Notes under the pieces: model-generated
Told to the model about the DNA's origin: nothing
The model's database searches: none
Seen by the model: the letters and a program-made list of their open reading frames with translations, nothing else
Made by a program: the position numbers and the translations under genes
Virus record (IMG/VR): IMGVR_UViG_3300050120_000230
Location: 248,001-312,000 of that record
Length of the DNA: 64,000 nt
Direction: 5' to 3' (one strand)
In this document: piece by piece, positions 1 through 64,000 of the stretch
Numbering within the stretch: the stretch's first letter is position 1
Layout: each line of letters begins with the position of its first letter

Positions 1-2
1 CT

Positions 3-236
3 CTTGCGTTCAAGCTGGTGTTCGGTTTCCGGCAGGCGCTCGATGGCGCCGTGCGGCGATTGTCGCCCAAAGAGATCGCCGATCACGCCTACGATCTCGC
101 GCAATCCTTCTCGAAGTATTATGCGAACACGCAGATCGGAGAATCACCGTCGAGGGTGGCCCTCTCTGCCAAGGTGTTGGCCCAACTGGAATGCTGCTTG
201 GGTCTGATGGGTATCGATATCCCCGAGCGGATGTGA
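3..236 (+). CDS. argS: Arginyl-tRNA synthetase, C-terminal DALR anticodon-binding domain (5' truncated by window)
   Basis: Frame open from nt 3; AYDLAQSFSKYY...RVAL...CLGLMGIDIPERM matches the ArgRS C-terminal pattern ending LLGI.xPERM. Confidence 0.85.
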   Translation, partial: LAFKLVFGFRQALDGAVRRLSPKEIADHAYDLAQSFSKYYANTQIGESPSRVALSAKVLAQLECCLGLMGIDIPERM

Positions 237-496
237 TGCGCTGGTTCTGGGAAATGCTCTATCGCCGCCAAGCGGTAGAGGTTGTCCTTGATCGAGATTG
301 CATCAGAGTTCTCGGCGGTGATGGTCCCACGACCTTGGCCAGACTACGAGATGTCGAGCGCGAATGGTGTCGTCACAACGTTCGCAGGCCATTCGGTCTA
401 TATTGCCGATGGCGAGGCGTAGGGGGCGGATACCATGCGTATCTGTGGTTCATTGAGCCGAAAGATGCTGCACTCTTCAAAATGTTTCAAACGTGA
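236..496 (+). CDS. DAxxFK[LM]xW-family small protein
   Basis: Start overlaps the argS stop (TGATG); ends DAALFKMFQT. Confidence 0.7.
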   Translation: MRWFWEMLYRRQAVEVVLDRDCIRVLGGDGPTTLARLRDVEREWCRHNVRRPFGLYCRWRGVGGGYHAYLWFIEPKDAALFKMFQT

Positions 497-502
497 CGTG
501 TC

Positions 503-509
503 CTAAATA
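503..509 (+). promoter_or_regulatory. T4-like late promoter CTAAATA, 4 nt before ATG 514
   Basis: The same motif precedes many structural and CTS-bearing genes. Confidence 0.7.
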
Positions 510-513
510 GTGG

Positions 514-1650
514 ATGCGTGAGTTCATCAATCTCCTAGAGCAAGCCGACAACGTCACGCTCTATCGCGGCGACAGCGGCCCTGTGGAGAAGTTCGAACTG
601 GCCAAGACCGATTCAGGAGCTTTGCTCGGCATCGGCATCTATCTCACCGATAGCCCGGAAGTGGCTGGCGACTATACCGTCAAGGGTTCCCAAGACATCG
701 CCTATCCGTCAGGGCGCCGGGGCGAAGACAATTCGTTCAACGATCCGAAGCAATTGACCGCTGGGTATCTGCGGAAACTCATGAACGATGCTGGTTTCCA
801 ACAGCAAATGGACGACACGAAAAATCAGTGGCAGGACAAATATTACAGCCTGTCGCGAGATATCGATTGGACCGACCATGAACGTGCTCGTAAGGAGCGC
901 GACGAAATGCAAGCCAAGTTCCAAGCGGACTATCAGGTCGTCCGATCCAAGATGATCCGCGCCGCCGTGGCCAAGGCCAAGGCACAGTTCAAGGCGATTC
1001 GACCGAACCTACGGATGGTCAAGCTGACCACTGGGGAATACATCTTCACGAAAGTTGGCCGGGCGGCCAGCATCGCGAAGTTTATCGTGCCTACGGCCTA
1101 CCTCGAACGATGCCTTCATGCTGAGCGGCCTCTGCCTGATGATCTTCTTCCGATCATGAAAGCGGCTTTCGCTCGTGTGGCTCATGACAAAAACCCCGAT
1201 CAAAAATGGGACCTACGGGTTCGGAATCCCAAGGGGAACAACGGCGACGAAGACATTGGCCTTTCATTCGATGAGTTCATCGCAGGCTTTCGTAAAGCGG
1301 GCGCTCGCTACGCGTGGACGGACGAAGTTCGTGGCGGCAAGGGTGAGAACCCTTCGCTCGACATCCTCTGGAACGGCACGCACAGCGGCTATCACGTCTT
1401 CCAGAACAAAGAAGCACAAGAGACCCTCATGCATGAACTCATGGCCATGGGCTACGTCGGCTACGCCTACGACGGCGGCGTTCGTCTAGCTGGCACCGGT
1501 GCTCGTGGTGGCGGTGGCATTCGTCACAACGCCTACGTTCTTTGGGACGAAAATGCCGTTCATTCTTTCCGCGTCGAGGGCGGCGGGGTGACTGATGACG
1601 AAGTCGGTGACTTGGAAAAAGGTATCAAGGCAGCAAAAGTCCTGCGTTAA
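514..1650 (+). CDS. Putative virion-packaged ADP-ribosyltransferase-like protein (ART-PolyVal-like) with insertion
   Basis: N-terminus MREFINLLE; LYRGD...GIYLTDSPEVAGDY...GYAY...YVLWD motifs. Confidence 0.55.
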   Translation: MREFINLLEQADNVTLYRGDSGPVEKFELAKTDSGALLGIGIYLTDSPEVAGDYTVKGSQDIAYPSGRRGEDNSFNDPKQLTAGYLRKLMNDAGFQQQMDDTKNQWQDKYYSLSRDIDWTDHERARKERDEMQAKFQADYQVVRSKMIRAAVAKAKAQFKAIRPNLRMVKLTTGEYIFTKVGRAASIAKFIVPTAYLERCLHAERPLPDDLLPIMKAAFARVAHDKNPDQKWDLRVRNPKGNNGDEDIGLSFDEFIAGFRKAGARYAWTDEVRGGKGENPSLDILWNGTHSGYHVFQNKEAQETLMHELMAMGYVGYAYDGGVRLAGTGARGGGGIRHNAYVLWDENAVHSFRVEGGGVTDDEVGDLEKGIKAAKVLR

Positions 1651-1664
1651 ACACTAAATAGTTC

Positions 1665-2063
1665 ATGTTTTCGATGCGTGAACTGATGTTGATGGTCGAA
1701 ACCGAGCGTCCGAGAGAAGGGCCGCCGGTTCCCGACACGTTGTTCCATGGCACCGGTGAAGAAGCGTGGAATAGCATCCAAGAGAGCGACACCATGTATT
1801 CGTCGGATCACAGAGACGAAGACGCTATTTCCTTCACCACCGATTGGCACACTGCAAATCGCTTCGCACAAGCCGTAGCCAAGCGAGAGGGCGGCGCCGG
1901 AGTCATCATCGAGTTCAACGGTGACGATCTGGCTCGCAAGTTCAACGTCGAGCCATTTTCAGATAGTGGGCTGGTTCACGCCGAACAAGAATGGCTAGTC
2001 AAGGTTGGCAGCATCACACAGGTCACCCGCTATATCATTGGCGTGGAAAAGGTGTCCGCGTAG
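1665..2063 (+). CDS. Putative ADP-ribosyltransferase-fold protein with capsid-targeting-like N-terminus
   Basis: CTAAATA at 1654; LFHGT...SFTTD...A..FA...EQEWLV. Confidence 0.55.
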   Translation: MFSMRELMLMVETERPREGPPVPDTLFHGTGEEAWNSIQESDTMYSSDHRDEDAISFTTDWHTANRFAQAVAKREGGAGVIIEFNGDDLARKFNVEPFSDSGLVHAEQEWLVKVGSITQVTRYIIGVEKVSA

Positions 2064-2286
2064 GCGTAGTCATCAGATGAACAGTGACGCGGGCACGCAC
2101 GGCTTCGTGTCGTTGGTGATGTTCGGTGGGCGTCATTCTTGCCGCCTGATATTCAAGTTCTTGTAGGTCTTCTTGCTTCAAAACAACTTCGAAACCCCAG
2201 TCTTCTAGTTTTTCATGGATCATTTGCAGCAAGGTAGTCTTGCCAGCAGCATTCGGACCACGGATGTCGATGACAATTTCGTTCAT
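2035..2286 (-). CDS. Small protein with Walker A-like motif
   Basis: GPNAAGKTT near the N-terminus. Confidence 0.5.
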   Translation of the reverse strand: MNEIVIDIRGPNAAGKTTLLQMIHEKLEDWGFEVVLKQEDLQELEYQAARMTPTEHHQRHEAVRARVTVHLMTTPTRTPFPRQ

Positions 2287-2348
2287 TTTGCTTGACCAAC
2301 TCAGAATGTGGGATATCTTCAGGGCATAGGAACCAAGGAGATTATCCC

Positions 2349-2741
2349 ATGACCGAGGCGACCAGAACAGCGAAACTTGTTTGGGGTGAACCCGGTACGG
2401 GCAAATCGGAAATGGTCCGCCGCGTCATGGAGGCTCAAGCCGACGCCGAGGCGGTAGCGAAAGTGCCGCTCATCGACGTTCGACTGTCCAAGATGGACCC
2501 CGAAACGCTCGCCGCCGCCTGCCCGGCAGTTCCCGTCATCGCCACCGAAGCCAAGGATCACATCCTTCACGCCGCCTTCAAGTCCGGCAACGGCCGCCGC
2601 GTCACGCACGACTTTCCGATCACCGAATTCCAAGCCAACGATACGGCGGCCCGCGCCTCCGCGATCAGCAACGCCAGCGCCTACGGCTTTGGCCGGGGCT
2701 ACAAGATGCTGGTGAACTGGACGATCAAGAAAGCCAAGTGA
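2349..2741 (+). CDS. Hypothetical protein with an AAA-ATPase-like N-terminal fragment
   Basis: VWGEPGTGKSEMV...LIDVRLSKMDP; downstream of promoter TTGACC at 2292. Confidence 0.55.
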   Translation: MTEATRTAKLVWGEPGTGKSEMVRRVMEAQADAEAVAKVPLIDVRLSKMDPETLAAACPAVPVIATEAKDHILHAAFKSGNGRRVTHDFPITEFQANDTAARASAISNASAYGFGRGYKMLVNWTIKKAK

Positions 2742-2887
2742 TGCTATCTCGCTTCTTCAGGAAGTTCGGCTACGAGCGCGCCGTTTCGATTCTCTCGATC
2801 ATAGCCGCCGTGGGCGCCATAGTGTTTGCCGCCTTGGCCATGTTCTTCCTGAACCTGTTTGAGAAAATGGTGTCGGGGCTGGGATGA
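2741..2887 (+). CDS. 48-aa single-pass membrane protein (absent from ORF track)
   Basis: MLSRFFRKFGYERAVSILSIIAAVGAIVFAALAMFFLNLFEKMVSGLG; start overlaps the upstream stop and stop overlaps the next start. Confidence 0.6.
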   Translation: MLSRFFRKFGYERAVSILSIIAAVGAIVFAALAMFFLNLFEKMVSGLG

Positions 2888-3192
2888 TCCATCTCGTCTC
2901 TACATCAAGCGAAGCGGATCAACTTGGGCGAAGGATTCCTCGCTCCACGGCTACACACGCGGCCCTCGAACTGATTCAACGTGTTCGAGGTAACGAGCGA
3001 GAAATACCGCTACTGTTTGGTCTCGACACGTCTCACGCAATTCTGAAGCCGTGGCGAATACAGGGTATAGCGGCATCGTTGCATACCGCAGAGTGGCAGT
3101 TTATCTGGGAATCTATTGGCTTCCTACTCATCGGTGACTTAGAGGCGTTTGAGCGAGATTGTCTCTATATCAAACTGGCGTTGGACACGTAG
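2884..3192 (+). CDS. Hypothetical protein
   Basis: ATGA overlap with the upstream ORF. Confidence 0.55.
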   Translation: MIHLVSTSSEADQLGRRIPRSTATHAALELIQRVRGNEREIPLLFGLDTSHAILKPWRIQGIAASLHTAEWQFIWESIGFLLIGDLEAFERDCLYIKLALDT

Positions 3193-3752
3193 CCCAAGAG
3201 AGTGCGAATCGCCTGTTTGCCATTGGGTAGCAGCTTGCGGCTACCAATTCCTGCCCAGACGCCGTGCGGCTTAGGCACATCGGTGACCGCAAGCCACCCG
3301 TCTTCACCGGCCCACATAAACCAAGCTCCCGTGATCTGATCGAAGACGTAGGCTTCACATGCCTCTCCATCAAATCGGTCGATGAACATCTGAACGGCCC
3401 AAGATGTGCCACCGGTTACGATGCCGTCCTCGAAGCTTGCCACGGCGTAGACGCGCTCCGCGTCTTTGACCTGATACCAGTTTCGCCGCAGCAAATTCTT
3501 GACGAACAGACTCTTGGGCGGGAACCAGCGTTTAATGCCCTTGCTAGCGGCCTTGCAGGGGCCGTCAGCGGCCTCAAGCTGTTCTGGGGTCAACACCACT
3601 AGCTCAGCCTCCGGGGCCGCTGAGCGGTGTCCTGAGAAGCTAAAATGGACAACCATGTGACCGATCATGCCAGCGCACATGCCCCATTGTAGATCAGCGC
3701 CTTCGGCGCCGCCACTCAGGCAGATGTCATCTAGGTTCGAAGTCGTAGTCAT
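3165..3752 (-). CDS. SLOG/YspA-like nucleotide-binding protein
   Basis: CLSGGAEGADLQW glycine-rich motif; GGTSWAVQM; GIGSR. Confidence 0.55.
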   Translation of the reverse strand: MTTTSNLDDICLSGGAEGADLQWGMCAGMIGHMVVHFSFSGHRSAAPEAELVVLTPEQLEAADGPCKAASKGIKRWFPPKSLFVKNLLRRNWYQVKDAERVYAVASFEDGIVTGGTSWAVQMFIDRFDGEACEAYVFDQITGAWFMWAGEDGWLAVTDVPKPHGVWAGIGSRKLLPNGKQAIRTLLGYVSNASLI

Positions 3753-4035
3753 AGGTCACGGTTACCAGCCCTCTAGCACAATTATCCGAGATAATCCAGT
3801 CGTAATAGACCATCTTGAATAGTGTTGCGTCAGCAAGACTCTTAAAAGAAAGGAAGACGAGGGTCGTTTGTTTCGTCCAACCGTCATTGTCCGGTTTGCC
3901 ATAGCCAGTTTTGGCTTTGGCTTTTATTCTGAAGTTGCAATTGGTGTTGAGCCACAGGATCATTTCATCGATCCATTCAGCAAACTTGGTGTCCTCGCTC
4001 GGCCCATCTAGATAGAACTTTGACCATTGGGTCAT
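3727..4035 (-). CDS. DAxxFK[LM]xW-family protein
   Basis: DATLFKMVYY. Confidence 0.7.
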   Translation of the reverse strand: MTQWSKFYLDGPSEDTKFAEWIDEMILWLNTNCNFRIKAKAKTGYGKPDNDGWTKQTTLVFLSFKSLADATLFKMVYYDWIISDNCARGLVTVTYDYDFEPR

Positions 4036-4547
4036 AGGAGAGCACGGCGCGTATTTTCTAGCATTTGCTCCGTCACCATTTGCTTCAGGATTTGACGTTT
4101 CGCTCTACGCTTTTGTTTGCTGCCTCGCGGCGCCTTTCGATATCGCACACGAAGCGCAAAAATCGCGGCCGTAGGTCCGGTCATCGGTTGCACGCCACAA
4201 ATGTCATAAGCGATGACATTCGGCATAGCACGGCGAACGAGCGAGATAAGAACGCGATTGAGTTTCTGTTCGTCGGTGATGATCTCCCCAGAGAAGAACA
4301 GCTTGAACAGAGTGGCGTCACGATTCGAGCGGAACTTCACCTGAATGAACGACGGCCATTTGAACTGTTCCCACGTCTGGCCGCCGCCAGAACTGCCGAT
4401 CTTCGCGACCTTGGCCGTCTTCGTTTTGTTGGCGCGCAACCATTCTTCAATGCGGTCGTGCATTTCGCGAAATTGATCGACGATTGCGTTCGCCGATGAA
4501 TTGGGACGCAGATCGGGCCGGAGGCAGAAAGTGGACCACTTGGACAT
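4032..4547 (-). CDS. DAxxFKL-family domain fused to a major-capsid (gp23) Gol-like segment
   Basis: DATLFKLFF followed by VLISLVRRAMPNVIAYDICGVQPMTGPTAAIFALRVRY. Confidence 0.75.
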   Translation of the reverse strand: MSKWSTFCLRPDLRPNSSANAIVDQFREMHDRIEEWLRANKTKTAKVAKIGSSGGGQTWEQFKWPSFIQVKFRSNRDATLFKLFFSGEIITDEQKLNRVLISLVRRAMPNVIAYDICGVQPMTGPTAAIFALRVRYRKAPRGSKQKRRAKRQILKQMVTEQMLENTRRALL

Positions 4548-4552
4548 TTGGT

Positions 4553-5113
4553 TTACGATGTCACGAAATTGAACGGAGCGCAAACGCCTCCGCTGAACTC
4601 GGCCGCTGCCTCAAGTGCCGCTTCAAGTCGCCATTTCGGCTTCAGGTTGGCATGAGTTCCGGTCGTGTAGAGCGAACCAAGCGCGTAGCTTTCTCCGCAG
4701 CCCACAGCAGCATACTCCATGAGATTTTCGCCGACTTGAAAATCTGCATCGATCTGGAAGAGGCGGCCCTGAGTCCCAACGAGGAAACAACCGCCGGTTT
4801 CTTCGTTGGAATCGATACGGCTGAAACCATGTTCTTTGAATGATTTTCGCAAGGCCGTAATGAACTCCCGCACCATGAACTCCATCAGCGGGTCATCGGT
4901 CTTGGCTTTATCGAAATCTTCGAACTTCGGTGGCTTGAAGTCATATTGAAGAATCTGACCCATCCGAAACGACGAGGTGAAGCCCATCGCGAAGTCCCCA
5001 TTGGTGAAAACCTTCTTGTCTTTGCGGATGACGATGTCGAGGCCAGACACACCGGCGCTGTCGCCTGCTAGATGCGTCTTACCCTTGTGGGCGATCCCAA
5101 CAATGCAAGTCAT
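4553..5113 (-). CDS. HslV/proteasome-type Ntn (Thr) protease
   Basis: Starts MTCIVG (N-terminal Thr nucleophile); AGDS; AVGCGESYALG. Confidence 0.75.
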   Translation of the reverse strand: MTCIVGIAHKGKTHLAGDSAGVSGLDIVIRKDKKVFTNGDFAMGFTSSFRMGQILQYDFKPPKFEDFDKAKTDDPLMEFMVREFITALRKSFKEHGFSRIDSNEETGGCFLVGTQGRLFQIDADFQVGENLMEYAAVGCGESYALGSLYTTGTHANLKPKWRLEAALEAAAEFSGGVCAPFNFVTS

Positions 5114-5122
5114 GAGGAACTC

Positions 5123-5776
5123 TTACAGGCAGACGCGGAGGACTTCCGCGTGAAGATGGGCGATGCTGAGATCATTGCTGATGGTCTCGTCGAGCGGGGC
5201 GCCGATCCATGCCCATTCCGACTCATGGATGTTATATTGCGTCTCCATGTGCCAACGCGCGACTTGTGCCGTTCCAACACCGGGAAGCGATCCACCGTGA
5301 CCGTTGGCGATCTTGGCACACTCGAACCACTCCGGTTCAGGGCCACGCTTTACGCGAACGACCTTGCCACCAAATTTTCGACCGAGATCAAGTTCGTTCG
5401 GGAACCTGCCGTCGCACAGGACGACGCTCGCATCTTCGGAAAGAAGACTGATCTTCCGTTCGATGTTCAGAATCCAAAGGTCCATGTTGAAGTGCTGGCG
5501 GAACACATTGGTCCCGACCAACTGCATAGCCAGACGTGGGGTAAAGTTCGGGATATTAAGTTTGTCGGACCACCACTGGTCCACAGTCTCGCGCCATGCT
5601 CGGCTTTCGCCGGTGTCTCCTTCCAGCAAGGCCCGCTCCCAGCAAAAGATGGAAGCCAAGGCATCCTTCAAGCTTTCTGCGAAGCTGAAGTTCTTGTATC
5701 CGTAGTTCTCTACTAGAAACCTACCGGCAGTGTCCTTGCCACTACCTTTGAACCCCACCAAAGCGACCAAATTCAT
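5123..5776 (-). CDS. Deoxynucleoside monophosphate kinase (T4 gp1-like)
   Basis: GFKGSGKDT, FAESLKDA, TPRLAMQLVGT, DGRFPNE, HESEW. Confidence 0.9.
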   Translation of the reverse strand: MNLVALVGFKGSGKDTAGRFLVENYGYKNFSFAESLKDALASIFCWERALLEGDTGESRAWRETVDQWWSDKLNIPNFTPRLAMQLVGTNVFRQHFNMDLWILNIERKISLLSEDASVVLCDGRFPNELDLGRKFGGKVVRVKRGPEPEWFECAKIANGHGGSLPGVGTAQVARWHMETQYNIHESEWAWIGAPLDETISNDLSIAHLHAEVLRVCL

Positions 5777-5797
5777 TTCGAGAAATACCCATATGCA

Positions 5798-6346
5798 TTA
5801 AGTATTCCTCACTTTAACCAAGCCCTTTGGGAATGTCATTATTCCGAGCGCATAGGGGATGTTCTTTTCGCTGTAGCCATTCCAAACCCGAGGAATCTCG
5901 AAGTTCATCGTGATCCACATGCGGTAACGCTCTGCATCTTCTTCATTTCGGAAAGCAGCGTTGTTGATTTGCGAATCTGACCCGATGCCGTGAGCGTTGT
6001 AGACATCAAGTTCGATGCCCCGCCCCTCATAGTTTCCGCAAAATATGGAGATATCTGGACTGATTTCGTAGAGCGGATTGATGGATTTGAACCCGGCGCC
6101 GCTGTTTCGCATGATAAAGCCACCCACTTCATGGGGCGTCAGGTGCGTCATTCGGGCAAAGTCACGAAACCCTTCTGCTCTACCAAAAGTACCGGGTCTG
6201 CGGATGTTGACTTCTTGGCCCACGAACCAGACGGTTTGTCCAAGCATGGTCTTCATCTCCATCAGCGTAGAGATGCGACCGTGGGCTTGGTCGAGACAAT
6301 ATTCAGGCGGGTGGATCATGGAATATTTTGTATAGCACCATGTCAC
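5798..6346 (-). CDS. Hypothetical protein
   Basis: Part of a packed minus-strand gene run. Confidence 0.55.
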   Translation of the reverse strand: MTWCYTKYSMIHPPEYCLDQAHGRISTLMEMKTMLGQTVWFVGQEVNIRRPGTFGRAEGFRDFARMTHLTPHEVGGFIMRNSGAGFKSINPLYEISPDISIFCGNYEGRGIELDVYNAHGIGSDSQINNAAFRNEEDAERYRMWITMNFEIPRVWNGYSEKNIPYALGIMTFPKGLVKVRNT

Positions 6347-6644
6347 GCTCGCTGGCGAATTGTAGACCGTAGCGATAGCAATTCCGCCCGCCGCCTACCC
6401 AAAACACGCGCACAACTTTGAAGCCGTCTGCCAAGTTGTCACAACACCAGCCGAGATGCTCGGGTGCGATATGAAAGGAATGGGGGTAGGTCATGCCTTT
6501 GCTTTTCTCGCCGGATGTGCGGCGATATCGCTTGGCAAGCCAGAGCACCATCGGTGGACAGTCGCGATCCGAGGCAACCGGCACGTCGTCGAACAATACG
6601 TTCGCGTTGAAGATGTCCCGCACCATCCCCAGATTTTTAGTCAT
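6303..6644 (-). CDS. DAxxFK[LM]xW-family protein
   Basis: WCCDNL...F.SERDMVLYKIFH. Confidence 0.65.
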   Translation of the reverse strand: MTKNLGMVRDIFNANVLFDDVPVASDRDCPPMVLWLAKRYRRTSGEKSKGMTYPHSFHIAPEHLGWCCDNLADGFKVVRVFWVGGGRNCYRYGLQFASERDMVLYKIFHDPPA

Positions 6645-6976
6645 CGGAAAGCGCGGGGCACCGGAGTTGTGGCATCATGCAGAACGACCGCCAGACGCGT
6701 CAGGCCGACCCACGCAAGGAACTGCATGAGCGGATGCCCCACGATGTTGTGGAACGCCCACGCGCCCTTCTTCCACTTCAGACGACGACCTTCCACGGCA
6801 CTGGGTTTGAATGCCCAAATCGCCTCGATTGCATCGAAGCCCATGGCTTTGAACGTCTCACCATCATTGGTCACGATATCGACTTCAGCGTGTTCGATGG
6901 AGCCGATGTCGATCCGCTTGATATGGTGCAGGGGGATGAGTTGATCCCCGGCTTTCAGCGCGAGAGGCCGCCACAT
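6641..6976 (-). CDS. Hypothetical protein
   Basis: Overlapping gene run. Confidence 0.55.
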   Translation of the reverse strand: MWRPLALKAGDQLIPLHHIKRIDIGSIEHAEVDIVTNDGETFKAMGFDAIEAIWAFKPSAVEGRRLKWKKGAWAFHNIVGHPLMQFLAWVGLTRLAVVLHDATTPVPRAFR

Positions 6977-6977
6977 C

Positions 6978-7235
6978 TCAGGAAAACCGAGACTGGCGCC
7001 AGTTGAACCGTTCGCACACGAAGAAGCGCCCCTCCGTCACGCAAACCCACGCCCATGCCCCGTAGCTGGCGGCCAGCAGGAAACAGTCGAAGGCGACTTG
7101 CCAACCCGGAGGATGAGGTCGATCAAAAATTAGCGAGAGCGGAACGAGCAGCGAGAGAATGACGCTCATCTGCGCGGAGTAGAAATAGGCGAAACGATAC
7201 ATCAGTGTTGCTCTTTGCTGTATTTCACGAGCCAT
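6978..7235 (-). CDS. Small membrane protein
   Basis: Two hydrophobic segments. Confidence 0.5.
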   Translation of the reverse strand: MAREIQQRATLMYRFAYFYSAQMSVILSLLVPLSLIFDRPHPPGWQVAFDCFLLAASYGAWAWVCVTEGRFFVCERFNWRQSRFS

Positions 7236-7567
7236 TCAGGAGGCGGACTTGGAACTGACGGTGCCCGGAGACGCAAACTGGCCGAAGGATAGAACGAAAC
7301 CACCACGTTTGCATCATTTTCGTCTTCGCAATAGATCGTGAAATAGGCCGTCGTATCGGTCATCTGATCTTCATGGGCCAGCAGTACCCACACCCGCTTC
7401 TGAGTGAGCATCACGACTTCGCTGATGACTTGGTCCCATGTCGCTTGATAATCATCGTATTTTTCTTGAGTGACGGCGATGTCAGCACACGCCCACTGCG
7501 TCATCAACCGCATGACTTCGAAGCCACCGATTTCTTCAAGATCATGTTGGGACAGGTTGTAGCCCAT
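7202..7567 (-). CDS. Hypothetical protein
   Basis: Overlapping gene run. Confidence 0.55.
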   Translation of the reverse strand: MGYNLSQHDLEEIGGFEVMRLMTQWACADIAVTQEKYDDYQATWDQVISEVVMLTQKRVWVLLAHEDQMTDTTAYFTIYCEDENDANVVVSFYPSASLRLRAPSVPSPPPEWLVKYSKEQH

Positions 7568-8070
7568 CAGGCGATCATTTTCGTTTCTTCGATCAGATCG
7601 TTCAGGTGGTTGACAATCTGGTAGAGTTGAACGCTGAGATTTAACATCTGGTGGAAATCAGAAACCACGAACACGTTCGGCATCGGGTTGGCTGCGAGGT
7701 GAGCGGAGACCAACGTCCGCGCTCGCAGGCTTTCTTTGTAGGCCGTCTGATCGGCCTTCAGCGCCTCGTCGAGATCGGGGACGATCATGACAATCACGAA
7801 CCGAGTGGAGTTGCTCTGCACAGCTTGGAGGATCGAGAAACCAGTCTCCGCGAGCGAGCCGGTGCCGTAGGTTTCGCTGGTCACCGGGAACAGAATGATC
7901 TCGTCCCGCTTCAGATGTTGGGCCTCAATATCCGCCAATTCCGGCGACCAGTTCTCGACTTGCGGATTGAAATAGTTGATCCCCAATTTGGAATACTGAC
8001 GGATGAAATCTGCCCGCCAAGTGCTGGTGCCGCATGTTCCGAACAGACCAATGCATCCGATATTTTTCAT
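7567..8070 (-). CDS. Nucleoside 2-deoxyribosyltransferase-like protein
   Basis: GLFGTCG.STWR...YFNPQVENW...E.....ILFPVTSETYGTGSLAETG. Confidence 0.75.
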   Translation of the reverse strand: MKNIGCIGLFGTCGTSTWRADFIRQYSKLGINYFNPQVENWSPELADIEAQHLKRDEIILFPVTSETYGTGSLAETGFSILQAVQSNSTRFVIVMIVPDLDEALKADQTAYKESLRARTLVSAHLAANPMPNVFVVSDFHQMLNLSVQLYQIVNHLNDLIEETKMIA

Positions 8071-8414
8071 GGCGTTCGCGGCGGCTGCACGGCTGGCATA
8101 GGGACGCTCGCGTTGAACGGCGGGAACATGGATTCGCCTGCATCCATTCTCGCTTTCGATTCGCGCTGACGAAGTTCAGAGCGCATCCAGCGGGGAATAA
8201 CGAGCAGGACGCCAAGCGCCATGATAATCGTGATGGCGAAAACGCCGCCCAGAACCACCATGTCGTTAATACGATGCTCACCCAGAGCGGCCACGGCGAA
8301 GACGGCCGCAATGCAGCCGTAGCAGAACCATGGAGCGATTCGCTGAGCCTTTGTCGGCGGGGGAAGCGGGGGCGCCTTACCCGTGAACATTTCGCTGAGT
8401 TCTTCTGGGGTCAT
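8067..8414 (-). CDS. Membrane protein
   Basis: Two TM-like segments. Confidence 0.55.
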   Translation of the reverse strand: MTPEELSEMFTGKAPPLPPPTKAQRIAPWFCYGCIAAVFAVAALGEHRINDMVVLGGVFAITIIMALGVLLVIPRWMRSELRQRESKARMDAGESMFPPFNASVPMPAVQPPRTP

Positions 8415-9721
8415 GCAACCATGCCGCCCGTTTTCTTTTCGAGATCGAAGTTCGCATTGATGAACTCGATCACGTCGTTCGCGGGCGTATGGCGAGAGAA
8501 AACGATGTTCGGCCCGTGACCATCGAGCATGACGACCTTCATGTCTCGGCGATAGTTCACGGCCGACAGGTTGCGGCTGGTGTTCTGACCGCATTGGTGA
8601 CTGCCACACTCGTTCTCCCATTGCGACGCCACGGGCACGGCGTCGGGATGATTTTCACGCAGGGGCGAATGGAAGTGGACGATGCAGTCCAATTCGGGAT
8701 GTTCACGGAACACGACGCGTTGCGATTGGCCGCCGACCGAAGGCTTCGCGCCGTAGGCGATCACCTTGTTGTCGCCTTCGTATTCGACCAGCACGAGACC
8801 TTCCTTGGAAAGTTCGTTGAAGTTCCGCTTACGCTTGGACGTGATGATCCGGCCTTCGTCCAGCTTCACAGCGAAGTGCCCAGCGGTGACCCCTCGGAAC
8901 GGCTTGTAGGCGCCTCGTTCGATGCAGTAGTCCACGACGGCACGAAGGTTCTCGGGGATCATCGGCGAATCCCACGAAACCGAATCGCCCTCGACGACGG
9001 TCGAGCGGGTGTAGGTGTTCTCGATCCGACTCCTGACCATCTTGGCCAGAGCCGCGAGGACTTCGGCGCGGTCGGTTGTCTCCGAATAGCGGGTTTCTTC
9101 CGGCGCCACGATCATGTTGTTGCGGGTGACCGTGTCATTGGCCAGCACGAGGTTCAGACTGTCGCGCTTCAGCATGTCGAGCGCGATGCGGTATTGTTCG
9201 TCGGACGTTGCATCCGTAGTGGTTTTGAAACCGACGACGAAGATGTCCTTGCGCTCTTTCCTGATCTTGCCGATCAGCTTGGAAGCTGGTTGGAGGGTGA
9301 GCATCTGAGTGCCATCAGATGTCTTGAGACGAGGGGCGTGCGGGCCGGATGCAATGTTGGCCGGAGGGCCTTCACCTCGAATATGGGCAAGATGTTTGTC
9401 TTCCCACTCCTGATCCATTGTCTGGACCACACTGCCAGTATAATCACAGAGGGCCGCGTTCAGGATGATGCAACGCGTGTCCGGGTCGGCGACGAGCTTT
9501 TCCAGCAGCGTCGAAACGTCGGCGTTGGTGACCAGAGGACTGCGGTAGTCCGCCATCTTCGTCAGATGCAGGTTCACGTCGTAGTCGTGTGGGTCGCCGA
9601 TATGCGGAGCGAGGTGCTCATGTAGCGCACGAGCAGAGTTACCGAAAGCGGGCGCGGCGAGGGCCAGATGGTTGCGAACGTAGTTGAAAGTTCCGCCGCC
9701 GATGATGTGGATTTTCTTCAC
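8411..9721 (-). CDS. CoaB-like (DFP C-terminal) domain fused to a class II aldolase/adducin-like domain
   Basis: IIGGGT, ILNAALCDY, VVGFKTT, LVLAND (CoaB-like); GHFAVK..IITSKR, IVHFH, VMLDGHG (aldolase II-like). Confidence 0.7.
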   Translation of the reverse strand: MKKIHIIGGGTFNYVRNHLALAAPAFGNSARALHEHLAPHIGDPHDYDVNLHLTKMADYRSPLVTNADVSTLLEKLVADPDTRCIILNAALCDYTGSVVQTMDQEWEDKHLAHIRGEGPPANIASGPHAPRLKTSDGTQMLTLQPASKLIGKIRKERKDIFVVGFKTTTDATSDEQYRIALDMLKRDSLNLVLANDTVTRNNMIVAPEETRYSETTDRAEVLAALAKMVRSRIENTYTRSTVVEGDSVSWDSPMIPENLRAVVDYCIERGAYKPFRGVTAGHFAVKLDEGRIITSKRKRNFNELSKEGLVLVEYEGDNKVIAYGAKPSVGGQSQRVVFREHPELDCIVHFHSPLRENHPDAVPVASQWENECGSHQCGQNTSRNLSAVNYRRDMKVVMLDGHGPNIVFSRHTPANDVIEFINANFDLEKKTGGMVA

Positions 9722-10233
9722 GAGGGTTCTTTCATGAGCTTGGCGATGGCTGCTTTTTCCTTCGCCTGCAAGTCGTGTTCTTGTGAAATGTTTACGCGCT
9801 CGCGCCACCGCATGAACGCATTGAAGATGATGACTTGAGCCACGGTCGTGTTCGTGTTTCCGTTCTCACGACGAAATCCGGGCATGTCCGTTCCATCGAC
9901 CTTGACAGAAATAGATCGAATTTCAACCGGACTGTTGCCGATTGGATCGGCCCCGACGAAGATATTGATGCCGAGTTTATCGTTCCCAATTCCGAATGTT
10001 TCTTCTTTCCAATCCGCAGGATGGGCGTCAAGAAGGTCCGATATTTTCTGCGCGAGTTGATTTGCGGTCGCCTCTTGCATCGTAGGGGGCACGGGGACTT
10101 CCGCTTGATGGTGAGGCGTCATACCAATCCACACCGCATAACCTACCGCACAGACCAAAGCCACGATCCCACACGTTTGCAGGATGAGCTTGAACATCGG
10201 GCTGGGTTTAGGGAACTCGCGGATGATCTTCAT
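9718..10233 (-). CDS. Membrane-anchored protein
   Basis: N-terminal TM helix. Confidence 0.6.
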   Translation of the reverse strand: MKIIREFPKPSPMFKLILQTCGIVALVCAVGYAVWIGMTPHHQAEVPVPPTMQEATANQLAQKISDLLDAHPADWKEETFGIGNDKLGINIFVGADPIGNSPVEIRSISVKVDGTDMPGFRRENGNTNTTVAQVIIFNAFMRWRERVNISQEHDLQAKEKAAIAKLMKEPS

Positions 10234-11231
10234 GGCATCAGGGGGAACTTACCGACGAACGGGCGGGCTTCGCCCTTCTTGGCGAACACGTAGGCACAAG
10301 TGTCGAGCGGGATGAGATGGAAGCTGGCGCCGTCGCGCAGCGGATAGCTCGGATCATGCGTGACGCCCGTATGCAGTCCAGCCGCATCGGCGGTCTCGAC
10401 GGCGTCACGCATTTCGCTCTCGGTCACCGAGAGGACGATGCAAGTCCCGAAGCCATAGGCGGCGGTCTCCCACGAATCCAAAAGGTCTTCCAGCGCGTCG
10501 CCGAGTTGATTCGGGACGGTTTCCCCCGCTTTCTTGCGGGCCTCAAACACCATCTGGTTGGCGGCGTGGGTGCCTTGCGCGACGGCTTTGCCCGCGTTCA
10601 TCGACGCGAGATCGTTCCGCATCAGAATGTAGAGATACGGTTCGGCATCCTGCGAATCGTCCACTTTGGGGTTCAGGGTTGCCCAGAGCGCCGTCACGGC
10701 GGGATCGAGGCTGTCACCGAACATCTTGTGCGCTTTGTGGGCGCGGACGAACGTCGAAGCCGATTCGACCAGATCAGGTTCACTGGCAATCTGGCCTTCG
10801 GTTTCTTCCAACAGGGCATCACGCAGGTTGTGCACTGCCTCTTCGATCAGGTCTTTGTCGCCACCCTTAACGATGTCAACGACCGACCTTAGACGGCCGC
10901 GAAGAGATTGCGGATTTTCGGCCGCCCACTCCGCAGGCGTGATGACGCTTTCCGGGGGTTGCGGAAGATCGGCCGCCATCGCCAAGGCGATTTCTTCCTT
11001 CAGCCCGTTGATTGCCGCTTCCACATCCGTGCGATTCGGGCGGGTCTTCGACGACACGTTGGAGTAAATGGCCAGTGCCGAATAGAGGTTCTGTTCGACC
11101 GGGCTCCGTGTCTCGCGAACATCTTGTTCCGAAAGGCGATATTGCCGGAAAATGGACAGGAGGTTCACGCCAGCGAGTGCATCGGACAGGAACATCCGGG
11201 TCGCGACGATAACATCGGTGAAAGAAGTCAT
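10230..11231 (-). CDS. Peptidyl-tRNA hydrolase 2 (Pth2) domain with long unknown N-terminal extension
   Basis: YLYILMRNDLASMNAGKAVAQGTHA...FGTCIVL...HDPSY...DTCAYVF. Confidence 0.75.
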   Translation of the reverse strand: MTSFTDVIVATRMFLSDALAGVNLLSIFRQYRLSEQDVRETRSPVEQNLYSALAIYSNVSSKTRPNRTDVEAAINGLKEEIALAMAADLPQPPESVITPAEWAAENPQSLRGRLRSVVDIVKGGDKDLIEEAVHNLRDALLEETEGQIASEPDLVESASTFVRAHKAHKMFGDSLDPAVTALWATLNPKVDDSQDAEPYLYILMRNDLASMNAGKAVAQGTHAANQMVFEARKKAGETVPNQLGDALEDLLDSWETAAYGFGTCIVLSVTESEMRDAVETADAAGLHTGVTHDPSYPLRDGASFHLIPLDTCAYVFAKKGEARPFVGKFPLMP

Positions 11232-11279
11232 TGGATGCCCCTCAGTGAGCAACCAGAATAACTCGTAAACGAGATCAGG

Positions 11280-11543
11280 TCAACGTTTTCTACGCCGTGC
11301 CAACCAATGCGGGCGATGAGGGTGATGGAAGTATTGCCAGACTTTCAGGCAGCCCCAAATTCCTTCCAGAAGACCGAAGGGCCACGCACCTTGCATGAAC
11401 CCATAGGCCGCCCCCGCCCAGCAAGAAAAGGCGAACACCATGGTGAAACGATAGTGTCGTTTCTCAACCATATCGCTGAACATCATCGCACTCACCGCCA
11501 ACAGACCGAAGATAGTCAGCAGATCGACGTGCGGAATGCTCAT
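11280..11543 (-). CDS. Small multi-pass membrane protein
   Basis: Three hydrophobic segments. Confidence 0.6.
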   Translation of the reverse strand: MSIPHVDLLTIFGLLAVSAMMFSDMVEKRHYRFTMVFAFSCWAGAAYGFMQGAWPFGLLEGIWGCLKVWQYFHHPHRPHWLARRRKR

Positions 11544-12094
11544 TTTTCTCTAACCTTGTGGTGGTCCACGGACAGATAGCTGGGTTGTTTGCGTAGATAG
11601 CGGCGGATTTCTTCCAGTGTTACTGGTTTCAACCCCATGTTGTCTACCCCCACATCACACGATTGATCTGTGCCGGGCAGCGATCCATGCGAGTGCCCGT
11701 AGAGCATGATCGCACCTCTGTGACTTTTGTTCCACACGCGCATGGAGTAATGGCACAGGACGATGAACTGCCCATCGAGATTGATCTCAAGATAGGGCTG
11801 GGACGATGTCCACTCGGGGAGTTGGCGAACCTGATTGCTGTCGTGGTTGCCCCAAATCAAGTGCTTCCGGCCGTTCAGCCGAGACAGAATTTGCGGCGCC
11901 GGAGTCTTACCCATGGCGAAGTCGCCAAGGTGGTAGATGTCATCGTCTTGATCGACGGCGGCATTCCAGTTTGCGATGAGGGTCTCGTCCATTTGGACGA
12001 TGGTGTCGAACGGGCGGTTCGAATAGTTCTTGCCCTCGTTCGTCATGTTGCGATGGCCGAAATGCGTATCGCTAGTAAACAGTGTCTTTTTCAT
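11540..12094 (-). CDS. Calcineurin-like metallophosphoesterase
   Basis: SDTHFGH, HLGDF, GNHD, LCHY, GHSHG. Confidence 0.9.
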   Translation of the reverse strand: MKKTLFTSDTHFGHRNMTNEGKNYSNRPFDTIVQMDETLIANWNAAVDQDDDIYHLGDFAMGKTPAPQILSRLNGRKHLIWGNHDSNQVRQLPEWTSSQPYLEINLDGQFIVLCHYSMRVWNKSHRGAIMLYGHSHGSLPGTDQSCDVGVDNMGLKPVTLEEIRRYLRKQPSYLSVDHHKVREK

Positions 12095-12128
12095 AATGAC
12101 ACTATATATCCAGAAAACTAGGCAATAG

Positions 12129-12452
12129 TCAATCTACAGCGGCGAGCCTCTCCGCAAAATGCATTTTGAAAATCACCGCATCGGTTTCTCTCGGGAAAGA
12201 AATGGCTACGTAGGAATGCGCGTTTCCCCACTCTTTCTTTGCATGAGTAGTCACCAATGTGAAATCATGCTCCATGTTATAGGTCCGCAAGAATTCACGG
12301 AGGCCCGACCACTCTTCATCCATCATTCGACTCAGCGAAACCACTTCGTAGACCGTCATAGGTCTAGTAAAGATGGTCCCTTGTTTTGTGGAATTCAGCT
12401 CATCGATGGTTAATGTGGCAGAAAACAACCTGAACTCAGTCTTCAACTTCAA
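12129..12452 (-). CDS. DAxxFK[LM]xW-family protein
   Basis: DAVIFKMHF. Confidence 0.65.
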   Translation of the reverse strand: MKLKTEFRLFSATLTIDELNSTKQGTIFTRPMTVYEVVSLSRMMDEEWSGLREFLRTYNMEHDFTLVTTHAKKEWGNAHSYVAISFPRETDAVIFKMHFAERLAAVD

Positions 12453-12897
12453 GACCTTTCATGACGGACAATTGCCCCTTCTCTGGGATCGGGCCGTCGA
12501 TGTCGAGCACTGTCACCACCATGGCTTGGCTCGTCTTATCGGCACGGTTGCGTCCTCGGATCACGATGACGGCTTTTTCTTCCTGAGAGATAATCACATC
12601 GTGGTCATCGTTTGGATCATATCGCCCGGCCGCCATAGCGCGGATGCGATCACGGACAGATTGTAGGTCCACGCCGTCGATGCGTTCAAGCCATCGGACA
12701 ATGGCATGGTCACTCACCATCAGGTCTTCAGGTGTGGTTTCGCTTTGTCGAATGGCGCCGTTCACAGCTTCGAACCGCGCAGCCATCATCTTTTGATCGC
12801 GAATCAAGCCGCGATTGGCCAAGGTCAACTCTTCCCTGATCCGATACAATTCGTTCAATGGAAGTCCGGCCAAGATCAAGGGATTGTTCTGCGACAT
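12436..12897 (-). CDS. Hypothetical protein
   Basis: VSDHAIVRWLER motif; downstream of TTGACG early promoter. Confidence 0.6.
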   Translation of the reverse strand: MSQNNPLILAGLPLNELYRIREELTLANRGLIRDQKMMAARFEAVNGAIRQSETTPEDLMVSDHAIVRWLERIDGVDLQSVRDRIRAMAAGRYDPNDDHDVIISQEEKAVIVIRGRNRADKTSQAMVVTVLDIDGPIPEKGQLSVMKGLEVED

Positions 12898-12937
12898 ACC
12901 TCCAATGTGGAGTGTCGGGTAGTTTTCGTCAACCAGA

Positions 12938-13543
12938 TTAGCGAATCTGTTCCACGCCGATGATATTCACCGGAGAGTTTTCGCGGATGCGAATTTCTTT
13001 TTCGTCTTCATAGTCAGGCATTATGTTCATCGCCAGCGTCGTGGTCCAATCCACTACCGACATGTTGACCTCGGCGGCGATCCGCCATTTGACGTTGCCT
13101 TCACTGAAATCGCCCCAGTGAGCATCAGCAGCATTCTTGTCCCATGACCAATAGATGCCGGGATGACGGGCATCTGGTTTCCAATCGGCCGGAGCGGTGA
13201 TGACACGATAAAGGGTGGCGTTGCCAGACGCGTCGAACAGGTGAGCGAAATTCCCCCAAGCATCCCAGAGACGTTCTTCGACCCAACCCTTAAACCAATG
13301 TGTGAACTCAGGCGTGTTGGTGTCTACCGCGCTCGTGTCTGATCCATCGAAATTATCGTGATTGATTTCGATTTCGTGCTCACGAGCGTAGGCGTATTTC
13401 ACGCTCGCGGCGCCACCAGCCTCGGTGCTCCAATCCATGTCGTTGTAGACCAGATTGAAAACGGCCTTGGCATCGACCAAGTGATTCGGCGTGGGAAGTT
13501 CCTCGGCCAACAAATTCTCGACGAGGTTGATGAAATCACGCAT
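12938..13543 (-). CDS. Putative ADP-ribosyltransferase-fold protein with capsid-targeting-like N-terminus
   Basis: MRDFINLVE; LYRVI...GIYWSWD...EKEIRI (R-S-E-like); CTAAATA 4 nt upstream. Confidence 0.55.
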   Translation of the reverse strand: MRDFINLVENLLAEELPTPNHLVDAKAVFNLVYNDMDWSTEAGGAASVKYAYAREHEIEINHDNFDGSDTSAVDTNTPEFTHWFKGWVEERLWDAWGNFAHLFDASGNATLYRVITAPADWKPDARHPGIYWSWDKNAADAHWGDFSEGNVKWRIAAEVNMSVVDWTTTLAMNIMPDYEDEKEIRIRENSPVNIIGVEQIR

Positions 13544-13550
13544 CCGATAT

Positions 13551-14189
13551 TTAGGCGGTGGCAGGTTCCATATGACCGTGCATCGCTTCGATCAATTCGA
13601 TCTGCGTCCGCAGCATGTGCTTGATGTTCTCGTAGGCGAGCGCCTGATGCGGGAAATTGCGGCGTGCGGCCTTCAGCATCGGGAAGAACAGCTTCTCCGC
13701 TTCGCTGATGTAGGACTTCTGCTTGGCCAACGTGAAAACGCCCACCATGGATTGCAGATTGTGGATGCGGTCGCAGCCCTTGGCGATGCTGGCGATCTCA
13801 TCCTCGCCCATGGCGGCGAACAGCTTCGCTTCGTCCTTCTTGGCTCCGCGCCATTCCTTGGTCATGTTCTCGACCGCGCGACTGACACGTTCGGCGAAAG
13901 CTAGATCGGTGGCGAACAGCGACCGAACCTCCGCATCAGTGATGTGGTAATCCTCGCGCACGTCGTGCAGGAAAATCGTGGTGATAATCTCTTCACGGTA
14001 GCGCAGGTTGGGGAGCGTCAGCGCATACAGCGCGATGCTGATCTGGTGATCGAACTCCGGCGTGAAGCCGTCTTTGCGCGTGCCGGTGTGGTGCTTCGCG
14101 GCAAACTCCATCGCCACGAGGGCGTGGTAGTATCCGGCGCCTGCGAGATACTGTCGGAGCGTGAGTGCTTTCTTCTTGAATTTGTCCAT
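13551..14189 (-). CDS. RelA/SpoT-type HD domain hydrolase (Mesh1/SAH-like)
   Basis: FAAKHHTGTRKDG.TP...H, LHDVRED, V..MTK, KGCDRIHNL. Confidence 0.8.
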   Translation of the reverse strand: MDKFKKKALTLRQYLAGAGYYHALVAMEFAAKHHTGTRKDGFTPEFDHQISIALYALTLPNLRYREEIITTIFLHDVREDYHITDAEVRSLFATDLAFAERVSRAVENMTKEWRGAKKDEAKLFAAMGEDEIASIAKGCDRIHNLQSMVGVFTLAKQKSYISEAEKLFFPMLKAARRNFPHQALAYENIKHMLRTQIELIEAMHGHMEPATA

Positions 14190-14229
14190 ACCTACAGTGT
14201 GCCTGCAAGTAACCGGTTGGTCAACCAAA

Positions 14230-14529
14230 TCAGGAGACGGCCAGTTTCAAGGCGATCACGTCGTTCTTGTAGAGTTCGAAGTCACCGTAGAACGCGATGC
14301 TGTCTTTGCCACGAGGCAACCATCGAACCTGCCAAGTCCAAGTCGTGTGCGTGATCGGGTCGTCGGGCAAGAAACGCATCAAGTTCTTCGTGAACTCGTC
14401 GCCGTAGTATCGTTCTTTATTCGCCCACAGCCGGATGCCCAAAATGGTGATAGGCATCCCGACGCTACTCATGAACGGGTCCACATAATAGTGGATTTCG
14501 TCGAGCGTTCGCCGATCCAAGAAATCCAT
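14230..14529 (-). CDS. GD..F..D-x-x-x-K[LM] subfamily protein
   Basis: FYGDFELYKNDVIALKL. Confidence 0.6.
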   Translation of the reverse strand: MDFLDRRTLDEIHYYVDPFMSSVGMPITILGIRLWANKERYYGDEFTKNLMRFLPDDPITHTTWTWQVRWLPRGKDSIAFYGDFELYKNDVIALKLAVS

Positions 14530-15068
14530 CAGCGCGACTTGAGGCGCTCGACGATCTTGTAGTGGGTCTGGACGATTCGGCTCAACGTTTCATCATCGGT
14601 CAGCTTGCGGAACGAACGAGCATGGTAATCCTCATCTGGGATCACCGCTGTCAGAAACGCCATGATGTCGGCGGGTGTGTCAGGGTGTGAGGCGATCACG
14701 TTGAAGCGATCCACTGCCAATTGTTCCCCAAGATGGAACACAGCCGCGCAGGAGGACAGGTCCACAATGACCTTGTCCATCTCCGACCAGTAAATGCTTT
14801 CGGGCTGTTCGTCTTCGGTCGATAGGCCGCGTTTGTTCAGCAGTTCGACCAGCAGATCGCTGTGCCTCAGTTCATCGAAGGCGGTAGCCCGGAGCACGGT
14901 CTCGGCCGCGATATTTCCACCGGCCCATTGCTCGATGGCCGAGAGATTGTCGGCGTAGCCGCTGTATTCGGTCTTCTGAAGTTTTTGCAGCCAGCGCGCC
15001 ATGCGCTCTTCGTCAGCGAGGTTTCGTTCCCACCAGCGGAGGGCGAAGTCTGTGTCGAACTTTTCCAT
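14529..15068 (-). CDS. Ferritin-like diiron protein
   Basis: Repeated E...DExxH pattern: DELRH, GEQLA, DEDYH. Confidence 0.75.
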   Translation of the reverse strand: MEKFDTDFALRWWERNLADEERMARWLQKLQKTEYSGYADNLSAIEQWAGGNIAAETVLRATAFDELRHSDLLVELLNKRGLSTEDEQPESIYWSEMDKVIVDLSSCAAVFHLGEQLAVDRFNVIASHPDTPADIMAFLTAVIPDEDYHARSFRKLTDDETLSRIVQTHYKIVERLKSR

Positions 15069-15099
15069 AGGCTCAATCTGCAAAATTAAGCCGAAGTCG

Positions 15100-15684
15100 T
15101 CAACCAGTTTGGAACCGCGTCCGGGTAGAGCCCCATCCATCTCTGTCAGGAGCGTAAGGATCGACGATCACGAACTGATCGCCACGCTTCATGATGTTAC
15201 CCGAGTTCAAGTCCACCCAGCAGCCACCTTTCTGCGAATGAAGTTCCTGCAACGTATCTAGAAATAGTTGTTGCTCGGGCGAGAAATCCCATTGCTCGAA
15301 ATCAGCCTGTGGCTTGGAAGCAATGGACACCAACGTGTGCAGTCCGGCCGCTCTCTGCTCTTCAGAAGTGGTCTCTGACAACCGCTCGATGCGGATCATC
15401 CGCGCTTTTTCATTCAGTCGCACACCGTTGCCCCTGAACCGAGGCAAACAGGGATTGTTCCGGTGGGCTTTGCAGAATGAAATGAAACGGTCGTAGCATT
15501 CGTCATTGTAGACTTTGACGACTTCGTTGACGCGCGGGTTTTCGAAGACGAGACTAAACTCGCCACCACTGAGCATCGAGAAACCGAGGGTCTCCATGTA
15601 ATCTTCCAACTGTTCGACCGTCTCGATAGGACGAGAGGTGTGGACCTTAGCCCCGGCCAGTTCGAAAATCTCGTGAGAGCGCAT
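15100..15684 (-). CDS. Protein kinase-fold protein (T7 gp0.7-like) with capsid-targeting-like N-terminus
   Basis: SGGEFSLVF, VVKV, DLNSGNIM, IVDP; MRSHEIFE; CTAAATA upstream. Confidence 0.7.
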   Translation of the reverse strand: MRSHEIFELAGAKVHTSRPIETVEQLEDYMETLGFSMLSGGEFSLVFENPRVNEVVKVYNDECYDRFISFCKAHRNNPCLPRFRGNGVRLNEKARMIRIERLSETTSEEQRAAGLHTLVSIASKPQADFEQWDFSPEQQLFLDTLQELHSQKGGCWVDLNSGNIMKRGDQFVIVDPYAPDRDGWGSTRTRFQTG

Positions 15685-15691
15685 CCCCTAT

Positions 15692-15964
15692 TTAGGAGAG
15701 GAACATCTTCAGAATGGTCAAGTCATGCTGCATACGGTCAAGGTCGCCGTTCTGTCTGACTATCCCGCTTGGATTCCACTCCATGCTCCACACGCGGCCG
15801 ACCTGTCCATCGTCGTAGCGCATCAGGAACCAGTGCGTCTTACCCTGATGCGACGCTGAGCAGGCCCACATGACGATACCTTCAAGCTTGGCCTCGCCAC
15901 CCGCCGACAGTTCTCGCAGATTCTTCCACGCGACCTTGGCGGTCTCTAGTTGAGACTCGCTCAC
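15692..15964 (-). CDS. GD..F..D subfamily protein
   Basis: NGDLDRMQHDLTILKMF. Confidence 0.6.
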   Translation of the reverse strand: MSESQLETAKVAWKNLRELSAGGEAKLEGIVMWACSASHQGKTHWFLMRYDDGQVGRVWSMEWNPSGIVRQNGDLDRMQHDLTILKMFLS

Positions 15965-16260
15965 GTCCGGCCCGTGAATTCTTCGTTGAACCTTTCAGGC
16001 GGAACGGTGCTCCACCGAGTCCCCCACCGGCCATCGCGGGTGACTTGGAACATCGTTGGGAGTTTCACGAATTCCTCGAACAATTGCCACTTCATATCCG
16101 TTCGATCTTGCCCTCGGAAACGCTCGTCATCTGTCGTCAGGATCGTGGTGACGTATTCGAGCGTGCATCCTAGATGCCGGTGAACACCGCTCATCTTGGC
16201 CATAAGCTCGGCCTTCTCGATCACGAGAACGGCCGCCGCGAGCGTTTCCGGTTCGAGCAT
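15961..16260 (-). CDS. Hypothetical protein
   Basis: Overlapping gene run. Confidence 0.5.
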   Translation of the reverse strand: MLEPETLAAAVLVIEKAELMAKMSGVHRHLGCTLEYVTTILTTDDERFRGQDRTDMKWQLFEEFVKLPTMFQVTRDGRWGTRWSTVPPERFNEEFTGRT

Positions 16261-16695
16261 TCAGGCAACCGTGACGAACGTCAAGCCGGGTTCGTTCGCG
16301 AACTCGGCGTAGTCGTGCAGGTAACCGTCCGTGACGACGATGGCCTTGTCGGCGCCGGAAGCGCGGAAGTCGGCGACGATCTTGTAGAGCATCGACGGGC
16401 CGTCGCACCGATCAAACAGCGTTTCGATCTTGCTGTGGCGGAAGTAGCCAATCGTGCGAACGTCGTAGCTGAAAGTCTTCAGCACAGCGAACGGCTTGTT
16501 GATCGTCTGAAGCTTCTGGATCATCTTCGTCCGAACAGAATCGACGCTGATGCTTCCCGATGTATCGACGTAGATGGTGGTCTTCTGACCAAGCGTCGCG
16601 GCGATGAAGAGCACGGCGAACGTGAGCACCAGAAGAATGACGACGCAAGAAATGGTCATCGTGAGTTGGGGATGGGCGGATGCAAAAGCGATCAT
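16261..16695 (-). CDS. Membrane-anchored truncated vWA-domain protein
   Basis: N-terminal TM; YVDTSGSIS (MIDAS DxSxS), VVTDGY. Confidence 0.65.
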   Translation of the reverse strand: MIAFASAHPQLTMTISCVVILLVLTFAVLFIAATLGQKTTIYVDTSGSISVDSVRTKMIQKLQTINKPFAVLKTFSYDVRTIGYFRHSKIETLFDRCDGPSMLYKIVADFRASGADKAIVVTDGYLHDYAEFANEPGLTFVTVA

Positions 16696-16710
16696 GTGTG
16701 CGTCTCCTGT

Positions 16711-16962
16711 TCAGAGGTTGGGTTCGGCGCGGACGATGTCCATCAGTTCGCGCATCCGGGTCGGGTTGTTGAGTTGCACCCGCTTGCCGCCGGACTTCAC
16801 GTAGAAGTCCACGCCGTTGGCGTTCTTTTCCCGAGCGAACTTGGCCCGGTTCCGAAGCAGATGGAGGTAGGCGGACTCGATGTCGCCGAAACTGTCGGAA
16901 TGCTCATTGTGGGTGAGACCATCCGTGCCGCCGTAGCTGAAATATGCCGCGAAAGTCGCCAT
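16711..16962 (-). CDS. Hypothetical protein
   Basis: Follows early promoter TTGACG-N16-TACTCT (minus strand, near 17000-17025). Confidence 0.55.
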   Translation of the reverse strand: MATFAAYFSYGGTDGLTHNEHSDSFGDIESAYLHLLRNRAKFAREKNANGVDFYVKSGGKRVQLNNPTRMRELMDIVRAEPNL

Positions 16963-17027
16963 GGAATGTGCCTCCGACAGTTGAACTTACCATCAGAGTA
17001 ACATTGAACCGGAACTCGTCAACAATA

Positions 17028-17324
17028 TTACGCCCAAAACAGCTTGAAGAGCAGCGCGTCATCCTCGGACTCAAAATAGAAGATGAACGTGAAACGGTCT
17101 TCGGGCGTCCCTAAACGCTCGGACGTGTCATAGAACACCACATGCTTGAGTTTTTTGTTGCACCACTTCACGAAACCCGTTTGGAAAATCTTCAGTTCCC
17201 AGAGTGATCCTTTCCGATCAGGATGACGTAGGCGAACTGTGGGGACCATGACATAGTGTAGGCCGCGCACTTCATCCTCGCTCGGATGCTGGTATCTAAG
17301 CGGCGATTTCCGGCGAGTTCTCAT
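17028..17324 (-). CDS. DAxxFK[LM]xW-family protein
   Basis: DALLFKLFWA. Confidence 0.7.
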   Translation of the reverse strand: MRTRRKSPLRYQHPSEDEVRGLHYVMVPTVRLRHPDRKGSLWELKIFQTGFVKWCNKKLKHVVFYDTSERLGTPEDRFTFIFYFESEDDALLFKLFWA

Positions 17325-17342
17325 CCCCTCAATATACTTGAA

Positions 17343-17372
17343 TTGACTTCATCGTCCAGAGGGGTCTAAATA
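17343..17372 (+). promoter_or_regulatory. Hybrid promoter TTGACT-N17-CTAAATA for the release factor gene
   Basis: TTGACT 17343-17348; CTAAATA 17366-17372. Confidence 0.55.
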
Positions 17373-17440
17373 GCTGTAGCCCAAATATGGGCTAAAATCG
17401 AAAAGTCACCCATTTTAGGGCGACAACAAAGGAACGTATC

Positions 17441-18139
17441 ATGAAAAGGATTCTGGAAATCCGCTCCGCTGAAGGCGGCGCCGATTCTCAACTGTTCGTC
17501 CGCGATCTCTCGGACGCCTATCTTCGCCTGTTCGCCCGCAAGGGTTGAAAGTCCCGCGTCGTAAGGGAACGCCCATCTGACGCGGGCATAAGCGAGATCG
17601 CCTTCGAAATCGAAGGCAAGGGTCTCGAACCTCTCAAAAATGAAATCGGCGGACACCGCATTCAGCGTGTCCCTCCCACCGAAAGGCGCGGCCGTGTCCA
17701 CACGAGCACCGTGACCGTTGCTGTCATGGATGCGGATGTTACGATGCTGTCCACCTTTTCGGCGCGGGGGGCTGGCGATTTCCGAATCGAATGGTTTTCC
17801 GGTTCGGGAGCAGGAGGCCAGCACCGTAACAAACATCAGAACTCATGTCGGGTGCATCATGTTCCCAGCGGCATGTCCGAAGCCCGCCAAGGTCGCAAGC
17901 GCGAGGCAAACCTCAAAGATGCTATGGATGGTTTGACCAAGGCGCTCGACGCCGCTCAGCGAGGTGAACTCGGTGCGGTTGTCTCGACGGAACGCAAGGG
18001 TCAAGTCGGAAGTGGTATGCGAGGCGATAAGACCGTGACTATTCGTTTCCAAGACGATAAAGTCGCGCACCACATGACCGGCAAGACGATGTCCGCGACC
18101 CGCTACATGAAAGGGTTCATGGACGAGGTTTGGAGCTAA
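17441..18139 (+). CDS. prfA-like: RF1-like peptide chain release factor (lacks domain 1) with in-frame UGA at codon 36
   Basis: MKRILEIRSAEGG...FARKG*KSR...GGHRIQRVPPTERRGRVHTSTVTVAV...GAGGQHRNK; TGA at 17546-17548; the ORF track reports only 17711-18139. Confidence 0.85.
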
Positions 18140-18143
18140 GCCC

Positions 18144-18401
18144 GTGAAAGAGACGTATCGTTTCAACAACGGTGAACACACCATCGAGCCGGGCAAAACC
18201 CGCGTCTCGGCGGTGCGTGTCATATCCAATGAAGATTGGAAAACGGCGATGGCCCATGGCCAACGTAGCTTCGAAGTCGGAGAGCAAGCAACGCTCTCCG
18301 ATGCCATCGTCAATTTCTATGGCTCATACGCCAGAGTTCAATTCGATAACGTGGACTTCAGCGTCTACGTCAAATGGTCTGATCTCAACTGGGTCGGCTG
18401 A
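18144..18401 (+). CDS. Hypothetical protein
   Basis: Co-directional gene run. Confidence 0.55.
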   Translation: MKETYRFNNGEHTIEPGKTRVSAVRVISNEDWKTAMAHGQRSFEVGEQATLSDAIVNFYGSYARVQFDNVDFSVYVKWSDLNWVG

Positions 18402-18784
18402 TGACAACCATAAAGAAACTATCGAACCCCGTATTCCTCATCGAGACGACTCTCACGAACATCGTCTCACAATGGTTCCATGGCCAATATTGGAATGAGG
18501 AAACGAAACTTCGGGTGTCTTTGAATGCACCCGTGCACCCTAAAGACTACGATGGCTTCGATAAGCCCGGTTACGATTGGAAGGGTTGGACCATCGTCGG
18601 TCAGACGCCACTCAAGCCACAAGATCGCGGCTATGCCGGACCCACGAGCACCTACACAAGAGAAGGAACCGTGGGTTCTATTCGCGTCTACAACAGCGGA
18701 GAGATTATGCTCTTCATTCAAGAAGAGTATGGCTACATGTTTGACGACGCCATGGCGATCTATCGAAAGATGGAACGCTCTTAG
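18401..18784 (+). CDS. Hypothetical protein
   Basis: TGATG overlap. Confidence 0.55.
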   Translation: MTTIKKLSNPVFLIETTLTNIVSQWFHGQYWNEETKLRVSLNAPVHPKDYDGFDKPGYDWKGWTIVGQTPLKPQDRGYAGPTSTYTREGTVGSIRVYNSGEIMLFIQEEYGYMFDDAMAIYRKMERS

Positions 18785-19401
18785 ATCGGGCTACACGAGT
18801 AGACGAGACGGAGCCTTGCTTTGAAGGCGCCCAACACATTGTGCCACTCACCGTTCTTGAACGAGATGGCGTGCGGCCAGCCGCCCGCATGAATCTGTGC
18901 GATGAGCACAGCATTGGGATCATTTTCCTTGAGCCACACTTGAGCTTGCCGGACGTTCATCGGCGTCATCATCCATGGCATCTTGTAGTAGCCGTCCATT
19001 TTCCAGCCAAGTTCACGCATGATCGCTGATTTGTGTGCGGCGTTGAGGCCGTAGCGGCTGAAATAGGGCTTCGCCACTTCGAAGACTTCTTCCCACGTTT
19101 TTCCGGTGACTTCGGCCATGGCGATCACCGCACAGCTACCGATGTCGCGAGCTTGCTCGGGGGTATAGCTGCCTTGATTTCGATCCCGGCCGCCGCCTTC
19201 TTCGAGCTTGCTGATGCGGGGCTTGAAGAGCTTCTGATCGCCCTTGGTGGTCTTGAGGACCGGCTGATTGTGATCGTCCTTCGTGAACCCCTTGACGATG
19301 GCCTTGCGGTTCTTGAACTTACCCACCTTCACTTCATCACCGACTTCGATGGTCGGAAGTTCGAGGCTCTCGATTTCGGTCATGATCTCGTGGGCACGCA
19401 T
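18781..19401 (-). CDS. Bipartite protein: small beta domain plus putative papain-like (C39-like) peptidase; capsid-targeting-like N-terminus
   Basis: MRAHEIMTE; SCAVIAMAEVTG...GWPHAISF. Confidence 0.5.
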   Translation of the reverse strand: MRAHEIMTEIESLELPTIEVGDEVKVGKFKNRKAIVKGFTKDDHNQPVLKTTKGDQKLFKPRISKLEEGGGRDRNQGSYTPEQARDIGSCAVIAMAEVTGKTWEEVFEVAKPYFSRYGLNAAHKSAIMRELGWKMDGYYKMPWMMTPMNVRQAQVWLKENDPNAVLIAQIHAGGWPHAISFKNGEWHNVLGAFKARLRLVYSCSPI

Positions 19402-19405
19402 CCGA

Positions 19406-19422
19406 TATTTAGTCCCTAAATA
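19406..19422. promoter_or_regulatory. Back-to-back late promoters (TATTTAG / CTAAATA)
   Basis: 19406-19412 on minus and 19416-19422 on plus; each 4-5 nt from a start codon. Confidence 0.7.
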
Positions 19423-19427
19423 GCCTC

Positions 19428-20036
19428 GTGCGTATTTTTCAACTCTTCGAGGCGGCGAGTTTGCCCATGGACCCGGAATCTCGGTTCCGCCGGGCCGAAG
19501 AGCTTGGTTTCACCGTCAAAGCGTTCCATGGCACCGGAGCAGACTTCCATTCGTTCTCGCTGGCCAAAGGTAAGCCTGCGCGCGGTGGTGGCTACGCCCC
19601 GATGTTCTCGAACGTCCCCGGCGAGGCTGGCGGCTACGCCAACAAGATCAAGGGTCATGTTCTTCCCGTTCTGCTGAGAATGCAGCGGCCGATGGAAATC
19701 AGTCACCTCAAGAAACCCGGCATGGACAAGCTGCTCGCCGGTGTCCCTTCACGATGGGATGACGGCGCCAAGAGTACCCGAGACGTGATGGATTCGGTGT
19801 GGAAATACTGGTTCGACAAACTGGGTGACCAAAAGAAAGCATGGACCGAAGTGTATCGCCACTTCGCCGCGCTGGGATACGACAGTTTCGTGTTCGCCGA
19901 CATCGAGCGCGACTATCCCGATGGCGCCACGGATTCGTTGCACACGAAGTTCGTCATCTTCGATCCAAAAAATGTTCGTTCGATTTTTGCGGCATTCGAT
20001 CCCAGCAAGGCGAACTCCGCGAACCTGCTGGCTTAG
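19428..20036 (+). CDS. ART-PolyVal-like ADP-ribosyltransferase domain protein with capsid-targeting-like N-terminus
   Basis: MRIFQLFEA; AFHGT..F..F...MFS...A.GYA...VLPVLL...GYDS...IFDPKNVRSIFAAFDP. Confidence 0.65.
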   Translation: MRIFQLFEAASLPMDPESRFRRAEELGFTVKAFHGTGADFHSFSLAKGKPARGGGYAPMFSNVPGEAGGYANKIKGHVLPVLLRMQRPMEISHLKKPGMDKLLAGVPSRWDDGAKSTRDVMDSVWKYWFDKLGDQKKAWTEVYRHFAALGYDSFVFADIERDYPDGATDSLHTKFVIFDPKNVRSIFAAFDPSKANSANLLA

Positions 20037-20578
20037 CCGTGCATCATCTTGAAGACGGCCGCTGCCTGCATATCGTCGAACGAGAAAATCAAAGTCCCGT
20101 CTCGACCTTGCCACCTACGACGATTCGTCCGCAATTTCATCGACCATACTTTGGCGTTTGATTGGGTCTCGACCCACTCCGCGATTTCATCCAAATCGGC
20201 CGCCTTCGCTTCGGCAACTTCCACCTCAAACTCTTGCGGCTCCATACTGAACCTAACCGTGAATTTTTCGGGCACCGCTATCCAACAGTCCGCAGCATCG
20301 GGTTCGTCGGCCGCCGTGACCAATCGGAACATGTAGACAGGTTCTTCGTCGCGTTTTTTCGCATAGCCTTTGCCAACGACGTTCAGGAACACCGGGATGG
20401 AAGACATGCGCTCGTATTCGGCTTCCTCGGCCTTTCGCTCGGCGACCGCATTTTTGTAAGCCGGGGTCTCCTGTAGCTCTGCCATGGCGGATTGCATGGG
20501 AGTGAGTTTATATCGGTCTGTGCGGCTTTTGTTGCATAGGTCGGCTCGCATCTGAGCGGCCTCTTCTTCCTCGGTCAT
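20033..20578 (-). CDS. DAxxFK[LM]xW-family protein
   Basis: W.E...W...FSFDDMQAAAVFKMMHG. Confidence 0.65.
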   Translation of the reverse strand: MTEEEEAAQMRADLCNKSRTDRYKLTPMQSAMAELQETPAYKNAVAERKAEEAEYERMSSIPVFLNVVGKGYAKKRDEEPVYMFRLVTAADEPDAADCWIAVPEKFTVRFSMEPQEFEVEVAEAKAADLDEIAEWVETQSNAKVWSMKLRTNRRRWQGRDGTLIFSFDDMQAAAVFKMMHG

Positions 20579-20753
20579 TTGGCGGCGCCTTTCATTAACA
20601 CCACATATTTATTTCGGCCGCCTGTCACGTTTGCCGAATCTCGCCTCCTTAAAGATAGGAGCGCAACCAAACGCGTTTCTCACACACCGTAAATGTGTGT
20701 GGCCCTTATCGTTTTGCGCGCTCTGGTTATTCATCATCAGAAGGAGACGAATC

Positions 20754-20963
20754 ATGGGACAAATGCTGATCTTCCCCGAGTGGGCTTTCAAGGTGTCGAA
20801 TGCCGAGATGCTCATCATGCTCAAGGCGCTCGGTGGCCGCCTTCGAAATGACGACGAGATCGCCGAAGCGAAGGAACTGGGTGACAAGCTCACTCGCAGT
20901 CGCATCTCTGAGTTGGAGCATGTGACCACCCACCTCAAGAAGTCGATGGAGGAAAGTAGTTGA
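20754..20963 (+). CDS. Hypothetical protein
   Basis: SD AAGGAG upstream. Confidence 0.6.
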   Translation: MGQMLIFPEWAFKVSNAEMLIMLKALGGRLRNDDEIAEAKELGDKLTRSRISELEHVTTHLKKSMEESS

Positions 20964-20989
20964 CGAGAGCTAAACTCTCGGACTAAATA
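20960..20989 (+). promoter_or_regulatory. Hybrid promoter TTGACG-N17-CTAAATA with inverted repeat CGAGAG-ctaaa-CTCTCG in the spacer
   Basis: Directly visible; predicted TSS at or near ATG 20995. Confidence 0.6.
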
Positions 20990-20994
20990 GGAGG

Positions 20995-21036
20995 ATGAGA
21001 ATGACGGTCACCACGCGAACAACGACCACCGGCTGA
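20995..21036 (+). CDS. Thr-rich leader peptide MRMTVTTRTTTTG (putative attenuator uORF)
   Basis: 7 of 13 codons are Thr; stop codon inside a hairpin; 34 nt upstream of tRNA-Thr genes. Confidence 0.7.
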   Translation: MRMTVTTRTTTTG

Positions 21037-21070
21037 GCCCCTGCAAGGGTTTCAGTCGTAGAGGTTGCGC

Positions 21071-21153
21071 GCCACGGTGGCTCAGCGGCGACAGCGCGTC
21101 ATTCGTAATGACGAATACAAACACCGGGGGTTCGAGTCCCTCCCGTGGCACCA
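21071..21153 (+). tRNA. tRNA-Thr(CGT), enlarged variable loop, encoded CCA
   Basis: Acceptor GCCACGG/CCGTGGC; anticodon stem CGTCA/TGACG, loop TT-CGT-AA; T-loop TTCGAGT. Confidence 0.85.
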
Positions 21154-21171
21154 ACCTCTCATCCTCCATAT

Positions 21172-21335
21172 GCCGGTTTAGCTCAGTTGGTAGAGCAGTG
21201 GTTTTGTTTCCGTGGCGGGTAATAGCCTCGGGTCGAGCGATCTTCGGATCGCTCCCTTTGAAGGACAGAGAGCCTAAAGCTCACAAGTCCAAGGAAAACC
21301 GAAGGTCGCGGGTTCGAGTCCTGCAACCGGCACCA
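21172..21335 (+). tRNA. tRNA-Thr(TGT) interrupted by an 88-nt insert (21208-21295) directly after the anticodon
   Basis: Exons GCCGGTT...GTGGTTT-TGT and AA-ACCGA-AGGTC-GCGGG-TTCGAGT-CCTGC-AACCGGC-ACCA rebuild a canonical tRNA. Confidence 0.8.
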
Positions 21336-21541
21336 TTTTACCAGCTTTCGCCAGCAGCAATATCTTGTCGTGCAGATCGAAATGCAAAAAAACGTGGATA
21401 AATAATACCTGAAAGTCCCCACCCAAAGATGGACAAGACTCTTCAGGGAACATGATGGGGCCTATGACAGTCCTATTTAGTTTGTTCCCACACGCCAGTC
21501 ATGGCCAAACCCCAACAAACCAAAATTAAGGAACACACATT

Positions 21542-21961
21542 ATGGGAATATTACCCCCAAAATTACTGCCGCAACTGCCCAAACTTCCACCACTCGCCCC
21601 CGGCTTGACGCCCGACAGTGCCATGTTGCCGCCCGGCCTTAGAGCAATCTTTGACTCCAAGCCCAACTCTTTGTTGGAAAAACTCAGTCTTGGAGTCCAA
21701 GCACCCAAGGACGGTTTTTTCGGTAGCGATTTTCAAGCCCTTTTGAAACGCGAGACAGTTTTGAGCAAAATGTCATTTGCTCCTCCTCCTCTTGCTCCTC
21801 TCGCCCCTCCACCTCGCTCACCTCAAATCATCTACTCTCACGAATACACCCGCATCGACATAGATACTATACGAGTTACTATAACGATGCAGTGTGGTGG
21901 AAAAGTCATCCATGTGGAAAGCGAAACAGTTGATCTTCGAGAACTCAACTGGGTATCGTAA
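21542..21961 (+). CDS. Proline-rich hypothetical protein
   Basis: SD AAGGA; multiple PP/PPP motifs. Confidence 0.5.
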   Translation: MGILPPKLLPQLPKLPPLAPGLTPDSAMLPPGLRAIFDSKPNSLLEKLSLGVQAPKDGFFGSDFQALLKRETVLSKMSFAPPPLAPLAPPPRSPQIIYSHEYTRIDIDTIRVTITMQCGGKVIHVESETVDLRELNWVS

Positions 21962-21999
21962 GATAAACCAGACACCGCGCCTTTGGTAGGGCGCGGTGT

Positions 22000-23760
22000 T
22001 CACCTTCGAATGCCGTGCTTCTCGATGTAAGCCGGGATGCCCGGCCGCAATTCGATCATGTGCTTGTAGCTCATGTGCTGTTCGAAATACTCGGCGTAGG
22101 TAGCTGCGTCTCTCATCGGCAAAGACTTGAACGCCATGTCGAACGCTTTGATGTTGTGGTTCATGAGTGTCGTGAGGAAGCGTGACCAGTTCATGCCGGT
22201 GTCAGCTTCGCTCTTGTAAGACATCACGAAATATTTGTAGAGCAACTTGGGTGAGATGTTCTGCGGCGAGCGCGAACCGAATGCCATCACTTCCCTTGTG
22301 AAAGCTTGGATATCATGCGTCATCGCCCAATCAACCAGTTCGTCATTGGCCGCCCGCCCGTGATGGTTCTGCCCAATGACCTTACCGATGTAGCTGGGAT
22401 CGTTTTTCATGATCGTGATGAGTGCCTCGGTTGAGAACGGCACCTTATCGAAGTAGTAGGCGAACTTCGTGGCGTTCTCGTTGAGATAGGCAAGAACTCC
22501 GGGGCGAACGATCTCGGCATGTAGGAACTTTTCGAGTGAGTCCGGGTGCTGTTTCAGAAGAGCTACGAGTTTTTCGTCCGTCATGGGCATCCAACGGATG
22601 AGTCCGATGTAGCCGAAGTAGACGAACTCTATCCAATGCTTCTCGAAAAATTCCTGCGTTCCCTTCGGTAGAATGTCGAACGGGATCAGATGCGGCATCG
22701 ACGACAGGTTCTTTTTCATCACGTCTTCCGCGAGCCCGGCCGCAACTTTTCCGGCCTTCAAATCGCGCATGAACATGCCGGGATTTTCCGAGTAGATTTG
22801 GACGTAACCGCGTTCGCTTTGCACATCGGCGCGATTGTCTACGACTTCCAACACCCGCAGATTTTCTTTCGAGAAGAAGACCGCCTGTGTGGGTTCATTT
22901 TCATGGATGATGCCCCTGTCAGTCGGATCGACCACACCGGAGTATCCGAGCGCACGAAACAGCTTCGACCATTGAGCGCGGACGGTGGCTTTCGCTGCTT
23001 CGACGATCACACTCTCGCTGGTGTATTCGTCTTCTTCGGCCTCATCGTCGTGATCTTCCCAATCATCGTCTTCATCATCGTCGGGCACGAAGTCGTCTTC
23101 ATATTCTTCGTCCTCATCGTCGTCTTCGCCATATTTGATCTCGACGAAATCGCGAGCGTCGGGATTGCCATGAACGCCGTTGGCGATATTGGTCAAATAC
23201 ATCGCAGCGATGCGGGTCACGTTCCAGAAAGCGCCAGCAGTCGATTGAACCAGTGCATGTCGTTCGGCACGGTCCACGTCGATGCGGATGTGCAAACCTT
23301 GGTGATCCATAATAGTCTGGATTTTTTCAACATCTGCTCGCATATCGGCGCGGCTGTAGGTGGACAGGTCGAGTATCTTGCCGCCTGCACGGAAGACCTG
23401 AATGTAAGGCTCGTTGCCTGCGAAAGGCACGACGCCTTTTTCTTTGATGACGTAATCGACCGGATAGGAATAGATGCCAATCGGGGTGTCGTATTGTGAT
23501 TTCGGATTGATACCGAACTTCGTGCCGCGAACGTTGTGGGCACCCTTCTTCGAACTTACGCCGCCTTTGAAGGCAGTATCGGCGCGTAGCTTGTTGCCAT
23601 GACTGGCGACGCCAACATCAGAGACGTAGCTGACGAACACGTCTGTCTGTCCCGCATATTTGGACAATTCCTCTACGGTCGAACGCTTCGGCGCCAACCC
23701 GCCTGCTCGGCGCTTCTCACTGAGGAGAGAACGGTTGTTGAAAAGTTCGACCAGACGCAT
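22000..23760 (-). CDS. Large capsid-targeted-type protein with central Asp/Glu tract
   Basis: MRLVELF...LLSE; ATAAATA 4 nt upstream; DDDEDEEYEDD... tract. Confidence 0.75.
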   Translation of the reverse strand: MRLVELFNNRSLLSEKRRAGGLAPKRSTVEELSKYAGQTDVFVSYVSDVGVASHGNKLRADTAFKGGVSSKKGAHNVRGTKFGINPKSQYDTPIGIYSYPVDYVIKEKGVVPFAGNEPYIQVFRAGGKILDLSTYSRADMRADVEKIQTIMDHQGLHIRIDVDRAERHALVQSTAGAFWNVTRIAAMYLTNIANGVHGNPDARDFVEIKYGEDDDEDEEYEDDFVPDDDEDDDWEDHDDEAEEDEYTSESVIVEAAKATVRAQWSKLFRALGYSGVVDPTDRGIIHENEPTQAVFFSKENLRVLEVVDNRADVQSERGYVQIYSENPGMFMRDLKAGKVAAGLAEDVMKKNLSSMPHLIPFDILPKGTQEFFEKHWIEFVYFGYIGLIRWMPMTDEKLVALLKQHPDSLEKFLHAEIVRPGVLAYLNENATKFAYYFDKVPFSTEALITIMKNDPSYIGKVIGQNHHGRAANDELVDWAMTHDIQAFTREVMAFGSRSPQNISPKLLYKYFVMSYKSEADTGMNWSRFLTTLMNHNIKAFDMAFKSLPMRDAATYAEYFEQHMSYKHMIELRPGIPAYIEKHGIRR

Positions 23761-23805
23761 CCGATATTTATGTGCGTTTCGACCGGCATCTGTTAGGATT
23801 CAAAA

Positions 23806-24069
23806 ATGAGCTTTTGGCAACTCGCGAAAGAAGAATTCGCCTACGTGAACCGGTCCTATTGGATGCCGTTCACGTTCACATGGGTGCTGTGCACCAAGGG
23901 TTGGCCAGCGGCGAAGAAGCACTTTCTCGACGCATGGAACGCTCAGAGCCCGTTGCTGCGGAATCGCGAGCATCCTACACCGCCGGAAGGCTATGTGGAT
24001 GGGTGGGGCGTGGACAAGGACGACATCAAAGTTCCACCCATCGTCGTGAAGGTCCCTAAGCGACCTTGA
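23806..24069 (+). CDS. Hypothetical protein
   Basis: SD-like AGGA upstream. Confidence 0.5.
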   Translation: MSFWQLAKEEFAYVNRSYWMPFTFTWVLCTKGWPAAKKHFLDAWNAQSPLLRNREHPTPPEGYVDGWGVDKDDIKVPPIVVKVPKRP

Positions 24070-24559
24070 GCTTCGTCTTTTTTGGCATCCGCGCCGACAC
24101 CGGCATCGCCGCTTCCAACTTCCAGACTTGTTCGAGCGTGCATCCATTCATGCGCGGGCCGAAATAGCTCCGCACGAAATTGGCTCGATGAGCGATGGCT
24201 TGCCCTTCGTCGGCCGAAATGTGCTCAACCAGTATGTTCCTGAAATCGTTACCCGGCATACAAAGGAAGAAGCCGTTGTCATCGCGGAATAACGTCCAGT
24301 CGAACATCATGCTGGGAGTGGACAGCTTCAGATGTAGGTTCCGCTCGACATAGCGACTGGCGTGCATGATTGCATCATGCTTGGAAAGTCCGAAATAATC
24401 TATGGGTGTCGGTAAGCCCATCGAGTCCATCGCGACGGCCACGTAACCGTTCCCAGTTGGATGCACGTCCAACCTGAGAATGTTAGTTCCGTTTTCGGTG
24501 GCGATGTAAATCGGTTCGCCCATAACGTCACTGGCCCCCGACGACTCGAACGACGACAT
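24056..24559 (-). CDS. Hypothetical protein
   Basis: Minus-strand gene run. Confidence 0.55.
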   Translation of the reverse strand: MSSFESSGASDVMGEPIYIATENGTNILRLDVHPTGNGYVAVAMDSMGLPTPIDYFGLSKHDAIMHASRYVERNLHLKLSTPSMMFDWTLFRDDNGFFLCMPGNDFRNILVEHISADEGQAIAHRANFVRSYFGPRMNGCTLEQVWKLEAAMPVSARMPKKTKLKVA

Positions 24560-24815
24560 CGCCTTCGTTTTGATTGTCGCGAATGTGCGGGAGGGCGCCC
24601 AAGCCCTGACCCGGAAGGAACTCGCCTTCCTTCATGCCGACGATCCGAAAATCGCAGTCGTTGTTGCCGAACGGAATGCGCTTCACCCGCTCCAACGCCA
24701 TGGTGGGATCGCTATCTCCGATCTCGATTTCGACTGTAACCAAATAGCTCTTAAGCATCTGATCTCCCAACGTGCCTTGACACGCAGAAAATACCTTAGA
24801 AGCAAGAACCGTCAA
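24528..24815 (-). CDS. Hypothetical protein
   Basis: Minus-strand gene run. Confidence 0.45.
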   Translation of the reverse strand: MTVLASKVFSACQGTLGDQMLKSYLVTVEIEIGDSDPTMALERVKRIPFGNNDCDFRIVGMKEGEFLPGQGLGALPHIRDNQNEGDVVVRVVGGQ

Positions 24816-24821
24816 TGATAT

Positions 24822-25229
24822 TCAGCCAATCCACCGGAGCTTGAAGTAGAGAGCGTCATTAGACGTGGCGAACTCAACCGTATAGCGCACCATTTCTTCT
24901 TGGGTGGCGTGATAATATTCGGCGTGGCGGCGCGGATAGGCCACGTTGCCTTTCAGATTTTCCATGCACCATTCTTTGACCGGCGCCTTCAGTTTCACGC
25001 GCCATTGTTCGCGCAAGATCGAAGTCGGGATCGGCGACGATATGTCGAGAATGTCTTCGGCTTGATCCGGTGGAACGAAGATGCGGTGCGTCTTGACTTG
25101 AACGTTTAGCGGAAAGGACACGATCTTCGATTTGTCATCGTCCAGAAACCGAATCATCGTATCACTCGGAAAGTCGCTCATGCTCAGCAGACTTTTGATC
25201 GTGATTTTTTCGACTGTCATGACCACCAT
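24822..25229 (-). CDS. DAxxFK[LM]xW-family protein (tandem array, member 8)
   Basis: DALYFKLRWIG. Confidence 0.75.
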   Translation of the reverse strand: MVVMTVEKITIKSLLSMSDFPSDTMIRFLDDDKSKIVSFPLNVQVKTHRIFVPPDQAEDILDISSPIPTSILREQWRVKLKAPVKEWCMENLKGNVAYPRRHAEYYHATQEEMVRYTVEFATSNDALYFKLRWIG

Positions 25230-25531
25230 CGCATCTTGAAGTGAATCGCTGACATCTCATCCATGAACCAGATCGCGTTGACCGGATCGTCTTGGTTGAT
25301 GATTCTCGGCATCGGAATATGTTCCATGCAATCGTATCGAAATCCGGCCGGAATGTAGTGGAAGCCCACTGCACCTTTCACGTTGTCGTCCATCCATGCG
25401 AGCACGTCATCACGAAGGCGTTGGACGGTCTTTCCGCCCTCGTGGGTTCTCACGACCAGATCGTTTGGTATCAGGCAGCGGATAGCAGTTTCTATTTCAT
25501 CTACGCTCGGCCAGCGATTCTCAACCATCAT
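25217..25531 (-). CDS. DAxxFK[LM]xW-family protein (array member 7)
   Basis: SAIHFKMRWWS. Confidence 0.75.
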   Translation of the reverse strand: MMVENRWPSVDEIETAIRCLIPNDLVVRTHEGGKTVQRLRDDVLAWMDDNVKGAVGFHYIPAGFRYDCMEHIPMPRIINQDDPVNAIWFMDEMSAIHFKMRWWS

Positions 25532-25742
25532 GCTTATCTCCCCAACGTAGCTTGAAATGGAGATAGTCTTCGTCGCATTTGAAGGTGATGATGCAGACGG
25601 TGTTGAAGAAATCCATACCCCAGTGCCACTCGTCGCGCATGTTCAGTTTCAGCCACGCGAGAACCTCTGGCGAAGGCCGCCAAGTGTCGTATTTGGTGAA
25701 TACCGAATGTTCTTGGGAAATGGTGATACAACCGCCAGACAT
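25521..25742 (-). CDS. DAxxFK[LM]xW-family protein (array member 6)
   Basis: DYLHFKLRWG; start overlaps upstream TGA. Confidence 0.7.
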   Translation of the reverse strand: MSGGCITISQEHSVFTKYDTWRPSPEVLAWLKLNMRDEWHWGMDFFNTVCIITFKCDEDYLHFKLRWGDKHDG

Positions 25743-25996
25743 CAGAACCACTTCAGCTTGAAATAAATCGCATCCTTGGTTCGCATCGTAACGGCTGGAT
25801 TTCCGACCATCATCTTTGTGCCAAGTTGACCCACCAGCATGAAAGCCTGTGGCGCCAGTTTCCAATATTTGATGCGTTCAGCCCTACACCATTCGTCCAC
25901 GTCAGAACGCAAGAAAATATCATACACGCGAAACCACGATTTGCTAAGACCTTCTATCACCAATTCTCTGGGCAATTCGAAGCGTTCGCGTTTCAT
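25742..25996 (-). CDS. DAxxFK[LM]xW-family protein (array member 5)
   Basis: MKRERFE...DAIYFKLKWF. Confidence 0.7.
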   Translation of the reverse strand: MKRERFELPRELVIEGLSKSWFRVYDIFLRSDVDEWCRAERIKYWKLAPQAFMLVGQLGTKMMVGNPAVTMRTKDAIYFKLKWF

Positions 25997-26220
25997 AGCC
26001 ATCGCATCTTGAACATCAAAGCATCGTTGTCGTTGGCAAATTCGATCTCGAACGGCAGCGCGTAGTCTTTGCGTTCGGAGGACGATTTCCACGACAGATA
26101 AAAATCCTGCACCAACTCTTCGCGGCACCAAGCATCCATTTCATCCAACAGACGAACCTCAGCCAGAACGCGAGTATCATCTCGGATGAATTGAATGGGA
26201 ACAGGGACGATCATGCCCAT
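25993..26220 (-). CDS. DAxxFK[LM]xW-family protein (array member 4)
   Basis: DALMFKMRWL. Confidence 0.75.
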   Translation of the reverse strand: MGMIVPVPIQFIRDDTRVLAEVRLLDEMDAWCREELVQDFYLSWKSSSERKDYALPFEIEFANDNDALMFKMRWL

Positions 26221-26477
26221 TATCCCTCTTCTCCCCAGAACATTTTGAACAGCACCGCATCGGTGTCTTTTGCGAAACTCGCCTCCGCAGTCACCGGCCG
26301 ATTGATGCTAAATCGCGCGGTGCAATCGTTCGGATCACCCTTGCGATGCACTCGCCATTTTCCCTTTAGATTTTTCGCGACCCAAGACAGCACGTCTTTT
26401 CGGAAACGATATCGGCCGTCGCGGATTTCGGCCACGCCGTATGGGACTGAGATGGTGGCCTTCATCTTCATAGCCAT
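26220..26477 (-). CDS. DAxxFK[LM]xW-family protein (array member 3)
   Basis: DAVLFKMFWG. Confidence 0.75.
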   Translation of the reverse strand: MAMKMKATISVPYGVAEIRDGRYRFRKDVLSWVAKNLKGKWRVHRKGDPNDCTARFSINRPVTAEASFAKDTDAVLFKMFWGEEG

Positions 26478-26788
26478 CGCATCTTGAAGGCCAACGCCGC
26501 CGCGTCCGTTCTGAATCGAAAATAAGGCTGGCGATCATCGTCTAGGAAACAGCGAATGTTTCCTCCGATCATTTCCTTCGCCCATTGTTCGATTTCTGGC
26601 GCGGGCAGCCAAATTGACGGCCGCGACCACCATCCGGCCTGCATTCCGGCCGGTCCCGCCGCCCCCCGCGTGAACCACGCCAGTGGATTATGTTCCAACC
26701 CAGCAGAGGGTTTTATCGGCAGTTCGATCATGATCGAAAAACCGAAATTAGCCCAATCACCGGCGAATTCTTCTTCAGTCATAGCCAT
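26468..26788 (-). CDS. DAxxFK[LM]xW-family protein (array member 2)
   Basis: AALAFKMRWL. Confidence 0.75.
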   Translation of the reverse strand: MAMTEEEFAGDWANFGFSIMIELPIKPSAGLEHNPLAWFTRGAAGPAGMQAGWWSRPSIWLPAPEIEQWAKEMIGGNIRCFLDDDRQPYFRFRTDAAALAFKMRWL

Positions 26789-27054
26789 CGCATCTTGAAC
26801 AGCAGCATGTCGGAATCGGTTTCAAACGAGAACGTGAATTCGTAGAGGCCATCTCGGTCGAATGGGTAGGGTGCGGGAAGTTGAGCACTGGTGATTTCCC
26901 ATCCCGCGTGAAGGTTCTCCTCACACCAGACGCGGACATCGCGGCGGATCACGGTGAAGGCATGGGCCGCCTCACGATCATCGCACCAATCTATGTCCAC
27001 GCCGACTATGCCAAGGTACTCAGGCGGGGCGGCCAAACTGAACTCTGAACCCAT
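26779..27054 (-). CDS. DAxxFK[LM]xW-family protein (array member 1)
   Basis: DMLLFKMRWL. Confidence 0.75.
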   Translation of the reverse strand: MGSEFSLAAPPEYLGIVGVDIDWCDDREAAHAFTVIRRDVRVWCEENLHAGWEITSAQLPAPYPFDRDGLYEFTFSFETDSDMLLFKMRWL

Positions 27055-27100
27055 GATTAAGGGTCTAGCATAGCCCGATTTTTTCGTCTACCAAAGTGGA

Positions 27101-27727
27101 ATGGAATCCTCGGGTGGCCTGACGGCCGAACACATTGCCGGGATGTTTCGGCATTTCGAAGAGCACGGCGACGCCACGATAGGTGGGGTGGCGTTGACGC
27201 TGAGTGATCTGGGGAAATACCACGAGCCCTCGCTCGATCCACTCGATATCGACACCGGGATGTGGGTTGCCCGGCAAGGCTCTCGCAAATGGGAAACTCA
27301 CCGAATGGAGATCGGCGCCGGAGCGTGGCGCTTGGCATTTATCAGTTCTGTCAATCCCATACAAATGCAGATGGGTAAGTCCTATTGGGATGGCAAATCA
27401 TATCGTCGTGTTGAGCATGTCGAGGTGTATGGCGATCTCGAACGGTTCAAACACGATGCCACCTTGATCTTGCTATTTGCATCAGAGTGGATGCCCGATC
27501 CTGATCCTCATCCATGGGACCTATCATCGTTCAAAGGTGGTATTGGTTTTTCTTCGGGACGAAGCCTTGGAAAAAGCAGCATCACCAAATCCACCATGAT
27601 GTCTCTTCAACAAATTGGGCGGTCACAAAGAGCCGTGCAAGCAGCAACCGGTGTGCCTGCGATCTTCGTGGACACTGAGGCCAGTTATGACCGTAAAATG
27701 TTCCTGACGGTCATCAAGAACCGTTGA
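27101..27727 (+). CDS. GD..F..D subfamily protein with RecA-like C-terminal fragment
   Basis: YGDLERFKHDATLILLF, then GRSLGKSS...AIFVDTEASYD. Confidence 0.6.
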   Translation: MESSGGLTAEHIAGMFRHFEEHGDATIGGVALTLSDLGKYHEPSLDPLDIDTGMWVARQGSRKWETHRMEIGAGAWRLAFISSVNPIQMQMGKSYWDGKSYRRVEHVEVYGDLERFKHDATLILLFASEWMPDPDPHPWDLSSFKGGIGFSSGRSLGKSSITKSTMMSLQQIGRSQRAVQAATGVPAIFVDTEASYDRKMFLTVIKNR

Positions 27728-27797
27728 TCCATTATTGTTGACGGAATCTGGATCGGCTGTATTCTCATCTCAACACTGCAACAGCAGGAGATGGCAC

Positions 27798-28121
27798 ATG
27801 ACTCCGCAAGAGATTTACGAAGAAGCCGAACAATCCGCCGCCGACGCGTTTCGTCTCGCGATGATCGAGCACGATCCGATGGGTGGTCTTTGTGGCACGG
27901 CGTGGATCGTGGTCCGCCCGGCGCGGGGTCCGTTCATCAGCTATCTGAAGAGCAAGGGCATCGGTGAAACCGGCGTCTACGGTGGCTGGGAGATCACGGT
28001 GGCCACGCCCCCGGAATATCGTGGCCAGAACAGCGACATCAAGGAAGCCGGTGTCCGTGCCTTCGCCCGTGTGCTGAAGGAAAACGGCCTGAAGGCGGCC
28101 GTCTGCACGAGACTCACCTAA
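27798..28121 (+). CDS. Hypothetical protein
   Basis: SD AGGAG; early promoter TTGACG-N16-TATTCT near 27738. Confidence 0.7.
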   Translation: MTPQEIYEEAEQSAADAFRLAMIEHDPMGGLCGTAWIVVRPARGPFISYLKSKGIGETGVYGGWEITVATPPEYRGQNSDIKEAGVRAFARVLKENGLKAAVCTRLT

Positions 28122-28483
28122 TGAGCCGCGCCAAGGACATCGCCGCCAACCCGGCGAAACAATTGATCTCCGCCAAGATCGAGCACTCGTATCTCGATCT
28201 CGAAGGCAGCCTCGATTCGGCCATCGAGGAACTGCAACGGGAGAAGGCGGAATATGAAGGCAAGGGCTTCACCGGCCTGAACCTGCAAAGCATCCGCGAC
28301 TGTAGCTGCTACGGTCACTGCGATTGCGGCCCGCGCTTGCGGTTGTTCGGCTCGCGTCTGGAAACGAACGACGAGTTCGCCAAGCGCGTCGAACTCGAAG
28401 AGCAACGGGCGGCTGCCATTGAAGCCCGTGACCGCGCCGAGTTCGAACGTCTGTCGAAGCAGTTCGGCAAGCCCGCCATCTAA
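28121..28483 (+). CDS. Hypothetical protein (CSCYGHCDC motif)
   Basis: TAATG overlap. Confidence 0.65.
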   Translation: MSRAKDIAANPAKQLISAKIEHSYLDLEGSLDSAIEELQREKAEYEGKGFTGLNLQSIRDCSCYGHCDCGPRLRLFGSRLETNDEFAKRVELEEQRAAAIEARDRAEFERLSKQFGKPAI

Positions 28484-28486
28484 CCA

Positions 28487-28729
28487 ATGGCGGCCGACTT
28501 TCACATCAAAAAGCACCATGCCGCAGAGATGGAAGAGCGTCGGCGCCAATTCCCGTACTCGTTCAGGATGAGCACGGTTGTTGGCCCGAGGAAGTTCGCG
28601 ACGAAGGCCGAAGTCATGCAGTGCCGCGCGTTCTTTGAAGGCCAGAAAGTTCTCGTCAATAAGAACACCGCGTACTTCGTCAGAGTGGAAGATGCTATTT
28701 TCTTCAAGATGGGGATGTGGCTGACATGA
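28487..28729 (+). CDS. DAxxFK[LM]xW-family protein
   Basis: DAIFFKMGMW. Confidence 0.7.
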   Translation: MAADFHIKKHHAAEMEERRRQFPYSFRMSTVVGPRKFATKAEVMQCRAFFEGQKVLVNKNTAYFVRVEDAIFFKMGMWLT

Positions 28730-29121
28730 TCCGGGTCGGTGGCATTCTGCTCCAAGACGTGCTTGATCTAGGGAGCAAAGTCTTTGTCGATGGTGGGCAC
28801 GATCCTGAACGGAGCGGGGAGCTTGGTCTCACCGTGGGAGACGAGATTTCTGCTCTCACCATTGCGGTCGCTGGTGCGAAGTTCACCCACGATATTGTCG
28901 GTGGTCCGGCTGTTACGCGCTATGTTCTCTATGGGCGTCGGTGGCGGATTTGGGTCGAACTGCACAACGGGCAATTGAGCCCGAGAGACCCTGAAAACAT
29001 AGAACCCACGCTACTCCGAAAAGCGCGTGGGTTCTACAGATTGAGCGATTACGATTTCCAAGGTAATCCTTGGGATTTCGAAAGAGACATGACCATCGGT
29101 CGGATGGCCGGTCTCGTTTAG
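28717..29121 (+). CDS. GD..F..D subfamily protein
   Basis: FQGNPWDFERDMTIGRM. Confidence 0.6.
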   Translation: MADMIRVGGILLQDVLDLGSKVFVDGGHDPERSGELGLTVGDEISALTIAVAGAKFTHDIVGGPAVTRYVLYGRRWRIWVELHNGQLSPRDPENIEPTLLRKARGFYRLSDYDFQGNPWDFERDMTIGRMAGLV

Positions 29122-29396
29122 GTGCGCTTGTTACGCCAGAAGTTGCCCGTGGCGGCGAGGTGATAGCTGGTCTTGCTATCCTTGCTCACGACGGTGAACC
29201 AACCATCTTTGGTAAGTTCGTCCACGGCGGCGGCGAACATCTGGTCATCGGGACCACGACCGGAAGCAGCTAGAACAGCCGTGCCATCCTTCGATGAGTT
29301 GATGAGGTCTGCAACCTGAGTGAGGATCGAGTCCTTATAGTCCTCGAACTTGGTCATCGGCGGCGGGGTAGGAGTAGGGGTGGGGTTATTCGGCAT
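29118..29396 (-). CDS. Hypothetical protein, Pro/Thr-rich N-terminus
   Basis: SD GAGG; downstream of the gp13-like gene. Confidence 0.6.
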   Translation of the reverse strand: MPNNPTPTPTPPPMTKFEDYKDSILTQVADLINSSKDGTAVLAASGRGPDDQMFAAAVDELTKDGWFTVVSKDSKTSYHLAATGNFWRNKRT

Positions 29397-29422
29397 GAAA
29401 AATCCTCAAAATATGTTAAAAA

Positions 29423-30187
29423 TCAACCGATGATGAACCCGTAGCCCTCATTTTGATCGATGAGGTTCTTCAGTTCGTCTTCGAGTTTGTCCATCTCTGC
29501 CTGAGCTTCGTTCTTGAGAGCGTCGCCGTTCAGAGTAATGCCGCCTTGGGGACCAGCCAGAGATGCGAACTTGCTGCGGGCTTGGCCGAGCAGCATCTTC
29601 GAATTGGCGATGGCCATGCTACGCAGCCACGGCTTGGCGTAGACATCGTTCAACAGAACTTCTTCCGGGCGGGCGTTGAAGCAATGCAGGCCCACTTGTT
29701 CCACGGCGCCGAAGCGGCGGTGGAAGGTGATGCGCTTGGACGAAGAGTCCCATGTGAACTGCACGTCGCGGCCGAACATGCGGCCGATCAGCGATTGATA
29801 CTGCATGGCGAAGTCGTAGGTCGCCAGCAGACCCGCACCCGTCGTGCCCAATTGGGCCGGGTTCTGAATCATGTAGATGTTGTTCGTGAACGCGAGACTG
29901 AACGGGTCGATGGTCGAACCACCGGAGCTACCGTTCACGCGGCGATAGACGGAGCGCACTTCCTGCACTTCCGGGGGCAAGGTGTAGATCGCCACATCCG
30001 GCTGTACGTCGAGGAACACGAAACTTTCTTCGATGGCGTTACCCGAACGCTGCCGATAGCGGTCAAGCGTCACGGTGATGGCGTAGTTGTATTCTTTTTC
30101 CTCAAGTTCAACCTCCATCATCGTGCCACCGAGAGCGATCTCGATTTCTTCGATGAGGCGTTGACGAGCAGTTTGTTCGGCGGCCAT
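29423..30187 (-). CDS. Neck protein, T4 gp13-like
   Basis: LG...EVEL...Y...Y; KPWLRSMAIA..K.LLGQARSKF..L.GP.GGITLNG..L..EA..E...LE.EL. Confidence 0.85.
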   Translation of the reverse strand: MAAEQTARQRLIEEIEIALGGTMMEVELEEKEYNYAITVTLDRYRQRSGNAIEESFVFLDVQPDVAIYTLPPEVQEVRSVYRRVNGSSGGSTIDPFSLAFTNNIYMIQNPAQLGTTGAGLLATYDFAMQYQSLIGRMFGRDVQFTWDSSSKRITFHRRFGAVEQVGLHCFNARPEEVLLNDVYAKPWLRSMAIANSKMLLGQARSKFASLAGPQGGITLNGDALKNEAQAEMDKLEDELKNLIDQNEGYGFIIG

Positions 30188-30444
30188 GAGGACATCCTTA
30201 GAGGAGTTGCCCAGTATTTATCCGTGTGGCATACTCGTTCTTTAGGATTTAAGGACGGAGCGAGTAATGGGTTGGCGAGATTTGCCAAAGCTGACCATTT
30301 TGCCCGGCCACCCGGTTCCTCGGGAACCTATTTCAGCCGATACCATCTACATGCGCGGCCAGAAAATGAGCGCAGTCCGCCTCGGACAAGAATGGGAGAA
30401 TCGCAAGCTAAGTCTGGGTGTGCCCCGCCTCAATAAATAGGTGC

Positions 30445-31524
30445 ATGGGTCGTCAAATCTCAATCTGGAACAGTGGTCGTAAGGGTCTCGACTACAAATA
30501 CATTGATCGCATAATTTCTTCGTTCTTTGGAGCTTCCGGCACTGCGGTCTACGTTCACCGCTATTTGGGTGTCTACGATCAGACCGCCAATGGGATCGCG
30601 AACGCGGCCGTCATGGATGGCGGGATCACCAGCATCCAAGACCCGCTGTTCCTTGAGAACCGCGACCGCAAATATGATACGACGATCATCGAACTGCGTG
30701 GCATCTACAACGTGGCCGACGTGGACTTTGACATGCGTCAGTTCGGCTTGTTCCTTCAGAACGATACGATTTTTCTGGAAGTGCACATCAACGACATGGT
30801 CGCCATGTGCGGCCGACGTATCATTCCCGGTGACGTTCTAGAATTGCCGCACCAGCGCGACGACACCATTCCGGGTGATGCCCCGGCTATCAACAAGTTC
30901 TACGTCGTGGAAGACGCCAATCGCGCCTCTGACGGCTATTCGTCCACATGGTTTCCCCATATCTGGCGCCTGAAGTGCACGCCGATGACGGGCGGCCAAG
31001 AGTATGCCGATATTCTGTCTCAGCAGCAGACCGATCCGTTCGGTCTCAACGACGTGGGCACGCTGAACGATCTGCTGACCACTATTGGGATCGAACAGGA
31101 CATCAACAATTCTATCGTCGATGCCGCTATCGCCAACTTCAAGAACCGCAACTTTGAGACCCAGCAATTCTGGATCATGCCGGGCACCGAACTTGATGAT
31201 GAATTGCCGTGGATTTTCGCTGGTGACGGCATCCCGCCGAATGGCGAAGGCAAGCCCCTTCAGTCCGGTATGAGCTTCCCGGTGAGCCCGGCCGTTGGTG
31301 ACTATTTCCTTCGTATGGACTACACCCCGTCTACCCTGTTCCGCAGGGTTGAACACGGCTGGCAAATCCAAGAAGTGAACTACCGTCAGCAGCAATGGAC
31401 GGCAGCCCACCGCTTGCTATATGATTTCATCAACAACGACAAGATTTCGGATTTCAAGGACGGCACGAGTGCCCCCGAGAAACAAGCGTTGTCCACAGCA
31501 GTCAAAGCTCGCGCGGATTTCTAA
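30445..31524 (+). CDS. Head completion/neck protein, T4 gp14-like
   Basis: IQDPLFLENRDRKYD...YNV.D.DFD..QFGLFLQND.IF...GDVLELPH...W.PH.WR.KC.PM...QEY; ATAAATA 5 nt upstream. Confidence 0.8.
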   Translation: MGRQISIWNSGRKGLDYKYIDRIISSFFGASGTAVYVHRYLGVYDQTANGIANAAVMDGGITSIQDPLFLENRDRKYDTTIIELRGIYNVADVDFDMRQFGLFLQNDTIFLEVHINDMVAMCGRRIIPGDVLELPHQRDDTIPGDAPAINKFYVVEDANRASDGYSSTWFPHIWRLKCTPMTGGQEYADILSQQQTDPFGLNDVGTLNDLLTTIGIEQDINNSIVDAAIANFKNRNFETQQFWIMPGTELDDELPWIFAGDGIPPNGEGKPLQSGMSFPVSPAVGDYFLRMDYTPSTLFRRVEHGWQIQEVNYRQQQWTAAHRLLYDFINNDKISDFKDGTSAPEKQALSTAVKARADF

Positions 31525-31525
31525 G

Positions 31526-31723
31526 ATGGATTTTTTCAGAATGGTGTGTGCCGGGGCTTGGGTCTCCGTGCTGCCTCTGGACGTTGAGGCGAATTGGCTG
31601 GGCATTCCAAACTGGTGGAATTCTCCGCACCAAATGATCCTGTCATTGTTGGTCGGTCTCGGCCTAGCGTGGGCCGTCCACGGAGACGAAAAATGGGCAC
31701 TCAGCCGCACCGACCATGACTGA
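31526..31723 (+). CDS. Small two-TM membrane protein
   Basis: Hydrophobic segments; coupled to flanking genes. Confidence 0.5.
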   Translation: MDFFRMVCAGAWVSVLPLDVEANWLGIPNWWNSPHQMILSLLVGLGLAWAVHGDEKWALSRTDHD

Positions 31724-32297
31724 TCTCGTAAGCATCCCCGGCCGAGATATCGTCGCCTTACTGCGCGCAGAGGCGAAACGGAAGCCTGCCATCGCCGAAC
31801 TCATGGATGCCGCATCGGACATGACTGATGCGGAGATCGACGCTCTAAAAGTCCCGCTCCCGTGGTATCGCAAGGCGCTGAAGAAGTGCCGGGATATGCA
31901 GATTTCGTCTGACACGACTGCACGGGTGAGCGCCATCATCGCCAACTCTGTTGTGGAAGTTAAGCTCAACAACGTCGATGGCACCATGCGACGCTATACC
32001 GGCGATACTCAGTTCATCTCCGTGGCGCGGGGCGGGGATGTCGAGATCAAATCCGGCACCCTGATTTGGTTTCCCATGGGTGGTGGCGTCTGGGTAGATA
32101 CGCTGTTTTCCGCAAGCATCGACCCTCGGCTAGGTCTCTCTGAATATGTCGGAGATATTGACCGCCAAGGCTACATCAACGCACGCGCAGCGCAGAGGGC
32201 GGGTAATGCTCCGGCTGACATACAGGGAACGGTTGTTGATGGTGTGGGGCCAGCCGAATCAAGCGTGAAACCGTTGTTCACGATCCATCGCCACTAG
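31716..32297 (+). CDS. Hypothetical protein
   Basis: Co-directional run. Confidence 0.65.
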   Translation: MTDLVSIPGRDIVALLRAEAKRKPAIAELMDAASDMTDAEIDALKVPLPWYRKALKKCRDMQISSDTTARVSAIIANSVVEVKLNNVDGTMRRYTGDTQFISVARGGDVEIKSGTLIWFPMGGGVWVDTLFSASIDPRLGLSEYVGDIDRQGYINARAAQRAGNAPADIQGTVVDGVGPAESSVKPLFTIHRH

Positions 32298-32301
32298 GCG
32301 A

Positions 32302-32937
32302 TCAGAGGAACTCTTTGATGATGTAGTTCCCTGCGAACACAGGGGCCGCACCATACGTGAACGACTGGGATTTGTTCACGAACCAATTTCCCGCCGACAC
32401 TCCAATCCTCGCTGAGTAGGTAACCGCAGCGTTAGTCGCCGGGGAGTCCATAACTTCGATAGCCATGAAGCTCGGAATGTTCTGGGTTGTGGTGAGTGTC
32501 GCGGTGAATTGGTCGATGGTCTGGATTCGAAGACCGATCAACGTCGTATTGCGAAAAATACCGCAAGTGATGTAGGCGCCGGAAGTGCTCACGTCGATCA
32601 GAAAGTTGAGACTGATTTGAACGATGCTTGTTGCAAATGCAGGTGTGTAGGACTGCGTCATGATTTGCGTGCCTGACGCAGAGGTGATCGCCGTGTTCGA
32701 GTTGGTGATGGTCGTCGAGCCGGTCTGAGCAGCAATGCTTCCGAACACTGGCTTGATGTCGGCAGTCATCGGCAACCAAACGCCGTTGATGCACCCTTCG
32801 AAATTATTGATTGTAGTATTGTAGCGGAACGTGCCCGCGTTTGCTGTCGGACGTGTTGAAGTAGGCCCAGAGCCAACCACAATATAGGAATTGGCTATCT
32901 GTGTAATGCTGCCTTCGTTTATTGTACCTTCACGCAT
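32302..32937 (-). CDS. Putative virion/tail-fibre-related protein (Thr/Ser-rich beta domain)
   Basis: Late promoter 4 nt upstream; G.T..RP....G..RYNTT.N.FEG...G.W motif typical of fibre repeats. Confidence 0.6.
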   Translation of the reverse strand: MREGTINEGSITQIANSYIVVGSGPTSTRPTANAGTFRYNTTINNFEGCINGVWLPMTADIKPVFGSIAAQTGSTTITNSNTAITSASGTQIMTQSYTPAFATSIVQISLNFLIDVSTSGAYITCGIFRNTTLIGLRIQTIDQFTATLTTTQNIPSFMAIEVMDSPATNAAVTYSARIGVSAGNWFVNKSQSFTYGAAPVFAGNYIIKEFL

Positions 32938-32941
32938 ACCG

Positions 32942-32961
32942 TATTTAGTTCCTCCTAAATA
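32942..32961. promoter_or_regulatory. Back-to-back late promoters (TATTTAG 32942-32948 minus; CTAAATA 32955-32961 plus)
   Basis: Directly visible between divergent genes. Confidence 0.7.
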
Positions 32962-32988
32962 CCCAAAACTACTTGGGGGAACTCTGGT

Positions 32989-33627
32989 ATGGACGTTCTT
33001 GGTATTCAAAATAGGTTGGTGGCAGCAGGCTTCAGTCCCGGCAAGGTCGATGGAGACATTGGCCCGAACACTTACACCGCGATCATCAATTACGCTGCGA
33101 AGAAAGATTTGGGCGCGCTATCGGTGCTGCTTGGCCGGGCCATGGCATCCGATTTCCCGAAATATGGGATCGTCACGCCTCTACGGATCGCGCACTTCAT
33201 CGCGCAGGCATGTCACGAGACCGGCGGGTTCCACTACCTGAGCGAACTGGGGTCGGGCAAAGACACCAACCACGACGGGTATGACGACTACCTGCAACAC
33301 TACGATTTTCGCAAAGACCTTGGCGATAGCCATGTGGGCGACGGTGACAAATATCGCGGGCGTGGGCTGTTCCAGATCACAGGCATCTTCAACTATACCG
33401 TCTATGGCACACGGATCGGCGTGAACTTGTTGGCCAACCCGGCACAAGCCGCACAGCCCGAGATCGCAACGCTTACCGCGTGCCTCTTCTGGTCAGATCG
33501 CAAGCTGAACAACTATGCTGACGCCGACGACGTGACGACGATCACCAAGAAGATCAACGGCGGCCTGAACGGTCTAGTTGATCGTCAGACCATCACCTAT
33601 CGAATGAAGGTCTTGCTCGGCGCCTAA
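32989..33627 (+). CDS. Endolysin: peptidoglycan-binding domain plus GH19 catalytic domain
   Basis: LQ..L...GF.PG.VDG..GP.T; AHFIAQACHETGGF; YRGRGLFQITG..NY; INGG.NGL..R. Confidence 0.9.
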   Translation: MDVLGIQNRLVAAGFSPGKVDGDIGPNTYTAIINYAAKKDLGALSVLLGRAMASDFPKYGIVTPLRIAHFIAQACHETGGFHYLSELGSGKDTNHDGYDDYLQHYDFRKDLGDSHVGDGDKYRGRGLFQITGIFNYTVYGTRIGVNLLANPAQAAQPEIATLTACLFWSDRKLNNYADADDVTTITKKINGGLNGLVDRQTITYRMKVLLGA

Positions 33628-34262
33628 CCGTTCAGGTGAGACATCATCGTGTCGAGCGGCAACGTCGCCGACACTTTGGTCAAATCGGTCAGCGTTTTTT
33701 GATCGTCCCGGTGAAACTCCGGGTTGTGAACGAACATCTGCTTGGCCTTGGCGTGCGTGAGACCCAGAAGGCGGGCTTCGGCCTCACTGAGCTTCGACAT
33801 GGCGCTCATCCGCAGGAACTCGTTGACCGCCTGATCGTCGTGGAACAGAGACAAGGTCAGGTCTTCGACTTGCATCTTGTAGCTGACGATCCGCAGGGTT
33901 TCCGGGCGGACGCTGTCTTCCCACGGAATGGCGTTGTCGATAACGACGCGCTTCCAGATGTCCAGAAGGTTTTCGGCTTCCTCGACACCAAACACACATG
34001 GCGAGTTGTAGCAGTCGAGGCAATGTTGATTGACACGAACGTAGGTCCATTGGCCGTCGTGACGTTGCACCACAAACGTCAGATAGTCCTTGTCCGGGTT
34101 CGTCGCGACAGTCGCCCCGCCGTAAGAGCCGTGGCCGTTCACCGAGGATGGGGAACATGTCTGGTTCATATTCTGGTGGGCTTGGGCGCGGCTGCCTCTG
34201 GGAACACTGAAATGCTTCGGCCGGACGGCGCGCGCCACTTTCTTTTGGGTTTTCATTCTCAC
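33624..34262 (-). CDS. Hypothetical protein
   Basis: ORF with plausible coding composition. Confidence 0.65.
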   Translation of the reverse strand: MRMKTQKKVARAVRPKHFSVPRGSRAQAHQNMNQTCSPSSVNGHGSYGGATVATNPDKDYLTFVVQRHDGQWTYVRVNQHCLDCYNSPCVFGVEEAENLLDIWKRVVIDNAIPWEDSVRPETLRIVSYKMQVEDLTLSLFHDDQAVNEFLRMSAMSKLSEAEARLLGLTHAKAKQMFVHNPEFHRDDQKTLTDLTKVSATLPLDTMMSHLNG

Positions 34263-34368
34263 AACATCTCTTCGCTATGCATTTGATGTCAATATTTTCG
34301 TGTGGGGACAAAAACAACAACGGTCCCTTCACCGCTAAATAAAGCACATATACTATAGGCGTTGCAAA

Positions 34369-35697
34369 ATGATTCAGGGGCTCGACTACTTCTACGACCG
34401 TCAACAGCCGCGCTTTCTTGAACAGATCGTGCGAGCATTCTCGGGCTTCCAGTATATGGCTGGCAGTCGTGCCGGTTTGCCGCCTGCATTGCAGATGGTC
34501 CCTTGCCGATTGGCTTCCACGAACAACGTGGTCGCCAACATCATGAAAAATCAGTCGGAGAACACGCTCCTGACTGTGCCCATGATTACCGTGTGGCAGA
34601 CCAACATCACCGGCAGCACCGACCGTTTGCAGAACCGAAACCACATCGACACCCGCCAGATCGTCGAACGGGCCATCGATCCGAATACCGGGCAATACAC
34701 GGCCGCTCGCGGCCAGAGCTACACCCTCGAACGCATCATGCCCCTGCCGTTCGACATGAACGTTCAGGTCGATATTTGGACTTCCAACTTGGACCAGAAA
34801 TACCAGTTGGAGGAACAAATCCTCACGATCATGTGGCCGAACTTCAACATCCAAAACAGCGACAACGCGCTCGACTGGACGGCCCTCACTGAGGTTCGGA
34901 TTACGGACATCACCCACACGTCGCGCTCGATCCCAATTGGAACATCGGACGAGATCGACATCATGACGCTGCAACTCGAAGTTCCGATCTGGCTCTCGCC
35001 GCCTGCCAAGATTCGTCAGCAGAACCTCATCGAGCAAATCGTCACCAACATCAACGACACCAGCCCGTTGCCCGGCGTCCTTTCCGATGCGGCAAACCCC
35101 GGCACACTGTTGACCCAAAACATCGTCACGCCCGGCAACCATTACATCAAGGTCGATGGTGACGAGATCACGCTGCTCGGCCCGGATGGCGAGCATGAGC
35201 CGCTTCCTTGGCAACCGCTGCTGGACCTTTATGGTTTCCTACGACCCGCCATGAGCCAACTCTATCTGCGGAAAACTTCCGACATCGAAGGACCGTCGAT
35301 TATCGGCGTCCTGCAAGCGTCGGGCGATCCTACGAAGCTACTTTGGCAGATCGACCCCGACACGCTCCCGGCGAACACCCTCGATCCCGTGGATGCCGTG
35401 ATCGATCCCATGCGAACGTTCCCCGGTGACGGTCTTGCTGCTCCGGCCGAAGGGGTTCGCTACCTGCTCATCAATGAGATGGGACCGAGCGTCGCTTGGG
35501 GTCCAATCACCGCACGCTACGGCGATATCATCGAGTTCCATTCCGGCGAATGGGTCGTGGATTTCGCATCGGTGGGGCAAGGCGTTCAGCACGTCACCAA
35601 TCTGCACACCGGCCGCCAACTTCGCTGGACCGGAGATGACTGGGTTCTGGCTATCGACGGGACGTTTGGCCCCGGCTACTGGCGGCTGGCGGTTTAA
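34369..35697 (+). CDS. Tail sheath stabiliser/terminator, T4 gp15-like, with C-terminal extension
   Basis: YFYD.Q..RF..Q..R.FS.F; LTVPMI; ER.MP.PF....VDIWTSNLDQK.QL.EQIL; PIWLSPPAK; CTAAATA at 34335. Confidence 0.85.
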   Translation: MIQGLDYFYDRQQPRFLEQIVRAFSGFQYMAGSRAGLPPALQMVPCRLASTNNVVANIMKNQSENTLLTVPMITVWQTNITGSTDRLQNRNHIDTRQIVERAIDPNTGQYTAARGQSYTLERIMPLPFDMNVQVDIWTSNLDQKYQLEEQILTIMWPNFNIQNSDNALDWTALTEVRITDITHTSRSIPIGTSDEIDIMTLQLEVPIWLSPPAKIRQQNLIEQIVTNINDTSPLPGVLSDAANPGTLLTQNIVTPGNHYIKVDGDEITLLGPDGEHEPLPWQPLLDLYGFLRPAMSQLYLRKTSDIEGPSIIGVLQASGDPTKLLWQIDPDTLPANTLDPVDAVIDPMRTFPGDGLAAPAEGVRYLLINEMGPSVAWGPITARYGDIIEFHSGEWVVDFASVGQGVQHVTNLHTGRQLRWTGDDWVLAIDGTFGPGYWRLAV

Positions 35698-35960
35698 GCG
35701 GCTTCCAGCACTCGCCACGTCCGGCGGGTGTAGACGGCATACCCTTGCTTGCGGGCGCGCTGCATTAGGCGATTCGCCACTTCCTGCCTGATCCACAGAT
35801 CGTTGGGCTCGAACCCGGCCCGACCCATGGCGGCGGCCACATCCATGTTGGTGAAATCACCGCGCATGGCGCCGATCCCGGCGTCGATCACTTGGCTGGA
35901 AACGATCTTGCCTTCGACTGTCATGGGTGCGTTCAGCATTTTCCCCTCCATCTGGATCAA
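35694..35960 (-). CDS. Hypothetical protein
   Basis: Early promoter TTGACG-N16-TATTTT (minus strand, near 35970-35997). Confidence 0.6.
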   Translation of the reverse strand: MIQMEGKMLNAPMTVEGKIVSSQVIDAGIGAMRGDFTNMDVAAAMGRAGFEPNDLWIRQEVANRLMQRARKQGYAVYTRRTWRVLEAA

Positions 35961-36008
35961 CTATAAGGGAAAATACCACCAATGTGGATTCCGTCAACAA
36001 AACTCGTC

Positions 36009-36359
36009 TCAGGAATAGACACCAATATCCCACCGCCAGTAGTGATCGCCGAAACTACTCGGACCACCTTCGATCAGTCTGATTCTAGCGGACGCCAAAG
36101 ACGACGGATGACGAACATCCGCACTGCTCCGGCCATTGTCTTCGATGTTCCAACCCTCGATCATCAGCAAAGCAAGCAGACGACTGCGGCAATCGAGGAC
36201 GGTGTCGTAATCCTCGCCTTCAACGATGATGGCGTATTTGTTAACCGAGTAACGGTTCCCCAGCGGGTCATCATGCATGACCACATCGGCATCGCCGATG
36301 ACCTCGCGGGCCTTCGACCATAACCGTCTGCTCAGTTTTTTTCTCTGCGTCTCGGACAT
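36009..36359 (-). CDS. Hypothetical protein
   Basis: ORF. Confidence 0.55.
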   Translation of the reverse strand: MSETQRKKLSRRLWSKAREVIGDADVVMHDDPLGNRYSVNKYAIIVEGEDYDTVLDCRSRLLALLMIEGWNIEDNGRSSADVRHPSSLASARIRLIEGGPSSFGDHYWRWDIGVYS

Positions 36360-36439
36360 GTCTATACTTTACCGCAGGGAGTTTGGTTGACCAAACGAAT
36401 ATTTCGAGTAGATTGGCATCTTCAATTTGAGGAAATCGC

Positions 36440-37522
36440 ATGGACGTTGGCACCCGCGTGAAGATCGTTGCGAAGCAATCTTCGTGGAACCGTGCGATGT
36501 CCGCCGAACCCCACGTCGGTCTGACCGGAATCGTCTCCGAGGAATCGACCACTCCGGTGGGCAAGGTTTGCGTTGAGTTCGACGCATGGAAACTCGGCTA
36601 CGAGGGCGATGAACCCATCCGATTGTTTATCGAAACGAACACTCTCGAAGCGTGGTCACTGCTTGATGAGTTCGTGCGTCGGGCCATGCTGACTCACCCG
36701 TCGATCTATCCCAATCGTGCGCGGGTTCTCACCCACTGCTATCTCACTCTCGGCAACGGTGTCGATTGGCAAGAGGATGGCACACTGTCCTTGGACAACT
36801 ATGACGAGGTGATGGATTACAGCGATCTGGACGAACGTCTGGAACGCTGGCACCCCGAGGCCATGAAGGATCGTGAGGCGGGAAAACCGCTGAAGCCCTA
36901 CATGATCGACATGCTCGCGCAAGCCGAGGCGGACATCGTCAAGGAACGAGCGAAACGCGCCGAGACAGCGCGCAACATCTACGAACTCGCCAGCAAGCGT
37001 GCGACGGATTTTCGCTTCGTGTATGACAAGGTGAAAAGCTTCACGGCCGACAACGTCGAGGAAACGCACGGCGGCCACTACGAAGAAGCAAAGAACATCG
37101 TCGGCTATATCGAAAGTGGCTACCTCACAATCGCCAACATGCCCGACCGTGTTGAACAATCGTTCTTCATGGGCGCCCTTGACTTGATCGAGGCTGTCGT
37201 CCGCAGTCAACCGGATGGCGATCCCCATGCCGTCACACTGAAGGATTTTGCGACATTGCTCACCAAGACGCACACGACCTATGACGGCGGGGCGCCGAAA
37301 GCACGAGAACCCGTGGTCGTCCCCGCATCGGATGGGCCGCCGACGATTAGCCTCCGTGAATCCGATCCGGGTGGCCATGTCTGCGTGCTGGCGAACGGAA
37401 CCGAGGTGCGTCGGTTCAGCGAGTATCAACGCGCGGCCTTGTACGCCCAACGAACCTACAATCTGTCCGACGCGGAGTTGATGGCGATCTACCACGACTA
37501 CCGCGAAGACTACGACGCGTAA
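36440..37522 (+). CDS. Hypothetical protein
   Basis: Early promoter TTGACC-N16-TAGATT at 36387; SD GAGGA. Confidence 0.75.
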   Translation: MDVGTRVKIVAKQSSWNRAMSAEPHVGLTGIVSEESTTPVGKVCVEFDAWKLGYEGDEPIRLFIETNTLEAWSLLDEFVRRAMLTHPSIYPNRARVLTHCYLTLGNGVDWQEDGTLSLDNYDEVMDYSDLDERLERWHPEAMKDREAGKPLKPYMIDMLAQAEADIVKERAKRAETARNIYELASKRATDFRFVYDKVKSFTADNVEETHGGHYEEAKNIVGYIESGYLTIANMPDRVEQSFFMGALDLIEAVVRSQPDGDPHAVTLKDFATLLTKTHTTYDGGAPKAREPVVVPASDGPPTISLRESDPGGHVCVLANGTEVRRFSEYQRAALYAQRTYNLSDAELMAIYHDYREDYDA

Positions 37523-37531
37523 GGGAACACC

Positions 37532-39298
37532 ATGGCCAGCACCGATATCAAGCAAATCCTGACGGATCACTATCGCAACGCGACCGATCAGTATCCCGAC
37601 GACTGGAAGCGCGTGTCGAAGAAGGTCTACAAGGCCATCAACGGCAGCAAGATCGAGGTGCGCGAGTTCAGCAGCGCCATCCTGAAGATTCAGGTCGTGA
37701 CTATCGAGATCGATGGCAAGGTCGGCATCGTGGAGACCGAGGCGGCGCTGATCGCCTTCGCCGTTTCCTTGGGCGATTCTGCTGCTGACGCTGCGACCAA
37801 GGTGGCGGCGCTCGGCCTGACGTTCGGTGGTGCACCGGTGACGAAGCAGCCGCAAATCACCCAAGAAGACTTGGATACGGTTCGGGCCGAACTTAACGCT
37901 ATCGCTTCCCCCGCGAAGGCGGCTCCCAAAGCCCCCGCCACACCCAAGACGCCGAACAAGAAAGCCCTGATGAAGAAGGGCACCAAGTGGCGCGTCACGC
38001 AAGACTGCGTCATCCACGGTTGGGTGGACAATCCCGCCTACTACGTCGAGATGCGACGCCTCGATGCCGCGCACATCAGCGGCCAACCGCGTGTGGATGC
38101 TCTCCAAAAAGTCGGCAAGCACATGAAGATCGAAGTGGCCAAGCTGAAGGCTGGAACCGTGCTGACGGTTACCGGCAAGCTGGTCGCCGACTTGAACAAC
38201 AGCGTGTGGTTCAATGGCGGTCAGAAGACCGAAGGCAACGGTCACGGCGTGCCGTTTTCGTTCAAGCTCGGCGACAACGAGCTTCTGAACGCCAAGGTCC
38301 ACCGGCCGGTCTTCGCAGGGCATCAGCCCTACCTTCAGCCGGGCGAAGCGATCATCACGGGCGACGATGTCATCGCTGTGTTGGGTTACAAGTTCGTCGA
38401 ACAATTTCTGGAACAGGAAGGCGAGGCAGCCGAGCAGTATATCTACCTGCTCCGCAACAAGACCACCGGCCTGTTCTACAAGATGATCCGACACGATATG
38501 AAGCAATACATCCACGCTCCCGAGTGGGATGCGTGGACTGACGCGCGAGAAAAGGCTTTCCCGCGACAAGTCTCGTCGCAAGCTGAATCCGCACGCTGGA
38601 CTCAGTGGCATAAGGACAACAAGTTCGAGGGCAAAACCGGCCACTATGCGCTGAAGGCCGTCAAAGATGATGCCGAATATTTCGAATGGGAGGCCAAAGT
38701 CACCAAGGCCAAGCAATACGCCGACATGGGAAAGATGAAGACTTCGATTCTCAACTTCATCGGCTATCACAATGGCTTGGAAGAACCGACTCATGAATCC
38801 GGGTCGTGGGTCGAAAACATTCGCTCCGGTGATGGAGACGAAGTGGGCTACCCGTTCCTGTCCGGCTTCGAAGCCGTCAAGATGGAAAAGTTCTCCAAGC
38901 GCGAAATCGAGATCATCGATCTTCAAAGTTGGTATGAGCGAACCATCCGTCTGCGGAGGATCACGGCCACCTACGGTTCATCGGTTCGCAGCCTCTACAA
39001 CAAGCTCGACAAGGCCAGCGAGATCGACGCGTGGCCCTATGTCGTCGTGTTCAGGAGCGGCAAGAAGGATCGCTGGGACGAAACCATCGATCTGACGCCG
39101 GAGCAGACGGCTTCCATCGACGACACCATCGTGCAGCTTGGTGGATCGCCGAAGAAGGTGAAACGCGCCAAGGCGTTCGGCAGTCTCGCCGTGGCTGTTG
39201 ACAGTCTGTCGTTCGGCTTCGGCCTCAAGATGGGCGCGGATGACACCACGTCCGCCATCATCGAACTGAAGACCATGCAGGAGATGGTTCAGGAGTGA
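37532..39298 (+). CDS. Large hypothetical protein containing a TGLF[WY]-family module
   Basis: YLLRNKTTGLFY; strong phage codon bias. Confidence 0.8.
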   Translation: MASTDIKQILTDHYRNATDQYPDDWKRVSKKVYKAINGSKIEVREFSSAILKIQVVTIEIDGKVGIVETEAALIAFAVSLGDSAADAATKVAALGLTFGGAPVTKQPQITQEDLDTVRAELNAIASPAKAAPKAPATPKTPNKKALMKKGTKWRVTQDCVIHGWVDNPAYYVEMRRLDAAHISGQPRVDALQKVGKHMKIEVAKLKAGTVLTVTGKLVADLNNSVWFNGGQKTEGNGHGVPFSFKLGDNELLNAKVHRPVFAGHQPYLQPGEAIITGDDVIAVLGYKFVEQFLEQEGEAAEQYIYLLRNKTTGLFYKMIRHDMKQYIHAPEWDAWTDAREKAFPRQVSSQAESARWTQWHKDNKFEGKTGHYALKAVKDDAEYFEWEAKVTKAKQYADMGKMKTSILNFIGYHNGLEEPTHESGSWVENIRSGDGDEVGYPFLSGFEAVKMEKFSKREIEIIDLQSWYERTIRLRRITATYGSSVRSLYNKLDKASEIDAWPYVVVFRSGKKDRWDETIDLTPEQTASIDDTIVQLGGSPKKVKRAKAFGSLAVAVDSLSFGFGLKMGADDTTSAIIELKTMQEMVQE

Positions 39299-39768
39299 TC
39301 GAACCCAATATCCATGGCGTGCCCGCGCAGACGATCATGATCGTCTGTGAGCGCATCCATGTGCTTGGCCATATCATTCGACGACACCCGACTTTACACG
39401 CGCTCGAAATCATGGGGGTTAAGTTCCTCTTTGAAGAAAATGCGATCCAGCGCGGTTACCAGAACATGCGCGAAATACATCTGCGCGGAGAAGACTGGGA
39501 AGTTTGGATGCGGAGCATTCGCTTCGTCCCAGAATACGAACCGGTCGAATGGAACGTCAAAGCCGGAGCTACCACTTCATGGCCCAAGCCGCGAAAAGCC
39601 AAAGCCCTCCCCGATGACGTTGTGCGCTGGGGCCGAGAAGCATACTATCAAATCAACGGTCTTCGTTTCGACGGCGACGAAGAGACGTTCAAGAAGAACA
39701 TGGTCATAGCCAAGATGCTCGGCGATCTCGCCGACTGGCAACATGCTCTTGACGCGTTCAAAAGTTGA
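39295..39768 (+). CDS. GD..F..D subfamily protein
   Basis: FDGDEETFKKNMVIAKML. Confidence 0.65.
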   Translation: MIEPNIHGVPAQTIMIVCERIHVLGHIIRRHPTLHALEIMGVKFLFEENAIQRGYQNMREIHLRGEDWEVWMRSIRFVPEYEPVEWNVKAGATTSWPKPRKAKALPDDVVRWGREAYYQINGLRFDGDEETFKKNMVIAKMLGDLADWQHALDAFKS

Positions 39769-39804
39769 CTTCTGTCATTTGGTTGACTAAATCTAAATTA
39801 CTCT

Positions 39805-39897
39805 CTGAGTGGCCGCGCGGCGCGAAGGGAGCCTAAAGAACACGGCGCCGCTGGTTCCGGCCGGGTTGGATTCCCGGTGATCCGGCGGCGTCGTCAC
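39805..39897 (+). ncRNA. GC-rich structured element of unknown class upstream of valS
   Basis: Stems CGGCGC/GCGCCG and CCGGG-TTGGATT-CCCGG within a longer CGCTGG/CCGGCG helix. Confidence 0.35.
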
Positions 39898-39940
39898 TAA
39901 ATACGCACTTAATCGCCATACCGTAGGAGGATAGGCAAAT

Positions 39941-41422
39941 GTGGGACGTAAGCAGCTAACGAAGACCTTCGATCATCGCACCGAAGAGTCCTCGATCTAT
40001 CAGAATTGGGAGACTAGCGGTGCGTTCGCCCCTCGCGGCGACGGTCCTGCTTATTTTCTCCCAATGCCACCGCCGAATATCACCGGCATCTTGCACATGG
40101 GGCACGCACTTTTCGCGACCCTGCAAGACATCTCGACCCGCTATCATCGCATGAAAGGGGACGCCACGTTGTGGCTGCCGGGAAGCGACCATGCGGGCCT
40201 CGCAACGCAAGACAAGCTCGATGCTCTCATGATCGAGCAAGGGCTCGACCCTAACGGTCCAGAGTTCGATGCGTTCGCGGAAACCTACAAGCTCAGCCTG
40301 CAAGGCACGATCATGAAACAGCTTCGAAGCTGTGGTGCATCGTGTGATTGGTCCCGCGAGACGTTCACGCTCGACGACCGCTACTCCAACGCCGTCCAGA
40401 CGGCTTGGAAAAAGTGCAACGACGCTGGCCTGACCTACGCCAAGGAAGGTGAACTCTTCATCAACATGGAGCCATTGGCCAAGCGTCTGCTTGACCATCT
40501 CGATGCTGGTGATCTGAAGATCATTCCGGCCGGTGGAGAAGGAACTCTGCGGAACTTCCTGACCAAGATCGAGCCATGGAACATCAGTCGTAAAATCCGC
40601 TGGGGTCACAAAATCCCCGGATGGTTCCACGACGGGCACAACATGGTCTTCGATACATGGTTCTCGTCGGCACTCTGGCCGTTCGCCACGCTTGGTTGGC
40701 CAGACGACACCGAAGACATGCAGCGATTCTACCCGGCGGCCATGATCGAAACGGCTGACGACATTCTGTTCTTCTGGTGTGCGCGGATGCTCATGATGGG
40801 CCTCCTGCTCACCGACCGTCTGCCGTTCGACACGATCTTCCTGCACGGTTTGATCCGTGACAAGCACGGAAAGAAGATGTCGAAATCGGCTGGCAACGGC
40901 ATCGACCCACTCGACATCATCGAACGTTACGGCGCCGACAGTATGCGGTTTGCCTTGGCCGAAGCTGCCACGCCCGGTCAAGACATGAGGATGTGGGACG
41001 ACAAGTTCCAAGCAGGCAAAGCTCTGCGGACGAAACTGTGGAACGCCGCTCGATATTCCTTGGCCCATTACGAACGCCTAGGAAGCCCGCAGGAGCCCTT
41101 TAAGCCCTCGAAGCACTACGACGACGTTGAGATGGAAAAGAGGCTCACAGCGGCTCACAGGGACGCTACAGAGGCATTTGAAGAGCTACGTTACCACGAG
41201 GCTGCTCATGGGATCAGAAAGTTCATCTTCGAAGACTTGTGTGGCTGGTATATCGAGGCCACGAAGAGCCGTCTATACGACGAAGATGACCAAGATGCTC
41301 TTCAAACCCTGATGTGGGCTCTGGATGGCACGTTGAAGATGCTTCATCCGATCATGCCGTTCATCACTGAGCGCATTCGTGAGGCATATTCGGGCACGCC
41401 GCTCATCACAGATGCGTGGTAG
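39941..41422 (+). CDS. valS: Minimal valyl-tRNA synthetase (no CP1 editing domain, no C-terminal coiled coil)
   Basis: PPPNITGILHMGH, GSDHAGLATQ, WNISR..RWGH.IP, VFDTWFSSALWPF, KMSKS, YG.D..RF, LHP.MPFITE. Confidence 0.95.
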   Translation: MGRKQLTKTFDHRTEESSIYQNWETSGAFAPRGDGPAYFLPMPPPNITGILHMGHALFATLQDISTRYHRMKGDATLWLPGSDHAGLATQDKLDALMIEQGLDPNGPEFDAFAETYKLSLQGTIMKQLRSCGASCDWSRETFTLDDRYSNAVQTAWKKCNDAGLTYAKEGELFINMEPLAKRLLDHLDAGDLKIIPAGGEGTLRNFLTKIEPWNISRKIRWGHKIPGWFHDGHNMVFDTWFSSALWPFATLGWPDDTEDMQRFYPAAMIETADDILFFWCARMLMMGLLLTDRLPFDTIFLHGLIRDKHGKKMSKSAGNGIDPLDIIERYGADSMRFALAEAATPGQDMRMWDDKFQAGKALRTKLWNAARYSLAHYERLGSPQEPFKPSKHYDDVEMEKRLTAAHRDATEAFEELRYHEAAHGIRKFIFEDLCGWYIEATKSRLYDEDDQDALQTLMWALDGTLKMLHPIMPFITERIREAYSGTPLITDAW

Positions 41423-41708
41423 CCGAAAACGTTGTGGCAAGGGCGGCGAATCTAGGTCAAGGTTCGCCGTCCAACCACGGGAGGCATCATTGGGTAGGCC
41501 ACAGGATACCGGGTTCTTCGCAAGCCGAGACGATCTCGTTCGAGCAATCTGGGACCTACATTTTGAGGGCCTGTCGCAAGGACAAATCCGCGAACGCTGT
41601 GGCGTGAGCCAGCGCGTCTACACGCAGGCCCGCGCTGAGGCAGTCGTGTCGTTCGAACCTACCCGAGAACAAATGATCCGCCTGCAAAGTGCGCTCAAGG
41701 GCGCCTAA
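41379..41708 (+). CDS. Small HTH-like protein
   Basis: GLSQGQIRERCGVSQR; start uncertain. Confidence 0.45.
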   Translation: MRHIRARRSSQMRGSRKRCGKGGESRSRFAVQPREASLGRPQDTGFFASRDDLVRAIWDLHFEGLSQGQIRERCGVSQRVYTQARAEAVVSFEPTREQMIRLQSALKGA

Positions 41709-41726
41709 TGAAACGTTGTGCGCTCT

Positions 41727-42002
41727 TCAGAGCGTAAGGAACATTTTCGCGAAGACAGCATCGGCCGGGACCTTGCATCCCACGATGTATTCGTAGTTCA
41801 CCGAATGCATGGTGCAGAATGTCCAATCGTTCGTCATGAATGGCGCGACTGCATCTGGAAAATCAGAAGGTTTGATTTTCGAAGAGATCGTGACCGTGCA
41901 TGGGAAACCATTGTCGATCATGTATTGGAGACGTTCATCCCAATCGGCGTGTTTCTGGTAATACTCACCAGCCCATTCGCTTAGAGGAATGCACCTACTC
42001 AA
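41727..42002 (-). CDS. DAxxFK[LM]xW-family protein
   Basis: DAVFAKMFL. Confidence 0.65.
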   Translation of the reverse strand: MSRCIPLSEWAGEYYQKHADWDERLQYMIDNGFPCTVTISSKIKPSDFPDAVAPFMTNDWTFCTMHSVNYEYIVGCKVPADAVFAKMFLTL

Positions 42003-42262
42003 AACCAGAACAACTTGAACATAGTTGCATCGGTCTCACTGACCGTTTCGAATGTCGGCTTGTAGCCTATGCCAGAATACCAACTGGCATTCATGTTCTC
42101 AATGCACCAGTCCCATGTTTCATGGGCCATGAAGTAGCCGTCGTTCTGGTTGCCCTCAACGAGATGGCGAGGCAAGTCGATCTTATATACGACAGGTTTC
42201 GTCGATTGGATCAGTTCGACCCAATTGTTCAAGCCACAGTAAGATTTACCGAGAGCAATCAT
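41999..42262 (-). CDS. DAxxFK[LM]xW-family protein
   Basis: WCIEN...DATMFKLFWF. Confidence 0.75.
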   Translation of the reverse strand: MIALGKSYCGLNNWVELIQSTKPVVYKIDLPRHLVEGNQNDGYFMAHETWDWCIENMNASWYSGIGYKPTFETVSETDATMFKLFWF

Positions 42263-42576
42263 AGCCAGAACGTCTTGAAGAGCACGGCGTCGCGCTCGTT
42301 GAATAGTTGAAAATGGATATACGTCTTGGGACGGGGCTCATAGTGACAGACGTTCACCAGTCCTTCTCTATTTTCCATGAGCCAGTCATAGGCATCTTGT
42401 GCTCGCCCACTGAACATGTTCGGCCCGAAGTCATAGGACGCGCGCTTCGGTGTGGCAGCCGTTCGAAGCTTCAGGCCAAACGTCGCCACGGTCACGTTGC
42501 AGAGTTCAATGATCTCTGGCGCGGGCTCATTAGCACCATCGCCCCATCCGAAAGGAAACACCGGCCTCACATCCAC
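42259..42576 (-). CDS. DAxxFK[LM]xW-family protein
   Basis: DAVLFKTFWL. Confidence 0.75.
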   Translation of the reverse strand: MDVRPVFPFGWGDGANEPAPEIIELCNVTVATFGLKLRTAATPKRASYDFGPNMFSGRAQDAYDWLMENREGLVNVCHYEPRPKTYIHFQLFNERDAVLFKTFWL

Positions 42577-42830
42577 ATCAACTTGAACTGCAAGGCATCG
42601 CGATAATTGGGAATGCCCAGATAGAAAACATCTGCATTTGAATTCGGGTAAAACAGGTCCGCAAAATTTGCCTTTGCCCAGTTGAATGCGGCTTCCGCCT
42701 TTGGCTCCCAGTTATAGACTGCCACCGGCGCGTCGCAACATTGAATGGCTTCTCGTTGCAACGCAAATACCCAGCCCGCCGCAACTTCGACCGGCCCAGA
42801 GATTTCCAAAATCGGGTCAGAGATTTCCAT
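42567..42830 (-). CDS. DAxxFK[LM]xW-family protein
   Basis: DALQFKLMWM. Confidence 0.75.
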   Translation of the reverse strand: MEISDPILEISGPVEVAAGWVFALQREAIQCCDAPVAVYNWEPKAEAAFNWAKANFADLFYPNSNADVFYLGIPNYRDALQFKLMWM

Positions 42831-42907
42831 TAACGAAGCCTAACACGGTCGAGAGTGGTTCGCCAAAATTTCGTTGACCATTTTACCCAGCCTGCTACCA
42901 TCTCAGG

Positions 42908-43591
42908 ATGGACAAGAAGTCGATCATCATCACGGAAGAAAGGTCGGTCACTGCGGGTTCGGAATACCTCCGCAAGACCAGAGTCAGCCGCGTCAACACT
43001 TGCTGGAAGATCGTGGACACCGAAACCGGATTGTTCTGGAACGGATACAATGCCCAGTGCAATCACGTCGTTGGTACGCGTTTCGAACGGCGTTCATCGC
43101 TCGACGATGCCGTGAAATACTGCATCTTGCATGGTGGATTTCCGAAGACGTGGGACGTGGTCGAAGTTCGTCTCAGCGAGACTGAGATGGGGCGCCTGCG
43201 TGGCGAGGACGTGGTCATCGACTACCAGATCGAGACCGAACTTCCGAAAATCCTGAAGCAACGATTCTCTTGCAACGAAACTGAGACAGGACACGGCGTG
43301 ACCCTGTTTCGGCGGATGCGTCGCAAGGGTGAGTTCGATGCGTGTCCGTTCATTGGCCTGCGCTCTGGGAAATATACCCATAGCTGGCCTACCTTCAAAT
43401 CCGCCCTGAAGGGCGTAACCGGCGATCTCACGGGTAGATTGCAAGCCGAGACCGGTGGTTGGGTTCTGTTCGCCGACAAGGAAGCTGCGACGATGGCGAG
43501 GTTGACCGACACGCTGAAGGGCGTGGGGGAAATCAAAGAACTCAAGATCGCATTCTCGCGCGCCATCGGTCTCCCGGTGGATCGAATCTGA
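42908..43591 (+). CDS. TGLFW-family protein 1
   Basis: WKIVDTETGLFW. Confidence 0.7.
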   Translation: MDKKSIIITEERSVTAGSEYLRKTRVSRVNTCWKIVDTETGLFWNGYNAQCNHVVGTRFERRSSLDDAVKYCILHGGFPKTWDVVEVRLSETEMGRLRGEDVVIDYQIETELPKILKQRFSCNETETGHGVTLFRRMRRKGEFDACPFIGLRSGKYTHSWPTFKSALKGVTGDLTGRLQAETGGWVLFADKEAATMARLTDTLKGVGEIKELKIAFSRAIGLPVDRI

Positions 43592-44292
43592 TGAAGTCTG
43601 TCGCCGTAGATTTTGAAGACGGCATGACGCCCGCGAAACCGCGCGCTTACAAGACCGTGCGGCCGGTGAACAAATCCATGTTCAAGTTGCGCGATCCCAA
43701 GACCGGTCTGTTCTGGGGCGTCTCGTCCTCCAAGACGCCGATGTTCAACAATATCGGGAAAAGTTGGAGCACGCGCAAGTCGGCTATGCGGAACTGGGCC
43801 GAATACAATTTCGAGGGTATGCTCGCCTCTGACAATCGCGCGCCGCTTGAACTCGCTGTGTTCGAAGTGACGACCGTCGAACAGAACGTCATTCCGGTCT
43901 GTGACATTTCCATGGAAAGAGTGGCCAAGGTGGAAGCGGTTCTCGGTAAGAATGCCGGGCACTATGGGATGATCGAGTTCCTGAAGAACATTGCTCGGGA
44001 AAACAAGTTCAACGCGGCCTACGTCATCGACGCAGAGGGAAACCGTGAGTTCGCCACGCCGTCTCCCGTCCCGGCCAATATCAAGTTCCGGGACAATCTA
44101 CAGCGTTCTTCCGGGCTATCTACCGATCAGTCTACCTATTTGCTTCTTGCGCTCGAATCCTTTACTGATCTCGCGTTCATGAGAATGGCAATCAGTGAGA
44201 ATATTGTTGCCATCTATGACATTGATGAGATCATCGCCCGGTATGATGGTGGCGAGCGCCATGACCGGAAGAAAAGAGGAGATGCGTTTTGA
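43591..44292 (+). CDS. TGLFW-family protein 2
   Basis: FKLRDPKTGLFW. Confidence 0.7.
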   Translation: MKSVAVDFEDGMTPAKPRAYKTVRPVNKSMFKLRDPKTGLFWGVSSSKTPMFNNIGKSWSTRKSAMRNWAEYNFEGMLASDNRAPLELAVFEVTTVEQNVIPVCDISMERVAKVEAVLGKNAGHYGMIEFLKNIARENKFNAAYVIDAEGNREFATPSPVPANIKFRDNLQRSSGLSTDQSTYLLLALESFTDLAFMRMAISENIVAIYDIDEIIARYDGGERHDRKKRGDAF

Positions 44293-44906
44293 AAAAGAAA
44301 AAAGCCCCTGACGCGTCGAATCCTAACTCGGAACCACGCCTCTTCAAGTTCATCGACGAAGCCACGAATCTGTTCTGGACCGGCAAACTCAAGGCCGGTG
44401 GCTCGGACGCGCTGTTCGGAGAGCGCGGGATGGAGTTTCGTTCGCGCACGGCCGCCGAGGAAGCATTCTGTAACTACGAGGTGACCCGGCTCGGGATGCC
44501 CGACCTGAACTTGCCCGAAGTCAAGATGCTGGTGTTCAAAGTTGAACTGATCGAACTCGACCGGCGGTCGTTCGATCTGGCGCCTTCGGCTGTTCGTCTC
44601 ACCCGCTTTGCCATGACGCATGGCAAGCAAGATCGTCTGGTCGGATTCGTTCGTGCGCTGAGTGAGCGCGGTGCGGGCGACTTCATGGACTTTCGCTACA
44701 TCGTCGCCCGCAGTCCGGCAGCCACATTCGATCTCGCCGCCTTGACGAATGCCGTGCTGTCGTCGCGCAAGAGCGGCAAGAAACTGATCGCCATTCGATC
44801 CGACGCGGACCTTCTCTATCTCCGCATGTCGCTCGGCGAGGGTTTTGTCACGGCCTACGACCTCGACACGGCCGCACAGGTGGCCAAGAAGGAAGAGCAC
44901 GCGTGA
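44289..44906 (+). CDS. TGLFW-family protein 3
   Basis: FKFIDEATNLFW. Confidence 0.7.
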   Translation: MKKKKAPDASNPNSEPRLFKFIDEATNLFWTGKLKAGGSDALFGERGMEFRSRTAAEEAFCNYEVTRLGMPDLNLPEVKMLVFKVELIELDRRSFDLAPSAVRLTRFAMTHGKQDRLVGFVRALSERGAGDFMDFRYIVARSPAATFDLAALTNAVLSSRKSGKKLIAIRSDADLLYLRMSLGEGFVTAYDLDTAAQVAKKEEHA

Positions 44907-45103
44907 CTGCACAACTGACCGTCGTCCCGTCAGCCACGAAGCCCATCAACTCGATGCGCGACTGGTTGGATCAGCAGACGACAGAAGCGTTGGTGTCGGT
45001 GCGCGAATCGGTGATCGGTGATGAACGGCGGGAGATCGATTTGGAGATCACCCGCAGAGAAATCGCCAAAGAACCCGTGCGGAAGGGGCTCAATGTATAT
45101 TGA
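44903..45103 (+). CDS. Hypothetical protein
   Basis: GTGA overlap. Confidence 0.55.
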   Translation: MTAQLTVVPSATKPINSMRDWLDQQTTEALVSVRESVIGDERREIDLEITRREIAKEPVRKGLNVY

Positions 45104-45827
45104 GTCGTTCTCGTATCGGGGTTGGCGTGGGGCTGGCTTCAAGTTCAAGTTCACCAAAGGCGTAAACGTCTTGGTGGGGATGAACGGCTGCGGCAAAACC
45201 AACTCTGCCGAACTGTTGGCGATTCTTGTGGGTCACAAAGACGCGCACAAACTGTTGCGCGAAGACGACCAACTCAAATACGCCAAGATCGTCGTCGGCG
45301 AAGACGTGGGACCGTCTGCTACGCAGCGATACGTTTTGGAACTGAAGGACGGCATCGACCTTGAGAAAATCAACGCCTTCAAGGACTGTTTACCAACACT
45401 GACCAGTTTCGTGCTTCAGCAAGACGATCTGCGGGATGATCGGTTCGTGACGGCTAGGCGCGAGCCGGTTGAATGCCAAAAAGACATGCTGGAATGGCTC
45501 CGCGCGCACGATCTCGATCTGCGGCTCTACGTCAAGGATGGTGAGTACGCGACATTGCTGGTTAGCGAGACCGGCGCGCAACGCTATCTGATGACCGTGG
45601 GGATGCGGCGGGCGCCGAGCGCAACGCCGATGATCGTCGAGCATCCCGAGCGCAGCCTCCACATCATGCTGCGGAGGCGGATTGCCGATTACTATCGCGA
45701 GAGCAACGATCAGCAAGTCATCTTGACGACGCATGACCCGGAAGTGCTTAGCATGGTAGACAGTGCTCGATGGGGCACATACCACGATTGTGCCATCGAC
45801 ATGTCGGACAAGAAAATCAGATGGTAA
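45093..45827 (+). CDS. Compact ABC/AAA_15-21-type ATPase (OLD/AbiEii-like ATPase fold)
   Basis: GVNVLVGMNGCGKTN; IVEHPERSLH; QVILTTHDP. Confidence 0.75.
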   Translation: MYIESFSYRGWRGAGFKFKFTKGVNVLVGMNGCGKTNSAELLAILVGHKDAHKLLREDDQLKYAKIVVGEDVGPSATQRYVLELKDGIDLEKINAFKDCLPTLTSFVLQQDDLRDDRFVTARREPVECQKDMLEWLRAHDLDLRLYVKDGEYATLLVSETGAQRYLMTVGMRRAPSATPMIVEHPERSLHIMLRRRIADYYRESNDQQVILTTHDPEVLSMVDSARWGTYHDCAIDMSDKKIRW

Positions 45828-46285
45828 CGGTCAAGGACTTGTCTAATCTTCTCGATACGCTGGTCGTCGATGACACGCGCTCGATCATTCTCGTTCCAAA
45901 GCAAACGCCGAATCACCTAGACTCAGCGCACTCCATCCCACCGGAATATTTGTGGATGATTCCGTTGTCGGCGGCTGGACACTACATCATCCACGACCAC
46001 GCCAAAGAACCAGAGGGCATACAAGCATTTGAGCATTGTAGGTCACCGATCATTCAATACGATTTGTATGATGACCGTAGCTTCAGCTACCAGCGCACTC
46101 GTCTCCACGACATGGGCATGACACAGTGGTGCGAAGAAACCCTTCGCGGCCACTACATCGTGCGTAAGAACTATGAGGCGGTTTTGCCGCCGCCGAGCGT
46201 CAAAACGATCATCGAAGTCTGGTTCGATGACCCAGTGGACGCCGTGGTTTTCAAGATGCGATGGAAGGGCAACCCATGCGAATAG
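45821..46285 (+). CDS. DAxxFK[LM]xW-family protein
   Basis: WCEE...DAVVFKMRWK. Confidence 0.7.
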   Translation: MVTVKDLSNLLDTLVVDDTRSIILVPKQTPNHLDSAHSIPPEYLWMIPLSAAGHYIIHDHAKEPEGIQAFEHCRSPIIQYDLYDDRSFSYQRTRLHDMGMTQWCEETLRGHYIVRKNYEAVLPPPSVKTIIEVWFDDPVDAVVFKMRWKGNPCE

Positions 46286-46578
46286 AGGATCGCCCGAACA
46301 TCGCTCTTTCGCATCTTGACCTTCAAGATGGCAGGCACGAGGACATCAGCGATCTGCCTATCGTCGTCGTGCCGTTGAAAAACGTCTGTATTTCTGGTGG
46401 CAGCCTTGCATTGGCGCCCGAGACTAGGCATTGGCTAATTGCCAACGTCGGCCACCAATATCGTGGCGAGCAGATTTCGTGCTGGGATTATATCCTCGCA
46501 GAGAGCGCCACCGGGCTCGCGACGTTTCGGTTCAAAGACGTAACGCACGCCACCTTGTTCAAAATGTTCTTCTCATGA
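46276..46578 (+). CDS. DAxxFK[LM]xW-family protein
   Basis: HATLFKMFFS. Confidence 0.7.
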   Translation: MRIEDRPNIALSHLDLQDGRHEDISDLPIVVVPLKNVCISGGSLALAPETRHWLIANVGHQYRGEQISCWDYILAESATGLATFRFKDVTHATLFKMFFS

Positions 46579-46832
46579 GTTCCGATCTGGATCGCGTGGC
46601 CGAATTGAACACGTTGATGAAGATGTTCGGCATCGACGGGAAAGTCATGTTTTTCCCAAAAAACTCGCTGCCCTTTCATCTCCAAGGGATTTTTCACGGC
46701 GTGCATCAGGGAACCTCACGTAACTCGGTGGCCGAGATCGAACAGTTCGTGCAAGACCTCATCAACGAGGACAAGGCGCCGGGCTTGGGCGTGCAACTGC
46801 AAACGACCATCGCCAAGCGTGCTGCGAAATGA
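46575..46832 (+). CDS. ELNxLxKMF-family protein 1
   Basis: RVAELNTLMKMFG. Confidence 0.7.
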   Translation: MSSDLDRVAELNTLMKMFGIDGKVMFFPKNSLPFHLQGIFHGVHQGTSRNSVAEIEQFVQDLINEDKAPGLGVQLQTTIAKRAAK

Positions 46833-47074
46833 TCCGCGATGATTATTACCGCGATGTGTGCCCGCGCATTGGTAAGCTCAACGTGCTCCTTAAGCTCTAC
46901 GATCTTGGGGAGATCACGGTTGGGATGACGGCCGACTATCGCCAGCAATTCACTCATCGAATTGGGGCACCCGAGCACGAGAATTACACGGTGCGCTGGA
47001 CGCTGGATTCCATCGAACACCACGTCAATCTGCTGATCGGCATAAAACAGCGAAGGATTGCAAGTGGCGAGTAG
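46829..47074 (+). CDS. ELNxLxKMF-family protein 2
   Basis: RIGKLNVLLKLYD. Confidence 0.7.
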   Translation: MIRDDYYRDVCPRIGKLNVLLKLYDLGEITVGMTADYRQQFTHRIGAPEHENYTVRWTLDSIEHHVNLLIGIKQRRIASGE

Positions 47075-47408
47075 CGAACTCGGCGCGGCGCTCGAACGTC
47101 TTGGTGTTGAGCCGAAAGCGCATCTCGGTGGTTATCGCACGACGCTTGAGCGGTTCGACCACATCAACACGCTCTTCAAAATGTTCGGCATAAAGGCCGA
47201 AGCCGGTATCCGCGCGCCAATGCCGTTTGACGACTATCGATATTTCAACATCATCGTCGAGATCACAACGGTGCACGACAGTGGCACGCAGATCACCCGC
47301 ATGGGCTATCCCTTCAAGACGACCAATGAGCTTGCGGCCTTCGCCGACACTCTGATCCGGCGCGCTCAGGGCCTAGAACCAGAAATCGAAGAGTGGCGCC
47401 ATGCGTGA
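47064..47408 (+). CDS. ELNxLxKMF-family protein 3
   Basis: RFDHINTLFKMFG. Confidence 0.7.
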   Translation: MASSELGAALERLGVEPKAHLGGYRTTLERFDHINTLFKMFGIKAEAGIRAPMPFDDYRYFNIIVEITTVHDSGTQITRMGYPFKTTNELAAFADTLIRRAQGLEPEIEEWRHA

Positions 47409-47595
47409 TGATCGCATGGACGAATTGAACACCCTATTGAAGACGTTCGATACGGGTCTAAGCGTCGAGCCGTTTTCAGGCGGGTATCCGCCGACCAGCT
47501 ATGCCCTGCTCGAAGACAAGTTGATCGTCTTCATCGGCGCTTTTGAGGCAGTCGAGAAAATGGGGCACAGCCGAATGACAGAGCAAAACCAGTGA
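47401..47595 (+). CDS. ELNxLxKMF-family protein 4
   Basis: RMDELNTLLKTFD. Confidence 0.7.
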   Translation: MRDDRMDELNTLLKTFDTGLSVEPFSGGYPPTSYALLEDKLIVFIGAFEAVEKMGHSRMTEQNQ

Positions 47596-47891
47596 AGCGG
47601 ATGTCGATCACCGAGCGGGATGCCGAGATCAAGGCGCTCAACGTTCTTTTCAAGATGTTCGACATCCACGCCGTGGCTCATTACGACGAGGGTAAACCGA
47701 ACAGCAATGCCGGATGCTGGCGGCCGTATCCCTTTCGGATAGGGACCTTCGAGACGACCGAAGGGACTGGTGCTCGTGCCGGATCGTTGCGCGAAAAGAT
47801 GACAACGAAATACATGTTCTATTCGCTGCAAGAACTCATCAAACAGGTCCATATCATGGTCAGCGAACATCAAACGAAAGAAGTCGCGTGA
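47592..47891 (+). CDS. ELNxLxKMF-family protein 5
   Basis: EIKALNVLFKMFD. Confidence 0.7.
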   Translation: MKRMSITERDAEIKALNVLFKMFDIHAVAHYDEGKPNSNAGCWRPYPFRIGTFETTEGTGARAGSLREKMTTKYMFYSLQELIKQVHIMVSEHQTKEVA

Positions 47892-48175
47892 CCTGTCCAA
47901 TTCGTTCGGCAAAAGCGAAAGAAGCGTGGGCGAGGCGGCGGCAGAGAAACGACCGCTGCGACGAGTTGAACACGCTGCTGAAGATGTTCGACCTGAACTT
48001 CGTGACCGGCTATGCCGACCGTGAGCGGCGAATGTCGAAACAGGAGTTCAACGACTATCGCTATCGGCTATATGGCATGGGTCCGGCCATTTCGATGGAA
48101 TACTTCCACACGCTCGAAGACCTCACACGGCGAGTGAACGTGCTTATCGGAGAGGTGTCCGGTGTCCGAGTTTGA
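47888..48175 (+). CDS. ELNxLxKMF-family protein 6
   Basis: RCDELNTLLKMFD. Confidence 0.7.
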   Translation: MTCPIRSAKAKEAWARRRQRNDRCDELNTLLKMFDLNFVTGYADRERRMSKQEFNDYRYRLYGMGPAISMEYFHTLEDLTRRVNVLIGEVSGVRV

Positions 48176-48575
48176 ACACGAGCTTGCGAAGCTGCAAACA
48201 GTCTTTGATACACGAGCACACGAACTCGAAGAGCTTGGGAAACTGCAAGTCACTTTGAAGATGGCTGGCAAGGCGGGCGATGTCGCCCATTACAAATATG
48301 GGCCGGGCTTCGTCTTCCGATGCTGGTGGCAAACAGGCAGCGGTGGCAGGGGATTCGAAGAAGACGAGTATTTCGAGGAACTAGATGAACTGAAGAAGCG
48401 CGTTCACGCTATCGCCACCGGTCACATCGCGGCGAGGGCCGACCCGAAAACAAATTCCATCGACGAGACGGCTATTGAGCCGCTTTTTGTCTCAAGTTCA
48501 CGCTGGGCGCCTTTCGCCGAACTGAACATCCAACGCGCAATGCAGAAGCACAAACGTGACAACGGAGGAATATAA
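48162..48575 (+). CDS. ELNxLxKMF-family protein 7 (divergent)
   Basis: LGKLQVTLKMAG. Confidence 0.6.
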   Translation: MSEFEHELAKLQTVFDTRAHELEELGKLQVTLKMAGKAGDVAHYKYGPGFVFRCWWQTGSGGRGFEEDEYFEELDELKKRVHAIATGHIAARADPKTNSIDETAIEPLFVSSSRWAPFAELNIQRAMQKHKRDNGGI

Positions 48576-48807
48576 AATCTGGGCCGCCGTGACCCATGAC
48601 CGCGTCGAGGGATTGCGCGTCTTGGTGAAGTTGTTCGGCGGCAAACTGCACTTAGGATTCCACGACGTTTGGGTCACGCCTAACGGCCCGGTGTGGCGAC
48701 AGTTCTTTTCCGCTGTCGGAACAAACCTCACTACTTTCGACACTTTCGAAGAGCTTGAGACTCACGTCAAAACGACCCTCGCTGAAAAACTTGATGTCGT
48801 TGACTAA
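48556..48807 (+). CDS. ELNxLxKMF-family protein 8 (divergent)
   Basis: RVEGLRVLVKLFG. Confidence 0.6.
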   Translation: MTTEEYKIWAAVTHDRVEGLRVLVKLFGGKLHLGFHDVWVTPNGPVWRQFFSAVGTNLTTFDTFEELETHVKTTLAEKLDVVD

Positions 48808-48843
48808 ATAAATGTTGACGGGCCGATTCCGGTCCTTCATAAA
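48804..48843 (+). promoter_or_regulatory. Late motif CTAAATA (48804) plus TTGACG (48815)-N17-CATAAA promoter with a spacer hairpin
   Basis: Directly visible upstream of the leader ORF and tRNA cluster. Confidence 0.5.
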
Positions 48844-48852
48844 GAACATACT

Positions 48853-48984
48853 ATGACAAACGCACGCACCATTTTCGGAACCGCCAACGCGCCCCTCGGG
48901 CGCGATTGCGGCGATATGGGCGGTCGGGGCGAACGAGAACTTCGCGCCGGGATGGTTCGTCATGGTGTTCTGACCAGCTTCTAA
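48853..48984 (+). CDS. 43-aa Gly/Asp/Glu-enriched leader peptide (putative attenuator uORF)
   Basis: MTNARTIFGTANAPLGRDCGDMGGRGERELRAGMVRHGVLTSF; absent from ORF track. Confidence 0.55.
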   Translation: MTNARTIFGTANAPLGRDCGDMGGRGERELRAGMVRHGVLTSF

Positions 48985-49015
48985 AAGCAGTCACTCCCCC
49001 AAAAATCGAAACCGT

Positions 49016-49047
49016 TCCGGCGACCAGTGGAAATCCCACTGGCCGGA
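49016..49047 (+). promoter_or_regulatory. Strong hairpin between the leader ORF and the first tRNA
   Basis: TCCGG-cga-CCAGTGG-aaatc-CCACTGG-CCGGA; no poly-T tail. Confidence 0.6.
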
Positions 49048-49072
49048 CGATTGTCCAACTTCAAATGACAAT

Positions 49073-49148
49073 GGAGCGGTAGCTCAGTGGTAGCAGCGCC
49101 GGTTTGTCAGGCCGAAGGTCGCGGGTTCGATCCCCGTCCGCTTCGCCA
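49073..49148 (+). tRNA. tRNA-Asp(GTC), encoded CCA
   Basis: GGAGCGG/CCGCTTC; loop TT-GTC-AG. Confidence 0.9.
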
Positions 49149-49173
49149 TTTCATTTGAAGCTAGGTGATTTGA

Positions 49174-49245
49174 GCGGCTGTAGCTCAGTGGTAGAGCATC
49201 TCGTTGCCAACGAGAATGTCGCGGGTTCGAATCCCGCCAGCCGCT
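49174..49245 (+). tRNA. tRNA-Gly(GCC), no encoded CCA, flanked by a 13-bp inverted repeat
   Basis: GCGGCTG/CAGCCGC, U73; TCTCG-TTGCCAA-CGAGA. Confidence 0.9.
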
Positions 49246-49281
49246 CAAATCACCTAGAAGGCAATCCTCCGAGACCTTTAC

Positions 49282-49355
49282 GGAGCGTTCGACTATGGGT
49301 AAGTCATCACCCTTTCAAGGTGAGGTAGCGGGTTCGAGCCCCGCACGCTCTACCA
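49282..49355 (+). tRNA. tRNA-Glu(TTC), encoded CCA
   Basis: TCACC-CTTTCAA-GGTGA. Confidence 0.9.
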
Positions 49356-49357
49356 AT

Positions 49358-49431
49358 GGACCGTTCGTCTATGGGTAGGACACCACGTTCTCAGCGTGGG
49401 GGAAGGGGTTCAAGCCCCCTACGGTCTACCA
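49358..49431 (+). tRNA. tRNA-Glu(CTC), encoded CCA
   Basis: CCACG-TTCTCAG-CGTGG. Confidence 0.9.
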
Positions 49432-49468
49432 ATCTCAGCTTCGGTTGAGACGATCTTTGAAACTATAT

Positions 49469-49540
49469 GCGGGCGTAACTCAGCGGTAGAGTGTCAGCCT
49501 TCCAAGCTGTTCGTCGCAGGTTCGATCCCTGTCGCCCGCT
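49469..49540 (+). tRNA. tRNA-Gly(TCC), no encoded CCA
   Basis: GCGGGCG/CGCCCGC, U73; TCAGC-CTTCCAA-GCTGT. Confidence 0.9.
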
Positions 49541-49549
49541 CACTTTCAT

Positions 49550-49621
49550 GCAATCTTCGTCTATCGGCTAAGACGCCTTGCTTTCCGGCAGGAAAGAGCA
49601 GTTCGATTCTGCTAGGTTGCT
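49550..49621 (+). tRNA. Atypical tRNA-Gly-like gene with non-canonical (6- or 8-nt) anticodon loop
   Basis: GCAATCT/AGGTTGC plus U73; T arm AGCAG-TTCGATT-CTGCT; CTTGC-TTTCCG-GCAGG. Confidence 0.6.
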
Positions 49622-49623
49622 AC

Positions 49624-49911
49624 CTACATCCATTTCAGCTTGAACAACGTCGCGTCATTCAATGACTCGAAGTGCAGAAGGAAAGCGAACTCAAGGCCGC
49701 CTTCCTCTTCCCGCGAGACTTGCAGCGAGAGATAGACATCTTCGAGCATCGTCTCCCGAAGCCACGTCTTGATGTCAGGATTGAAAGCGGTGATCTCGGA
49801 ATCGCTCAGGCCGCCATCCACACAAAACGGCGAATCGCACGGCAACTCGACGCGGATCAGATCATTCACGATCTGCGGTGGGTGCGGATGTTTGATGAAC
49901 AGTTCGGCCAT
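49624..49911 (-). CDS. DAxxFK[LM]xW-family protein
   Basis: DATLFKLKWM. Confidence 0.75.
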   Translation of the reverse strand: MAELFIKHPHPPQIVNDLIRVELPCDSPFCVDGGLSDSEITAFNPDIKTWLRETMLEDVYLSLQVSREEEGGLEFAFLLHFESLNDATLFKLKWM

Positions 49912-49931
49912 GACGATCCTAAATAAAGTCG

Positions 49932-50471
49932 ATGTTTACTTTCAAGATCACCGGACTGCAAGACGCTCTCGATCTTCTCGACATGGGTTGGCCGACCAAA
50001 ACCGTGACCGTCATCCAACGTGGCGCCAACGTTTACCCGAGAGACGACACGCACATCGTCGTCGCGATGAGCGACGTGGGCGATCCGAAGATGAGCCCGG
50101 ATGCACCTCATCCGAGGCACCTTCGTTCGATCCTTGCACACACGGCCAACCTCACCGATCAGGATATGCTTCTGGTGAACTGCTGGGCGGGCCAGAGCCG
50201 TTCTACGGCCGCCGCGCTGGCAATCCTCATCCAACACGGTTGCACCCCACAGGAGGCTTTAGACCGCGTTGTGGATGAACGTCCAGTCGCGCTGCCGAAC
50301 GTCCTGTTCGTGAAGCACATCGACAAATATTTCGGGCTGAAAGGTGAACTGAACAAGATCGTCAAGGCGTTCATCAGGTCCGAACTCGCGAAACCTTATA
50401 TCAGGAACACCACACCGTCTGCGGAAAGCGTAGACGAGATGAAACGATTGATGTCGCTGTTCGGTGATTAG
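49932..50471 (+). CDS. Cys-based protein tyrosine phosphatase-like protein
   Basis: LVNCWAGQSRSTAAA (CX5R); CTAAATA at 49919. Confidence 0.85.
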   Translation: MFTFKITGLQDALDLLDMGWPTKTVTVIQRGANVYPRDDTHIVVAMSDVGDPKMSPDAPHPRHLRSILAHTANLTDQDMLLVNCWAGQSRSTAAALAILIQHGCTPQEALDRVVDERPVALPNVLFVKHIDKYFGLKGELNKIVKAFIRSELAKPYIRNTTPSAESVDEMKRLMSLFGD

Positions 50472-50878
50472 TCGTTGAGGGGCTTGCCCCAGCGAGCGAA
50501 GTTTTCGAACGCTGAGTGATCTTCGTAATCGGCCGCGTCTCTCGGATCGGGCATCCGAGTGTGCTGCATGTTGGCCGGAGCTTCCGCCATCAACTTTTTC
50601 ATCTGATCGTCCGGCTCGCCACCTTCATAGCGGCTAACGCTGTGGCCGCCGGGATTGGCAAAATTCATCGCAAGGTGTGCGCGAGCCATGGCGTAAGAAT
50701 CGAACGGGCCGAAGCAACGTGCGCTGTCGCGCCAATCCCAGCGATTGCCATAATCGTCTTCGAGAAGCGAATACCAGACACCCGGTGCGACTTCTTCGAA
50801 CGAGCACTCAAGGCCAGTGCTTTCGGTGAGGTTCTCGGCGCCCTCTGTGATGAGGGTCAAAGCTTTGCGGATGTCCAT
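50468..50878 (-). CDS. Capsid-targeted-type hypothetical protein
   Basis: MDIRKALTLITEGAENLTES; CTAAATA 4 nt upstream. Confidence 0.7.
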   Translation of the reverse strand: MDIRKALTLITEGAENLTESTGLECSFEEVAPGVWYSLLEDDYGNRWDWRDSARCFGPFDSYAMARAHLAMNFANPGGHSVSRYEGGEPDDQMKKLMAEAPANMQHTRMPDPRDAADYEDHSAFENFARWGKPLND

Positions 50879-50931
50879 CAGGTATTTAGCAATTCGGTTG
50901 ACGAAATCAACCGATCCGTTAGGTTTGAACG

Positions 50932-51237
50932 ATGCACAAGAAGGTGGAAACTCGGATGATCCGCGTGAAACTGCTCGCCGCTTTGAAGGAGCAGCGAGAT
51001 TGGAAAATCGAGAACTCAAATCGAATTCACCGATCCGATGGTCTGTGGGTTGAGAGAATTAGTGGAGAGCATTCCACCACGTTCTCCATCGGGTCTGCCG
51101 ATATCGGCGTGCCGCAAGCTTATATCGAGGCCGATTCGGAATTGATCGCCGCCTATACCCATGTGGTTGACTTGGGCATCGGCACGGACCCGGCACGTCG
51201 TCCGATCCTTGGGTTGCTAGGAATCGAAATCCCTTGA
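50932..51237 (+). CDS. Hypothetical protein
   Basis: Early promoter TTGACG-N16-TAGGTT near 50898. Confidence 0.55.
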   Translation: MHKKVETRMIRVKLLAALKEQRDWKIENSNRIHRSDGLWVERISGEHSTTFSIGSADIGVPQAYIEADSELIAAYTHVVDLGIGTDPARRPILGLLGIEIP

Positions 51238-51662
51238 CCTCCTATCAACTGCTCAAAGAGTATAAGGGCCTAGAGCCCTTCGCTGTATTCCACCCGATCA
51301 TGTGGACGAAGACTGACGACGATCTGTGCATAGGGGATCATGAACGCCGTATTCGTGAACTGTTGATGTGGCTCAATGACCGAAACGCACCATATCAAAT
51401 CATCATCAAAGAAGAACTGAAACCCGTAGAAAATTTCGACGGATACAACGGCTATCAATCCTACCGGCATTATCACAACAATTACGAACTCGTCGTCGAA
51501 GACGATGACGCCGTAGTATTGATGAAACTTTTCTTCGAAGATTTCGTGCCATTCCCGATTACACCCGAACCTGTTGTGGTTGTTGAAACTTCCACTCCTA
51601 TTACGGAGCCACCGCCAGAAAATTTCTTCGCCTTCTGGCTGAAGAGATTGGGATTTGGTTGA
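51234..51662 (+). CDS. DAxxFK[LM]xW-family protein (divergent)
   Basis: DDAVVLMKLFF. Confidence 0.6.
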   Translation: MTSYQLLKEYKGLEPFAVFHPIMWTKTDDDLCIGDHERRIRELLMWLNDRNAPYQIIIKEELKPVENFDGYNGYQSYRHYHNNYELVVEDDDAVVLMKLFFEDFVPFPITPEPVVVVETSTPITEPPPENFFAFWLKRLGFG

Positions 51663-51712
51663 CGAAAACTGGTTCGATGATAGGTTGTGTGTAGACTTCA
51701 AAGGAGTGGCAC

Positions 51713-51961
51713 ATGGCGCGTTATCAGAACTCAGAAAATTGCGCGCTGACCGGTGTTAGCGGCGCGGAACTGATCCGCCGCTCCGGCGACTGCCAACCCA
51801 TCGGCGAAATCTACAAGGGCCAAGACGGCTGGAAATCCTACGCGGGCTACGAGCTTCCGGCCGAGTTCCGGGGAACGTGGGACCTGCGGGTCGATGCGAT
51901 CTTCGCCATCAACGAGGCCGACCGTCTGCAAAATCGGGGGACCTACTATGGCGCGATCTGA
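51713..51961 (+). CDS. Hypothetical protein
   Basis: Early promoter at 51659; SD AAGGAG. Confidence 0.7.
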   Translation: MARYQNSENCALTGVSGAELIRRSGDCQPIGEIYKGQDGWKSYAGYELPAEFRGTWDLRVDAIFAINEADRLQNRGTYYGAI

Positions 51962-52190
51962 CCTGACCCCCGACTATGTCGATTTCGGCGACCACGTTCG
52001 CAACGCCGGACTTGGTCAGTGCCAGTACGTTTCGCGCTACGTTGGCGGGCGCCATGGCTACCCGGATTTTGGCGAGGGTCTGCGCTTCCAAGGCGATCCC
52101 ATCGACTATCATTTCCTCGAAATCCACAAGGATGACGTGGACACTTTCATCGAACGCGTGAAAGAGCATCTGCATCGGCGCGGGTTCTGA
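51948..52190 (+). CDS. Hypothetical protein
   Basis: Co-directional run. Confidence 0.65.
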
Positions 52191-52198
52191 GAAACAAC

Positions 52199-54136
52199 AT
52201 GACCGAACCCTACGATCACGCGACCGTCGAGCAGAAATGGCGCCAGTTCTGGGCGAAATCACGCCTGTTCGATCAGGCGCTCGCAAGCCGGACGAAGACG
52301 AAATACTACGTGCTGGAAATGTTCCCGTATCCCTCGGGTCGCATCCACATGGGGCATGTCCGCAACTACGCCATCGGCGACGTGCTGGCGCGCTACAAGC
52401 GCAGCCAAGGCTTCAACGTGCTTCATCCCATGGGCTGGGACGGCTTCGGCCTGCCCGCTGAGAACGCGGCCATTGAAAATGGCACGCACCCTGCGGACTG
52501 GACGTTCGCCAACATCGCCGCCATGCGTGAGCAATTGAAGCGTCTGGGCTTGTCCGTGGACTGGACGCGCGAAATCGCGACTTGTGACCCGGCGTACTAC
52601 GGTGAGCAGCAAAAACTCTTCCTGCGGCTGCTGTCCGCTGGTCTCGCCTATCGCAAAGAAAGCGAAGTCAACTGGGACACCGTGGACAACACTGTGCTGG
52701 CCAACGAACAGGTCATCGACGGTAAGGGCTGGCGCTCGGGTGCACCTGTCGAGAAGCGGATGCTGACCCAGTGGTTCTTCCGAATCACCAACTACGCCGA
52801 TGAACTGCTGGACGGTTTGAAGACCCTGTCGAACTGGCCGGAGAAGGTCAAGACGATGCAGCAAAACTGGATCGGCAAGGACGAAGACGGCAACACGATG
52901 CTGCGCGACTGGGGCGTGTCTCGGCAGCGGTATTGGGGTTGCCCGATCCCGGTGATCCATTGCACCGAGTGCGGCATCGTCCCGGCCGAAACGCCGGTGA
53001 TCCTGCCAAAAGATGTGGACTTCACAATCCCCGGCAACCCGCTGGCCAACCATCCGACGTGGAAACACGTCGCGTGCCCGACGTGCGGCGAGGATGCGAC
53101 GCGTGAGACCGACACCATGGACACGTTCGTGGACTCGTCGTGGTATTTCGCCCGCTTCGTCAGCGCCGACCCCGCGAACCCGATCTGCGATGCGGGCATC
53201 GATCATTGGATGCCGGTCGATCAATATGTCGGTGGTATCGAACACGCCATCCTGCATCTGCTGTATGCCCGGTTCTTCACCAAAGCGTTGCGCGACACGG
53301 GCTGTTGGCGAGTGGACGAACCATTCACCGGGCTGTTCACGCAAGGCATGGTCACGCACAAGACCTATCGAACCGTGATCGGCAAGGAATGGGTCTACCC
53401 GGAAGAAGTGACCCTCAACAGCGACGGCGTCACGGCCAAGATGACCGCCACCGGACTTCACGTCGAAATCGGCGCGGCCGAGAAGATGTCGAAGAGCAAG
53501 AAAAACGTCGTCAGTCCTGACGCGATCTTCGACAAGTATGGCGTCGATGCCGCCCGCCTGTTCGTGCTGTCAGACAGCCCGCCGGAGCGCGATTTCGTGT
53601 GGTCCGAAGCTGGTGTCAAAGGCGCCGCAGGATTCATCCAGAAAGTCTGGAACGTCATCAACGAACCCGATGGCGTGCCGGACCAAACCAACATCATCCT
53701 GACCCACCAGACGATCAAGGACGTGACCGATTGTCTGGACAACTTCAAGTTCAACAAAGCGGTCAGTCTCCTGCATGTTTTCGTAGCCGGGATCACCGGT
53801 AAGGCCGACGTGGCGACCAAGAAAATTCTGATCCAACTGATCTCGCCGATGACGCCACATCTGGCCGAAGAGGCATGGCACGATCTCAAGGGTTGCTACT
53901 CCATCGTGGATGAACCGTGGCCGACGTTCAATCCCGCTCTGTTGGTGCCGCCGAACGTCACCATGCCGGTGTCGGTGAACGGCAAGCGCCGCAGCGAGAT
54001 CGTTGTCCCGCTGGATCACGCCGACGACTTGGTCATCGCCATTGCGACGGCTGATCCCGAAGTCATGCGCTTCATCGGCGATGGTGTGAAGAAAGCCATC
54101 GTCGTCAAGAACCGCATCGTAAATCTGGTGGTGTGA
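52199..54136 (+). CDS. leuS: Leucyl-tRNA synthetase lacking the CP1 editing domain
   Basis: [89 protein letters not shown]. Confidence 0.97.
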
Positions 54137-54417
54137 TGATCTACGAACTTCGCGCCACAGGTAAGCGCATTCGTTTCTTGGATGTGTCGATTGGCAACCC
54201 ATTCGCCAAGCATGGCGCGATCTGGGTTCGCACGAGCTACGACGCGGCGACCAAGGTCGCGTCCAGCGGTCACCATGCGTCCTGCTGCAACTTCGTCATC
54301 GATCCAGAGGACGAGTGGGTTGAAGTCGTTAACGTCGTGATCGATGGCGATGAAATTGGCCCGAAGCATGGACCGACGTTGAGCCCCGAACAAATCGAAA
54401 CGTTCCCCGCACTATGA
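54133..54417 (+). CDS. Hypothetical protein
   Basis: Coupled to the leuS stop. Confidence 0.6.
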
Positions 54418-54755
54418 CGCGCGTCTGGAAGCCAGTTCCGATCCAATTCCAAGATACGCTGTTTCGGATGGATTTGATAATTCGGAATAACACTGATCCG
54501 TCGTTGGATGGCATGTTCGTATACCATTTCGGTGAAGTGAAAGTGGTCATTCGACCGATCTATCACCATCTGCATTATATCGCCGGTCGCAGCCAATGGC
54601 ATCCGCAACGGATAAGTTTTCCCGACTGGCAAGTACGGTGGGAATGGACAGATTCGCCCACCAAACATCGATCCAGCGTGCGATATCTGGCGCGCAGCGA
54701 ATCGCTCATGATTCGTGACCTGACGATGGTCAAACTGTCGGCGGAATTCGAATGA
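54414..54755 (+). CDS. RDxTxxK[LM] subfamily protein
   Basis: IRDLTMVKL. Confidence 0.6.
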   Translation: MTRVWKPVPIQFQDTLFRMDLIIRNNTDPSLDGMFVYHFGEVKVVIRPIYHHLHYIAGRSQWHPQRISFPDWQVRWEWTDSPTKHRSSVRYLARSESLMIRDLTMVKLSAEFE

Positions 54756-55231
54756 GACGTTCTCGCCTCAAACAGGCAGCGCCGGGCCTCTACCCTGAGA
54801 ACACACCGGGGTATAAAAAGCCGCCGCCGGAGCCCAAGATCATCCGTGGTGTGCCCGCTGAGTTCGCCATCAAGGTTGTGGATCACATTCTTCGTTGGGG
54901 TGATCCAACCGGCAAGACCTATGCGGCCGGGCGAGCCGACTATGGCGGTCAGGAAGAACGACACGAGCCGATCCGGTTCGCCAATCTAGGAGGCGTACTG
55001 TTCGATTGCTACATGGTGCCGAGCTTCGGAATGCACCATCGCGTCTATCTCTCTGGTCCAACGTGGTCTTGCACGCTGTTCGTCGAGCACTGGATGATGG
55101 GCGGGGCGGATTGCCATATGATCTTTGGCAAATATTTTGCAGTGGCGGACTACGAGATGAGGAACAAGCGGGGCTGGCTCATGGATATGACCATCGCCCG
55201 TATGATGGTAGCGGACTGGGCTCGTGGTTGA
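54752..55231 (+). CDS. RDMTIARM subfamily protein
   Basis: KYFAVADY...GWLMDMTIARM. Confidence 0.65.
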   Translation: MRRSRLKQAAPGLYPENTPGYKKPPPEPKIIRGVPAEFAIKVVDHILRWGDPTGKTYAAGRADYGGQEERHEPIRFANLGGVLFDCYMVPSFGMHHRVYLSGPTWSCTLFVEHWMMGGADCHMIFGKYFAVADYEMRNKRGWLMDMTIARMMVADWARG

Positions 55232-55625
55232 TCGCCCACGCCTTTTCACAATAGCCGGTGTGCCCGTCTCTCTTGTGTTCGATTTCGCAGTGGGCGGGTA
55301 TTGTATCGGGCTGCCTATCAATCACGAAAGAGTAGACCGCCAAAAACTTATGGTGGGGAACCCTCAGAAAACAGTTGTTACTCAGTTCAAGGTCGGGAAC
55401 ATGAAGTTCATCACCTTTTCCGAGTCACCATACAACGAAGATCATCGCCTTCACCTCTCTACAAGTCACTGGACTTGTGAAGTAAAAATGCGACAAGTGG
55501 CGGGAAACGGATTCGTATTCTGGGACAAATACTACGCAGTTCACGACTATACCGTTACCGACGAACAAGGATGGTTGCGCGATATGACTATCGCACGTAT
55601 GCTATCTGACGAATGGATGGAATAG
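55224..55625 (+). CDS. RDMTIARM subfamily protein
   Basis: KYYAVHDY...GWLRDMTIARM. Confidence 0.65.
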   Translation: MVDRPRLFTIAGVPVSLVFDFAVGGYCIGLPINHERVDRQKLMVGNPQKTVVTQFKVGNMKFITFSESPYNEDHRLHLSTSHWTCEVKMRQVAGNGFVFWDKYYAVHDYTVTDEQGWLRDMTIARMLSDEWME

Positions 55626-55627
55626 GA

Positions 55628-56221
55628 ATGGCCCTCGACCGTAACCAAGACGTGACAAACGACGACATCTTGGCGATGCTCGGTGGCGAACTGCTGCCCG
55701 CTGATATTCATGAACGCCGTGCCGCGAAGCAGCGCCAGAAAGCCATGGGCCGCCGCCAACGCGAGATCGAAGCAGAGCTTGCAAAATTCTCGACCGGCAA
55801 GCTTCTGAAAATGCGGAATCACAATTTCTCCGGCGATGTCGTGTTTCTTGACGGTGACGAATATCGTCGGGGACGCAACGCAGACTATCGGTCTGAGGCT
55901 GCCACGCAAGCCGAATACGATGAGCAGCTTGCCCGCCGCAACGCGCTCTATGCCGTGCTATCTCGTCGTCCACACGTCCCCAACAAGATCGAGGGACACA
56001 ACGCTCGCAAGCAGGCAGCGACAGAGCATCACGGACCCAAGAAGACCGGTGGCCGCCGATCAAAGTTTTCCACCGAACCGGCGAAGAAAAGTGCCCGGCG
56101 ACTGGAACAGGATGAACGGAAGTTTGACCGATGGTTCGCGGCCGAATGCAAGACAAATCCGAGCATGGCGAACAGTCGCAATTTCTGGCGGCGGATGTTC
56201 AAGCTTGGCTACTATGGCTGA
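55628..56221 (+). CDS. HHGP-family paralog 1
   Basis: VTNDDILAMLGGELLP...HVPNK...ATEHHGP. Confidence 0.7.
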   Translation: MALDRNQDVTNDDILAMLGGELLPADIHERRAAKQRQKAMGRRQREIEAELAKFSTGKLLKMRNHNFSGDVVFLDGDEYRRGRNADYRSEAATQAEYDEQLARRNALYAVLSRRPHVPNKIEGHNARKQAATEHHGPKKTGGRRSKFSTEPAKKSARRLEQDERKFDRWFAAECKTNPSMANSRNFWRRMFKLGYYG

Positions 56222-56609
56222 ATATCATCCGCTCGACAAAGAGCGTCCCACCACAGATGTGACGAACGAAGAGTTGATGCAAATCCTCTCGGGCGAAATC
56301 TTGCCTCGGGATGTTCACTGGCAGCGTTGGCAAAAAGAACGTGTCAAGAGGATGAAGGCTGCGCGCCTCGATTTCACGGGTCATCTGAAAACGTTTCATA
56401 CTCGCGAACTGATGCAAATGCATCGCGACGGTAGCATTCAGGGGTGGGCCAATTTCGGCATTCTCGCCGAGGTGAGTTATAGCGAAAAAATCGAAACCAT
56501 GGTGCGAGCGGAACTCGCGACTCGTGAGCACATTCCGAACAAAACCGAAGCCAAGGCACTGCGGAGGGCCGCCGCCACGAAGCATCATGGCCCTAGGAAG
56601 CGCGCATGA
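56214..56609 (+). CDS. HHGP-family paralog 2
   Basis: VTNEELMQILSGEILP...HIPNK...ATKHHGP. Confidence 0.7.
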   Translation: MAEYHPLDKERPTTDVTNEELMQILSGEILPRDVHWQRWQKERVKRMKAARLDFTGHLKTFHTRELMQMHRDGSIQGWANFGILAEVSYSEKIETMVRAELATREHIPNKTEAKALRRAAATKHHGPRKRA

Positions 56610-56956
56610 CGGCTAGCGCAATGAACACGGCTGCAATTTTGAAGATGGCTGCGAAAATACATCTCAACAGTCACTATCCGAAAATGTCCCAACGCTTCGC
56701 GCCAATCTATGGCGCCGCCACGAATTATCTGGAAGACCGGCGGCCGGACATCACGGAATATTCGTCGGCGGGCTACCGTCTGTTCATCCTGAAAACGGAT
56801 GGAGAAACTCCTTCCCCTCGCGCGGCCGAAGCCGTGCAATGGCTCAGCGACAACAAGATCGTCCATGAGTATGAATTCCAGCTTACGCGGAACTCGATTT
56901 GGATTAGGTTCCCTCGTGGAGAAGACGCCGCCCTGTTCAAATTGTTTTGGATGTGA
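56606..56956 (+). CDS. DAxxFK[LM]xW-family protein
   Basis: DAALFKLFWM. Confidence 0.75.
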   Translation: MTASAMNTAAILKMAAKIHLNSHYPKMSQRFAPIYGAATNYLEDRRPDITEYSSAGYRLFILKTDGETPSPRAAEAVQWLSDNKIVHEYEFQLTRNSIWIRFPRGEDAALFKLFWM

Positions 56957-56959
56957 GCC

Positions 56960-57160
56960 ATGCGCTTGAAAAACGCCCGCCGCCGCACAGCTAACGATGC
57001 GAGGATCATGTCGATCTGGGATGACGTGACCGACGAGTTCGACGACAAGTCCACCGAGTTCTGCATCCAGATGACTGCCGACCGCGCCATAGTGGACTAT
57101 GGTCGCGTTGTCGATGCACTGTCCCGCCAAGCCACCCAAAAGGAAACGACCAATGCGTGA
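56960..57160 (+). CDS. Hypothetical protein
   Basis: Co-directional run. Confidence 0.55.
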   Translation: MRLKNARRRTANDARIMSIWDDVTDEFDDKSTEFCIQMTADRAIVDYGRVVDALSRQATQKETTNA

Positions 57161-57413
57161 TCGCGGCCTCGTTCATTTCAGCCACCTGACGGTGCTTGCC
57201 GACTGGGCAAAAGCGCGAGGCTGGAAAGAAGAACCGGTGAAAGACACCTACGAGGTTCTGCGACTCCGAAGCGGCAAACAGTGCGCTATTTTCCACAAGA
57301 AACACGCCGCCCAAGAACATCTGACGGTGTGGGGCGACAGCGAAAAACTCGCGCGACAATTCATGCGCTGGCACAGAGAGCAAGAAGCTACCCCGCTGGA
57401 AGCAAACTCGTAA
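57153..57413 (+). CDS. Hypothetical protein
   Basis: Co-directional run. Confidence 0.6.
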   Translation: MRDRGLVHFSHLTVLADWAKARGWKEEPVKDTYEVLRLRSGKQCAIFHKKHAAQEHLTVWGDSEKLARQFMRWHREQEATPLEANS

Positions 57414-57455
57414 ACGAAAGTTGACGCTGGCGCGGTGGCGGTCTATTTTATACCC

Positions 57456-57659
57456 ATGAATGATCGCATCCATGGCTGGCTCGACGAGCACGAGTTGCTG
57501 AAGTTCCTTTTCGTCATGGTGCTCGCAATGGGGCTCAGCGTGTTTACATCGACATGGATGATCCAGCACGCCAAATGGGGCGTTGTCGCCTATCTTCTGG
57601 TGTGTATGTGGTTCGTCATCTCGCGCATGATCTACCTGCGTAAGGGCGGCGCCCTGTGA
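57456..57659 (+). CDS. Small two-TM membrane protein
   Basis: Hydrophobic segments; TTGACG promoter at 57422. Confidence 0.6.
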   Translation: MNDRIHGWLDEHELLKFLFVMVLAMGLSVFTSTWMIQHAKWGVVAYLLVCMWFVISRMIYLRKGGAL

Positions 57660-58033
57660 CCATCACGTCCGATGAAATTCGGGCGTTGTGCGACCGGGTG
57701 AAGGCCGCCGGAACGAAGATGGGACGCGTTTACTACGCGACACTGTCATCGGGCCTAGAGTTTCGCATCTACTGCACAGAAGAGAAAAAATCCGCTGATC
57801 GTTCCACGGTCATCGAAGGCCCGACACAGGCGTGGTTCCTCATTGTGAAGAACTGGCAGTTCTCGTGGGTGGGTTTGAGGATCGTCTCCACCGAGCGCGA
57901 AATGATCGCGATGTTTAGTGATGATCTGACGTTCGAAATCCGTGGCGACACCGAGCAGTTTTTGCAGGACATGGCTCTGTGCAGAATGTTCGATGATTTG
58001 TCTCCCAACAACGATGTGAGGATGGCGGCATGA
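57656..58033 (+). CDS. GD..F..D subfamily protein
   Basis: IRGDTEQFLQDMALCRMF. Confidence 0.65.
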   Translation: MTITSDEIRALCDRVKAAGTKMGRVYYATLSSGLEFRIYCTEEKKSADRSTVIEGPTQAWFLIVKNWQFSWVGLRIVSTEREMIAMFSDDLTFEIRGDTEQFLQDMALCRMFDDLSPNNDVRMAA

Positions 58034-58221
58034 AGCTCGTGGTTGGGGCGCTAACGCCTCGTGATGACGGCCGGTTCTACATCCCAATTGTGGTGATGGA
58101 ACCGCGCGATCATTCGCCGATCCTCGCCCGCGTTGCGTCTGATGCGTTCGGCGGTGATGCGGATGCCGCGACTGCTTTCGCGAAACAACTCACCGACTGC
58201 TACAACGCGTTCAATGGATAA
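58030..58221 (+). CDS. Hypothetical protein
   Basis: ATGA overlap. Confidence 0.55.
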   Translation: MKLVVGALTPRDDGRFYIPIVVMEPRDHSPILARVASDAFGGDADAATAFAKQLTDCYNAFNG

Positions 58222-58591
58222 CTTTCATCTCGATATCACCGCCAAAGGCGACCGTCTTCTCGAAGACGCGATGATGATTGCCTTCACGCGCGGAGACGGC
58301 AAGCCCACGACGGCTGAAGGTTATTTGGTGGACCCCGAAAAGGGTCTCATCTTTTTCTGGTATACGACCCTCGACAAAGGGGTCATCAAGCTACCCTTCA
58401 AGCTCGATTCGACCGGTGCTGCGGACTTTGCCAGACGATGGTTGGCCGAGCAGGACTACGGTAAAGAGCCGGGTCATGACGGCAGCAACTCCAAGGGTTG
58501 GCGGCTCTACAATACGAAGTGGAGCCGTGTTGATGACTATCAAGGAAGCATCATTGCTGTCCTGCCGAACTGGGCATGGCACGGCAAATAG
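58214..58591 (+). CDS. Hypothetical protein
   Basis: A..WL....Y...P.HDGSN.KGWRLY. Confidence 0.7.
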   Translation: MDNFHLDITAKGDRLLEDAMMIAFTRGDGKPTTAEGYLVDPEKGLIFFWYTTLDKGVIKLPFKLDSTGAADFARRWLAEQDYGKEPGHDGSNSKGWRLYNTKWSRVDDYQGSIIAVLPNWAWHGK

Positions 58592-58651
58592 TATTTGGTT
58601 GACCAATTCCAAATGCCGACTATCCTCTGACTAATGTAATCGGAGGCATCC

Positions 58652-58915
58652 ATGGACGACTCGAACTACATCGCCGAATATCCCAAGTGGACCACCGGGG
58701 CGTTCATGATCGGCATGGGCGTGCTTGGCGGCAGCTTCGTGGCGGTGATGACCGCGACCACCAGTGGCCTGCGGATCGTGGAAGCCGTTATATGCGGCAT
58801 CGATCTGATCGTCGCCGTGGCGCTGCCCACCATCGTTCGCTATCGTTTCCGCAAGAAGGCTCGCGCCCAGTTCGCGGCCAACGGCGGCGATCCCTCCAAG
58901 CTGCATTTCTTCTAG
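58652..58915 (+). CDS. Two-TM membrane protein
   Basis: Early promoter TTGACC-N16-TATCCT at 58599; SD GGAGG. Confidence 0.7.
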   Translation: MDDSNYIAEYPKWTTGAFMIGMGVLGGSFVAVMTATTSGLRIVEAVICGIDLIVAVALPTIVRYRFRKKARAQFAANGGDPSKLHFF

Positions 58916-58924
58916 GAGGGGTCC

Positions 58925-59266
58925 ATGAGCTACGCGATCAACTTCTTCGGCTGGAACAACACCGAGGGCCACGATAAGGTCTGGGGCTACGTGACCATTG
59001 GCGAAGGCTCGACGGCCGAGCTTTACAATTTCTGGGGCAAGCGCGGGAAGCGTCTGGCCTTCAAGAAGTTCCCCACCGGCTACGGGTCGGCGTTTGAACT
59101 CTCCAAGCTTTCGAAGAAGAAAGCCGAGAAGGGATATCAGGAGTATTCGGTCGCCGAGATCGACAAGGTATGCGAGGGTTTCATCGATCAGTTCGAGAAG
59201 GAACTGACGTTGGCCAAACTCTTCGACAACTTCCGGGGGCGACCGGTTGAAGGTGGATATTCGTGA
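58925..59266 (+). CDS. WGR-like domain protein
   Basis: HDKVWG...FWGKRGK...KK..KGY. Confidence 0.65.
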   Translation: MSYAINFFGWNNTEGHDKVWGYVTIGEGSTAELYNFWGKRGKRLAFKKFPTGYGSAFELSKLSKKKAEKGYQEYSVAEIDKVCEGFIDQFEKELTLAKLFDNFRGRPVEGGYS

Positions 59267-59436
59267 CGAGCAGGACTGTCGCGCTGAACGACAAGGAATA
59301 CACCATTCGTATCAATTCTGACGGCCGACCTGTGGGGATCGTGGTCGCAGTGAAACCAAGCGCCAAGATGGGCGCCCATACTCGTCGGGTAGACGTGCGC
59401 GGCACCCTTGGGCGCGAAGTGCTGAAACTGATCTAA
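59263..59436 (+). CDS. 57-aa hypothetical protein (absent from ORF track)
   Basis: GTGA and TAATG overlaps with both neighbours. Confidence 0.55.
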   Translation: MTSRTVALNDKEYTIRINSDGRPVGIVVAVKPSAKMGAHTRRVDVRGTLGREVLKLI

Positions 59437-59879
59437 TGGGCGCGCAAGAACTCTGGAAGCTGGCCAACAATTTCGACGACTTGGGCGTGGTGACATCGAA
59501 GCCGCGTATCGGCTCCATTGGCTCGCGTTGCGAGCACCATTACGTCACGCACATTCGCGACAGTGGCGATGCGGCGGCCTATGCCGACATGACCTTCCTG
59601 ACGGCGATGGATATCTTCCAGCGCATCCAGCGATTCGAAGTTCGCGACGAACGCAATCGTCTCGCGCTCGAACTGCTCAAAGCATCATCGAAATGCGAGT
59701 GCAACGTTCTGCGTCTTTGGACGCCGAGGGGCAACCCGAACGACTCCAAGGGCACCTACGTTTTTCCGAAGACCGAACACGACGCGGCGGTGTTCGCGAT
59801 CTTCTTCAATGAGACCGACCCGGCGATCTGGCGGCACGAACGTATCGGTGAACCGAGGATGTTCTTTTTCAACCAATGA
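59436..59879 (+). CDS. Hypothetical protein
   Basis: DAAVFAIFF, a degenerate family motif. Confidence 0.6.
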   Translation: MGAQELWKLANNFDDLGVVTSKPRIGSIGSRCEHHYVTHIRDSGDAAAYADMTFLTAMDIFQRIQRFEVRDERNRLALELLKASSKCECNVLRLWTPRGNPNDSKGTYVFPKTEHDAAVFAIFFNETDPAIWRHERIGEPRMFFFNQ

Positions 59880-60157
59880 CTTTCGTGCTAAGTAGGCCGA
59901 TGGATATTCGTTGTTCCCCTCGTGACTCGACCAACCAACAGGAAGACGCCTTTCTGATTGAGGGACCGTGGGCAGAAATTGCCTACGTCCTGAAATGGAT
60001 CGCGGCGAACTGTTCGACGGTATGGGAAAGCAATTTCATTCCGAATGGGAATTACGGGCCGGGAAATGTCTCCTACAACGTCAAGTTCAAGGATGAACGT
60101 GACGCTATTTTCTTCAAGATGATGTGGCATGGGCATAGTTTCTCGGAAGTTGCGTGA
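59876..60157 (+). CDS. DAxxFK[LM]xW-family protein
   Basis: DAIFFKMMWH. Confidence 0.75.
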   Translation: MTFVLSRPMDIRCSPRDSTNQQEDAFLIEGPWAEIAYVLKWIAANCSTVWESNFIPNGNYGPGNVSYNVKFKDERDAIFFKMMWHGHSFSEVA

Positions 60158-60422
60158 CGCATTCCTGAAGCCGGAATGGCAGTTCGTGGAAGGCAATAAG
60201 ATGCCTAGCGCGTGGGAGGATGAACCTCCGGCGTGCGGTGGCCTATGCTACCTCGAAGATGAAGTTGCCCAATGGTGCAGGGAGAACTACACCAAGCCTC
60301 CCACAATCTGGTTCCTCGATCTGACCGACTATGACAAGTGGGTTCAGAATTGGTTGATCGATTTTCGCTCCGAGGCCGACGCCCTGCTCTTCAAAATGCG
60401 ATGGAGTGATTATCGGCGGTAA
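60129..60422 (+). CDS. DAxxFK[LM]xW-family protein
   Basis: WCREN...DALLFKMRWS; start uncertain (60129 or 60201). Confidence 0.7.
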   Translation: MGIVSRKLRDAFLKPEWQFVEGNKMPSAWEDEPPACGGLCYLEDEVAQWCRENYTKPPTIWFLDLTDYDKWVQNWLIDFRSEADALLFKMRWSDYRR

Positions 60423-60461
60423 TTTGGTTGACCAATTCAACTATCGAGATATCATTACCGT

Positions 60462-60812
60462 ATGACATACAGCGTTCACCTGACCAAGTTCCGCGATCTC
60501 GATGGCAACAATCCGTTGCGAGGTGGCGGGCTTTTGCTGATCCGGCTTATTCGCGCCCTTGCCCCGGAGCTTTCGCTCAAAGAGTCAGGCGAGATCGTTC
60601 GAGGCCAATTTCCGCAACGGGTCACCGTCGTCGATACCTTGGCCAAAGCTACCGAAATCGTTGAGCGCCTCTACGTTTATGGGTGCATCACGAAGGTCAC
60701 CGACCTTTCTACCAGCAAAGTGGTGATGGATAGCACCGATGGGCTGCCTCGCGGTGCGGTAGCGGCACGACAAGCTGAAGCTCTTACGGAGTGGCAACTC
60801 CTGTCAACGTAG
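60462..60812 (+). CDS. Hypothetical protein
   Basis: Early promoter TTGACC-N16-TATCAT at 60428; weak resemblance to ribosomal L7/L12 C-terminal domain (LIKLIR...LSLKES..IV), not asserted. Confidence 0.6.
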   Translation: MTYSVHLTKFRDLDGNNPLRGGGLLLIRLIRALAPELSLKESGEIVRGQFPQRVTVVDTLAKATEIVERLYVYGCITKVTDLSTSKVVMDSTDGLPRGAVAARQAEALTEWQLLST

Positions 60813-60878
60813 CGATGATAACTGTCGAGTTCCGGCGACAGGAGAGCTTCGCGTGCGATCCTCGCCGCCTCTTGCTTC

Positions 60879-61649
60879 GTGCTGTTCTCGCACGGCGAAG
60901 CGGCTACACCGAAGCATAACCGTAAGAACGCGGATGCGACGAGACGTTATCAGGAGCTTATGGAACGGCAGGGCGAGTTCGTGGAATGGTGCAAGACCAA
61001 TCTGCGCGGCCTCTATCGCATTCGCACCGATGTGCAGGCGAGCATCTACATCTGCACCACTCTGGAAATCACCAACGACATCGACGCTCTCTGTGTGAAG
61101 ATGTGGTGGCAAGATGATTTCGATGAGTCCAAAGACAACGTCATCATCGGCAAATCGCACGACGAGTGGTTGTGGGCGCCGCCGTCGCGTCTGTTCGGCG
61201 ACAACGAGCCATCGTTGGCCCTCGAAATCGACAAGCAAGGCCAATGGGGCAACAGTGGCTTCGTCAAGCGGGGACCTCTCATGCATCCGAGCGGTGTCCC
61301 CTACACCTTCGCTGAAGGCGTTCAAACTGGGCTCGCGGGTGATCCCTACTTCACGCCGACCATCGAGACGAAAGATCGTCTGCTGGCGCTGGCGCCGACC
61401 GAAGAGCAACGCGAAATCTTCATCAAATACTGCTCGGACTACGTGATGGTCCATGCGTTGAGCGAGCCCATCACCGACACCATTGTGGATGACGTGATCT
61501 TCGACGCCATCGTTTCCGTCGATGACGACAAGGCTGAAGCCTTCGAGACGATCTGGGCCAGCGCCTTCCAGCGTTTCCGGCGAGACAACCTGATGACTTC
61601 GGCCCTCAGCAAACTGGCCGTGGCTCATGTGACAAGGCCGGTGTCCTAA
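60879..61649 (+). CDS. DAxxFK[LM]xW-like N-terminal domain fused to an unknown domain
   Basis: EWCKTNL.G.Y...DALCVKMWW. Confidence 0.65.
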   Translation: MLFSHGEAATPKHNRKNADATRRYQELMERQGEFVEWCKTNLRGLYRIRTDVQASIYICTTLEITNDIDALCVKMWWQDDFDESKDNVIIGKSHDEWLWAPPSRLFGDNEPSLALEIDKQGQWGNSGFVKRGPLMHPSGVPYTFAEGVQTGLAGDPYFTPTIETKDRLLALAPTEEQREIFIKYCSDYVMVHALSEPITDTIVDDVIFDAIVSVDDDKAEAFETIWASAFQRFRRDNLMTSALSKLAVAHVTRPVS

Positions 61650-61656
61650 ATATTGG

Positions 61657-62229
61657 ATGCCGACCCTGCTAGAAATGTTTGGAATTACCGAGGCCGTCCG
61701 GTCGGGGCTGCTCTATCATGGCACCGACGCGGACAATGCCGAAGAAATCCTGACCACGGATCGTCTGACAGCTTCGACACCTCATAACGCAAAACCGCTT
61801 CGGGTCGTGAAAGGGATCAATCGCGAAGTGCCGATTGGTTTCCGCAAGCATGAGATCGAGCGATTCGACAATGTCTATGGCGTGTCAATGACTCGCGATC
61901 CGAACTTTGCTCGCCGGTGGAAAAGCGGTCAGGGCATCGTGTTCTGTTTGTCCGAAGAAAAACTTCGCCACAATTATCGAATCTTGCCGATCAACTACTA
62001 TGGCGACCGCTCCGAGTCGGAAGAGTTTGTGGTCGGTCCAATTCAACCCGTCTCGCGTTATCTTGTGTCCATCGAAGTCTCTACTTCTGTGATGCAGGAA
62101 ATGATCGATGACAATGAAATCTGGCCGCCGGGCGAGGGTCGATATTCGAAACTGGTGGAGCATCCGTTGCTTCGCGTGAACGGCCAGCGATGGGATTCCA
62201 GAACCGGGATCGTGTCCCGCGCGGCCTAG
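61657..62229 (+). CDS. Putative ADP-ribosyltransferase-fold protein with capsid-targeting-like N-terminus
   Basis: MPTLLEMFGITEA; LYHGT...VSMTRD..FA...ESEEFV; CTAAATA at 61646. Confidence 0.55.
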   Translation: MPTLLEMFGITEAVRSGLLYHGTDADNAEEILTTDRLTASTPHNAKPLRVVKGINREVPIGFRKHEIERFDNVYGVSMTRDPNFARRWKSGQGIVFCLSEEKLRHNYRILPINYYGDRSESEEFVVGPIQPVSRYLVSIEVSTSVMQEMIDDNEIWPPGEGRYSKLVEHPLLRVNGQRWDSRTGIVSRAA

Positions 62230-62906
62230 CTATACTGCTCAGGCTGATCGACTACGAACCATTCGGCCTGCGGCCCGCTCATATGGCTTTCGTCGGTCAT
62301 TCGCATCCGCCACTTCAAAATATCTTCGAGCGCCACTCCCTGAATAGGACGGTTGATCTCCAAGACGACGCCGGTGCGTTCCGCGAAGTTCTCGGCCGTG
62401 CCGCGATTGGCAGACCATGAATGGAAGCCACGCTTGTTGCTTCGTTCCTGACGGAACGGTTGCTGGCCGCGATAGAGATGTTTTGTCACCAACGGGTGGA
62501 TGCGTTTCAAGATCGCAAGGAAACGAGCCGAGAGATCGAGATTTTCTTCTGCGTGATCGGCATTCCAAGTCCAACCTCGCAGGAAGCCGATCAGACCATC
62601 ATCCGCCGCAATGAGCGCGCAAGCTGTCTCGTAGCTTACGGGCCTGTCGCTTTGACGTAGGGCTGGGAGGGCTGCGATGAGTTTGTCTATGGCTCTACCT
62701 TCTGCTCGACGAAGGACACCCCGGACGCGCTCGCTCTCGATTTTTTTCAGGGCTCCATCCACGCCGCCACCCAAGCGGATGTAGAAAGCGACATCGTCCG
62801 GCGACAGCGGGTATTTTGCGAAACGATCAGCATCTTGCGGCTCGATCCCGAATGCCTTGTAGGCATCGTAATCCACCGCCTCGTTGATGATCTCGAACCA
62901 ACGCAC
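62226..62906 (-). CDS. Putative R-S-E type ADP-ribosyltransferase with capsid-targeting-like N-terminus
   Basis: MRWFEIINEA; LYRG...FHSWS...TA..FA...QAEWFV. Confidence 0.6.
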   Translation of the reverse strand: MRWFEIINEAVDYDAYKAFGIEPQDADRFAKYPLSPDDVAFYIRLGGGVDGALKKIESERVRGVLRRAEGRAIDKLIAALPALRQSDRPVSYETACALIAADDGLIGFLRGWTWNADHAEENLDLSARFLAILKRIHPLVTKHLYRGQQPFRQERSNKRGFHSWSANRGTAENFAERTGVVLEINRPIQGVALEDILKWRMRMTDESHMSGPQAEWFVVDQPEQYS

Positions 62907-62913
62907 TGGGGTC

Positions 62914-63999
62914 TTAGGATTCTTTGGTGCTCTCAAGCACGAACTGGCAGGAGCCCGAGTTCGAATCGCCTTCCTTGCCATCCCATTCCGCGAAATTGCC
63001 GCAGGCAAGCCAGAGGATGCGCTTGGCAAGTTCTTCGTCGGTGGAGTTCTTCAGTTCGTCGCGCGACCATGACCCATATCCGGCGAGGCAGTGAATGGCT
63101 TTGGCGCGATCCACAGTGAAGTTCAGCTTATCGACCCAGTAGCTAACGGCCTCATCGGCATCGCCCGGCTGGCTGCAATCGTGAATGCACTCTTCCGGCA
63201 GTTCGTCGATGTCCAGCACGTAATCAACGTGCACACCACCGCCGCCCTCACCGTCTTCATCCAATTCGCGATGCGCGGGGAACTCTCGTTCAAAATTGGC
63301 GCGCATCTGGGCAAGCGCCTCTTCGGCCGCTGCCGTCTCTTCGTCGCTCAATTCATGATGCGGGAAACGAGCCATAGGATCGCGCCCGGCTCGAATATCG
63401 GAGATCAATTCGGCAATACCCTCTTGCGGGCCACCACCGGCTTTGTAGCCAGCGAGATGTTCTTGTTCTTCGTCGCTATAGGGCGGGGCGCCATCTTCAT
63501 ACACACCTTCGTCCACCATCGCGTCCGCATCCTTGTGACAGATGTAGTCGATCACGTCGCCGCCACGGGCGGTGCCGCCGTGAAGATCATAGCTCCAAGT
63601 GAAGCGCGGGTCTTCCCCTTCTCCATCTTCATGGCGAGCCACGTCAACGACGTAGTAGGGAGCGATTTTCTCAACCCATGCATCCGCTGCGGCCTTCTCT
63701 TCGGGTTCGAGGCCAGAGTCATCACCATTGACCAGATAACTCGCCCAATAGGCGGGGCCGACAATCCGCTCAACTTCAGGAGCAGCTTCGTCGAGTTCGG
63801 ACGCCGTGCTCAGATGATCGGCATACATTTTGTCGAGATGATTTTCGTCTTCATCGACACCAACTTGGTGCATTTCACGGTGGTCGGGCATACGTTCGCC
63901 GTATGCTGCTTGGTTTGCTTCTTCTTCAGTGGGAGCATGACCTTGCCCCACGATGTGGCCGTTGACGGAGCGGGTCCAGAACCATTCACCCGAGCCCAG
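62914..63999 (-). CDS. Acidic multi-module protein with repeated [LVI]xE linkers (5' end beyond window)
   Basis: Frame open to the window edge; SELDEAA, AMVDEGV, RELDEDG, FVLES. Confidence 0.75.
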   Translation of the reverse strand: MGSGEWFWTRSVNGHIVGQGHAPTEEEANQAAYGERMPDHREMHQVGVDEDENHLDKMYADHLSTASELDEAAPEVERIVGPAYWASYLVNGDDSGLEPEEKAAADAWVEKIAPYYVVDVARHEDGEGEDPRFTWSYDLHGGTARGGDVIDYICHKDADAMVDEGVYEDGAPPYSDEEQEHLAGYKAGGGPQEGIAELISDIRAGRDPMARFPHHELSDEETAAAEEALAQMRANFEREFPAHRELDEDGEGGGGVHVDYVLDIDELPEECIHDCSQPGDADEAVSYWVDKLNFTVDRAKAIHCLAGYGSWSRDELKNSTDEELAKRILWLACGNFAEWDGKEGDSNSGSCQFVLESTKES

Positions 64000-64000
64000 T

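What the first reader, a model, noticed from the sequence alone, without database searches (positions are those of the whole stretch)
24822..27054. Cassette-like array: identical 21-bp junction repeats join tandem DAxxFK[LM]xW genes
Seen: eight overlapping paralogs. TCATAGCCATCGCATCTTGAA occurs perfectly at 25993, 26468 and 26779. Each copy encodes FKMRWL* and the next gene's ATG through an ATGA overlap. The 15-bp core recurs at 25226 and, on the other strand, at 46250. Identity includes synonymous positions although the rest of the genes are highly diverged. Inference: the motif doubles as a recombination handle and translational-coupling signal, allowing integron-like gain, loss and shuffling of gene cassettes without a dedicated recombinase.
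Basis: partly seen in the sequence, partly recalled or inferred. Interest (0 to 1): 0.65.

Follow-up and report, generated by a model that had tools for sequence, protein, structure and literature searches.

The report
Paralog gene array in a megaphage
Eight tightly overlapping copies of an undescribed small-protein family, which has about 80 members in this huge phage genome, share a 21-base junction mostly because it encodes one gene's conserved end and the next gene's start, not because it is a proven recombination site.

Summary
Eight minus-strand genes (27054 to 24822) overlap head-to-tail. The 21-mer occurs exactly three times and its 15-base core five times in the window.

The window belongs to a 415-kb phage record, related to a 570-kb contig and distantly to Sinorhizobium phage Phosso and Atu_ph07. 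The eight genes are the largest cluster of a family with 70-81 members in this genome and 983 representative clusters in metagenomes. The family has no Pfam or PHROG match. Its members share a C-terminal beta-alpha-beta-beta-alpha module ending DAxxFK[LM]xW.

The 21-mer reads FKMRWL-stop in one frame and Met-Ala-Met of the next gene in another. Its rare codons CGA and CTA are the ones that create those ATGs. With that constraint, triple identity has a chance of about 0.005-0.03.

Orthologous junctions in a related phage differ at synonymous sites, so no conserved DNA site exists. Genome-wide, neighbouring paralogs show no excess of shared synonymous codons.

Three relatives keep gene order but differ by whole-gene gains and losses. 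Gene 2, bounded by two 21-mers, is found only here. Cassette-like turnover and translational coupling are therefore plausible. Shuffling is not seen, and an integron-like recombination handle is not shown. No read data could be obtained.

The parts
27067..27094 (-). Promoter-like site TTGGTAGAC, 13-base gap, TATGCT, ending 12 bases before the g1 start. It would drive the whole array as one transcription unit.
   Evidence: The sequence is shown. The same TTGGTnGAC / TAnnnT arrangement lies upstream of the array in L004, L021 and L020. TTGGTTGAC recurs at least 17 times on the + strand of the genome. The generic sigma-70 scan did not report it. Function is inferred.
26779..27054 (-). g1, 91 aa family member ending FKMRWL. 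Orthologs are a1 in L004 (36% identity) and r1 in L021 (35%).
26779..26799 (-). Junction 21-mer copy 1: the end of g1 (FKMRWL-stop) and the start of g2 (ATGGCTATGA).
26468..26788 (-). g2, 106 aa family member. It has no ortholog in L004, L021 or L020 and is bounded on both sides by the 21-mer.
26468..26488 (-). Junction 21-mer copy 2: the end of g2 and the start of g3.
26220..26477 (-). g3, 85 aa family member ending FKMFWGEEG. Orthologs are a2 in L004 (66%) and q3 in L020 (51%). It is absent from L021. A GGAGAAGAGGG stretch precedes the TAATG junction to g4.
25993..26220 (-). g4, 75 aa, the minimal family member and the one modelled. Orthologs are a3 (47%), r4 (45%) and s4 (36%).
25993..26013 (-). 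Junction 21-mer copy 3: the end of g4 and the start of g5.
25742..26002 (-). g5, 86 aa family member. L004 has two g5-like genes (a4, a5) and L021 has one (r5). A TGATG junction leads to g6.
25521..25742 (-). g6, 73 aa, the best conserved member (a6 71%). It is absent from L021. Its tail RWGDKHDG holds the start of g7.
25217..25531 (-). g7, 104 aa family member ending FKMRWWS. It has an ortholog in L021 (r7, 38%) but none in L004. It contains the 15-base core at 25226-25240 and an ATGA overlap with g8.
24822..25229 (-). g8, 135 aa, the last gene of the array. Orthologs are a7 (53%) and r8 (39%). L004 and L021 carry one further member after it (a8, r9) that this window lacks.
24788..24815 (-). 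Sigma-70-like promoter TTGACG, 16-base spacer, TATTTT directly after the g8 stop. It marks the end of the array unit. The same ATATCnTTGACGG follows r9 in L021.
46250..46264 (+). The 15-base core inside another family member (45770-46285, ending FKMRWKGNPCE). Its CGATGG supplies the ATG of the next family gene (46261-46578).

Best explanation
The region is one operon of eight ancient, strongly diverged paralogs of an undescribed small-protein family. That family has expanded to about 80 copies in this very large T4-like phage.

Each protein has a variable N-terminal part and a conserved C-terminal beta-alpha-beta-beta-alpha module of about 55 residues ending DAxxFK[LM]xW. The genes are packed so tightly that the last codons of one gene contain the start codon(s) of the next. 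Ribosomes that finish one gene most likely restart on the next (translational coupling). This step is inferred, not shown.

The 21-base repeat is that dual-coded junction. It reads FKMRWL-stop in one frame and Met-Ala-Met in the other, which leaves only about four bases free to vary. It is therefore mainly a product of protein conservation and overlapping starts, not a dedicated DNA site.

Over evolutionary time the array gains and loses whole genes in register while keeping their order. Because every member ends in nearly the same 15-21 bases, unequal homologous recombination or replication slippage between gene ends is a plausible route for these gains and losses. It is unproven.

The proteins are most likely diversified accessory (host-interaction) proteins, possibly expressed early. 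Their biochemical function is unknown.
For: Array and junction anatomy.

Family size:
- 81 hmmsearch hits, 70 of them at E<1e-5, in 17 clusters plus 35 singletons. That is about 12% of roughly 640 ORFs.
- 983 representative proteins in the 1.84-billion library.
- 34 matches in cultured phage Phosso, where the genes looked at are annotated as hypothetical.
- No Pfam or PHROG match.

Fold: a confident AF2 model, pLDDT 89.9.

Dual coding:
- CGA and CTA are rare in the genome, yet they are exactly the codons that create ATG in the next frame.
- 41 of 81 family genes overlap the next ORF, 21 of them by NTGA.
- Given FKMRWL plus the overlap, I calculate a chance of triple identity of about 0.005 (ATGA only) to 0.03 (both ATGs), using the frequencies.

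No conserved DNA site: orthologous junctions in L004 differ at 3 of 21 bases each, all synonymous in the upstream frame. Other lineages vary likewise.

No genome-wide codon homogenisation among neighbours: p = 0.16, or 0.30 without this array.

Turnover: collinear order with whole-gene presence or absence in L004, L021 and L020.

Single transcription unit: a conserved promoter-like site lies upstream, the next promoter follows directly, and no credible internal signals are found.
Against: - The three junctions are identical here, while the two orthologous junctions in L004 have each diverged and differ from one another. This asymmetry hints at some homogenisation or common recent origin in this lineage.
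- The terminus FKMRWL-stop occurs only in this array among the 81 members.
- Neighbouring paralogs are more alike in the last 12 residues than distant ones (50% vs 42%, p = 0.001) but not in the rest of the domain. This could reflect local exchange rather than old duplication.
- Coupling, expression timing and protein function are all inferred from sequence only.
- Only three distant relatives could be compared.
Confidence: 0.7

Rival explanations
1. The near-identical 3' ends of the genes are active substrates for unequal homologous or microhomology-mediated recombination. This is carried out by the phage's own RecA/UvsX-type machinery or by replication slippage. It would delete, duplicate or import whole genes in register and so be the actual mechanism of array turnover.
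For: - Gene 2 is bounded by two perfect 21-mers and is absent from all relatives.
- All indels among four genomes are whole genes.
- L004 has a duplicated g5-like pair.
- A RecA-family recombinase is encoded at genome 142796-143563.
- Because the motif sits at the very end of each gene, crossovers there give intact genes.
- The three junctions are identical here but diverged in L004.
Against: - Selection alone would leave only in-register indels in such a tightly overlapped operon, whatever the mechanism.
- The g7 indel is bounded by similar gene starts, not by the motif.
- Gene 2 has no close paralog, so it is not a recent duplicate.
- There is no excess of shared synonymous codons among neighbours.
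- Two independent samples of another lineage carry identical arrays, although their DNA is 100% identical throughout, so this says little.
- No population data could be obtained.
Confidence: 0.25
2. The 21-mer is a dedicated, selected cis-element, making the array an integron-like cassette system. It would act as a site for a recombinase, or as an RNA or DNA structural signal.
For: Only the exact triple identity and its position at cassette-like boundaries.
Against: - It is not conserved in orthologous junctions of relatives.
- There is no inverted repeat or stable fold; the consensus energy is -4 kcal/mol.
- No tyrosine integrase is found in the 415 kb held.
- Only 3 of 7 junctions in the array carry it.
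- Gene order is never shuffled.
Confidence: 0.03
3. The junction identity is an assembly artefact, with short repeats causing collapsed or chimeric assembly of a variable array.
For: The record is a metagenome assembly, and reads could not be inspected.
Against: - A 21-base repeat is far below read length.
- All eight ORFs are intact.
- Six of the eight have collinear orthologs in the independently assembled L004. g7 has its ortholog in L021, and only g2 has none.
Confidence: 0.02

Closest known systems
Lineage-specific expansions of small proteins in jumbo phages, such as the roughly 35-copy zinc-ribbon family of Bacillus phage G, called unprecedented in PMC7824862
   Same: One small domain is multiplied many times within a single very large phage genome. 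Many copies sit in tandem, their sequences are highly diverged, and the function is unknown.
   Different: The fold is different and unnamed. The copy number is about twice as high (70-81 in 415 kb). The family is also widespread in metagenomic relatives.
Translationally coupled overlapping genes (ATGA, TGATG, TAATG junctions) in phage and bacterial operons. This is established knowledge, not tested here.
   Same: The genes lie on the same strand, the stop overlaps the next start, the J junctions lack a Shine-Dalgarno sequence, and there are no internal promoters.
   Different: Here the overlap falls inside a strongly conserved protein motif. The same DNA word therefore recurs, and the Arg-Trp codons (NGA TGG) often supply an extra upstream start.
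Integron gene-cassette arrays
   Same: A series of short, mostly promoterless genes lies behind one promoter. Gene content varies between relatives, and a recurring sequence sits at the gene boundaries.
   Different: There is no integrase and no attC-type imperfect palindrome. The genes are all paralogs rather than unrelated cassettes. Gene order is conserved, and the repeat is coding sequence.
Tandem-array dynamics by unequal recombination, such as poxvirus genomic accordions and deletions between short direct repeats in phage T4. These are recalled from memory and serve as a lead only.
   Same: Direct repeats flanking genes could allow copy-number change. A phage recombinase is present.
   Different: Accordion copies are recent and nearly identical. 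Here the paralogs are 18-33% identical, and most have orthologs in distant relatives, so the duplications are ancient.
Type I KH domains, the best structural resemblance
   Same: A small alpha+beta sandwich. The best VIA-align matches have Z 5.2-5.7, rmsd 2.7-2.8 Å and 60-64 residues aligned.
   Different: The Z-score is below the level the tool regards as meaningful. Foldseek finds nothing. The family has a single helix where KH has two, and no GXXG loop among its conserved positions.

Membership tests
Integron cassette array | Adjacent tyrosine-recombinase integrase (IntI) | tested here: not met
   PF00589 has no match in the 415-kb record, and the controls were positive. Flanking genes have no Pfam match. 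The record is about 72% complete, so absence is not absolute.
Integron cassette array | attC site (imperfect inverted repeat forming a hairpin) at the end of each cassette | tested here: not met
   There are no inverted repeats at the junctions. The consensus fold of the three junction contexts is -4.1 kcal/mol with no covariation of note.
Integron cassette array | Cassettes are unrelated genes whose order differs between arrays | tested here: not met
   All eight genes are paralogs. Shared genes are collinear in L004, L021 and L020.
Translationally coupled operon | Same-strand genes whose stop codon overlaps or abuts the next start, without their own ribosome-binding site | tested here: met
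   All seven junctions overlap by 1-13 bases. The three J junctions have no GGAG, GAGG or AGGA within 20 bases upstream.
Translationally coupled operon | Downstream translation depends on upstream translation | not testable with these tools
   This needs reporter fusions or ribosome profiling.
Tandem paralog array (lineage-specific expansion) | Adjacent genes share significant sequence homology and a common domain | tested here: met
   The array genes score E = 4.7e-16 to 5.6e-9 against the family HMM. See also alignment A1 and the common predicted fold.
Tandem paralog array (lineage-specific expansion) | Neighbours are each other's closest relatives (recent tandem duplication) | tested here: not met
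   Only 3 of 47 clustered members have a neighbour as their best paralog. A neighbour effect is seen only in the last 12 residues. The duplications are old.
Genomic accordion (recent amplification) | Near-identical tandem copies, variable in number within populations | tested here: not met
   The copies are 18-33% identical. Population variation could not be tested.
KH domain (type I) | beta-alpha-alpha-beta-beta-alpha fold with a GXXG loop between the two helices | tested here: not met
   The model has one helix between beta1 and beta2. No Gly is among the invariant or nearly invariant positions of the 127-sequence alignment. The best Z is 5.7, and there is no Pfam KH match.

The most novel reading that the evidence does not exclude
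The family is a self-diversifying repertoire. About 80 genes per genome all end in almost the same 15-21 bases. Recombination between any two gene ends, within or between co-infecting phages, would then swap, delete or duplicate whole genes without ever breaking a reading frame or the coupling to the next gene. The conserved C-terminal codons would thus serve three roles at once: protein motif, restart signal, and in-register crossover point. That would give huge phages a recombinase-independent cassette system for fast turnover of host-interaction proteins.
Probability: 0.15. Interest if true: 0.7.

Novelty: new member of a known kind. Interest (0 to 1): 0.45.

Why it matters
The 21-base repeat itself is mostly explained by overlapping reading frames, so it is not evidence for a new recombination system.

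What lies under it is more notable. An unnamed small-protein family makes up roughly one gene in eight of a phage whose relatives reach 570 kb. At 70-81 copies it is about twice the size of the phage G zinc-ribbon expansion that the literature called unprecedented. It recurs in arrays in many uncultured huge phages and in at least one cultured one, Sinorhizobium phage Phosso.

The family evolves fast and turns over gene by gene, which is the pattern expected of host-takeover or counter-defence proteins. Because Phosso can be grown, both open questions can be tested at the bench: what these proteins do, and whether their shared 3' ends really promote in-register recombination.

Tried and rejected
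- Nucleotide and protein searches of isolated phages with the array, g8 and P0002 found nothing.
- Pfam, PHROGs and a PDB sequence-profile search found nothing meaningful.
- Foldseek against the PDB with both models gave no match at E<=0.001. VIA-align gave at best Z 5.7 to KH domains, which I treat as a common arrangement and not as homology. BFVD and the ESM Atlas returned only uncharacterised phage proteins.
- The search for related loci with the whole-family alignment failed because no stretch was conserved enough. With the 208-aa flank gene alone it found nothing. The viral and metagenome scans with the g6 alignment returned only the one relative already found.
- The word-based protein search with g6 returned only the query itself.
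No reads were laid, so the direct test for deletion or duplication variants could not be run. I did not try to get round this.
- The 570-kb relative is not held for whole-record search.
- An RNA structure at the junction was rejected.
- Codon bias as the explanation was rejected, because CGA and CTA are rare codons.
- Recent duplication as the origin of gene 2 was rejected, because it has no close paralog.
- A uniformly acidic, DNA-mimic character was rejected. Net charge ranges from -10 to +7 and is conserved between orthologs.
- No alternative genetic code was needed.
Full report
**1. The observation**

The 21-mer TCATAGCCATCGCATCTTGAA lies at 25993, 26468 and 26779. There is no further copy with up to three mismatches, and none is expected by chance. 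No other copy exists in the whole genome record. The 15-base core occurs five times in the window, at 25226, 25999, 26474 and 26785 on the minus strand and at 46250 on the plus strand.

The genes lie on the minus strand. Eight ORFs run from 27054 to 24822 and each overlaps the next by 1-13 bases. I call them:
- g1 26779-27054
- g2 26468-26788
- g3 26220-26477
- g4 25993-26220
- g5 25742-26002
- g6 25521-25742
- g7 25217-25531
- g8 24822-25229

On the coding strand the repeat reads TTC AAG ATG CGA TGG CTA TGA, which is FKMRWL-stop. In the frame of the next gene it reads ATG GCT ATG A, which is Met-Ala-Met. Identity ends exactly at the borders of the 21-mer. The proteins are otherwise 18-33% identical.

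**2. Where the window comes from**

The window is bases 248001-312000 of a 415,409-base IMG/VR virus record, estimated to be 72% complete. It carries a T4 gp15-type tail-sheath stabiliser, two class I aminoacyl-tRNA synthetase genes, an RF-1-domain protein and seven tRNA genes.

By the gp15-like protein, the nearest cultured phages are Sinorhizobium phage Phosso (42% identity, 469 kb) and Agrobacterium phage Atu_ph07 (40%, 490 kb). A closer uncultured relative sits on a 569,661-base contig. This is therefore a very large T4-like phage.

**3. The eight genes are the tip of a very large family**

A motif scan and then an HMM built from this genome's own members find 81 ORFs in the 415 kb, 70 of them at E<1e-5. 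They lie in 17 clusters of two to eight genes plus 35 singletons. This array is the largest cluster. That is roughly 12% of about 640 ORFs.

About 26 members lie in the window, on both strands. None of the nine members scanned has a significant Pfam or PHROG match.

A profile search of 1.84 billion representative proteins gives 983 hits at E<=0.001. Most are 60-170 residues long with the match at the C-terminus. None of ten clusters looked up carries a name beyond "hypothetical protein".

The family forms similar arrays on other huge-phage contigs with GC content from 37 to 58%. Phosso has 34 matches, and all the genes looked at there are annotated as hypothetical. Atu_ph07 gives one weak match.

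**4. The protein**

With a 127-sequence alignment, AlphaFold2 gives a confident model of g4, with pLDDT 89.9 and pTM 0.72. The elements are strand 3-7, helix 26-35, strands 40-44 and 57-61, and helix 64-74.

The invariant or nearly invariant positions are a Trp in the first helix, a Phe in the last strand, and D..xFK..W in the last helix. The N-terminal part and the loop between the last two strands vary greatly in length.

Structure searches gave nothing solid:
- Foldseek finds nothing significant in the PDB.
- The aligner that does not depend on Foldseek gives at best Z 5.7 to type I KH domains. That is below the level its own notes treat as meaningful.
- The family lacks the second helix and the GXXG loop of KH domains.
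- BFVD and the ESM Atlas return only uncharacterised phage proteins, some from Atu_ph07.

Net charge differs widely between paralogs, from -10 to +7, but is kept between orthologs. I read this as one small scaffold that presents many different surfaces. The biochemical function remains unknown.

**5. Why the 21 bases are identical**

Codon usage from 308 long ORFs gives TTC 0.80, AAG 0.66, CGA 0.147 and CTA 0.045. Under codon usage alone, three independent FKMRWL-stop ends would be identical with a probability of about 2e-4 (my calculation). The identity also uses rare codons. Codon bias is therefore not the explanation.

The two rare codons are, however, exactly those that create a start codon in the next frame. 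CGA-TGG gives ATG, and CTA-TGA gives ATG.

Across the family, 41 of 81 genes overlap the following ORF. Of these, 21 overlap by NTGA, 7 by one base and 13 by more. Every family end with Leu directly before an NTGA overlap uses CTA.

Arg before Trp is CGA or AGA in 13 of 25 family cases. The genome background is 16 of 104.

If one requires FKMRWL, the ATGA overlap and the observed codon frequencies, the chance of triple identity is about 0.005. If both ATGs are required it is about 0.03. The identity is thus mostly, though not entirely, explained by two overlapping reading frames laid over a strongly conserved peptide.

**6. Is it a conserved DNA site? No**

In the nearest relative (L004, IMGVR_UViG_3300009177_000043) the orthologous junctions differ:
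- a1 to a2 is TTCAAGATGAGGTGGCTGTGA, with GTG starts.
- a3 to a4 ends CGC TGG CTG TAA TG.
- a4 to a5 ends CGG TGG ATG TGA TG.

The peptide and the overlap are kept. The synonymous bases are not. The 570-kb relative uses CGG throughout, and its own 15-mer TTCAAGATGCGGTGG occurs three times. Phosso and two other lineages vary freely.

The junction contexts have no inverted repeat and no stable or covarying fold.

**7. Is there DNA-level homogenisation?**

I aligned 75 members to the family HMM. For columns where two members share an amino acid, I asked how often they also share the codon.
- Neighbours (same strand, within 1.5 kb) share it 57.5% of the time and non-neighbours 54.1% (permutation p = 0.16).
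- Without this array, p = 0.30.

There is thus no general concerted evolution at synonymous sites.

At the protein level, neighbours are more alike in the last 12 columns (50% vs 42%, p = 0.001). This also holds without this array. The rest of the domain shows no such effect (16.3% vs 15.9%, p = 0.32).

The simplest reading is that neighbours descend from old tandem duplications. Their trace then survives only in the slowly evolving motif. Local exchange is not excluded.

Two further facts keep that door open. The three junctions are identical here while the two orthologous ones in L004 have diverged. In addition, FKMRWL-stop occurs nowhere else among the 81 members.

**8. Comparison of arrays**

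Orthology is by BLASTP.
- In L004 the array sits next to the same upstream flank gene (L004 8766-9395, matching window 27101-27727).
- In L021 it sits between the same two flank genes (L021 3523-4413, matching window 27101-27727, and L021 6625-7047, matching window 24056-24559).

| Genome | Array content, in order |
|---|---|
| Window | g1 g2 g3 g4 g5 g6 g7 g8 |
| L004 | a1 (=g1), a2 (=g3), a3 (=g4), a4 and a5 (both g5-like), a6 (=g6), a7 (=g8), a8 (extra) |
| L021 | r1 (=g1), r4 (=g4), r5 (=g5/a4), rX (new), r7 (=g7), r8 (=g8), r9 (a8-like) |
| L020, a 2.5-kb fragment | q3 (=g3), then a different 143-residue member |

The order of shared genes never changes. Content changes by whole genes at least five or six times among these genomes. 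Gene 2 is unique to the window, and it is the gene bounded by two 21-mers. Gene 7 is shared with the more distant L021 but is missing from L004. There, the boundary lies in the similar first codons of g7 and g8, not in the motif.

Ortholog identity ranges from 35 to 71%, so these proteins evolve fast and unevenly.

The two pairs of near-identical contigs available (L024/L025, L021/L022) are 100% identical. They say nothing about short-term variation.

**9. Transcription and translation**

A promoter-like TTGGTAGAC, 13-base gap, TATGCT ends 12 bases before the g1 start. It is conserved upstream of the arrays of L004, L021 and L020. TTGGTTGAC recurs many times in the genome.

A sigma-70-like site follows directly after g8, and the same sequence follows r9 in L021. 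The only sigma-70-like hit inside the array (25947-25919) and the terminator-like hit (26128-26109) are no more than the shuffled sequences give, so I see no credible internal signal.

The starts of g2, g3 and g5 have no Shine-Dalgarno-like run within 20 bases. g4, by contrast, is preceded by GGAGAAGAGGG.

I infer one transcript and termination-reinitiation at the J junctions. This is inference from sequence.

**10.

- The translational-coupling half is well founded as an inference.
- "Gain and loss of cassettes" is seen.
- "Shuffling" is not seen.
- "Integron-like" fails every defining test: no integrase in the 415 kb held, no attC, and the genes are paralogs.
- A "recombination handle" selected as such is unlikely, because the DNA word is not conserved.

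A weaker version remains reasonable. The shared 3' ends may be fortuitous in-register substrates for the phage's RecA/UvsX-type recombination or for slippage. I give this about one chance in four of being the main route of turnover.

In an operon packed this tightly, selection alone would leave only in-register indels. The pattern therefore does not prove the mechanism. The decisive test is reads spanning junction-to-junction deletions or duplications. I did not seek another route to the same data.

**11. Novelty and interest**

Tandem arrays of diverged paralogs with overlapping stops and starts are a known kind of thing. The 21-mer is largely a coding by-product, which lowers the original claim.

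The family itself appears undescribed and is very large for a phage. The roughly 35-copy zinc-ribbon expansion of phage G was called unprecedented (PMC7824862), and this family has about twice as many copies. It is present in a cultivable phage, so both its function and the recombination question can be tested. I score overall interest at 0.45.

Noticed in passing
whole genome G000; in the window e.g. 191-496(+), 3727-4035(-), 4032-4583(-), 6303-6644(-), 12129-12452(-), 17028-17324(-), 28487-28729(+), 41999-42830(-, three genes), 45770-46578(+, two), 49624-49911(-), 56606-56956(+), 59876-60422(+, two): The DAxxFK[LM]xW family is spread over the whole 415-kb genome on both strands. It has 81 hits, in 17 clusters plus 35 singletons, which is about 12% of ORFs.
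   Followed up: yes
window 27067-27094(-); genome-wide TTGGTTGAC: A recurrent promoter-like word TTGGT[TA]GAC, followed about 13 bases later by a TAnnnT box. It is conserved upstream of the family arrays in four related phages. It often lies directly after the stop of a family gene. It may be the early promoter type of this phage group.
   Followed up: partly
window about 17600-18100(+): A protein with PCRF and RF-1 domains and a GGQ motif, resembling a peptide-chain release factor or peptidyl-tRNA hydrolase. It is conserved in the relatives (L004 189-617; L024 7575-8045).
   Followed up: partly
window 39941-41422(+) and 52199-54136(+): Two class I aminoacyl-tRNA synthetase genes (tRNA-synt_1 plus an anticodon-binding domain). 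The first, at 493 aa, looks like only the C-terminal part of such an enzyme.
   Followed up: no
window 49073-49621(+): A cluster of six tRNA genes (Asp, Gly, Glu, Glu, Gly and one that ARAGORN reports with a two-base anticodon 'tc'). It abuts a family gene on the other strand. A seventh tRNA (Thr-CGT) lies at 21071-21153.
   Followed up: no
window 22000-23760(-): A 586-aa protein with a long Asp/Glu-rich tract and no Pfam match. It is 62% identical to a 604-aa protein in L004. In L004 the array lies downstream of this gene on the opposite strand, not upstream on the same strand as here, so the region has been rearranged between the two phages.
   Followed up: partly
window 4032-4583(-); P0002, P0012, P0019, P0048: Some family members carry a long extension after the motif. 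Some metagenomic proteins contain two copies of the module in one chain. These may be fusions, or read-through of a former junction.
   Followed up: no
L021 4745-4921(-): In the 570-kb relative, a 58-aa strongly hydrophobic ORF on the opposite strand sits between the first and second array genes. Here and in L004, g2 and/or g3 lie at that position.
   Followed up: no
genome G000:C1:142796-143563(+), outside the window: A RecA/UvsX-family recombinase gene. No tyrosine integrase is found in the 415 kb held.
   Followed up: partly
family-wide (75 aligned members): Array neighbours are more alike than non-neighbours in the last 12 residues only (50% vs 42%, p = 0.001). The rest of the domain and synonymous codon choice show no such effect. 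This could be old tandem ancestry retained only in the slow-evolving motif, or local exchange. It is unresolved.
   Followed up: partly

What the first reader, a model, noticed from the sequence alone, without database searches (positions are those of the whole stretch)
39941..41422. 493-aa ValRS with the CP1 editing domain excised
Seen: GLTY-AKEG-ELFINMEPLA replaces the ~200-aa CP1 insertion that lies between GL[AI]Y and QW[WY]..M.PLA in bacterial ValRS. The second Zn segment is reduced to WFHDGHNMV and the C-terminal coiled coil is absent. HIGH (HMGH) and KMSKS are intact. Established: CP1 removes Thr mischarged onto tRNA-Val. Inference: a near-urzyme synthetase that may mistranslate Val to Thr (statistical proteome), rely on trans-editing, or have altered tRNA specificity.
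Basis: partly seen in the sequence, partly recalled or inferred. Interest (0 to 1): 0.75.

Follow-up and report, generated by a model that had tools for sequence, protein, structure and literature searches.

The report
Proofreading-free mini ValRS in megaphage
A giant bacteriophage carries a conserved, stripped-down valyl-tRNA synthetase that keeps all its catalytic and tRNA-anticodon parts but has lost the whole proofreading domain, so it is a natural test of whether valine charging can do without error correction.

Summary
Window 39941-41422 (+) encodes a 493-aa bacterial-type ValRS. HIGH, KMSKS and all Val-pocket positions are intact. Three parts of T. thermophilus ValRS are missing: about 186 residues of CP1 with its Zn knuckle (replaced by a 4-residue turn), about 29 residues of the second Zn insertion, and the last 157 residues (junction and coiled coil). 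An AlphaFold model (pLDDT 94) superimposes on ValRS 1gax at Z 42 and 1.7 A over 477 residues. It is neither a one-off nor an artefact. At least 124 related proteins share the same 7-9-residue junction, mostly on 200-650 kb viral contigs and including cultured Stenotrophomonas phages RAS14 and CM1. They form one clade (100% support) and evolve under purifying selection (dN/dS 0.16). The window lies in a 415-kb megaphage record with 52 tRNAs, two of them tRNA-Val. That phage also has a LeuRS that lost CP1 independently, and no recognisable editing domain anywhere. Best reading: an active, editing-free ValRS that charges tRNA-Val during infection. Fidelity is then either left to the host ValRS or not maintained. 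"Near-urzyme" is overstated, because the enzyme has MetRS-like minimal class Ia architecture. Activity and mistranslation are untested. I found no paper describing a natural CP1-less ValRS.

The parts
39941..41422 (+). Gene for the 493-aa CP1-less, C-terminally short ValRS (GTG start, TAG stop)
39925..39930 (+). Shine-Dalgarno AGGAGG, 10 nt before the GTG start
   Evidence: The GTG start and N-terminus VGRK(Q/K)LTKTF are also found in relative L013; L014 has the same N-terminus in frame
39842..39894 (+). Long GC-rich leader hairpin whose tip (39861-39877, CCGGG-UUGGAUU-CCCGG) resembles a tRNA T-arm; possible regulatory or processing element
   Evidence: Fold -59.5 kcal/mol, z -2.3; core identical in relative L013 despite flanking indels; unique in the genome; no Rfam match; absent from L014
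39780..39794 (+). Conserved block TGGTTGACTAAATCT containing a -35-like TTGACT (39783-39788)
   Evidence: Promoter function is inferred only
40094..40105 (+). HIGH signature (HMGH, residues 52-55)
40427..40480 (+). CP1 junction GLTY-AKEG-ELFINMEPLA (residues 163-180); AKEG (40439-40450) is the turn of a beta-hairpin that replaces about 186 residues of CP1 plus Zn knuckle
   Evidence: (strands 165-168 and 171-174)
40622..40648 (+). Remnant of the second (Zn-2 / CP2-side) insertion, WFHDGHNMV (residues 228-236); about 29 residues shorter than in Tth ValRS and 18 shorter than in the closest relative
40874..40888 (+). KMSKS signature (residues 312-316)
40997..41419 (+). Anticodon-binding helix bundle (residues 353-493); the protein ends at the Trp equivalent to Tth W705, so the junction and coiled-coil domains are missing
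   Evidence: Pfam Anticodon_1 3e-23
52199..54136 (+). Second editing-free class Ia enzyme of the same phage: 645-aa LeuRS in which CP1 (about 195 residues) is replaced by KDEDGNTM (52877-52900)
   Evidence: leuS_bact 756 bits, above the cutoff; alignment to 6q89; relatives; coordinates
49073..49621 (+). Phage tRNA cluster (Asp, Gly, Glu, Glu, Gly, one unassigned); context showing a phage-borne translation set. The two tRNA-Val genes lie outside the window (genome 166982 and 170089)

Best explanation
This is a working valyl-tRNA synthetase that has no proofreading. It belongs to an old clade carried by jumbo and mega-phages. The clade derives from bacterial ValRS through one deletion of the CP1 editing domain (with its Zn knuckle) and loss of the C-terminal junction and coiled-coil domains. 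This phage lineage later also lost the second insertion. The enzyme should make Val-AMP in a canonical ValRS pocket and transfer Val to tRNA-Val (the phage's own GAC and CAC species, and probably the host's), which it recognises through the retained anticodon-binding helix bundle. Because CP1 is gone, it cannot hydrolyse Thr-tRNA-Val in cis. Mischarged tRNA is then either corrected in trans by the host's full-length ValRS or tolerated during the short infection. The likely benefit is extra tRNA-Val charging capacity for the phage's own tRNA set from a compact gene. Shown: the architecture, the conservation, the purifying selection, the single origin, the phage context, and the absence of any phage-encoded editing module. 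Inferred: catalytic activity, tRNA-Val specificity, the fidelity outcome and the selective benefit.
For: Identity as ValRS: the best NCBIfam models are valS (520 and 475 bits, against 214 for ileS), and the best PDB hit is Tth ValRS at 4e-109. The model has pLDDT 94.4 and aligns to 1gax_A at Z 42.3, 1.7 A, 477 residues. Catalytic competence: HIGH, KMSKS and the positions aligned to the Tth Val pocket (P41, P42, N44, D81, W456, I491, W495) are 100% conserved in the 124 CP1-less proteins wherever the position is present; 43 of 49 highly conserved positions in the second Rossmann half are retained. Selection: dN/dS is 0.16 against an 83%-identical relative, with dS 0.79. More than 100 clusters at 90% identity span 40-83% identity. 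Single origin: the CP1-less sequences form one side of one branch at 100% SH-aLRT in two trees. Phage context: a 415-kb virus record with 52 tRNAs including tRNA-Val GAC and CAC with A73, plus LeuRS, CysRS, SerRS and PheRS-like genes. The Atlas cluster is 97% viral and the relatives' loci carry tail genes. Precedents: M. mobile LeuRS lacks CP1, and its nonapeptide linker supports aminoacylation when it replaces CP1 in E. coli LeuRS (PMC3643597). CPR-bacterial ValRS end within 2-8 residues of this protein's end. No editing module was found in the genome: PF13603, PF04073 and PF07973 gave nothing at E<=1.
Against: There are no biochemical or expression data: no RNA run holds the locus. The protein scores below NCBIfam's equivalog cut-offs (520 vs 704, 475 vs 612), as expected for a protein missing 40% of the model. 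From my memory of the ValRS literature, the C-terminal coiled coil contributes to tRNA-Val binding in T. thermophilus ValRS, so charging may be inefficient. Conserved positions are retained less well in the CP core (11 of 21) and the anticodon bundle (11 of 19), so tRNA handling may have changed. The genome record is only about 72% complete, so a trans-editing gene could lie in the missing part.
Confidence: 0.7

Rival explanations
1. It is a non-translational ValRS paralog. It keeps adenylation and/or tRNA binding but serves another process: supplying Val-tRNA or Val-AMP to a modification or biosynthetic pathway, sequestering tRNA-Val, or acting as a regulator.
For: Duplicated synthetases with disrupted CP1 that bind tRNA but do not aminoacylate are documented (Sulfolobaceae LeuRS-I; PMC9437257). 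Phages can use aa-tRNA outside translation (Mom uses Gly-tRNA; PMC13219725). A chromosomal ValRS-like paralog with a reduced CP1 exists in Cellulomonas. Retention is reduced in the CP core and the anticodon bundle.
Against: All catalytic and Val-pocket residues are invariant. The gene sits in a genome with a near-complete tRNA set and several other synthetases, some embedded among cognate tRNA genes. No partner enzyme is recognisable nearby; all neighbours are ORFans.
Confidence: 0.15
2. It is an active synthetase with changed amino-acid or tRNA specificity, for example charging Thr, another near-cognate amino acid, or a non-Val tRNA.
For: A few family-specific substitutions lie next to pocket residues (I47 for V, C280 for V, A266 for T, I269 for L) and in the anticodon domain (R426 for Y, F430 for W). 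The genome has unusual tRNAs, including a CTA-anticodon tRNA.
Against: The pocket residues themselves are identical to canonical ValRS. The substitutions are conservative. The phage encodes ordinary tRNA-Val GAC and CAC with discriminator A73.
Confidence: 0.08
3. It is a decaying remnant of a captured host valS, or an assembly artefact, with no function.
For: Large deletions are typical of gene decay. The closest relatives differ in the length of the second insertion.
Against: The ORF is intact with an RBS. dN/dS is 0.16. The same junction is conserved in 124 proteins from many samples and in cultured phages. The fold is confidently predicted and compact.
Confidence: 0.02

Closest known systems
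Canonical bacterial ValRS (T. thermophilus ValRS, PDB 1gax/1ivs; NCBIfam TIGR00422, NF004349)
   Same: Same catalytic core, HIGH and KMSKS, Val pocket, stem-contact fold and anticodon helix bundle: 41% identity over 477 structurally aligned residues, Z 42.3.
   Different: Lacks CP1 and the Zn knuckle (about 186 residues), the second insertion (about 29 residues) and the C-terminal junction and coiled-coil domains (157 residues). It scores below the curated equivalog cut-offs.
Mycoplasma mobile LeuRS (PDB 3ziu), the documented natural CP1-less class Ia synthetase
   Same: CP1 is replaced by a short peptide linker in an otherwise intact enzyme (PMC3643597). Foldseek TM by query is 0.79. The phage's own LeuRS (window 52199-54136) repeats this architecture, with linker KDEDGNTM against KEEIDGKIT.
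   Different: Different amino acid (Leu). It is a single reduced cellular genome where the enzyme is the sole housekeeping LeuRS. Here the enzyme is a ValRS, an accessory viral gene, part of a large clade, and also lacks its C-terminal tRNA-binding domains.
Minimal MetRS (e.g. S. aureus 7wpn, A. aeolicus 2csx, T. thermophilus 1a8h)
   Same: Same overall domain composition and size (about 480-500 residues): Rossmann fold, small CP, stem-contact fold, helix bundle. TM by target 0.74-0.81.
   Different: Only 20-24% identity. The pocket and best sequence models are ValRS, not MetRS.
Huge-phage synthetases (Al-Shayeb et al. 2020, PMC7162821); GenBank 'valyl-tRNA synthetase' of Stenotrophomonas phage RAS14 (WAX21612.1, 449 aa) and its counterpart in phage CM1
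   Same: Same phenomenon (phage-borne aaRS with phage tRNAs) and, for RAS14, the same CP1-less architecture and clade.
   Different: The paper's main text does not mention loss of editing domains. The database entries are named plain ValRS with no note on architecture.
CPR-bacterial ValRS of about 730 aa (e.g. Candidatus Berkelbacteria TSC94435.1)
   Same: They end within 2-8 residues of this protein's C-terminus, so they too lack the junction and coiled-coil domains.
   Different: They keep a full-size CP1 segment (about 190 residues), and in the tree they are not specifically sister to the phage clade.

Membership tests
Valyl-tRNA synthetase (class Ia) | HIGH and KMSKS signature motifs in a Rossmann fold | tested here: met
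   HMGH 52-55 and KMSKS 312-316; conserved across the family; Pfam tRNA-synt_1 5e-89
Valyl-tRNA synthetase (class Ia) | ValRS-type amino-acid pocket (positions aligned to Tth P41, P42, N44, D81, W456, I491, W495; the residue list is from my memory of Fukai et al. 2000) | tested here: met
   P43, P44, N46, D83, W240, I275, W279, identical in the query and in all CP1-less relatives where present
Valyl-tRNA synthetase (class Ia) | Best match to ValRS models rather than IleRS, LeuRS or MetRS, and above the curated equivalog cut-off | tested here: inconclusive
   ValRS models are clearly best (520 and 475 bits against 214 for ileS), but below the cut-offs of 704 and 612 because about 40% of the model is missing
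Valyl-tRNA synthetase (class Ia) | CP1 editing domain that clears Thr-tRNA-Val | tested here: not met
   A 7-residue segment stands where full-length ValRS have a median of 193; no PF13603; the structural alignment skips it
Valyl-tRNA synthetase (class Ia) | Anticodon-binding helix bundle | tested here: met
   Pfam Anticodon_1 3e-23; helices 353-481 in the model, aligned to 1gax up to residue 705
Valyl-tRNA synthetase (class Ia) | C-terminal junction domain and coiled coil | tested here: not met
   The protein ends at the residue aligned to Tth W705 of 862. The tail after this point has a median of 0 residues in the family against 167 in full-length ValRS
Valyl-tRNA synthetase (class Ia) | Charges tRNA-Val with valine | not testable with these tools
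   Needs enzyme assays. Cognate tRNA-Val genes are present in the genome
Natural CP1-less class Ia synthetases (type: M. mobile LeuRS) | CP1 replaced by a short linker joining its two flanking beta-strands, with the rest of the enzyme intact | tested here: met
   AKEG turn between strands 165-168 and 171-174; compare the nonapeptide linker of MmLeuRS (PMC3643597)
Natural CP1-less class Ia synthetases (type: M. mobile LeuRS) | Mischarging and mistranslation as a consequence | not testable with these tools
   Needs charging assays and proteomics
Urzyme (minimal catalytic core; about 130 residues, no CP and no anticodon-binding domain, as I recall the definition) | Only the catalytic core is present | tested here: not met
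   493 residues with CP core, stem-contact fold and anticodon bundle

The most novel reading that the evidence does not exclude
Megaphages of this lineage run a deliberately proofreading-free aminoacylation set. ValRS (ancient CP1 loss), LeuRS (separate, recent CP1 loss) and a PheRS-like enzyme with no detectable beta-subunit editing domain all lack editing modules, and the genome has no trans-editing factor. This would imply selection against editing during infection, for charging speed, ATP economy, or useful mistranslation, and not mere tolerance of its loss.
Probability: 0.3. Interest if true: 0.8.

Novelty: new variant of a known kind. Interest (0 to 1): 0.6.

Why it matters
From established work as I recall it, ValRS is a textbook case for proofreading: valine and threonine are nearly the same shape, so the synthetic site alone is expected to err at roughly one in a few hundred, and CP1 removes the error. 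A large, conserved, natural clade of ValRS without CP1 shows that valine charging without cis-editing is evolutionarily stable in at least one setting, viral infection. It extends the single M. mobile LeuRS precedent to a second amino acid and to viruses. It also gives a direct experimental handle, because cultured members exist (RAS14 and CM1 on Stenotrophomonas maltophilia): one could measure how much Val-to-Thr ambiguity a replicating phage tolerates. In addition it provides a compact ValRS scaffold of about 450-490 residues for enzymology. Two independent CP1 losses in one phage lineage suggest a general trend in phage-encoded synthetases that genome surveys have not reported.

Tried and rejected
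1. CPR bacteria as carriers of a CP1-less housekeeping ValRS. This was suggested by Atlas clusters of 713-742 aa and rejected. The ~730-aa CPR enzymes keep a ~190-residue CP1 segment and lack only the C-terminus. A scan of reference genomes with P0131 returned only ~30%-identical, CP1-containing ValRS.
2. Phage-encoded trans-editing. PF13603, PF04073 (YbaK) and PF07973 (tRNA_SAD) gave no hit at E<=1 in the 415-kb record. B3_4 gave only a 13-bit sub-threshold hit. All nine neighbouring ORFs have no Pfam or PHROG match. The record is about 72% complete, so absence is not proven.
3. HIGH-less relatives. 42 database proteins seem to start at the Met of HMGH. The DNA of one of them (L014) shows the full N-terminus in frame upstream, so this is a gene-calling artefact. 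In L014 the codon at the start position reads GTT, so its true start is unclear.
4. Nucleotide search of phage records found nothing; only the protein-level search did.
5. The leader element has no Rfam match and is absent from L014, so it is lineage-specific and not a family feature.
6. Expression: no RNA run holds the locus. The only full holder is a peat metagenome that is probably the source sample.
7. P0036 (Sphingomonas assembly) context: not on record.
9. Complex prediction was not used, because it gives no verdict for protein-RNA pairs.
10. The BFVD viral structure library has no counterpart.

Full report
**What is there.** Window 39941-41422 (+) is an intact 493-codon ORF. It starts with GTG, and an AGGAGG ribosome-binding site lies 10 nt upstream. 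Pfam finds tRNA-synt_1 (5e-89) and the class I anticodon-binding domain (3e-23). Among NCBIfam models the ValRS equivalogs are clearly best, at 520 and 475 bits against 214 for IleRS. They fall below their curated cut-offs because large parts of the model are unmatched. The best solved relative is T. thermophilus ValRS (1gax, 4e-109), and it aligns in three blocks: query 6-~166 to Tth 3-~167, query ~171-231 to Tth ~358-418, and query 236-493 to Tth 452-705.

Three parts of the canonical enzyme are therefore missing:
- About 186-190 residues containing the first Zn knuckle and the CP1 editing domain, replaced by AKEG.
- About 29 residues of the second, Zn-binding insertion, leaving WFHDGHNMV.
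- The last 157 residues. From my memory of Fukai et al. 2000, these are the anticodon-stem-binding (junction) domain and the coiled coil.

HMGH (52-55) and KMSKS (312-316) are present.

**Structure.** An AlphaFold2 model built on 63 family members is very confident (mean pLDDT 94.4, pTM 0.93). Residues 165-168 and 171-174 form a beta-hairpin with AKEG at the turn, so the two strands that normally lead into and out of CP1 are joined directly. The model aligns to 1gax_A with Z 42.3 and rmsd 1.7 A over 477 residues at 41% identity, with model 4-493 matching chain 1-705. By Foldseek it covers 0.92 of itself on 1gax. It also matches natural minimal MetRS almost end to end (TM by target 0.81), and the CP1-less M. 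mobile LeuRS 3ziu (TM by query 0.79). "Near-urzyme" is therefore an overstatement: this is minimal class Ia architecture, complete with an anticodon-binding domain.

**Not a one-off and not an artefact.** A search of 5.8 billion proteins returned more than 100 clusters of 410-550-residue relatives at 40-83% identity. None has the Pfam editing-domain hit (PF13603), whereas nearly all of the longer ValRS hits further down the list do. Many relatives sit on contigs of 200-650 kb. In a joint alignment of 271 homologs, 124 proteins have 7-9 residues between query Y166 and I174, while 145 full-length ValRS have 159-455 (median 193).

- Motif spacing gives the same picture. HIGH to WxISR is 156-162 in nearly all short proteins against about 353 in full-length ValRS, and KMSKS to the C-terminus is about 178 against about 353.
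- The second insertion is bimodal within the family (20-25 or 39-52 residues). The query's nearest relatives keep it, in a Cys-free form 18 residues longer than the query's. Its loss in this phage is therefore recent.
- In two maximum-likelihood trees, all the CP1-less sequences included form one side of a single branch with 100% SH-aLRT support. This holds for the GenBank enzyme of Stenotrophomonas phage RAS14 in the first tree.
- The only exception is a Cellulomonas chromosomal paralog with a 46-residue CP1 remnant, which nests among full-length ValRS.
- The root is not determined. With CP1 as the ancestral state, the pattern means one old loss.
- RAS14's enzyme (449 aa; HLGH, KFSKS) has the same architecture and is annotated simply as valyl-tRNA synthetase.
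- The ESM Atlas cluster for the family has 82 members, 97% of them viral. BFVD, the viral structure library, has no counterpart.

**Selection and functional sites.** Against the gene of an 83%-identical relative, dN/dS is 0.16 with dS 0.79. The positions that align to the Tth Val pocket (P41, P42, N44, D81, W456, I491, W495; the residue list is from my memory of Fukai et al. 2000, the mapping) are P43, P44, N46, D83, W240, I275 and W279. They are identical in every CP1-less protein that covers them, as are HIGH and KMSKS.

Of 138 positions that are at least 80% conserved in full-length ValRS, 101 are kept in the family:

| Region | Conserved positions kept |
|---|---|
| N-terminus and first Rossmann half | 36 of 49 |
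| Junction and CP core | 11 of 21 |
| Second Rossmann half with KMSKS | 43 of 49 |
| Anticodon-binding bundle | 11 of 19 |

The query keeps 82 of the 93 positions that are at least 90% conserved. Family-specific substitutions (for example F206 for W, P212 for D, L203 for Y) cluster around the site left by CP1. The 42 database members that seem to lack HIGH are gene-calling artefacts: the DNA of one shows the full N-terminus in frame upstream.

**Genomic context.** The window is bases 248001-312000 of a 415,409-bp virus record that is about 72% complete, assembled from a peat metagenome. Related enzymes sit on roughly 570-kb contigs. The record encodes 52 tRNAs, including tRNA-Val GAC and CAC with discriminator A73 and an encoded CCA end. 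It also encodes CysRS, SerRS, a HisRS-like fragment, a PheRS-like protein and a LeuRS.

- The LeuRS (window 52199-54136) scores above its equivalog cut-off (756 bits). About 195 residues of CP1 are replaced by KDEDGNTM, which resembles the KEEIDGKIT linker of M. mobile LeuRS (PMC3643597).
- Only two other CP1-less LeuRS relatives were found. One is on a 569,661-bp contig, the same length as the contig carrying a short ValRS, so probably the same contig.
- The next-best LeuRS hits are full-length Caulobacter LeuRS at about 52% identity. The LeuRS deletion is thus a separate and much younger event, and the host is probably a Caulobacter-like alphaproteobacterium (inference).
- No IleRS, ThrRS, ProRS or AlaRS was found.
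- No CP1-type, YbaK-type or tRNA_SAD editing domain was found anywhere at E<=1. The PheRS B3_4 domain gave only a 13-bit hit.
- The immediate neighbours of valS are all ORFans.

**How it most likely works.** The enzyme should activate valine and charge tRNA-Val by the canonical class Ia mechanism, using the anticodon bundle for recognition. From memory, A35, C36 and A73 are the main tRNA-Val identity elements. Without CP1 it cannot perform post-transfer editing. From established enzymology, as I recall it (Fersht and Kaethner 1976), the ValRS synthetic site rejects Thr only a few hundred-fold, and I recall that editing-defective E. coli ValRS mutants are viable but ambiguous (Doring et al. 2001). 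I therefore expect some Thr-tRNA-Val. It would either be resampled by the host's full-length ValRS or incorporated.

There are precedents for both reductions:
- M. mobile LeuRS lacks CP1 entirely, and its linker supports aminoacylation when placed in E. coli LeuRS. The associated mistranslation is reported by Li et al. 2011, as cited in PMC3643597.
- CPR-bacterial ValRS naturally end where this protein ends.

I put 0.7 on "active, editing-free ValRS". The rivals are:
- A non-translational paralog (0.15). Precedents are Sulfolobaceae LeuRS-I (PMC9437257) and tRNA-dependent DNA modification by Mom (PMC13219725).
- Altered specificity (0.08).
- Gene decay or an artefact (0.02).

**Novelty.** It is known that huge phages encode up to 15 synthetases (PMC7162821), but that paper's main text does not mention loss of editing domains. 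Six full-text searches found no description of a natural CP1-less ValRS or of editing-free phage synthetases. Members are in public databases under the plain name valyl-tRNA synthetase. I rate this a new variant of a known kind: a ValRS counterpart of the M. mobile LeuRS case, but viral, clade-wide, and also lacking its C-terminal domains.

**Limits.** No activity, expression or fidelity data exist. The trees are unrooted. The genome is incomplete. Domain names and kinetic figures for canonical ValRS are from memory, not from a tool.

Noticed in passing
window 52199-54136 (+): 645-aa LeuRS with CP1 (about 195 residues) replaced by KDEDGNTM. Only two CP1-less relatives are known; the nearest full-length relatives are Caulobacter LeuRS at about 52% identity. 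This is an independent, recent loss of editing in the same phage.
   Followed up: yes
window 39769-39940 (+): The valS leader has a conserved -35-like block and a long hairpin tipped by a T-arm-like stem-loop. The core is identical in the closest relative (L013) and unique in the genome, with no Rfam match. It could be a tRNA-mimic operator or a processing site.
   Followed up: partly
L096:1402-2532 (genome 170810-171940, outside the window): A 376-aa PheRS alpha / mitochondrial-type PheRS-like protein lies between two tRNA-Phe genes and next to tRNA-Val(GAC). No PheRS beta-subunit editing domain scores above the cut-off in the genome, so it may be a monomeric, editing-free PheRS.
   Followed up: partly
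L011:1426-2013 (-) (genome about 378727-379314): A 195-aa HisRS/HisZ-like fragment lies between two tRNA-His genes. Whether it is a truncated or a split synthetase is unknown.
   Followed up: no
genome 373385-373472; window 49550-49621; window 21071-21153: A tRNA with a CTA anticodon (amber-suppressor-like, called 'Pyl' by ARAGORN), a tRNA-like gene with an unassignable anticodon loop, and an unusually long (83-nt) tRNA-Thr(CGT).
   Followed up: no
window 41727-42830 (-): Four tandem small ORFs (87-105 aa) just downstream of valS on the opposite strand. Three of them share similar C-terminal endings (..FKLFWF, ..FKTFWL, ..FKLMWM). They look like a paralog array and have no Pfam or PHROG match.
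   Followed up: partly
P0230 / P0392 (Cellulomonas sp. Root930 and Root137 chromosomes): A 696-aa 'class I tRNA ligase family protein' that nests among full-length ValRS but has only a 46-residue CP1 remnant. This is an independent reduction in a bacterial paralog.
   Followed up: partly
P0108, P0112, P0113, P0117, P0119, P0120 (about 700-750 aa; P0117 from Candidatus Berkelbacteria): ValRS that keep CP1 but end within 2-8 residues of the phage protein's end, so they lack the junction and coiled-coil domains.
   Followed up: partly
L014:5824-7383: Database proteins of this family are often called about 40-52 residues too short (starting at the Met of MPPPN or of HMGH), because the true start is GTG. 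In L014 the start-position codon reads GTT, so its initiation codon is unclear.
   Followed up: partly
L007:496-2112 and L010:1192-2712 (-): The phage CysRS has an N-terminal extension of about 88 residues and the SerRS a C-terminal extension of about 85 residues beyond their family models.
   Followed up: no

What the first reader, a model, noticed from the sequence alone, without database searches (positions are those of the whole stretch)
48815..49148. Gly/Asp/Glu-rich leader ORF and competing hairpin ahead of the Asp-Gly-Glu-Glu-Gly tRNA cluster
Seen: the 43-codon ORF 48853-48984 has 8 Gly, 2 Asp and 2 Glu. Nine of the 14 residues in GRDCGDMGGRGERE are exactly the amino acids of the downstream tRNAs. 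Its 3' end (TGACCAG, 48971) duplicates the 5' arm of the downstream hairpin (CGACCAG, 49021), so either can pair with CTGGCC (49039). That is the mutually exclusive geometry of an attenuator. Inference: a multi-amino-acid sensor paralleling the Thr leader. Caveat: Gly codons are common in GC-rich sequence.
Basis: partly seen in the sequence, partly recalled or inferred. Interest (0 to 1): 0.82.

Follow-up and report, generated by a model that had tools for sequence, protein, structure and literature searches.

The report
Translated leader before phage tRNA cluster
A huge soil phage and at least eight related lineages carry a conserved, apparently translated 40-48-codon reading frame and two conserved RNA hairpins just ahead of their Asp-Gly-Glu tRNA genes; this looks like a ribosome-operated switch for tRNA production, a use of leader peptides I found no report of.

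Summary
The ORF, its residue counts, the heptamer duplicate and the hairpin are all present as described. On the window alone the composition is weak: Gly P=0.017, G+D+E P=0.18, and Asp+Glu are not enriched.

Relatives change the picture. Nine distinct lineages of huge phages carry the same module directly before a tRNA-Asp-led cluster:
- a sigma-70-type promoter, usually 9 nt before the ATG;
- a 40-48-codon ORF with core GRDGGDMGGRGGERELRAG;
- a long hairpin (LR) with the stop codon at its tip;
- a second hairpin (T).

The ORF looks translated. Frame 0 is open in 9/9 lineages, core pN/pS is 0.36 against about 1.6 in shifted frames, and indels are in-frame. LR, T and an ORF-internal hairpin show compensatory changes.

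The main caveat is that T has a U-tract in only two lineages, not in this window.

Best reading (confidence 0.45): a ribosome-dependent attenuator-like leader for tRNA genes. Main rival: a co-transcribed microprotein gene.

The parts
48805..48810 (+). Conserved A/T motif TAAATA, 3-6 nt upstream of the -35 hexamer (UP-element-like or a regulator site).
   Evidence: Present in all 12 relatives' loci whose upstream DNA is held. The 12-mer GTTGACTAAATA occurs exactly once in the window.
48815..48820 (+). -35 hexamer TTGACG.
   Evidence: TTGAC[G/A/T] is conserved with a 17-nt spacer in all lineages with held upstream DNA.
48838..48843 (+). -10 hexamer CATAAA. The predicted transcription start is the invariant A at 48850, giving a 3-nt 5' UTR.
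   Evidence: the -10-like hexamer lies 9 nt before the ATG in 10 of 12 loci, 6 nt in L024 and 41 nt in L025/26. Column 1 (A) is invariant in alignment A2. The start site is inferred, not measured.
48853..48984 (+). 43-codon leader ORF (MTNARTIFGT...LTSF), probably translated in near-leaderless mode.
   Evidence: Homologues of 40-48 aa. Frame 0 is open in 9/9 lineages. Core pN/pS is 0.36 against 1.66 and 1.53 in shifted frames. Codon-position entropy in the core is 6.6/7.0/16.1. The antisense shadow frame shows no purifying selection.
48898..48939 (+). Conserved G/D/E(+R)-rich core, codons 16-29 (GRDCGDMGGRGERE).
   Evidence: The family consensus is GRDGGDMGGRGGERELRAG. Gly and Glu codons vary only at third positions. 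In the folding model a ribosome held on these codons leaves the LR helix intact.
48888..48904 (+). Hairpin H1 inside the ORF (CGCGCCC-CUC-GGGCGCG), the core of a longer 5' domain at about 48861-48926.
   Evidence: RNAalifold columns 39-45/49-55; 4 of 7 pairs show two-sided changes. The 5' domain as a whole is not more stable than shuffles.
48945..49022 (+). Long irregular hairpin LR. The 5' arm is ORF codons 31-43, the 3' arm is the 3' UTR up to CCGGCG, and the stop codon (48982-48984) lies in the apical loop.
   Evidence: dG -31.8 kcal/mol, z -4.4 here; -28 to -42 and z -3.7 to -6.2 in 9 lineages, with the stop codon at the tip in all. Base helix compensatory changes: L012 CGCUGGG/CCCAGCG, L029 CGCCGAGA/UCUCGGCG.
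48971..48977 (+). It lies in the upper part of LR and is probably incidental.
   Evidence: Conserved only in L021. In the predicted fold it pairs within LR.
49013..49049 (+). Hairpin T. The upper stem is 49024-49030 / 49036-49042. The optional lower stem CCGGC (49017-49021) / GCCGG (49042-49046) competes with the LR base GCCGG (48946-48950). No U-tract follows.
   Evidence: In the upper stem, 5 of 7 pairs show two-sided changes. A U-tract is present only in the L016/17/29/30 and L025/26 lineages.
49045..49056 (+). Small hairpin GGAC-GAUU-GUCC just before tRNA-Asp. Its 5' arm overlaps the 3' strand of T's lower stem.
   Evidence: Equivalent hairpins in L012 (UGGAU/AUCCA), L014 and L028.
49073..49621 (+). 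tRNA cluster Asp(GTC), Gly(GCC), Glu(TTC), Glu(CTC), Gly(TCC), plus a sixth tRNA-like gene with a 6-nt anticodon loop.
   Evidence: ARAGORN and Rfam tRNA hits. The same cluster type follows the leader in L008, L012, L014, L016/17, L021, L024-L027, L029 and L030.

Best explanation
This is the cis-acting leader of a phage tRNA operon, and it appears to work as a ribosome-operated RNA switch.

Proposed mechanism:
1. A sigma-70-type promoter (TTGACG, 17 nt, CATAAA) starts transcription about 3 nt before an ATG. The 43-codon ORF is then translated in near-leaderless mode, which looks normal for this phage.
2. The last third of the ORF is the 5' arm of a long hairpin (LR). Its 3' arm ends in CCGGCG, directly 5' of a second hairpin (T). 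The stop codon sits at the LR tip.
3. If no ribosome covers codons about 29-39, LR forms and T is reduced to its 7-bp upper stem.
4. A ribosome moving through codons 29-39, and probably one at the stop codon, melts the LR base. CCGGC is then free to extend T into a long stem.
5. A ribosome held up on the conserved Gly/Asp/Glu-rich codons 16-28 leaves LR intact.

Inferred output: extended T lowers passage into tRNA-Asp-Gly-Glu-Glu-Gly, by termination or altered processing, and LR favours it. Slow decoding of Gly, Asp or Glu codons would then raise synthesis of exactly those tRNAs.

Shown: conservation, the coding signature, the helices and their competition.

Inferred: the transcription start, actual translation, the effect of T on RNA polymerase or processing, and amino-acid specificity.
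For: 1. Family and linkage. Nine distinct lineages carry the promoter-ORF-LR-T module. In every locus with downstream DNA it lies 73-91 nt before a tRNA-Asp that heads an Asp/Gly/Glu cluster, although the flanking protein genes differ.

2. Translation.
- Frame 0 is open in 9/9 lineages. Frame +1 has stops in 9/9 and frame +2 in 7/9.
- Core pN/pS is 0.36 against 1.66 and 1.53 in shifted frames.
- Third-position entropy is 2.4 times that of positions 1 and 2.
- Indels are multiples of 3.
- Gene callers called the sense ORF in 8 contigs.
- Only 7 of 24 long ORFs in this phage have a Shine-Dalgarno-like motif, and several genes have a promoter 6-9 nt before the ATG.

3. Structure.
- 95.8% of alignment cells are paired.
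- 11 of 26 pairs show two-sided changes, against a mean of 4.3 and a maximum of 9 in 500 shuffles, and 2-6 with slid partners.
- LR has z -3.7 to -6.2, with the stop codon at its tip in all 9 lineages.

4. Switch logic.
- Constrained folding of the window: P-site at codons 1-27 gives LR base 0.8-1.0 and T lower stem about 0. Codons 29-39 give LR 0 and T lower stem 0.8.
- In L016, whose T is a canonical terminator with U7, no ribosome gives terminator 0.84. A stall at codons 20-28 (GDMGGRGGE) gives antiterminator 0.9-1.0. Codons 29-45 give terminator 1.0.

5. Selection. Against L021 the ORF is 98.5% and the 3' leader 96.6% identical, compared with 87% for tRNA-Asp, 83-84% for the other tRNAs and 63% for the upstream gene.

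6. Parallel case. The second tRNA locus of the window has a leaderless-type 13-codon ORF with 7 Thr before tRNA-Thr(CGT). Seven Thr in the 11 codons from the second ATG gives P=3e-7, and none of 505 tiny ORFs is so biased.

7. Some substitutions in the core stay inside the G/D/E set: L014 has G to E and G to D.
Against: - In this window, and in 7 of 9 lineages, T has no U-tract, so classical intrinsic termination is not the conserved output.
- The lower stem of T is lineage-specific: strong in window/L021, L016 and L025, weak or absent in L012, L024 and L028.
- Asp+Glu are not enriched by count, P=0.84.
- Arg is conserved at 4 core positions with no tRNA-Arg in the cluster.
- Many conserved codons also lie in conserved helices, so peptide, codon and RNA constraints cannot be fully separated.
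- L029 keeps the Gly-rich leader, but only Asp and Glu tRNAs were found after it.
- The 5' domain is not more stable than shuffles.
- There is no expression or end-mapping data. The only RNA-library evidence is two low-depth contigs of relatives.
- The folding model is at equilibrium and ignores ribosome bulk and kinetics.
Confidence: 0.45

Rival explanations
1. The ORF is an ordinary microprotein gene. Its 19-residue Gly/Arg-rich core is the functional part. It merely shares a promoter with the tRNAs, and LR and T stabilise or define the 3' end of the small mRNA after RNase P cuts at tRNA-Asp.
For: Purifying selection at the amino-acid level in the core, including non-G/D/E residues: R, M, L and A, and an E-R-E stretch predicted unpaired that varies only at third positions. 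T lacks a U-tract in most lineages. Short contigs in RNA-labelled runs cover the leader up to T and stop there. From my own knowledge, small protein genes co-transcribed with tRNAs are known (tpr in the E. coli tyrT operon, tufB after thrU).
Against: The N- and C-terminal thirds of the peptide are free to vary, including radical changes. No protein family or homologue exists outside this context. The linkage to tRNA-Asp at 73-91 nt is invariable in a gene-shuffling background. A stop codon placed exactly at the hairpin tip in 9/9 lineages, and the overlap of LR with T's lower stem, are not needed for a stabiliser. The Thr-rich ORF before tRNA-Thr points to codon content rather than peptide function.
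Confidence: 0.3
2. The region is a structured non-coding 5' leader of the pre-tRNA transcript, serving for example as a processing or folding scaffold or an RNase III/E substrate. The open frame is incidental to G+C-rich helices.
For: There is abundant helix covariation. Several four-fold-degenerate sites are invariant across lineages, for example GGC GGT CGC and CGC GCC GGG. The tRNAs themselves sit in extended leader-trailer helices. The in-register antisense frame is also open in 9/9 lineages, which shows how easily frames stay open here.
Against: Only sense frame 0 is both open and under purifying selection: pN/pS 0.36 against 1.1-1.8 for all other open or shifted frames. The ATG lies 6-9 nt from the -10 hexamer in all lineages but L025/26. 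Indels are in-frame. Variation in a predicted loop (GAR CGA GAR YTY) falls on third positions only. The stop codon tracks the hairpin tip although C-terminal lengths differ.
Confidence: 0.1
3. One reading: TGACCAG (48971) and CGACCAG (49021) compete for CTGGCC (49039) as antiterminator against terminator.
For: The three motifs are present in the window and in the closest relative L021.
Against: No ACCAG copy occurs at the ORF end in L008, L012, L014, L016, L024, L025, L027 or L028. In all folds 48971-48977 pairs inside LR. The hairpin is not a U-tract terminator here.
Confidence: 0.03
4. The ORF is a chance open frame in G+C-rich intergenic DNA with no function.
For: On the window alone the G+D+E content is not significant, P=0.18.
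Against: The ORF is conserved in nine distinct lineages with a coding signature and covarying structure. It is also the best-conserved segment of the locus.
Confidence: 0.01

Closest known systems
Leader-peptide transcription attenuators of enterobacterial amino-acid operons and of pheST (trpL, hisL, thrL, pheL, pheM); my own knowledge of the textbook systems.
   Same: A short translated ORF in the 5' leader, a cluster of codons cognate to the regulated product, ribosome position choosing between mutually exclusive helices, and a stop codon near a hairpin tip. In the L016 and L025 lineages a GC-rich stem plus U-tract terminator overlaps the alternative helix.
   Different: The controlled genes are tRNAs, not biosynthetic enzymes or synthetases. 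Three amino acids would be read at once. The ORF is near-leaderless. In the window and most lineages the terminal hairpin has no U-tract. There is no sequence relation to Rfam leader families.
Leaderless polycysteine short ORFs that act as Cys-responsive attenuators in mycobacteria (Canestrari et al., Mol Microbiol 2020; recalled, not checked here).
   Same: A leaderless small ORF whose codon content matches the downstream function and which acts in cis on operon expression.
   Different: Those control cysteine-metabolism protein genes in a cellular genome. Here the target is a phage tRNA cluster and the RNA structure is far more elaborate.
T-box riboswitches.
   Same: The functional logic is similar: the decoding or charging status of a specific tRNA feeds back on genes of the same aminoacylation pathway through terminator/antiterminator choice.
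   Different: T-boxes bind uncharged tRNA directly and need no translation. No T-box or specifier-loop match was found (Rfam). The targets here are the tRNAs themselves.
Small protein genes co-transcribed with tRNAs (E. coli tyrT-tpr, thrU-tufB; my own knowledge).
   Same: A protein-coding frame shares a transcript with tRNA genes.
   Different: Those frames lie downstream of the tRNAs and are not embedded in a covarying switch-like structure next to the first tRNA.

Membership tests
Leader-peptide transcription attenuator (trp/his/thr type) | Short ORF in the 5' leader that is translated. | tested here: met
   This is a comparative coding signature only: frame 0 is open in 9/9 lineages, core pN/pS is 0.36 against about 1.6 in shifted frames, and indels are in-frame. 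Translation itself was not observed.
Leader-peptide transcription attenuator (trp/his/thr type) | Run or cluster of codons for the amino acid(s) of the regulated pathway. | tested here: inconclusive
   9 of 14 core residues are G, D or E, rising to 11 of 15 in most relatives, and they are conserved. However, Gly has only P=0.017, D+E are not enriched, and Arg is equally conserved.
Leader-peptide transcription attenuator (trp/his/thr type) | Mutually exclusive antiterminator and terminator pairings selected by ribosome position. | tested here: met
   In the window, CCGGC (49017-49021) pairs with GCCGG at 48946-48950 or at 49042-49046. Constrained folding switches at codons 28-29. The same holds in L016. 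The competition is weak or absent in L012, L024 and L028.
Leader-peptide transcription attenuator (trp/his/thr type) | Intrinsic terminator (GC-rich stem followed by a U-tract) before the regulated genes. | tested here: not met
   The window has no U-run after T, and the scan did not call it. The feature is met only in the L016/17/29/30 and L025/26 lineages.
Leader-peptide transcription attenuator (trp/his/thr type) | Read-through responds to the supply of the cognate charged tRNA. | not testable with these tools
   This needs in vitro or in vivo assays.
Rfam leader / riboswitch families (Thr_leader, His_leader, T-box and others) | Match to the family covariance model. | tested here: not met
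   No hit in 48815-49072, even at E up to 10. None at gathering score in the window or in 6 relatives.
Known protein or phage protein families (Pfam, PHROGs) | Profile match of the peptide. | tested here: not met
   No PHROG match. No Pfam match at E up to 10 for 6 family members. None in one genome for each of 185,579 species.
Sigma-70-type promoter with leaderless or near-leaderless mRNA | -35 and -10 hexamers at 17-nt spacing, with the start codon at or within a few nt of the predicted start site. | tested here: met
   TTGACG, 17 nt, CATAAA, then 9 nt to the ATG. The spacing is conserved in 10 of 12 loci. Other genes of the phage show the same layout. The start site is not mapped.

The most novel reading that the evidence does not exclude
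Huge phages regulate their own tRNA genes with leaderless leader peptides whose codon content matches the tRNAs that follow. Here a Gly/Asp/Glu-rich frame precedes tRNA-Asp/Gly/Glu, and a 13-codon frame with 7 Thr precedes tRNA-Thr in the same genome. A shortage of decoding capacity for those codons would switch the leader RNA and raise output of exactly those tRNAs. That would be leader-peptide attenuation applied to tRNA supply and reading several amino acids at once.
Probability: 0.35. Interest if true: 0.85.

Novelty: new variant of a known kind. Interest (0 to 1): 0.7.

Why it matters
- Phage tRNA genes are usually treated as constitutive cargo for codon compensation or for escaping tRNA-targeting defences. 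A conserved ribosome-sensing leader before them would mean the phage measures decoding capacity and tunes its tRNA supply.
- My three full-text literature searches found no report of leader-peptide control of tRNA genes.
- The module is small, about 260 nt, and has clear testable parts: the ATG, the codon cluster, the LR base and T. Natural variants exist with and without a U-tract.
- If the rival holds instead, the result is still useful. It would define a new microprotein family and a covarying RNA structure specific to huge soil and freshwater phages.

Tried and rejected
- blastn of the locus against GenBank phages gave only tRNA matches.
- IMG/VR scans with the tRNA-Asp 3' half, the flanking proteins and the synthetase returned only the source contig or non-syntenic DNA.
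- Relatives were reached instead through homologues of the downstream phosphatase-like gene and of the peptide itself, and through one pattern scan of metagenomes. That scan also gave four chance coding matches, L018-L020 and L022.
- The scan of 185,579 reference genomes found nothing.
- A scan for relatives of the tRNA-Thr locus hit only chance coding matches, so conservation of the Thr leader could not be tested.
- Rfam, Pfam and PHROGs gave nothing for the leader or the peptide.
- I first took the missing Shine-Dalgarno as evidence against translation. I rejected that because only 7 of 24 long ORFs have such a motif and several genes are leaderless-type.
- Antisense ORFs 48652-48963 and 48851-49039 were rejected as shadow frames, with pN/pS 1.1-1.3.
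- A 1:2-type pairing of the H1 3' arm with CGCGCC is not conserved (by eye on the sequences).
- Pairing of the 5' end (AUGAC...) with GUC(A/G)U at codons 36-38 is seen in most lineages but absent in L012. I did not rely on it.
- No run is shown to hold this phage's RNA. Laying four RNA-labelled runs gave only low-depth contigs of relatives.

Full report
**Context.** The window is part of IMGVR_UViG_3300050120_000230, a 415 kb phage contig. A peat metagenome run holds it fully. It encodes a T4 gp15-like tail sheath stabiliser and two class I aminoacyl-tRNA synthetase genes. G+C is about 55%. The window has seven tRNA genes: tRNA-Thr(CGT) at 21071, and a cluster at 49073-49621 of Asp(GTC), Gly(GCC), Glu(TTC), Glu(CTC), Gly(TCC) and an odd sixth gene.

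Taken alone the composition is only mildly unusual:
- Gly P=0.017.
- G+D+E P=0.18.
- D+E P=0.84.
- 0.6% of 321 comparable small ORFs reach the same local density.

The hairpin has no U-run and was not called as terminator-like. No Rfam family matches the leader. No Pfam or PHROG family matches the peptide.

**Relatives.** GenBank phages and IMG/VR gave almost nothing. Homologues of the downstream phosphatase-like gene led to metagenome contigs. L008, L012, L014 and L016/L017 carry an Asp-Gly-Glu tRNA cluster preceded by a clearly homologous leader.

A conserved 22-mer found a close relative, L021 (the same contig as L023). A profile of six peptides then found P0013-P0026, and these led to L024-L030.

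In total there are nine distinct lineages with DNA: window/L021, L008, L012, L014, L016/17/29/30, L024, L025/26, L027 and L028. Wherever downstream DNA is held, the ORF stops 73-91 nt before a tRNA-Asp that heads an Asp/Gly/Glu cluster. The neighbouring protein genes differ. Nothing similar was found in one genome for each of 185,579 bacterial and archaeal species.

**Promoter and start.** All loci with held upstream DNA show the same layout: TAAATA, 3-6 nt, TTGAC[G/A/T], 17 nt, a -10-like hexamer (CATAAA, CATATT, TATAAA, TAGATT and others), then the ATG. The -10-to-ATG distance is 9 nt in 10 of 12 loci, 6 nt in L024 and 41 nt in L025/26.

The A three bases before the ATG is invariant and is the expected start site. 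This is an inference. The lack of a Shine-Dalgarno sequence is not an argument against translation here. Only 7 of 24 long ORFs have one, and at least four other genes have the same promoter type 6-8 nt before their ATG.

**Is it translated?**
- Sense frame 0 has no internal stop in 9/9 lineages. Frame +1 has stops in 9/9 and frame +2 in 7/9.
- In the conserved core the summed column entropy is 6.6, 7.0 and 16.1 for codon positions 1, 2 and 3.
- Core pN/pS is 0.36, against 1.66 and 1.53 in the shifted frames.
- Length differences are whole codons.
- The in-register antisense frame is also open, but its pN/pS is 1.1-1.3, so it is a shadow frame.
- Gly codons at three positions use three or four of the GGN codons, and both Glu positions use GAA and GAG.

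I conclude the frame is very probably translated. The evidence is comparative, not experimental.

**RNA structure.** RNAalifold on 11 leaders predicts four helices: H1 inside the ORF, H2 (no covariation), the base of a long-range helix LR, and hairpin T.

Overall, 95.8% of cells are paired. 11 of 26 pairs have two-sided changes, against a mean of 4.3 and a maximum of 9 in 500 column shuffles, and 2-6 with slid partners.

Folding each lineage separately shows that LR is a 67-81 nt irregular hairpin. It runs from codon 31 or so to the CCGGCG just 5' of T, with dG -28 to -42 kcal/mol and z -3.7 to -6.2. The stop codon lies in or at the apical loop in all nine lineages, although the apical sequences and C-terminal lengths differ.

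Clear compensatory events in the LR base are CGCUGGG/CCCAGCG in L012 and CGCCGAGA/UCUCGGCG in L029/30. The 5' domain (H0/H1) is not more stable than shuffles, although H1 covaries.

**Competition.** In the window the strand CCGGC (49017-49021) can pair with GCCGG inside the ORF (48946-48950, the R-A-G codons), which forms the LR base. It can also pair with GCCGG just after T (49042-49046), which extends T from 7 to about 14 bp.

Partition-function folding with a 27-nt stretch kept unpaired, standing in for a ribosome at each codon, gives:
- P-site at codons 1-27: LR base 0.8-1.0, T extension about 0.
- Codons 29-39: LR 0, T extension 0.8.

In L016, where T is a textbook terminator (lower stem GGCG/CGCU with a bulged A, then U7), the result is:
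- No ribosome: terminator 0.84.
- Stall at codons 20-28 (GDMGGRGGE): LR 0.9-1.0.
- Codons 29-45: terminator 1.0.

This is the logic of a classical attenuator, and the permissive stall window coincides with the conserved G/D/E-rich codons.

**What does not fit.**
- T is followed by a U-tract only in the L016 group and in L025/26. The window and six other lineages have none. The lower stem of T is also lineage-specific. The conserved output may therefore not be intrinsic termination. Processing, 3'-end formation, or terminators of an unfamiliar host are alternatives.
- Arg is conserved at four core positions with no tRNA-Arg nearby. Three of these lie in conserved sequence: the H1 and LR helices and the invariant GGUCGC.
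- The E-R-E-L stretch lies in a predicted loop and varies only at third positions. This fits either codon sensing or peptide function.
- L029 has the same leader, but only Asp and Glu tRNAs were detected after it.

**Further support.**
- Against the close relative L021, the ORF (98.5%) and the 3' leader (96.6%) are the best-conserved parts of the locus. They exceed tRNA-Asp (87%), the other tRNAs (83-84%), the promoter (77%) and the upstream gene (63%).
- The window's other tRNA locus has TTGACG (20960), a -10-like CTAAAT, 6 nt, then ATG AGA ATG and a frame reading MRMTVTTRTTTTG (20995-21036), 34 nt before tRNA-Thr(CGT). Seven Thr in the 11 codons from the second ATG gives P=3e-7, and none of 505 tiny ORFs in the window is so biased. 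I could not find relatives of that locus.

**RNA data.** No run is shown to hold this phage's RNA. Four RNA-labelled runs that share a few words were laid on the locus.
- One (X7, labelled 'RNA?') has a 203-nt contig of a relative. It aligns from 48850 to 49031 and runs 14 nt further.
- A rhizosphere metatranscriptome (X8) has a 151-nt contig over 48900-49051.
- Neither contig bridges into tRNA-Asp.
- A third run (X9, probably DNA) has a contig that extends 53 nt upstream of 48850.

Depth is 2-4 and these are contigs, which show presence and not absence. This is compatible with a discrete leader RNA ending at T but proves nothing.

**Verdict.** The finding marks a real, conserved and previously undescribed element. 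The best-supported reading is a translated, ribosome-sensitive leader that acts in cis on the tRNA cluster (confidence 0.45). Gly/Asp/Glu-specific sensing is its most interesting but unproven form (0.35). The main rival is a co-transcribed microprotein gene with a structured 3' end (0.30). Three literature searches found no precedent for leader-peptide control of tRNA genes.

Noticed in passing
window 20960-21153: A second tRNA locus with the same design. TTGACG and a -10-like CTAAAT lie 6 nt before the ATG at 20995. The 13-codon frame MRMTVTTRTTTTG has 7 Thr, 3 of them ACG, which is read by the downstream anticodon CGT. tRNA-Thr(CGT) follows. The stop codon lies in the 5' arm of a hairpin, and the fold is not more stable than shuffles. 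There is no Rfam Thr_leader match.
   Followed up: partly
window 21172-21336: There are tRNA-like 5' and 3' halves: an acceptor and D arm at the start, and a T arm, acceptor and CCA at the end. An insert of about 90 nt separates them. Neither ARAGORN nor Rfam calls it. It may be an interrupted or intron-bearing tRNA.
   Followed up: partly
window 49550-49621; also L021 5103-5175: The sixth gene of the cluster scores as tRNA (34 bits), but ARAGORN finds a 6-nt anticodon loop with a two-base 'anticodon' tc. The closest relative keeps it. In L008 an ordinary tRNA-Gly(TCC) sits at that position.
   Followed up: no
window 49060-49068 / 49151-49159; 49161-49173 / 49245-49257; 21058-21065 / 21152-21159: Leader and trailer of individual tRNAs are complementary and extend the acceptor stem: by 9 bp for Asp, 13 bp for Gly(GCC) and 8 bp for Thr. 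This suggests processing from long double-stranded stems (read).
   Followed up: no
window 46261-48807: A tandem array of about eight small same-strand genes (64-137 aa) shares an N-terminal motif like ELNTLLKMFD. It ends just before the leader promoter. Similar arrays of small genes lie next to the cluster in L006 and L008.
   Followed up: no
window 39782-39940: GTTGACTAAATC is a one-mismatch copy of the motif upstream of the leader promoter. A G+C-rich stretch follows, with a T-arm-like hairpin (CCGGG TTGGATT CCCGG), just before the synthetase gene at 39941. There is no Rfam hit.
   Followed up: partly
window 42874, 57421, 60428 (+) and 12132 (-): Other genes have TTGAC-16/18-TAnnnT promoters only 6-8 nt before their ATG, and only 7 of 24 long ORFs have a Shine-Dalgarno-like motif. 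Leaderless expression seems common in this phage.
   Followed up: partly
L029 3136-3285 compared with L030 602-761: Two near-identical leaders are followed, right after the U-tract of T, by different tRNA-Asp genes and different clusters. The leader plus T seems to behave as a module with a recombination junction just after T.
   Followed up: no
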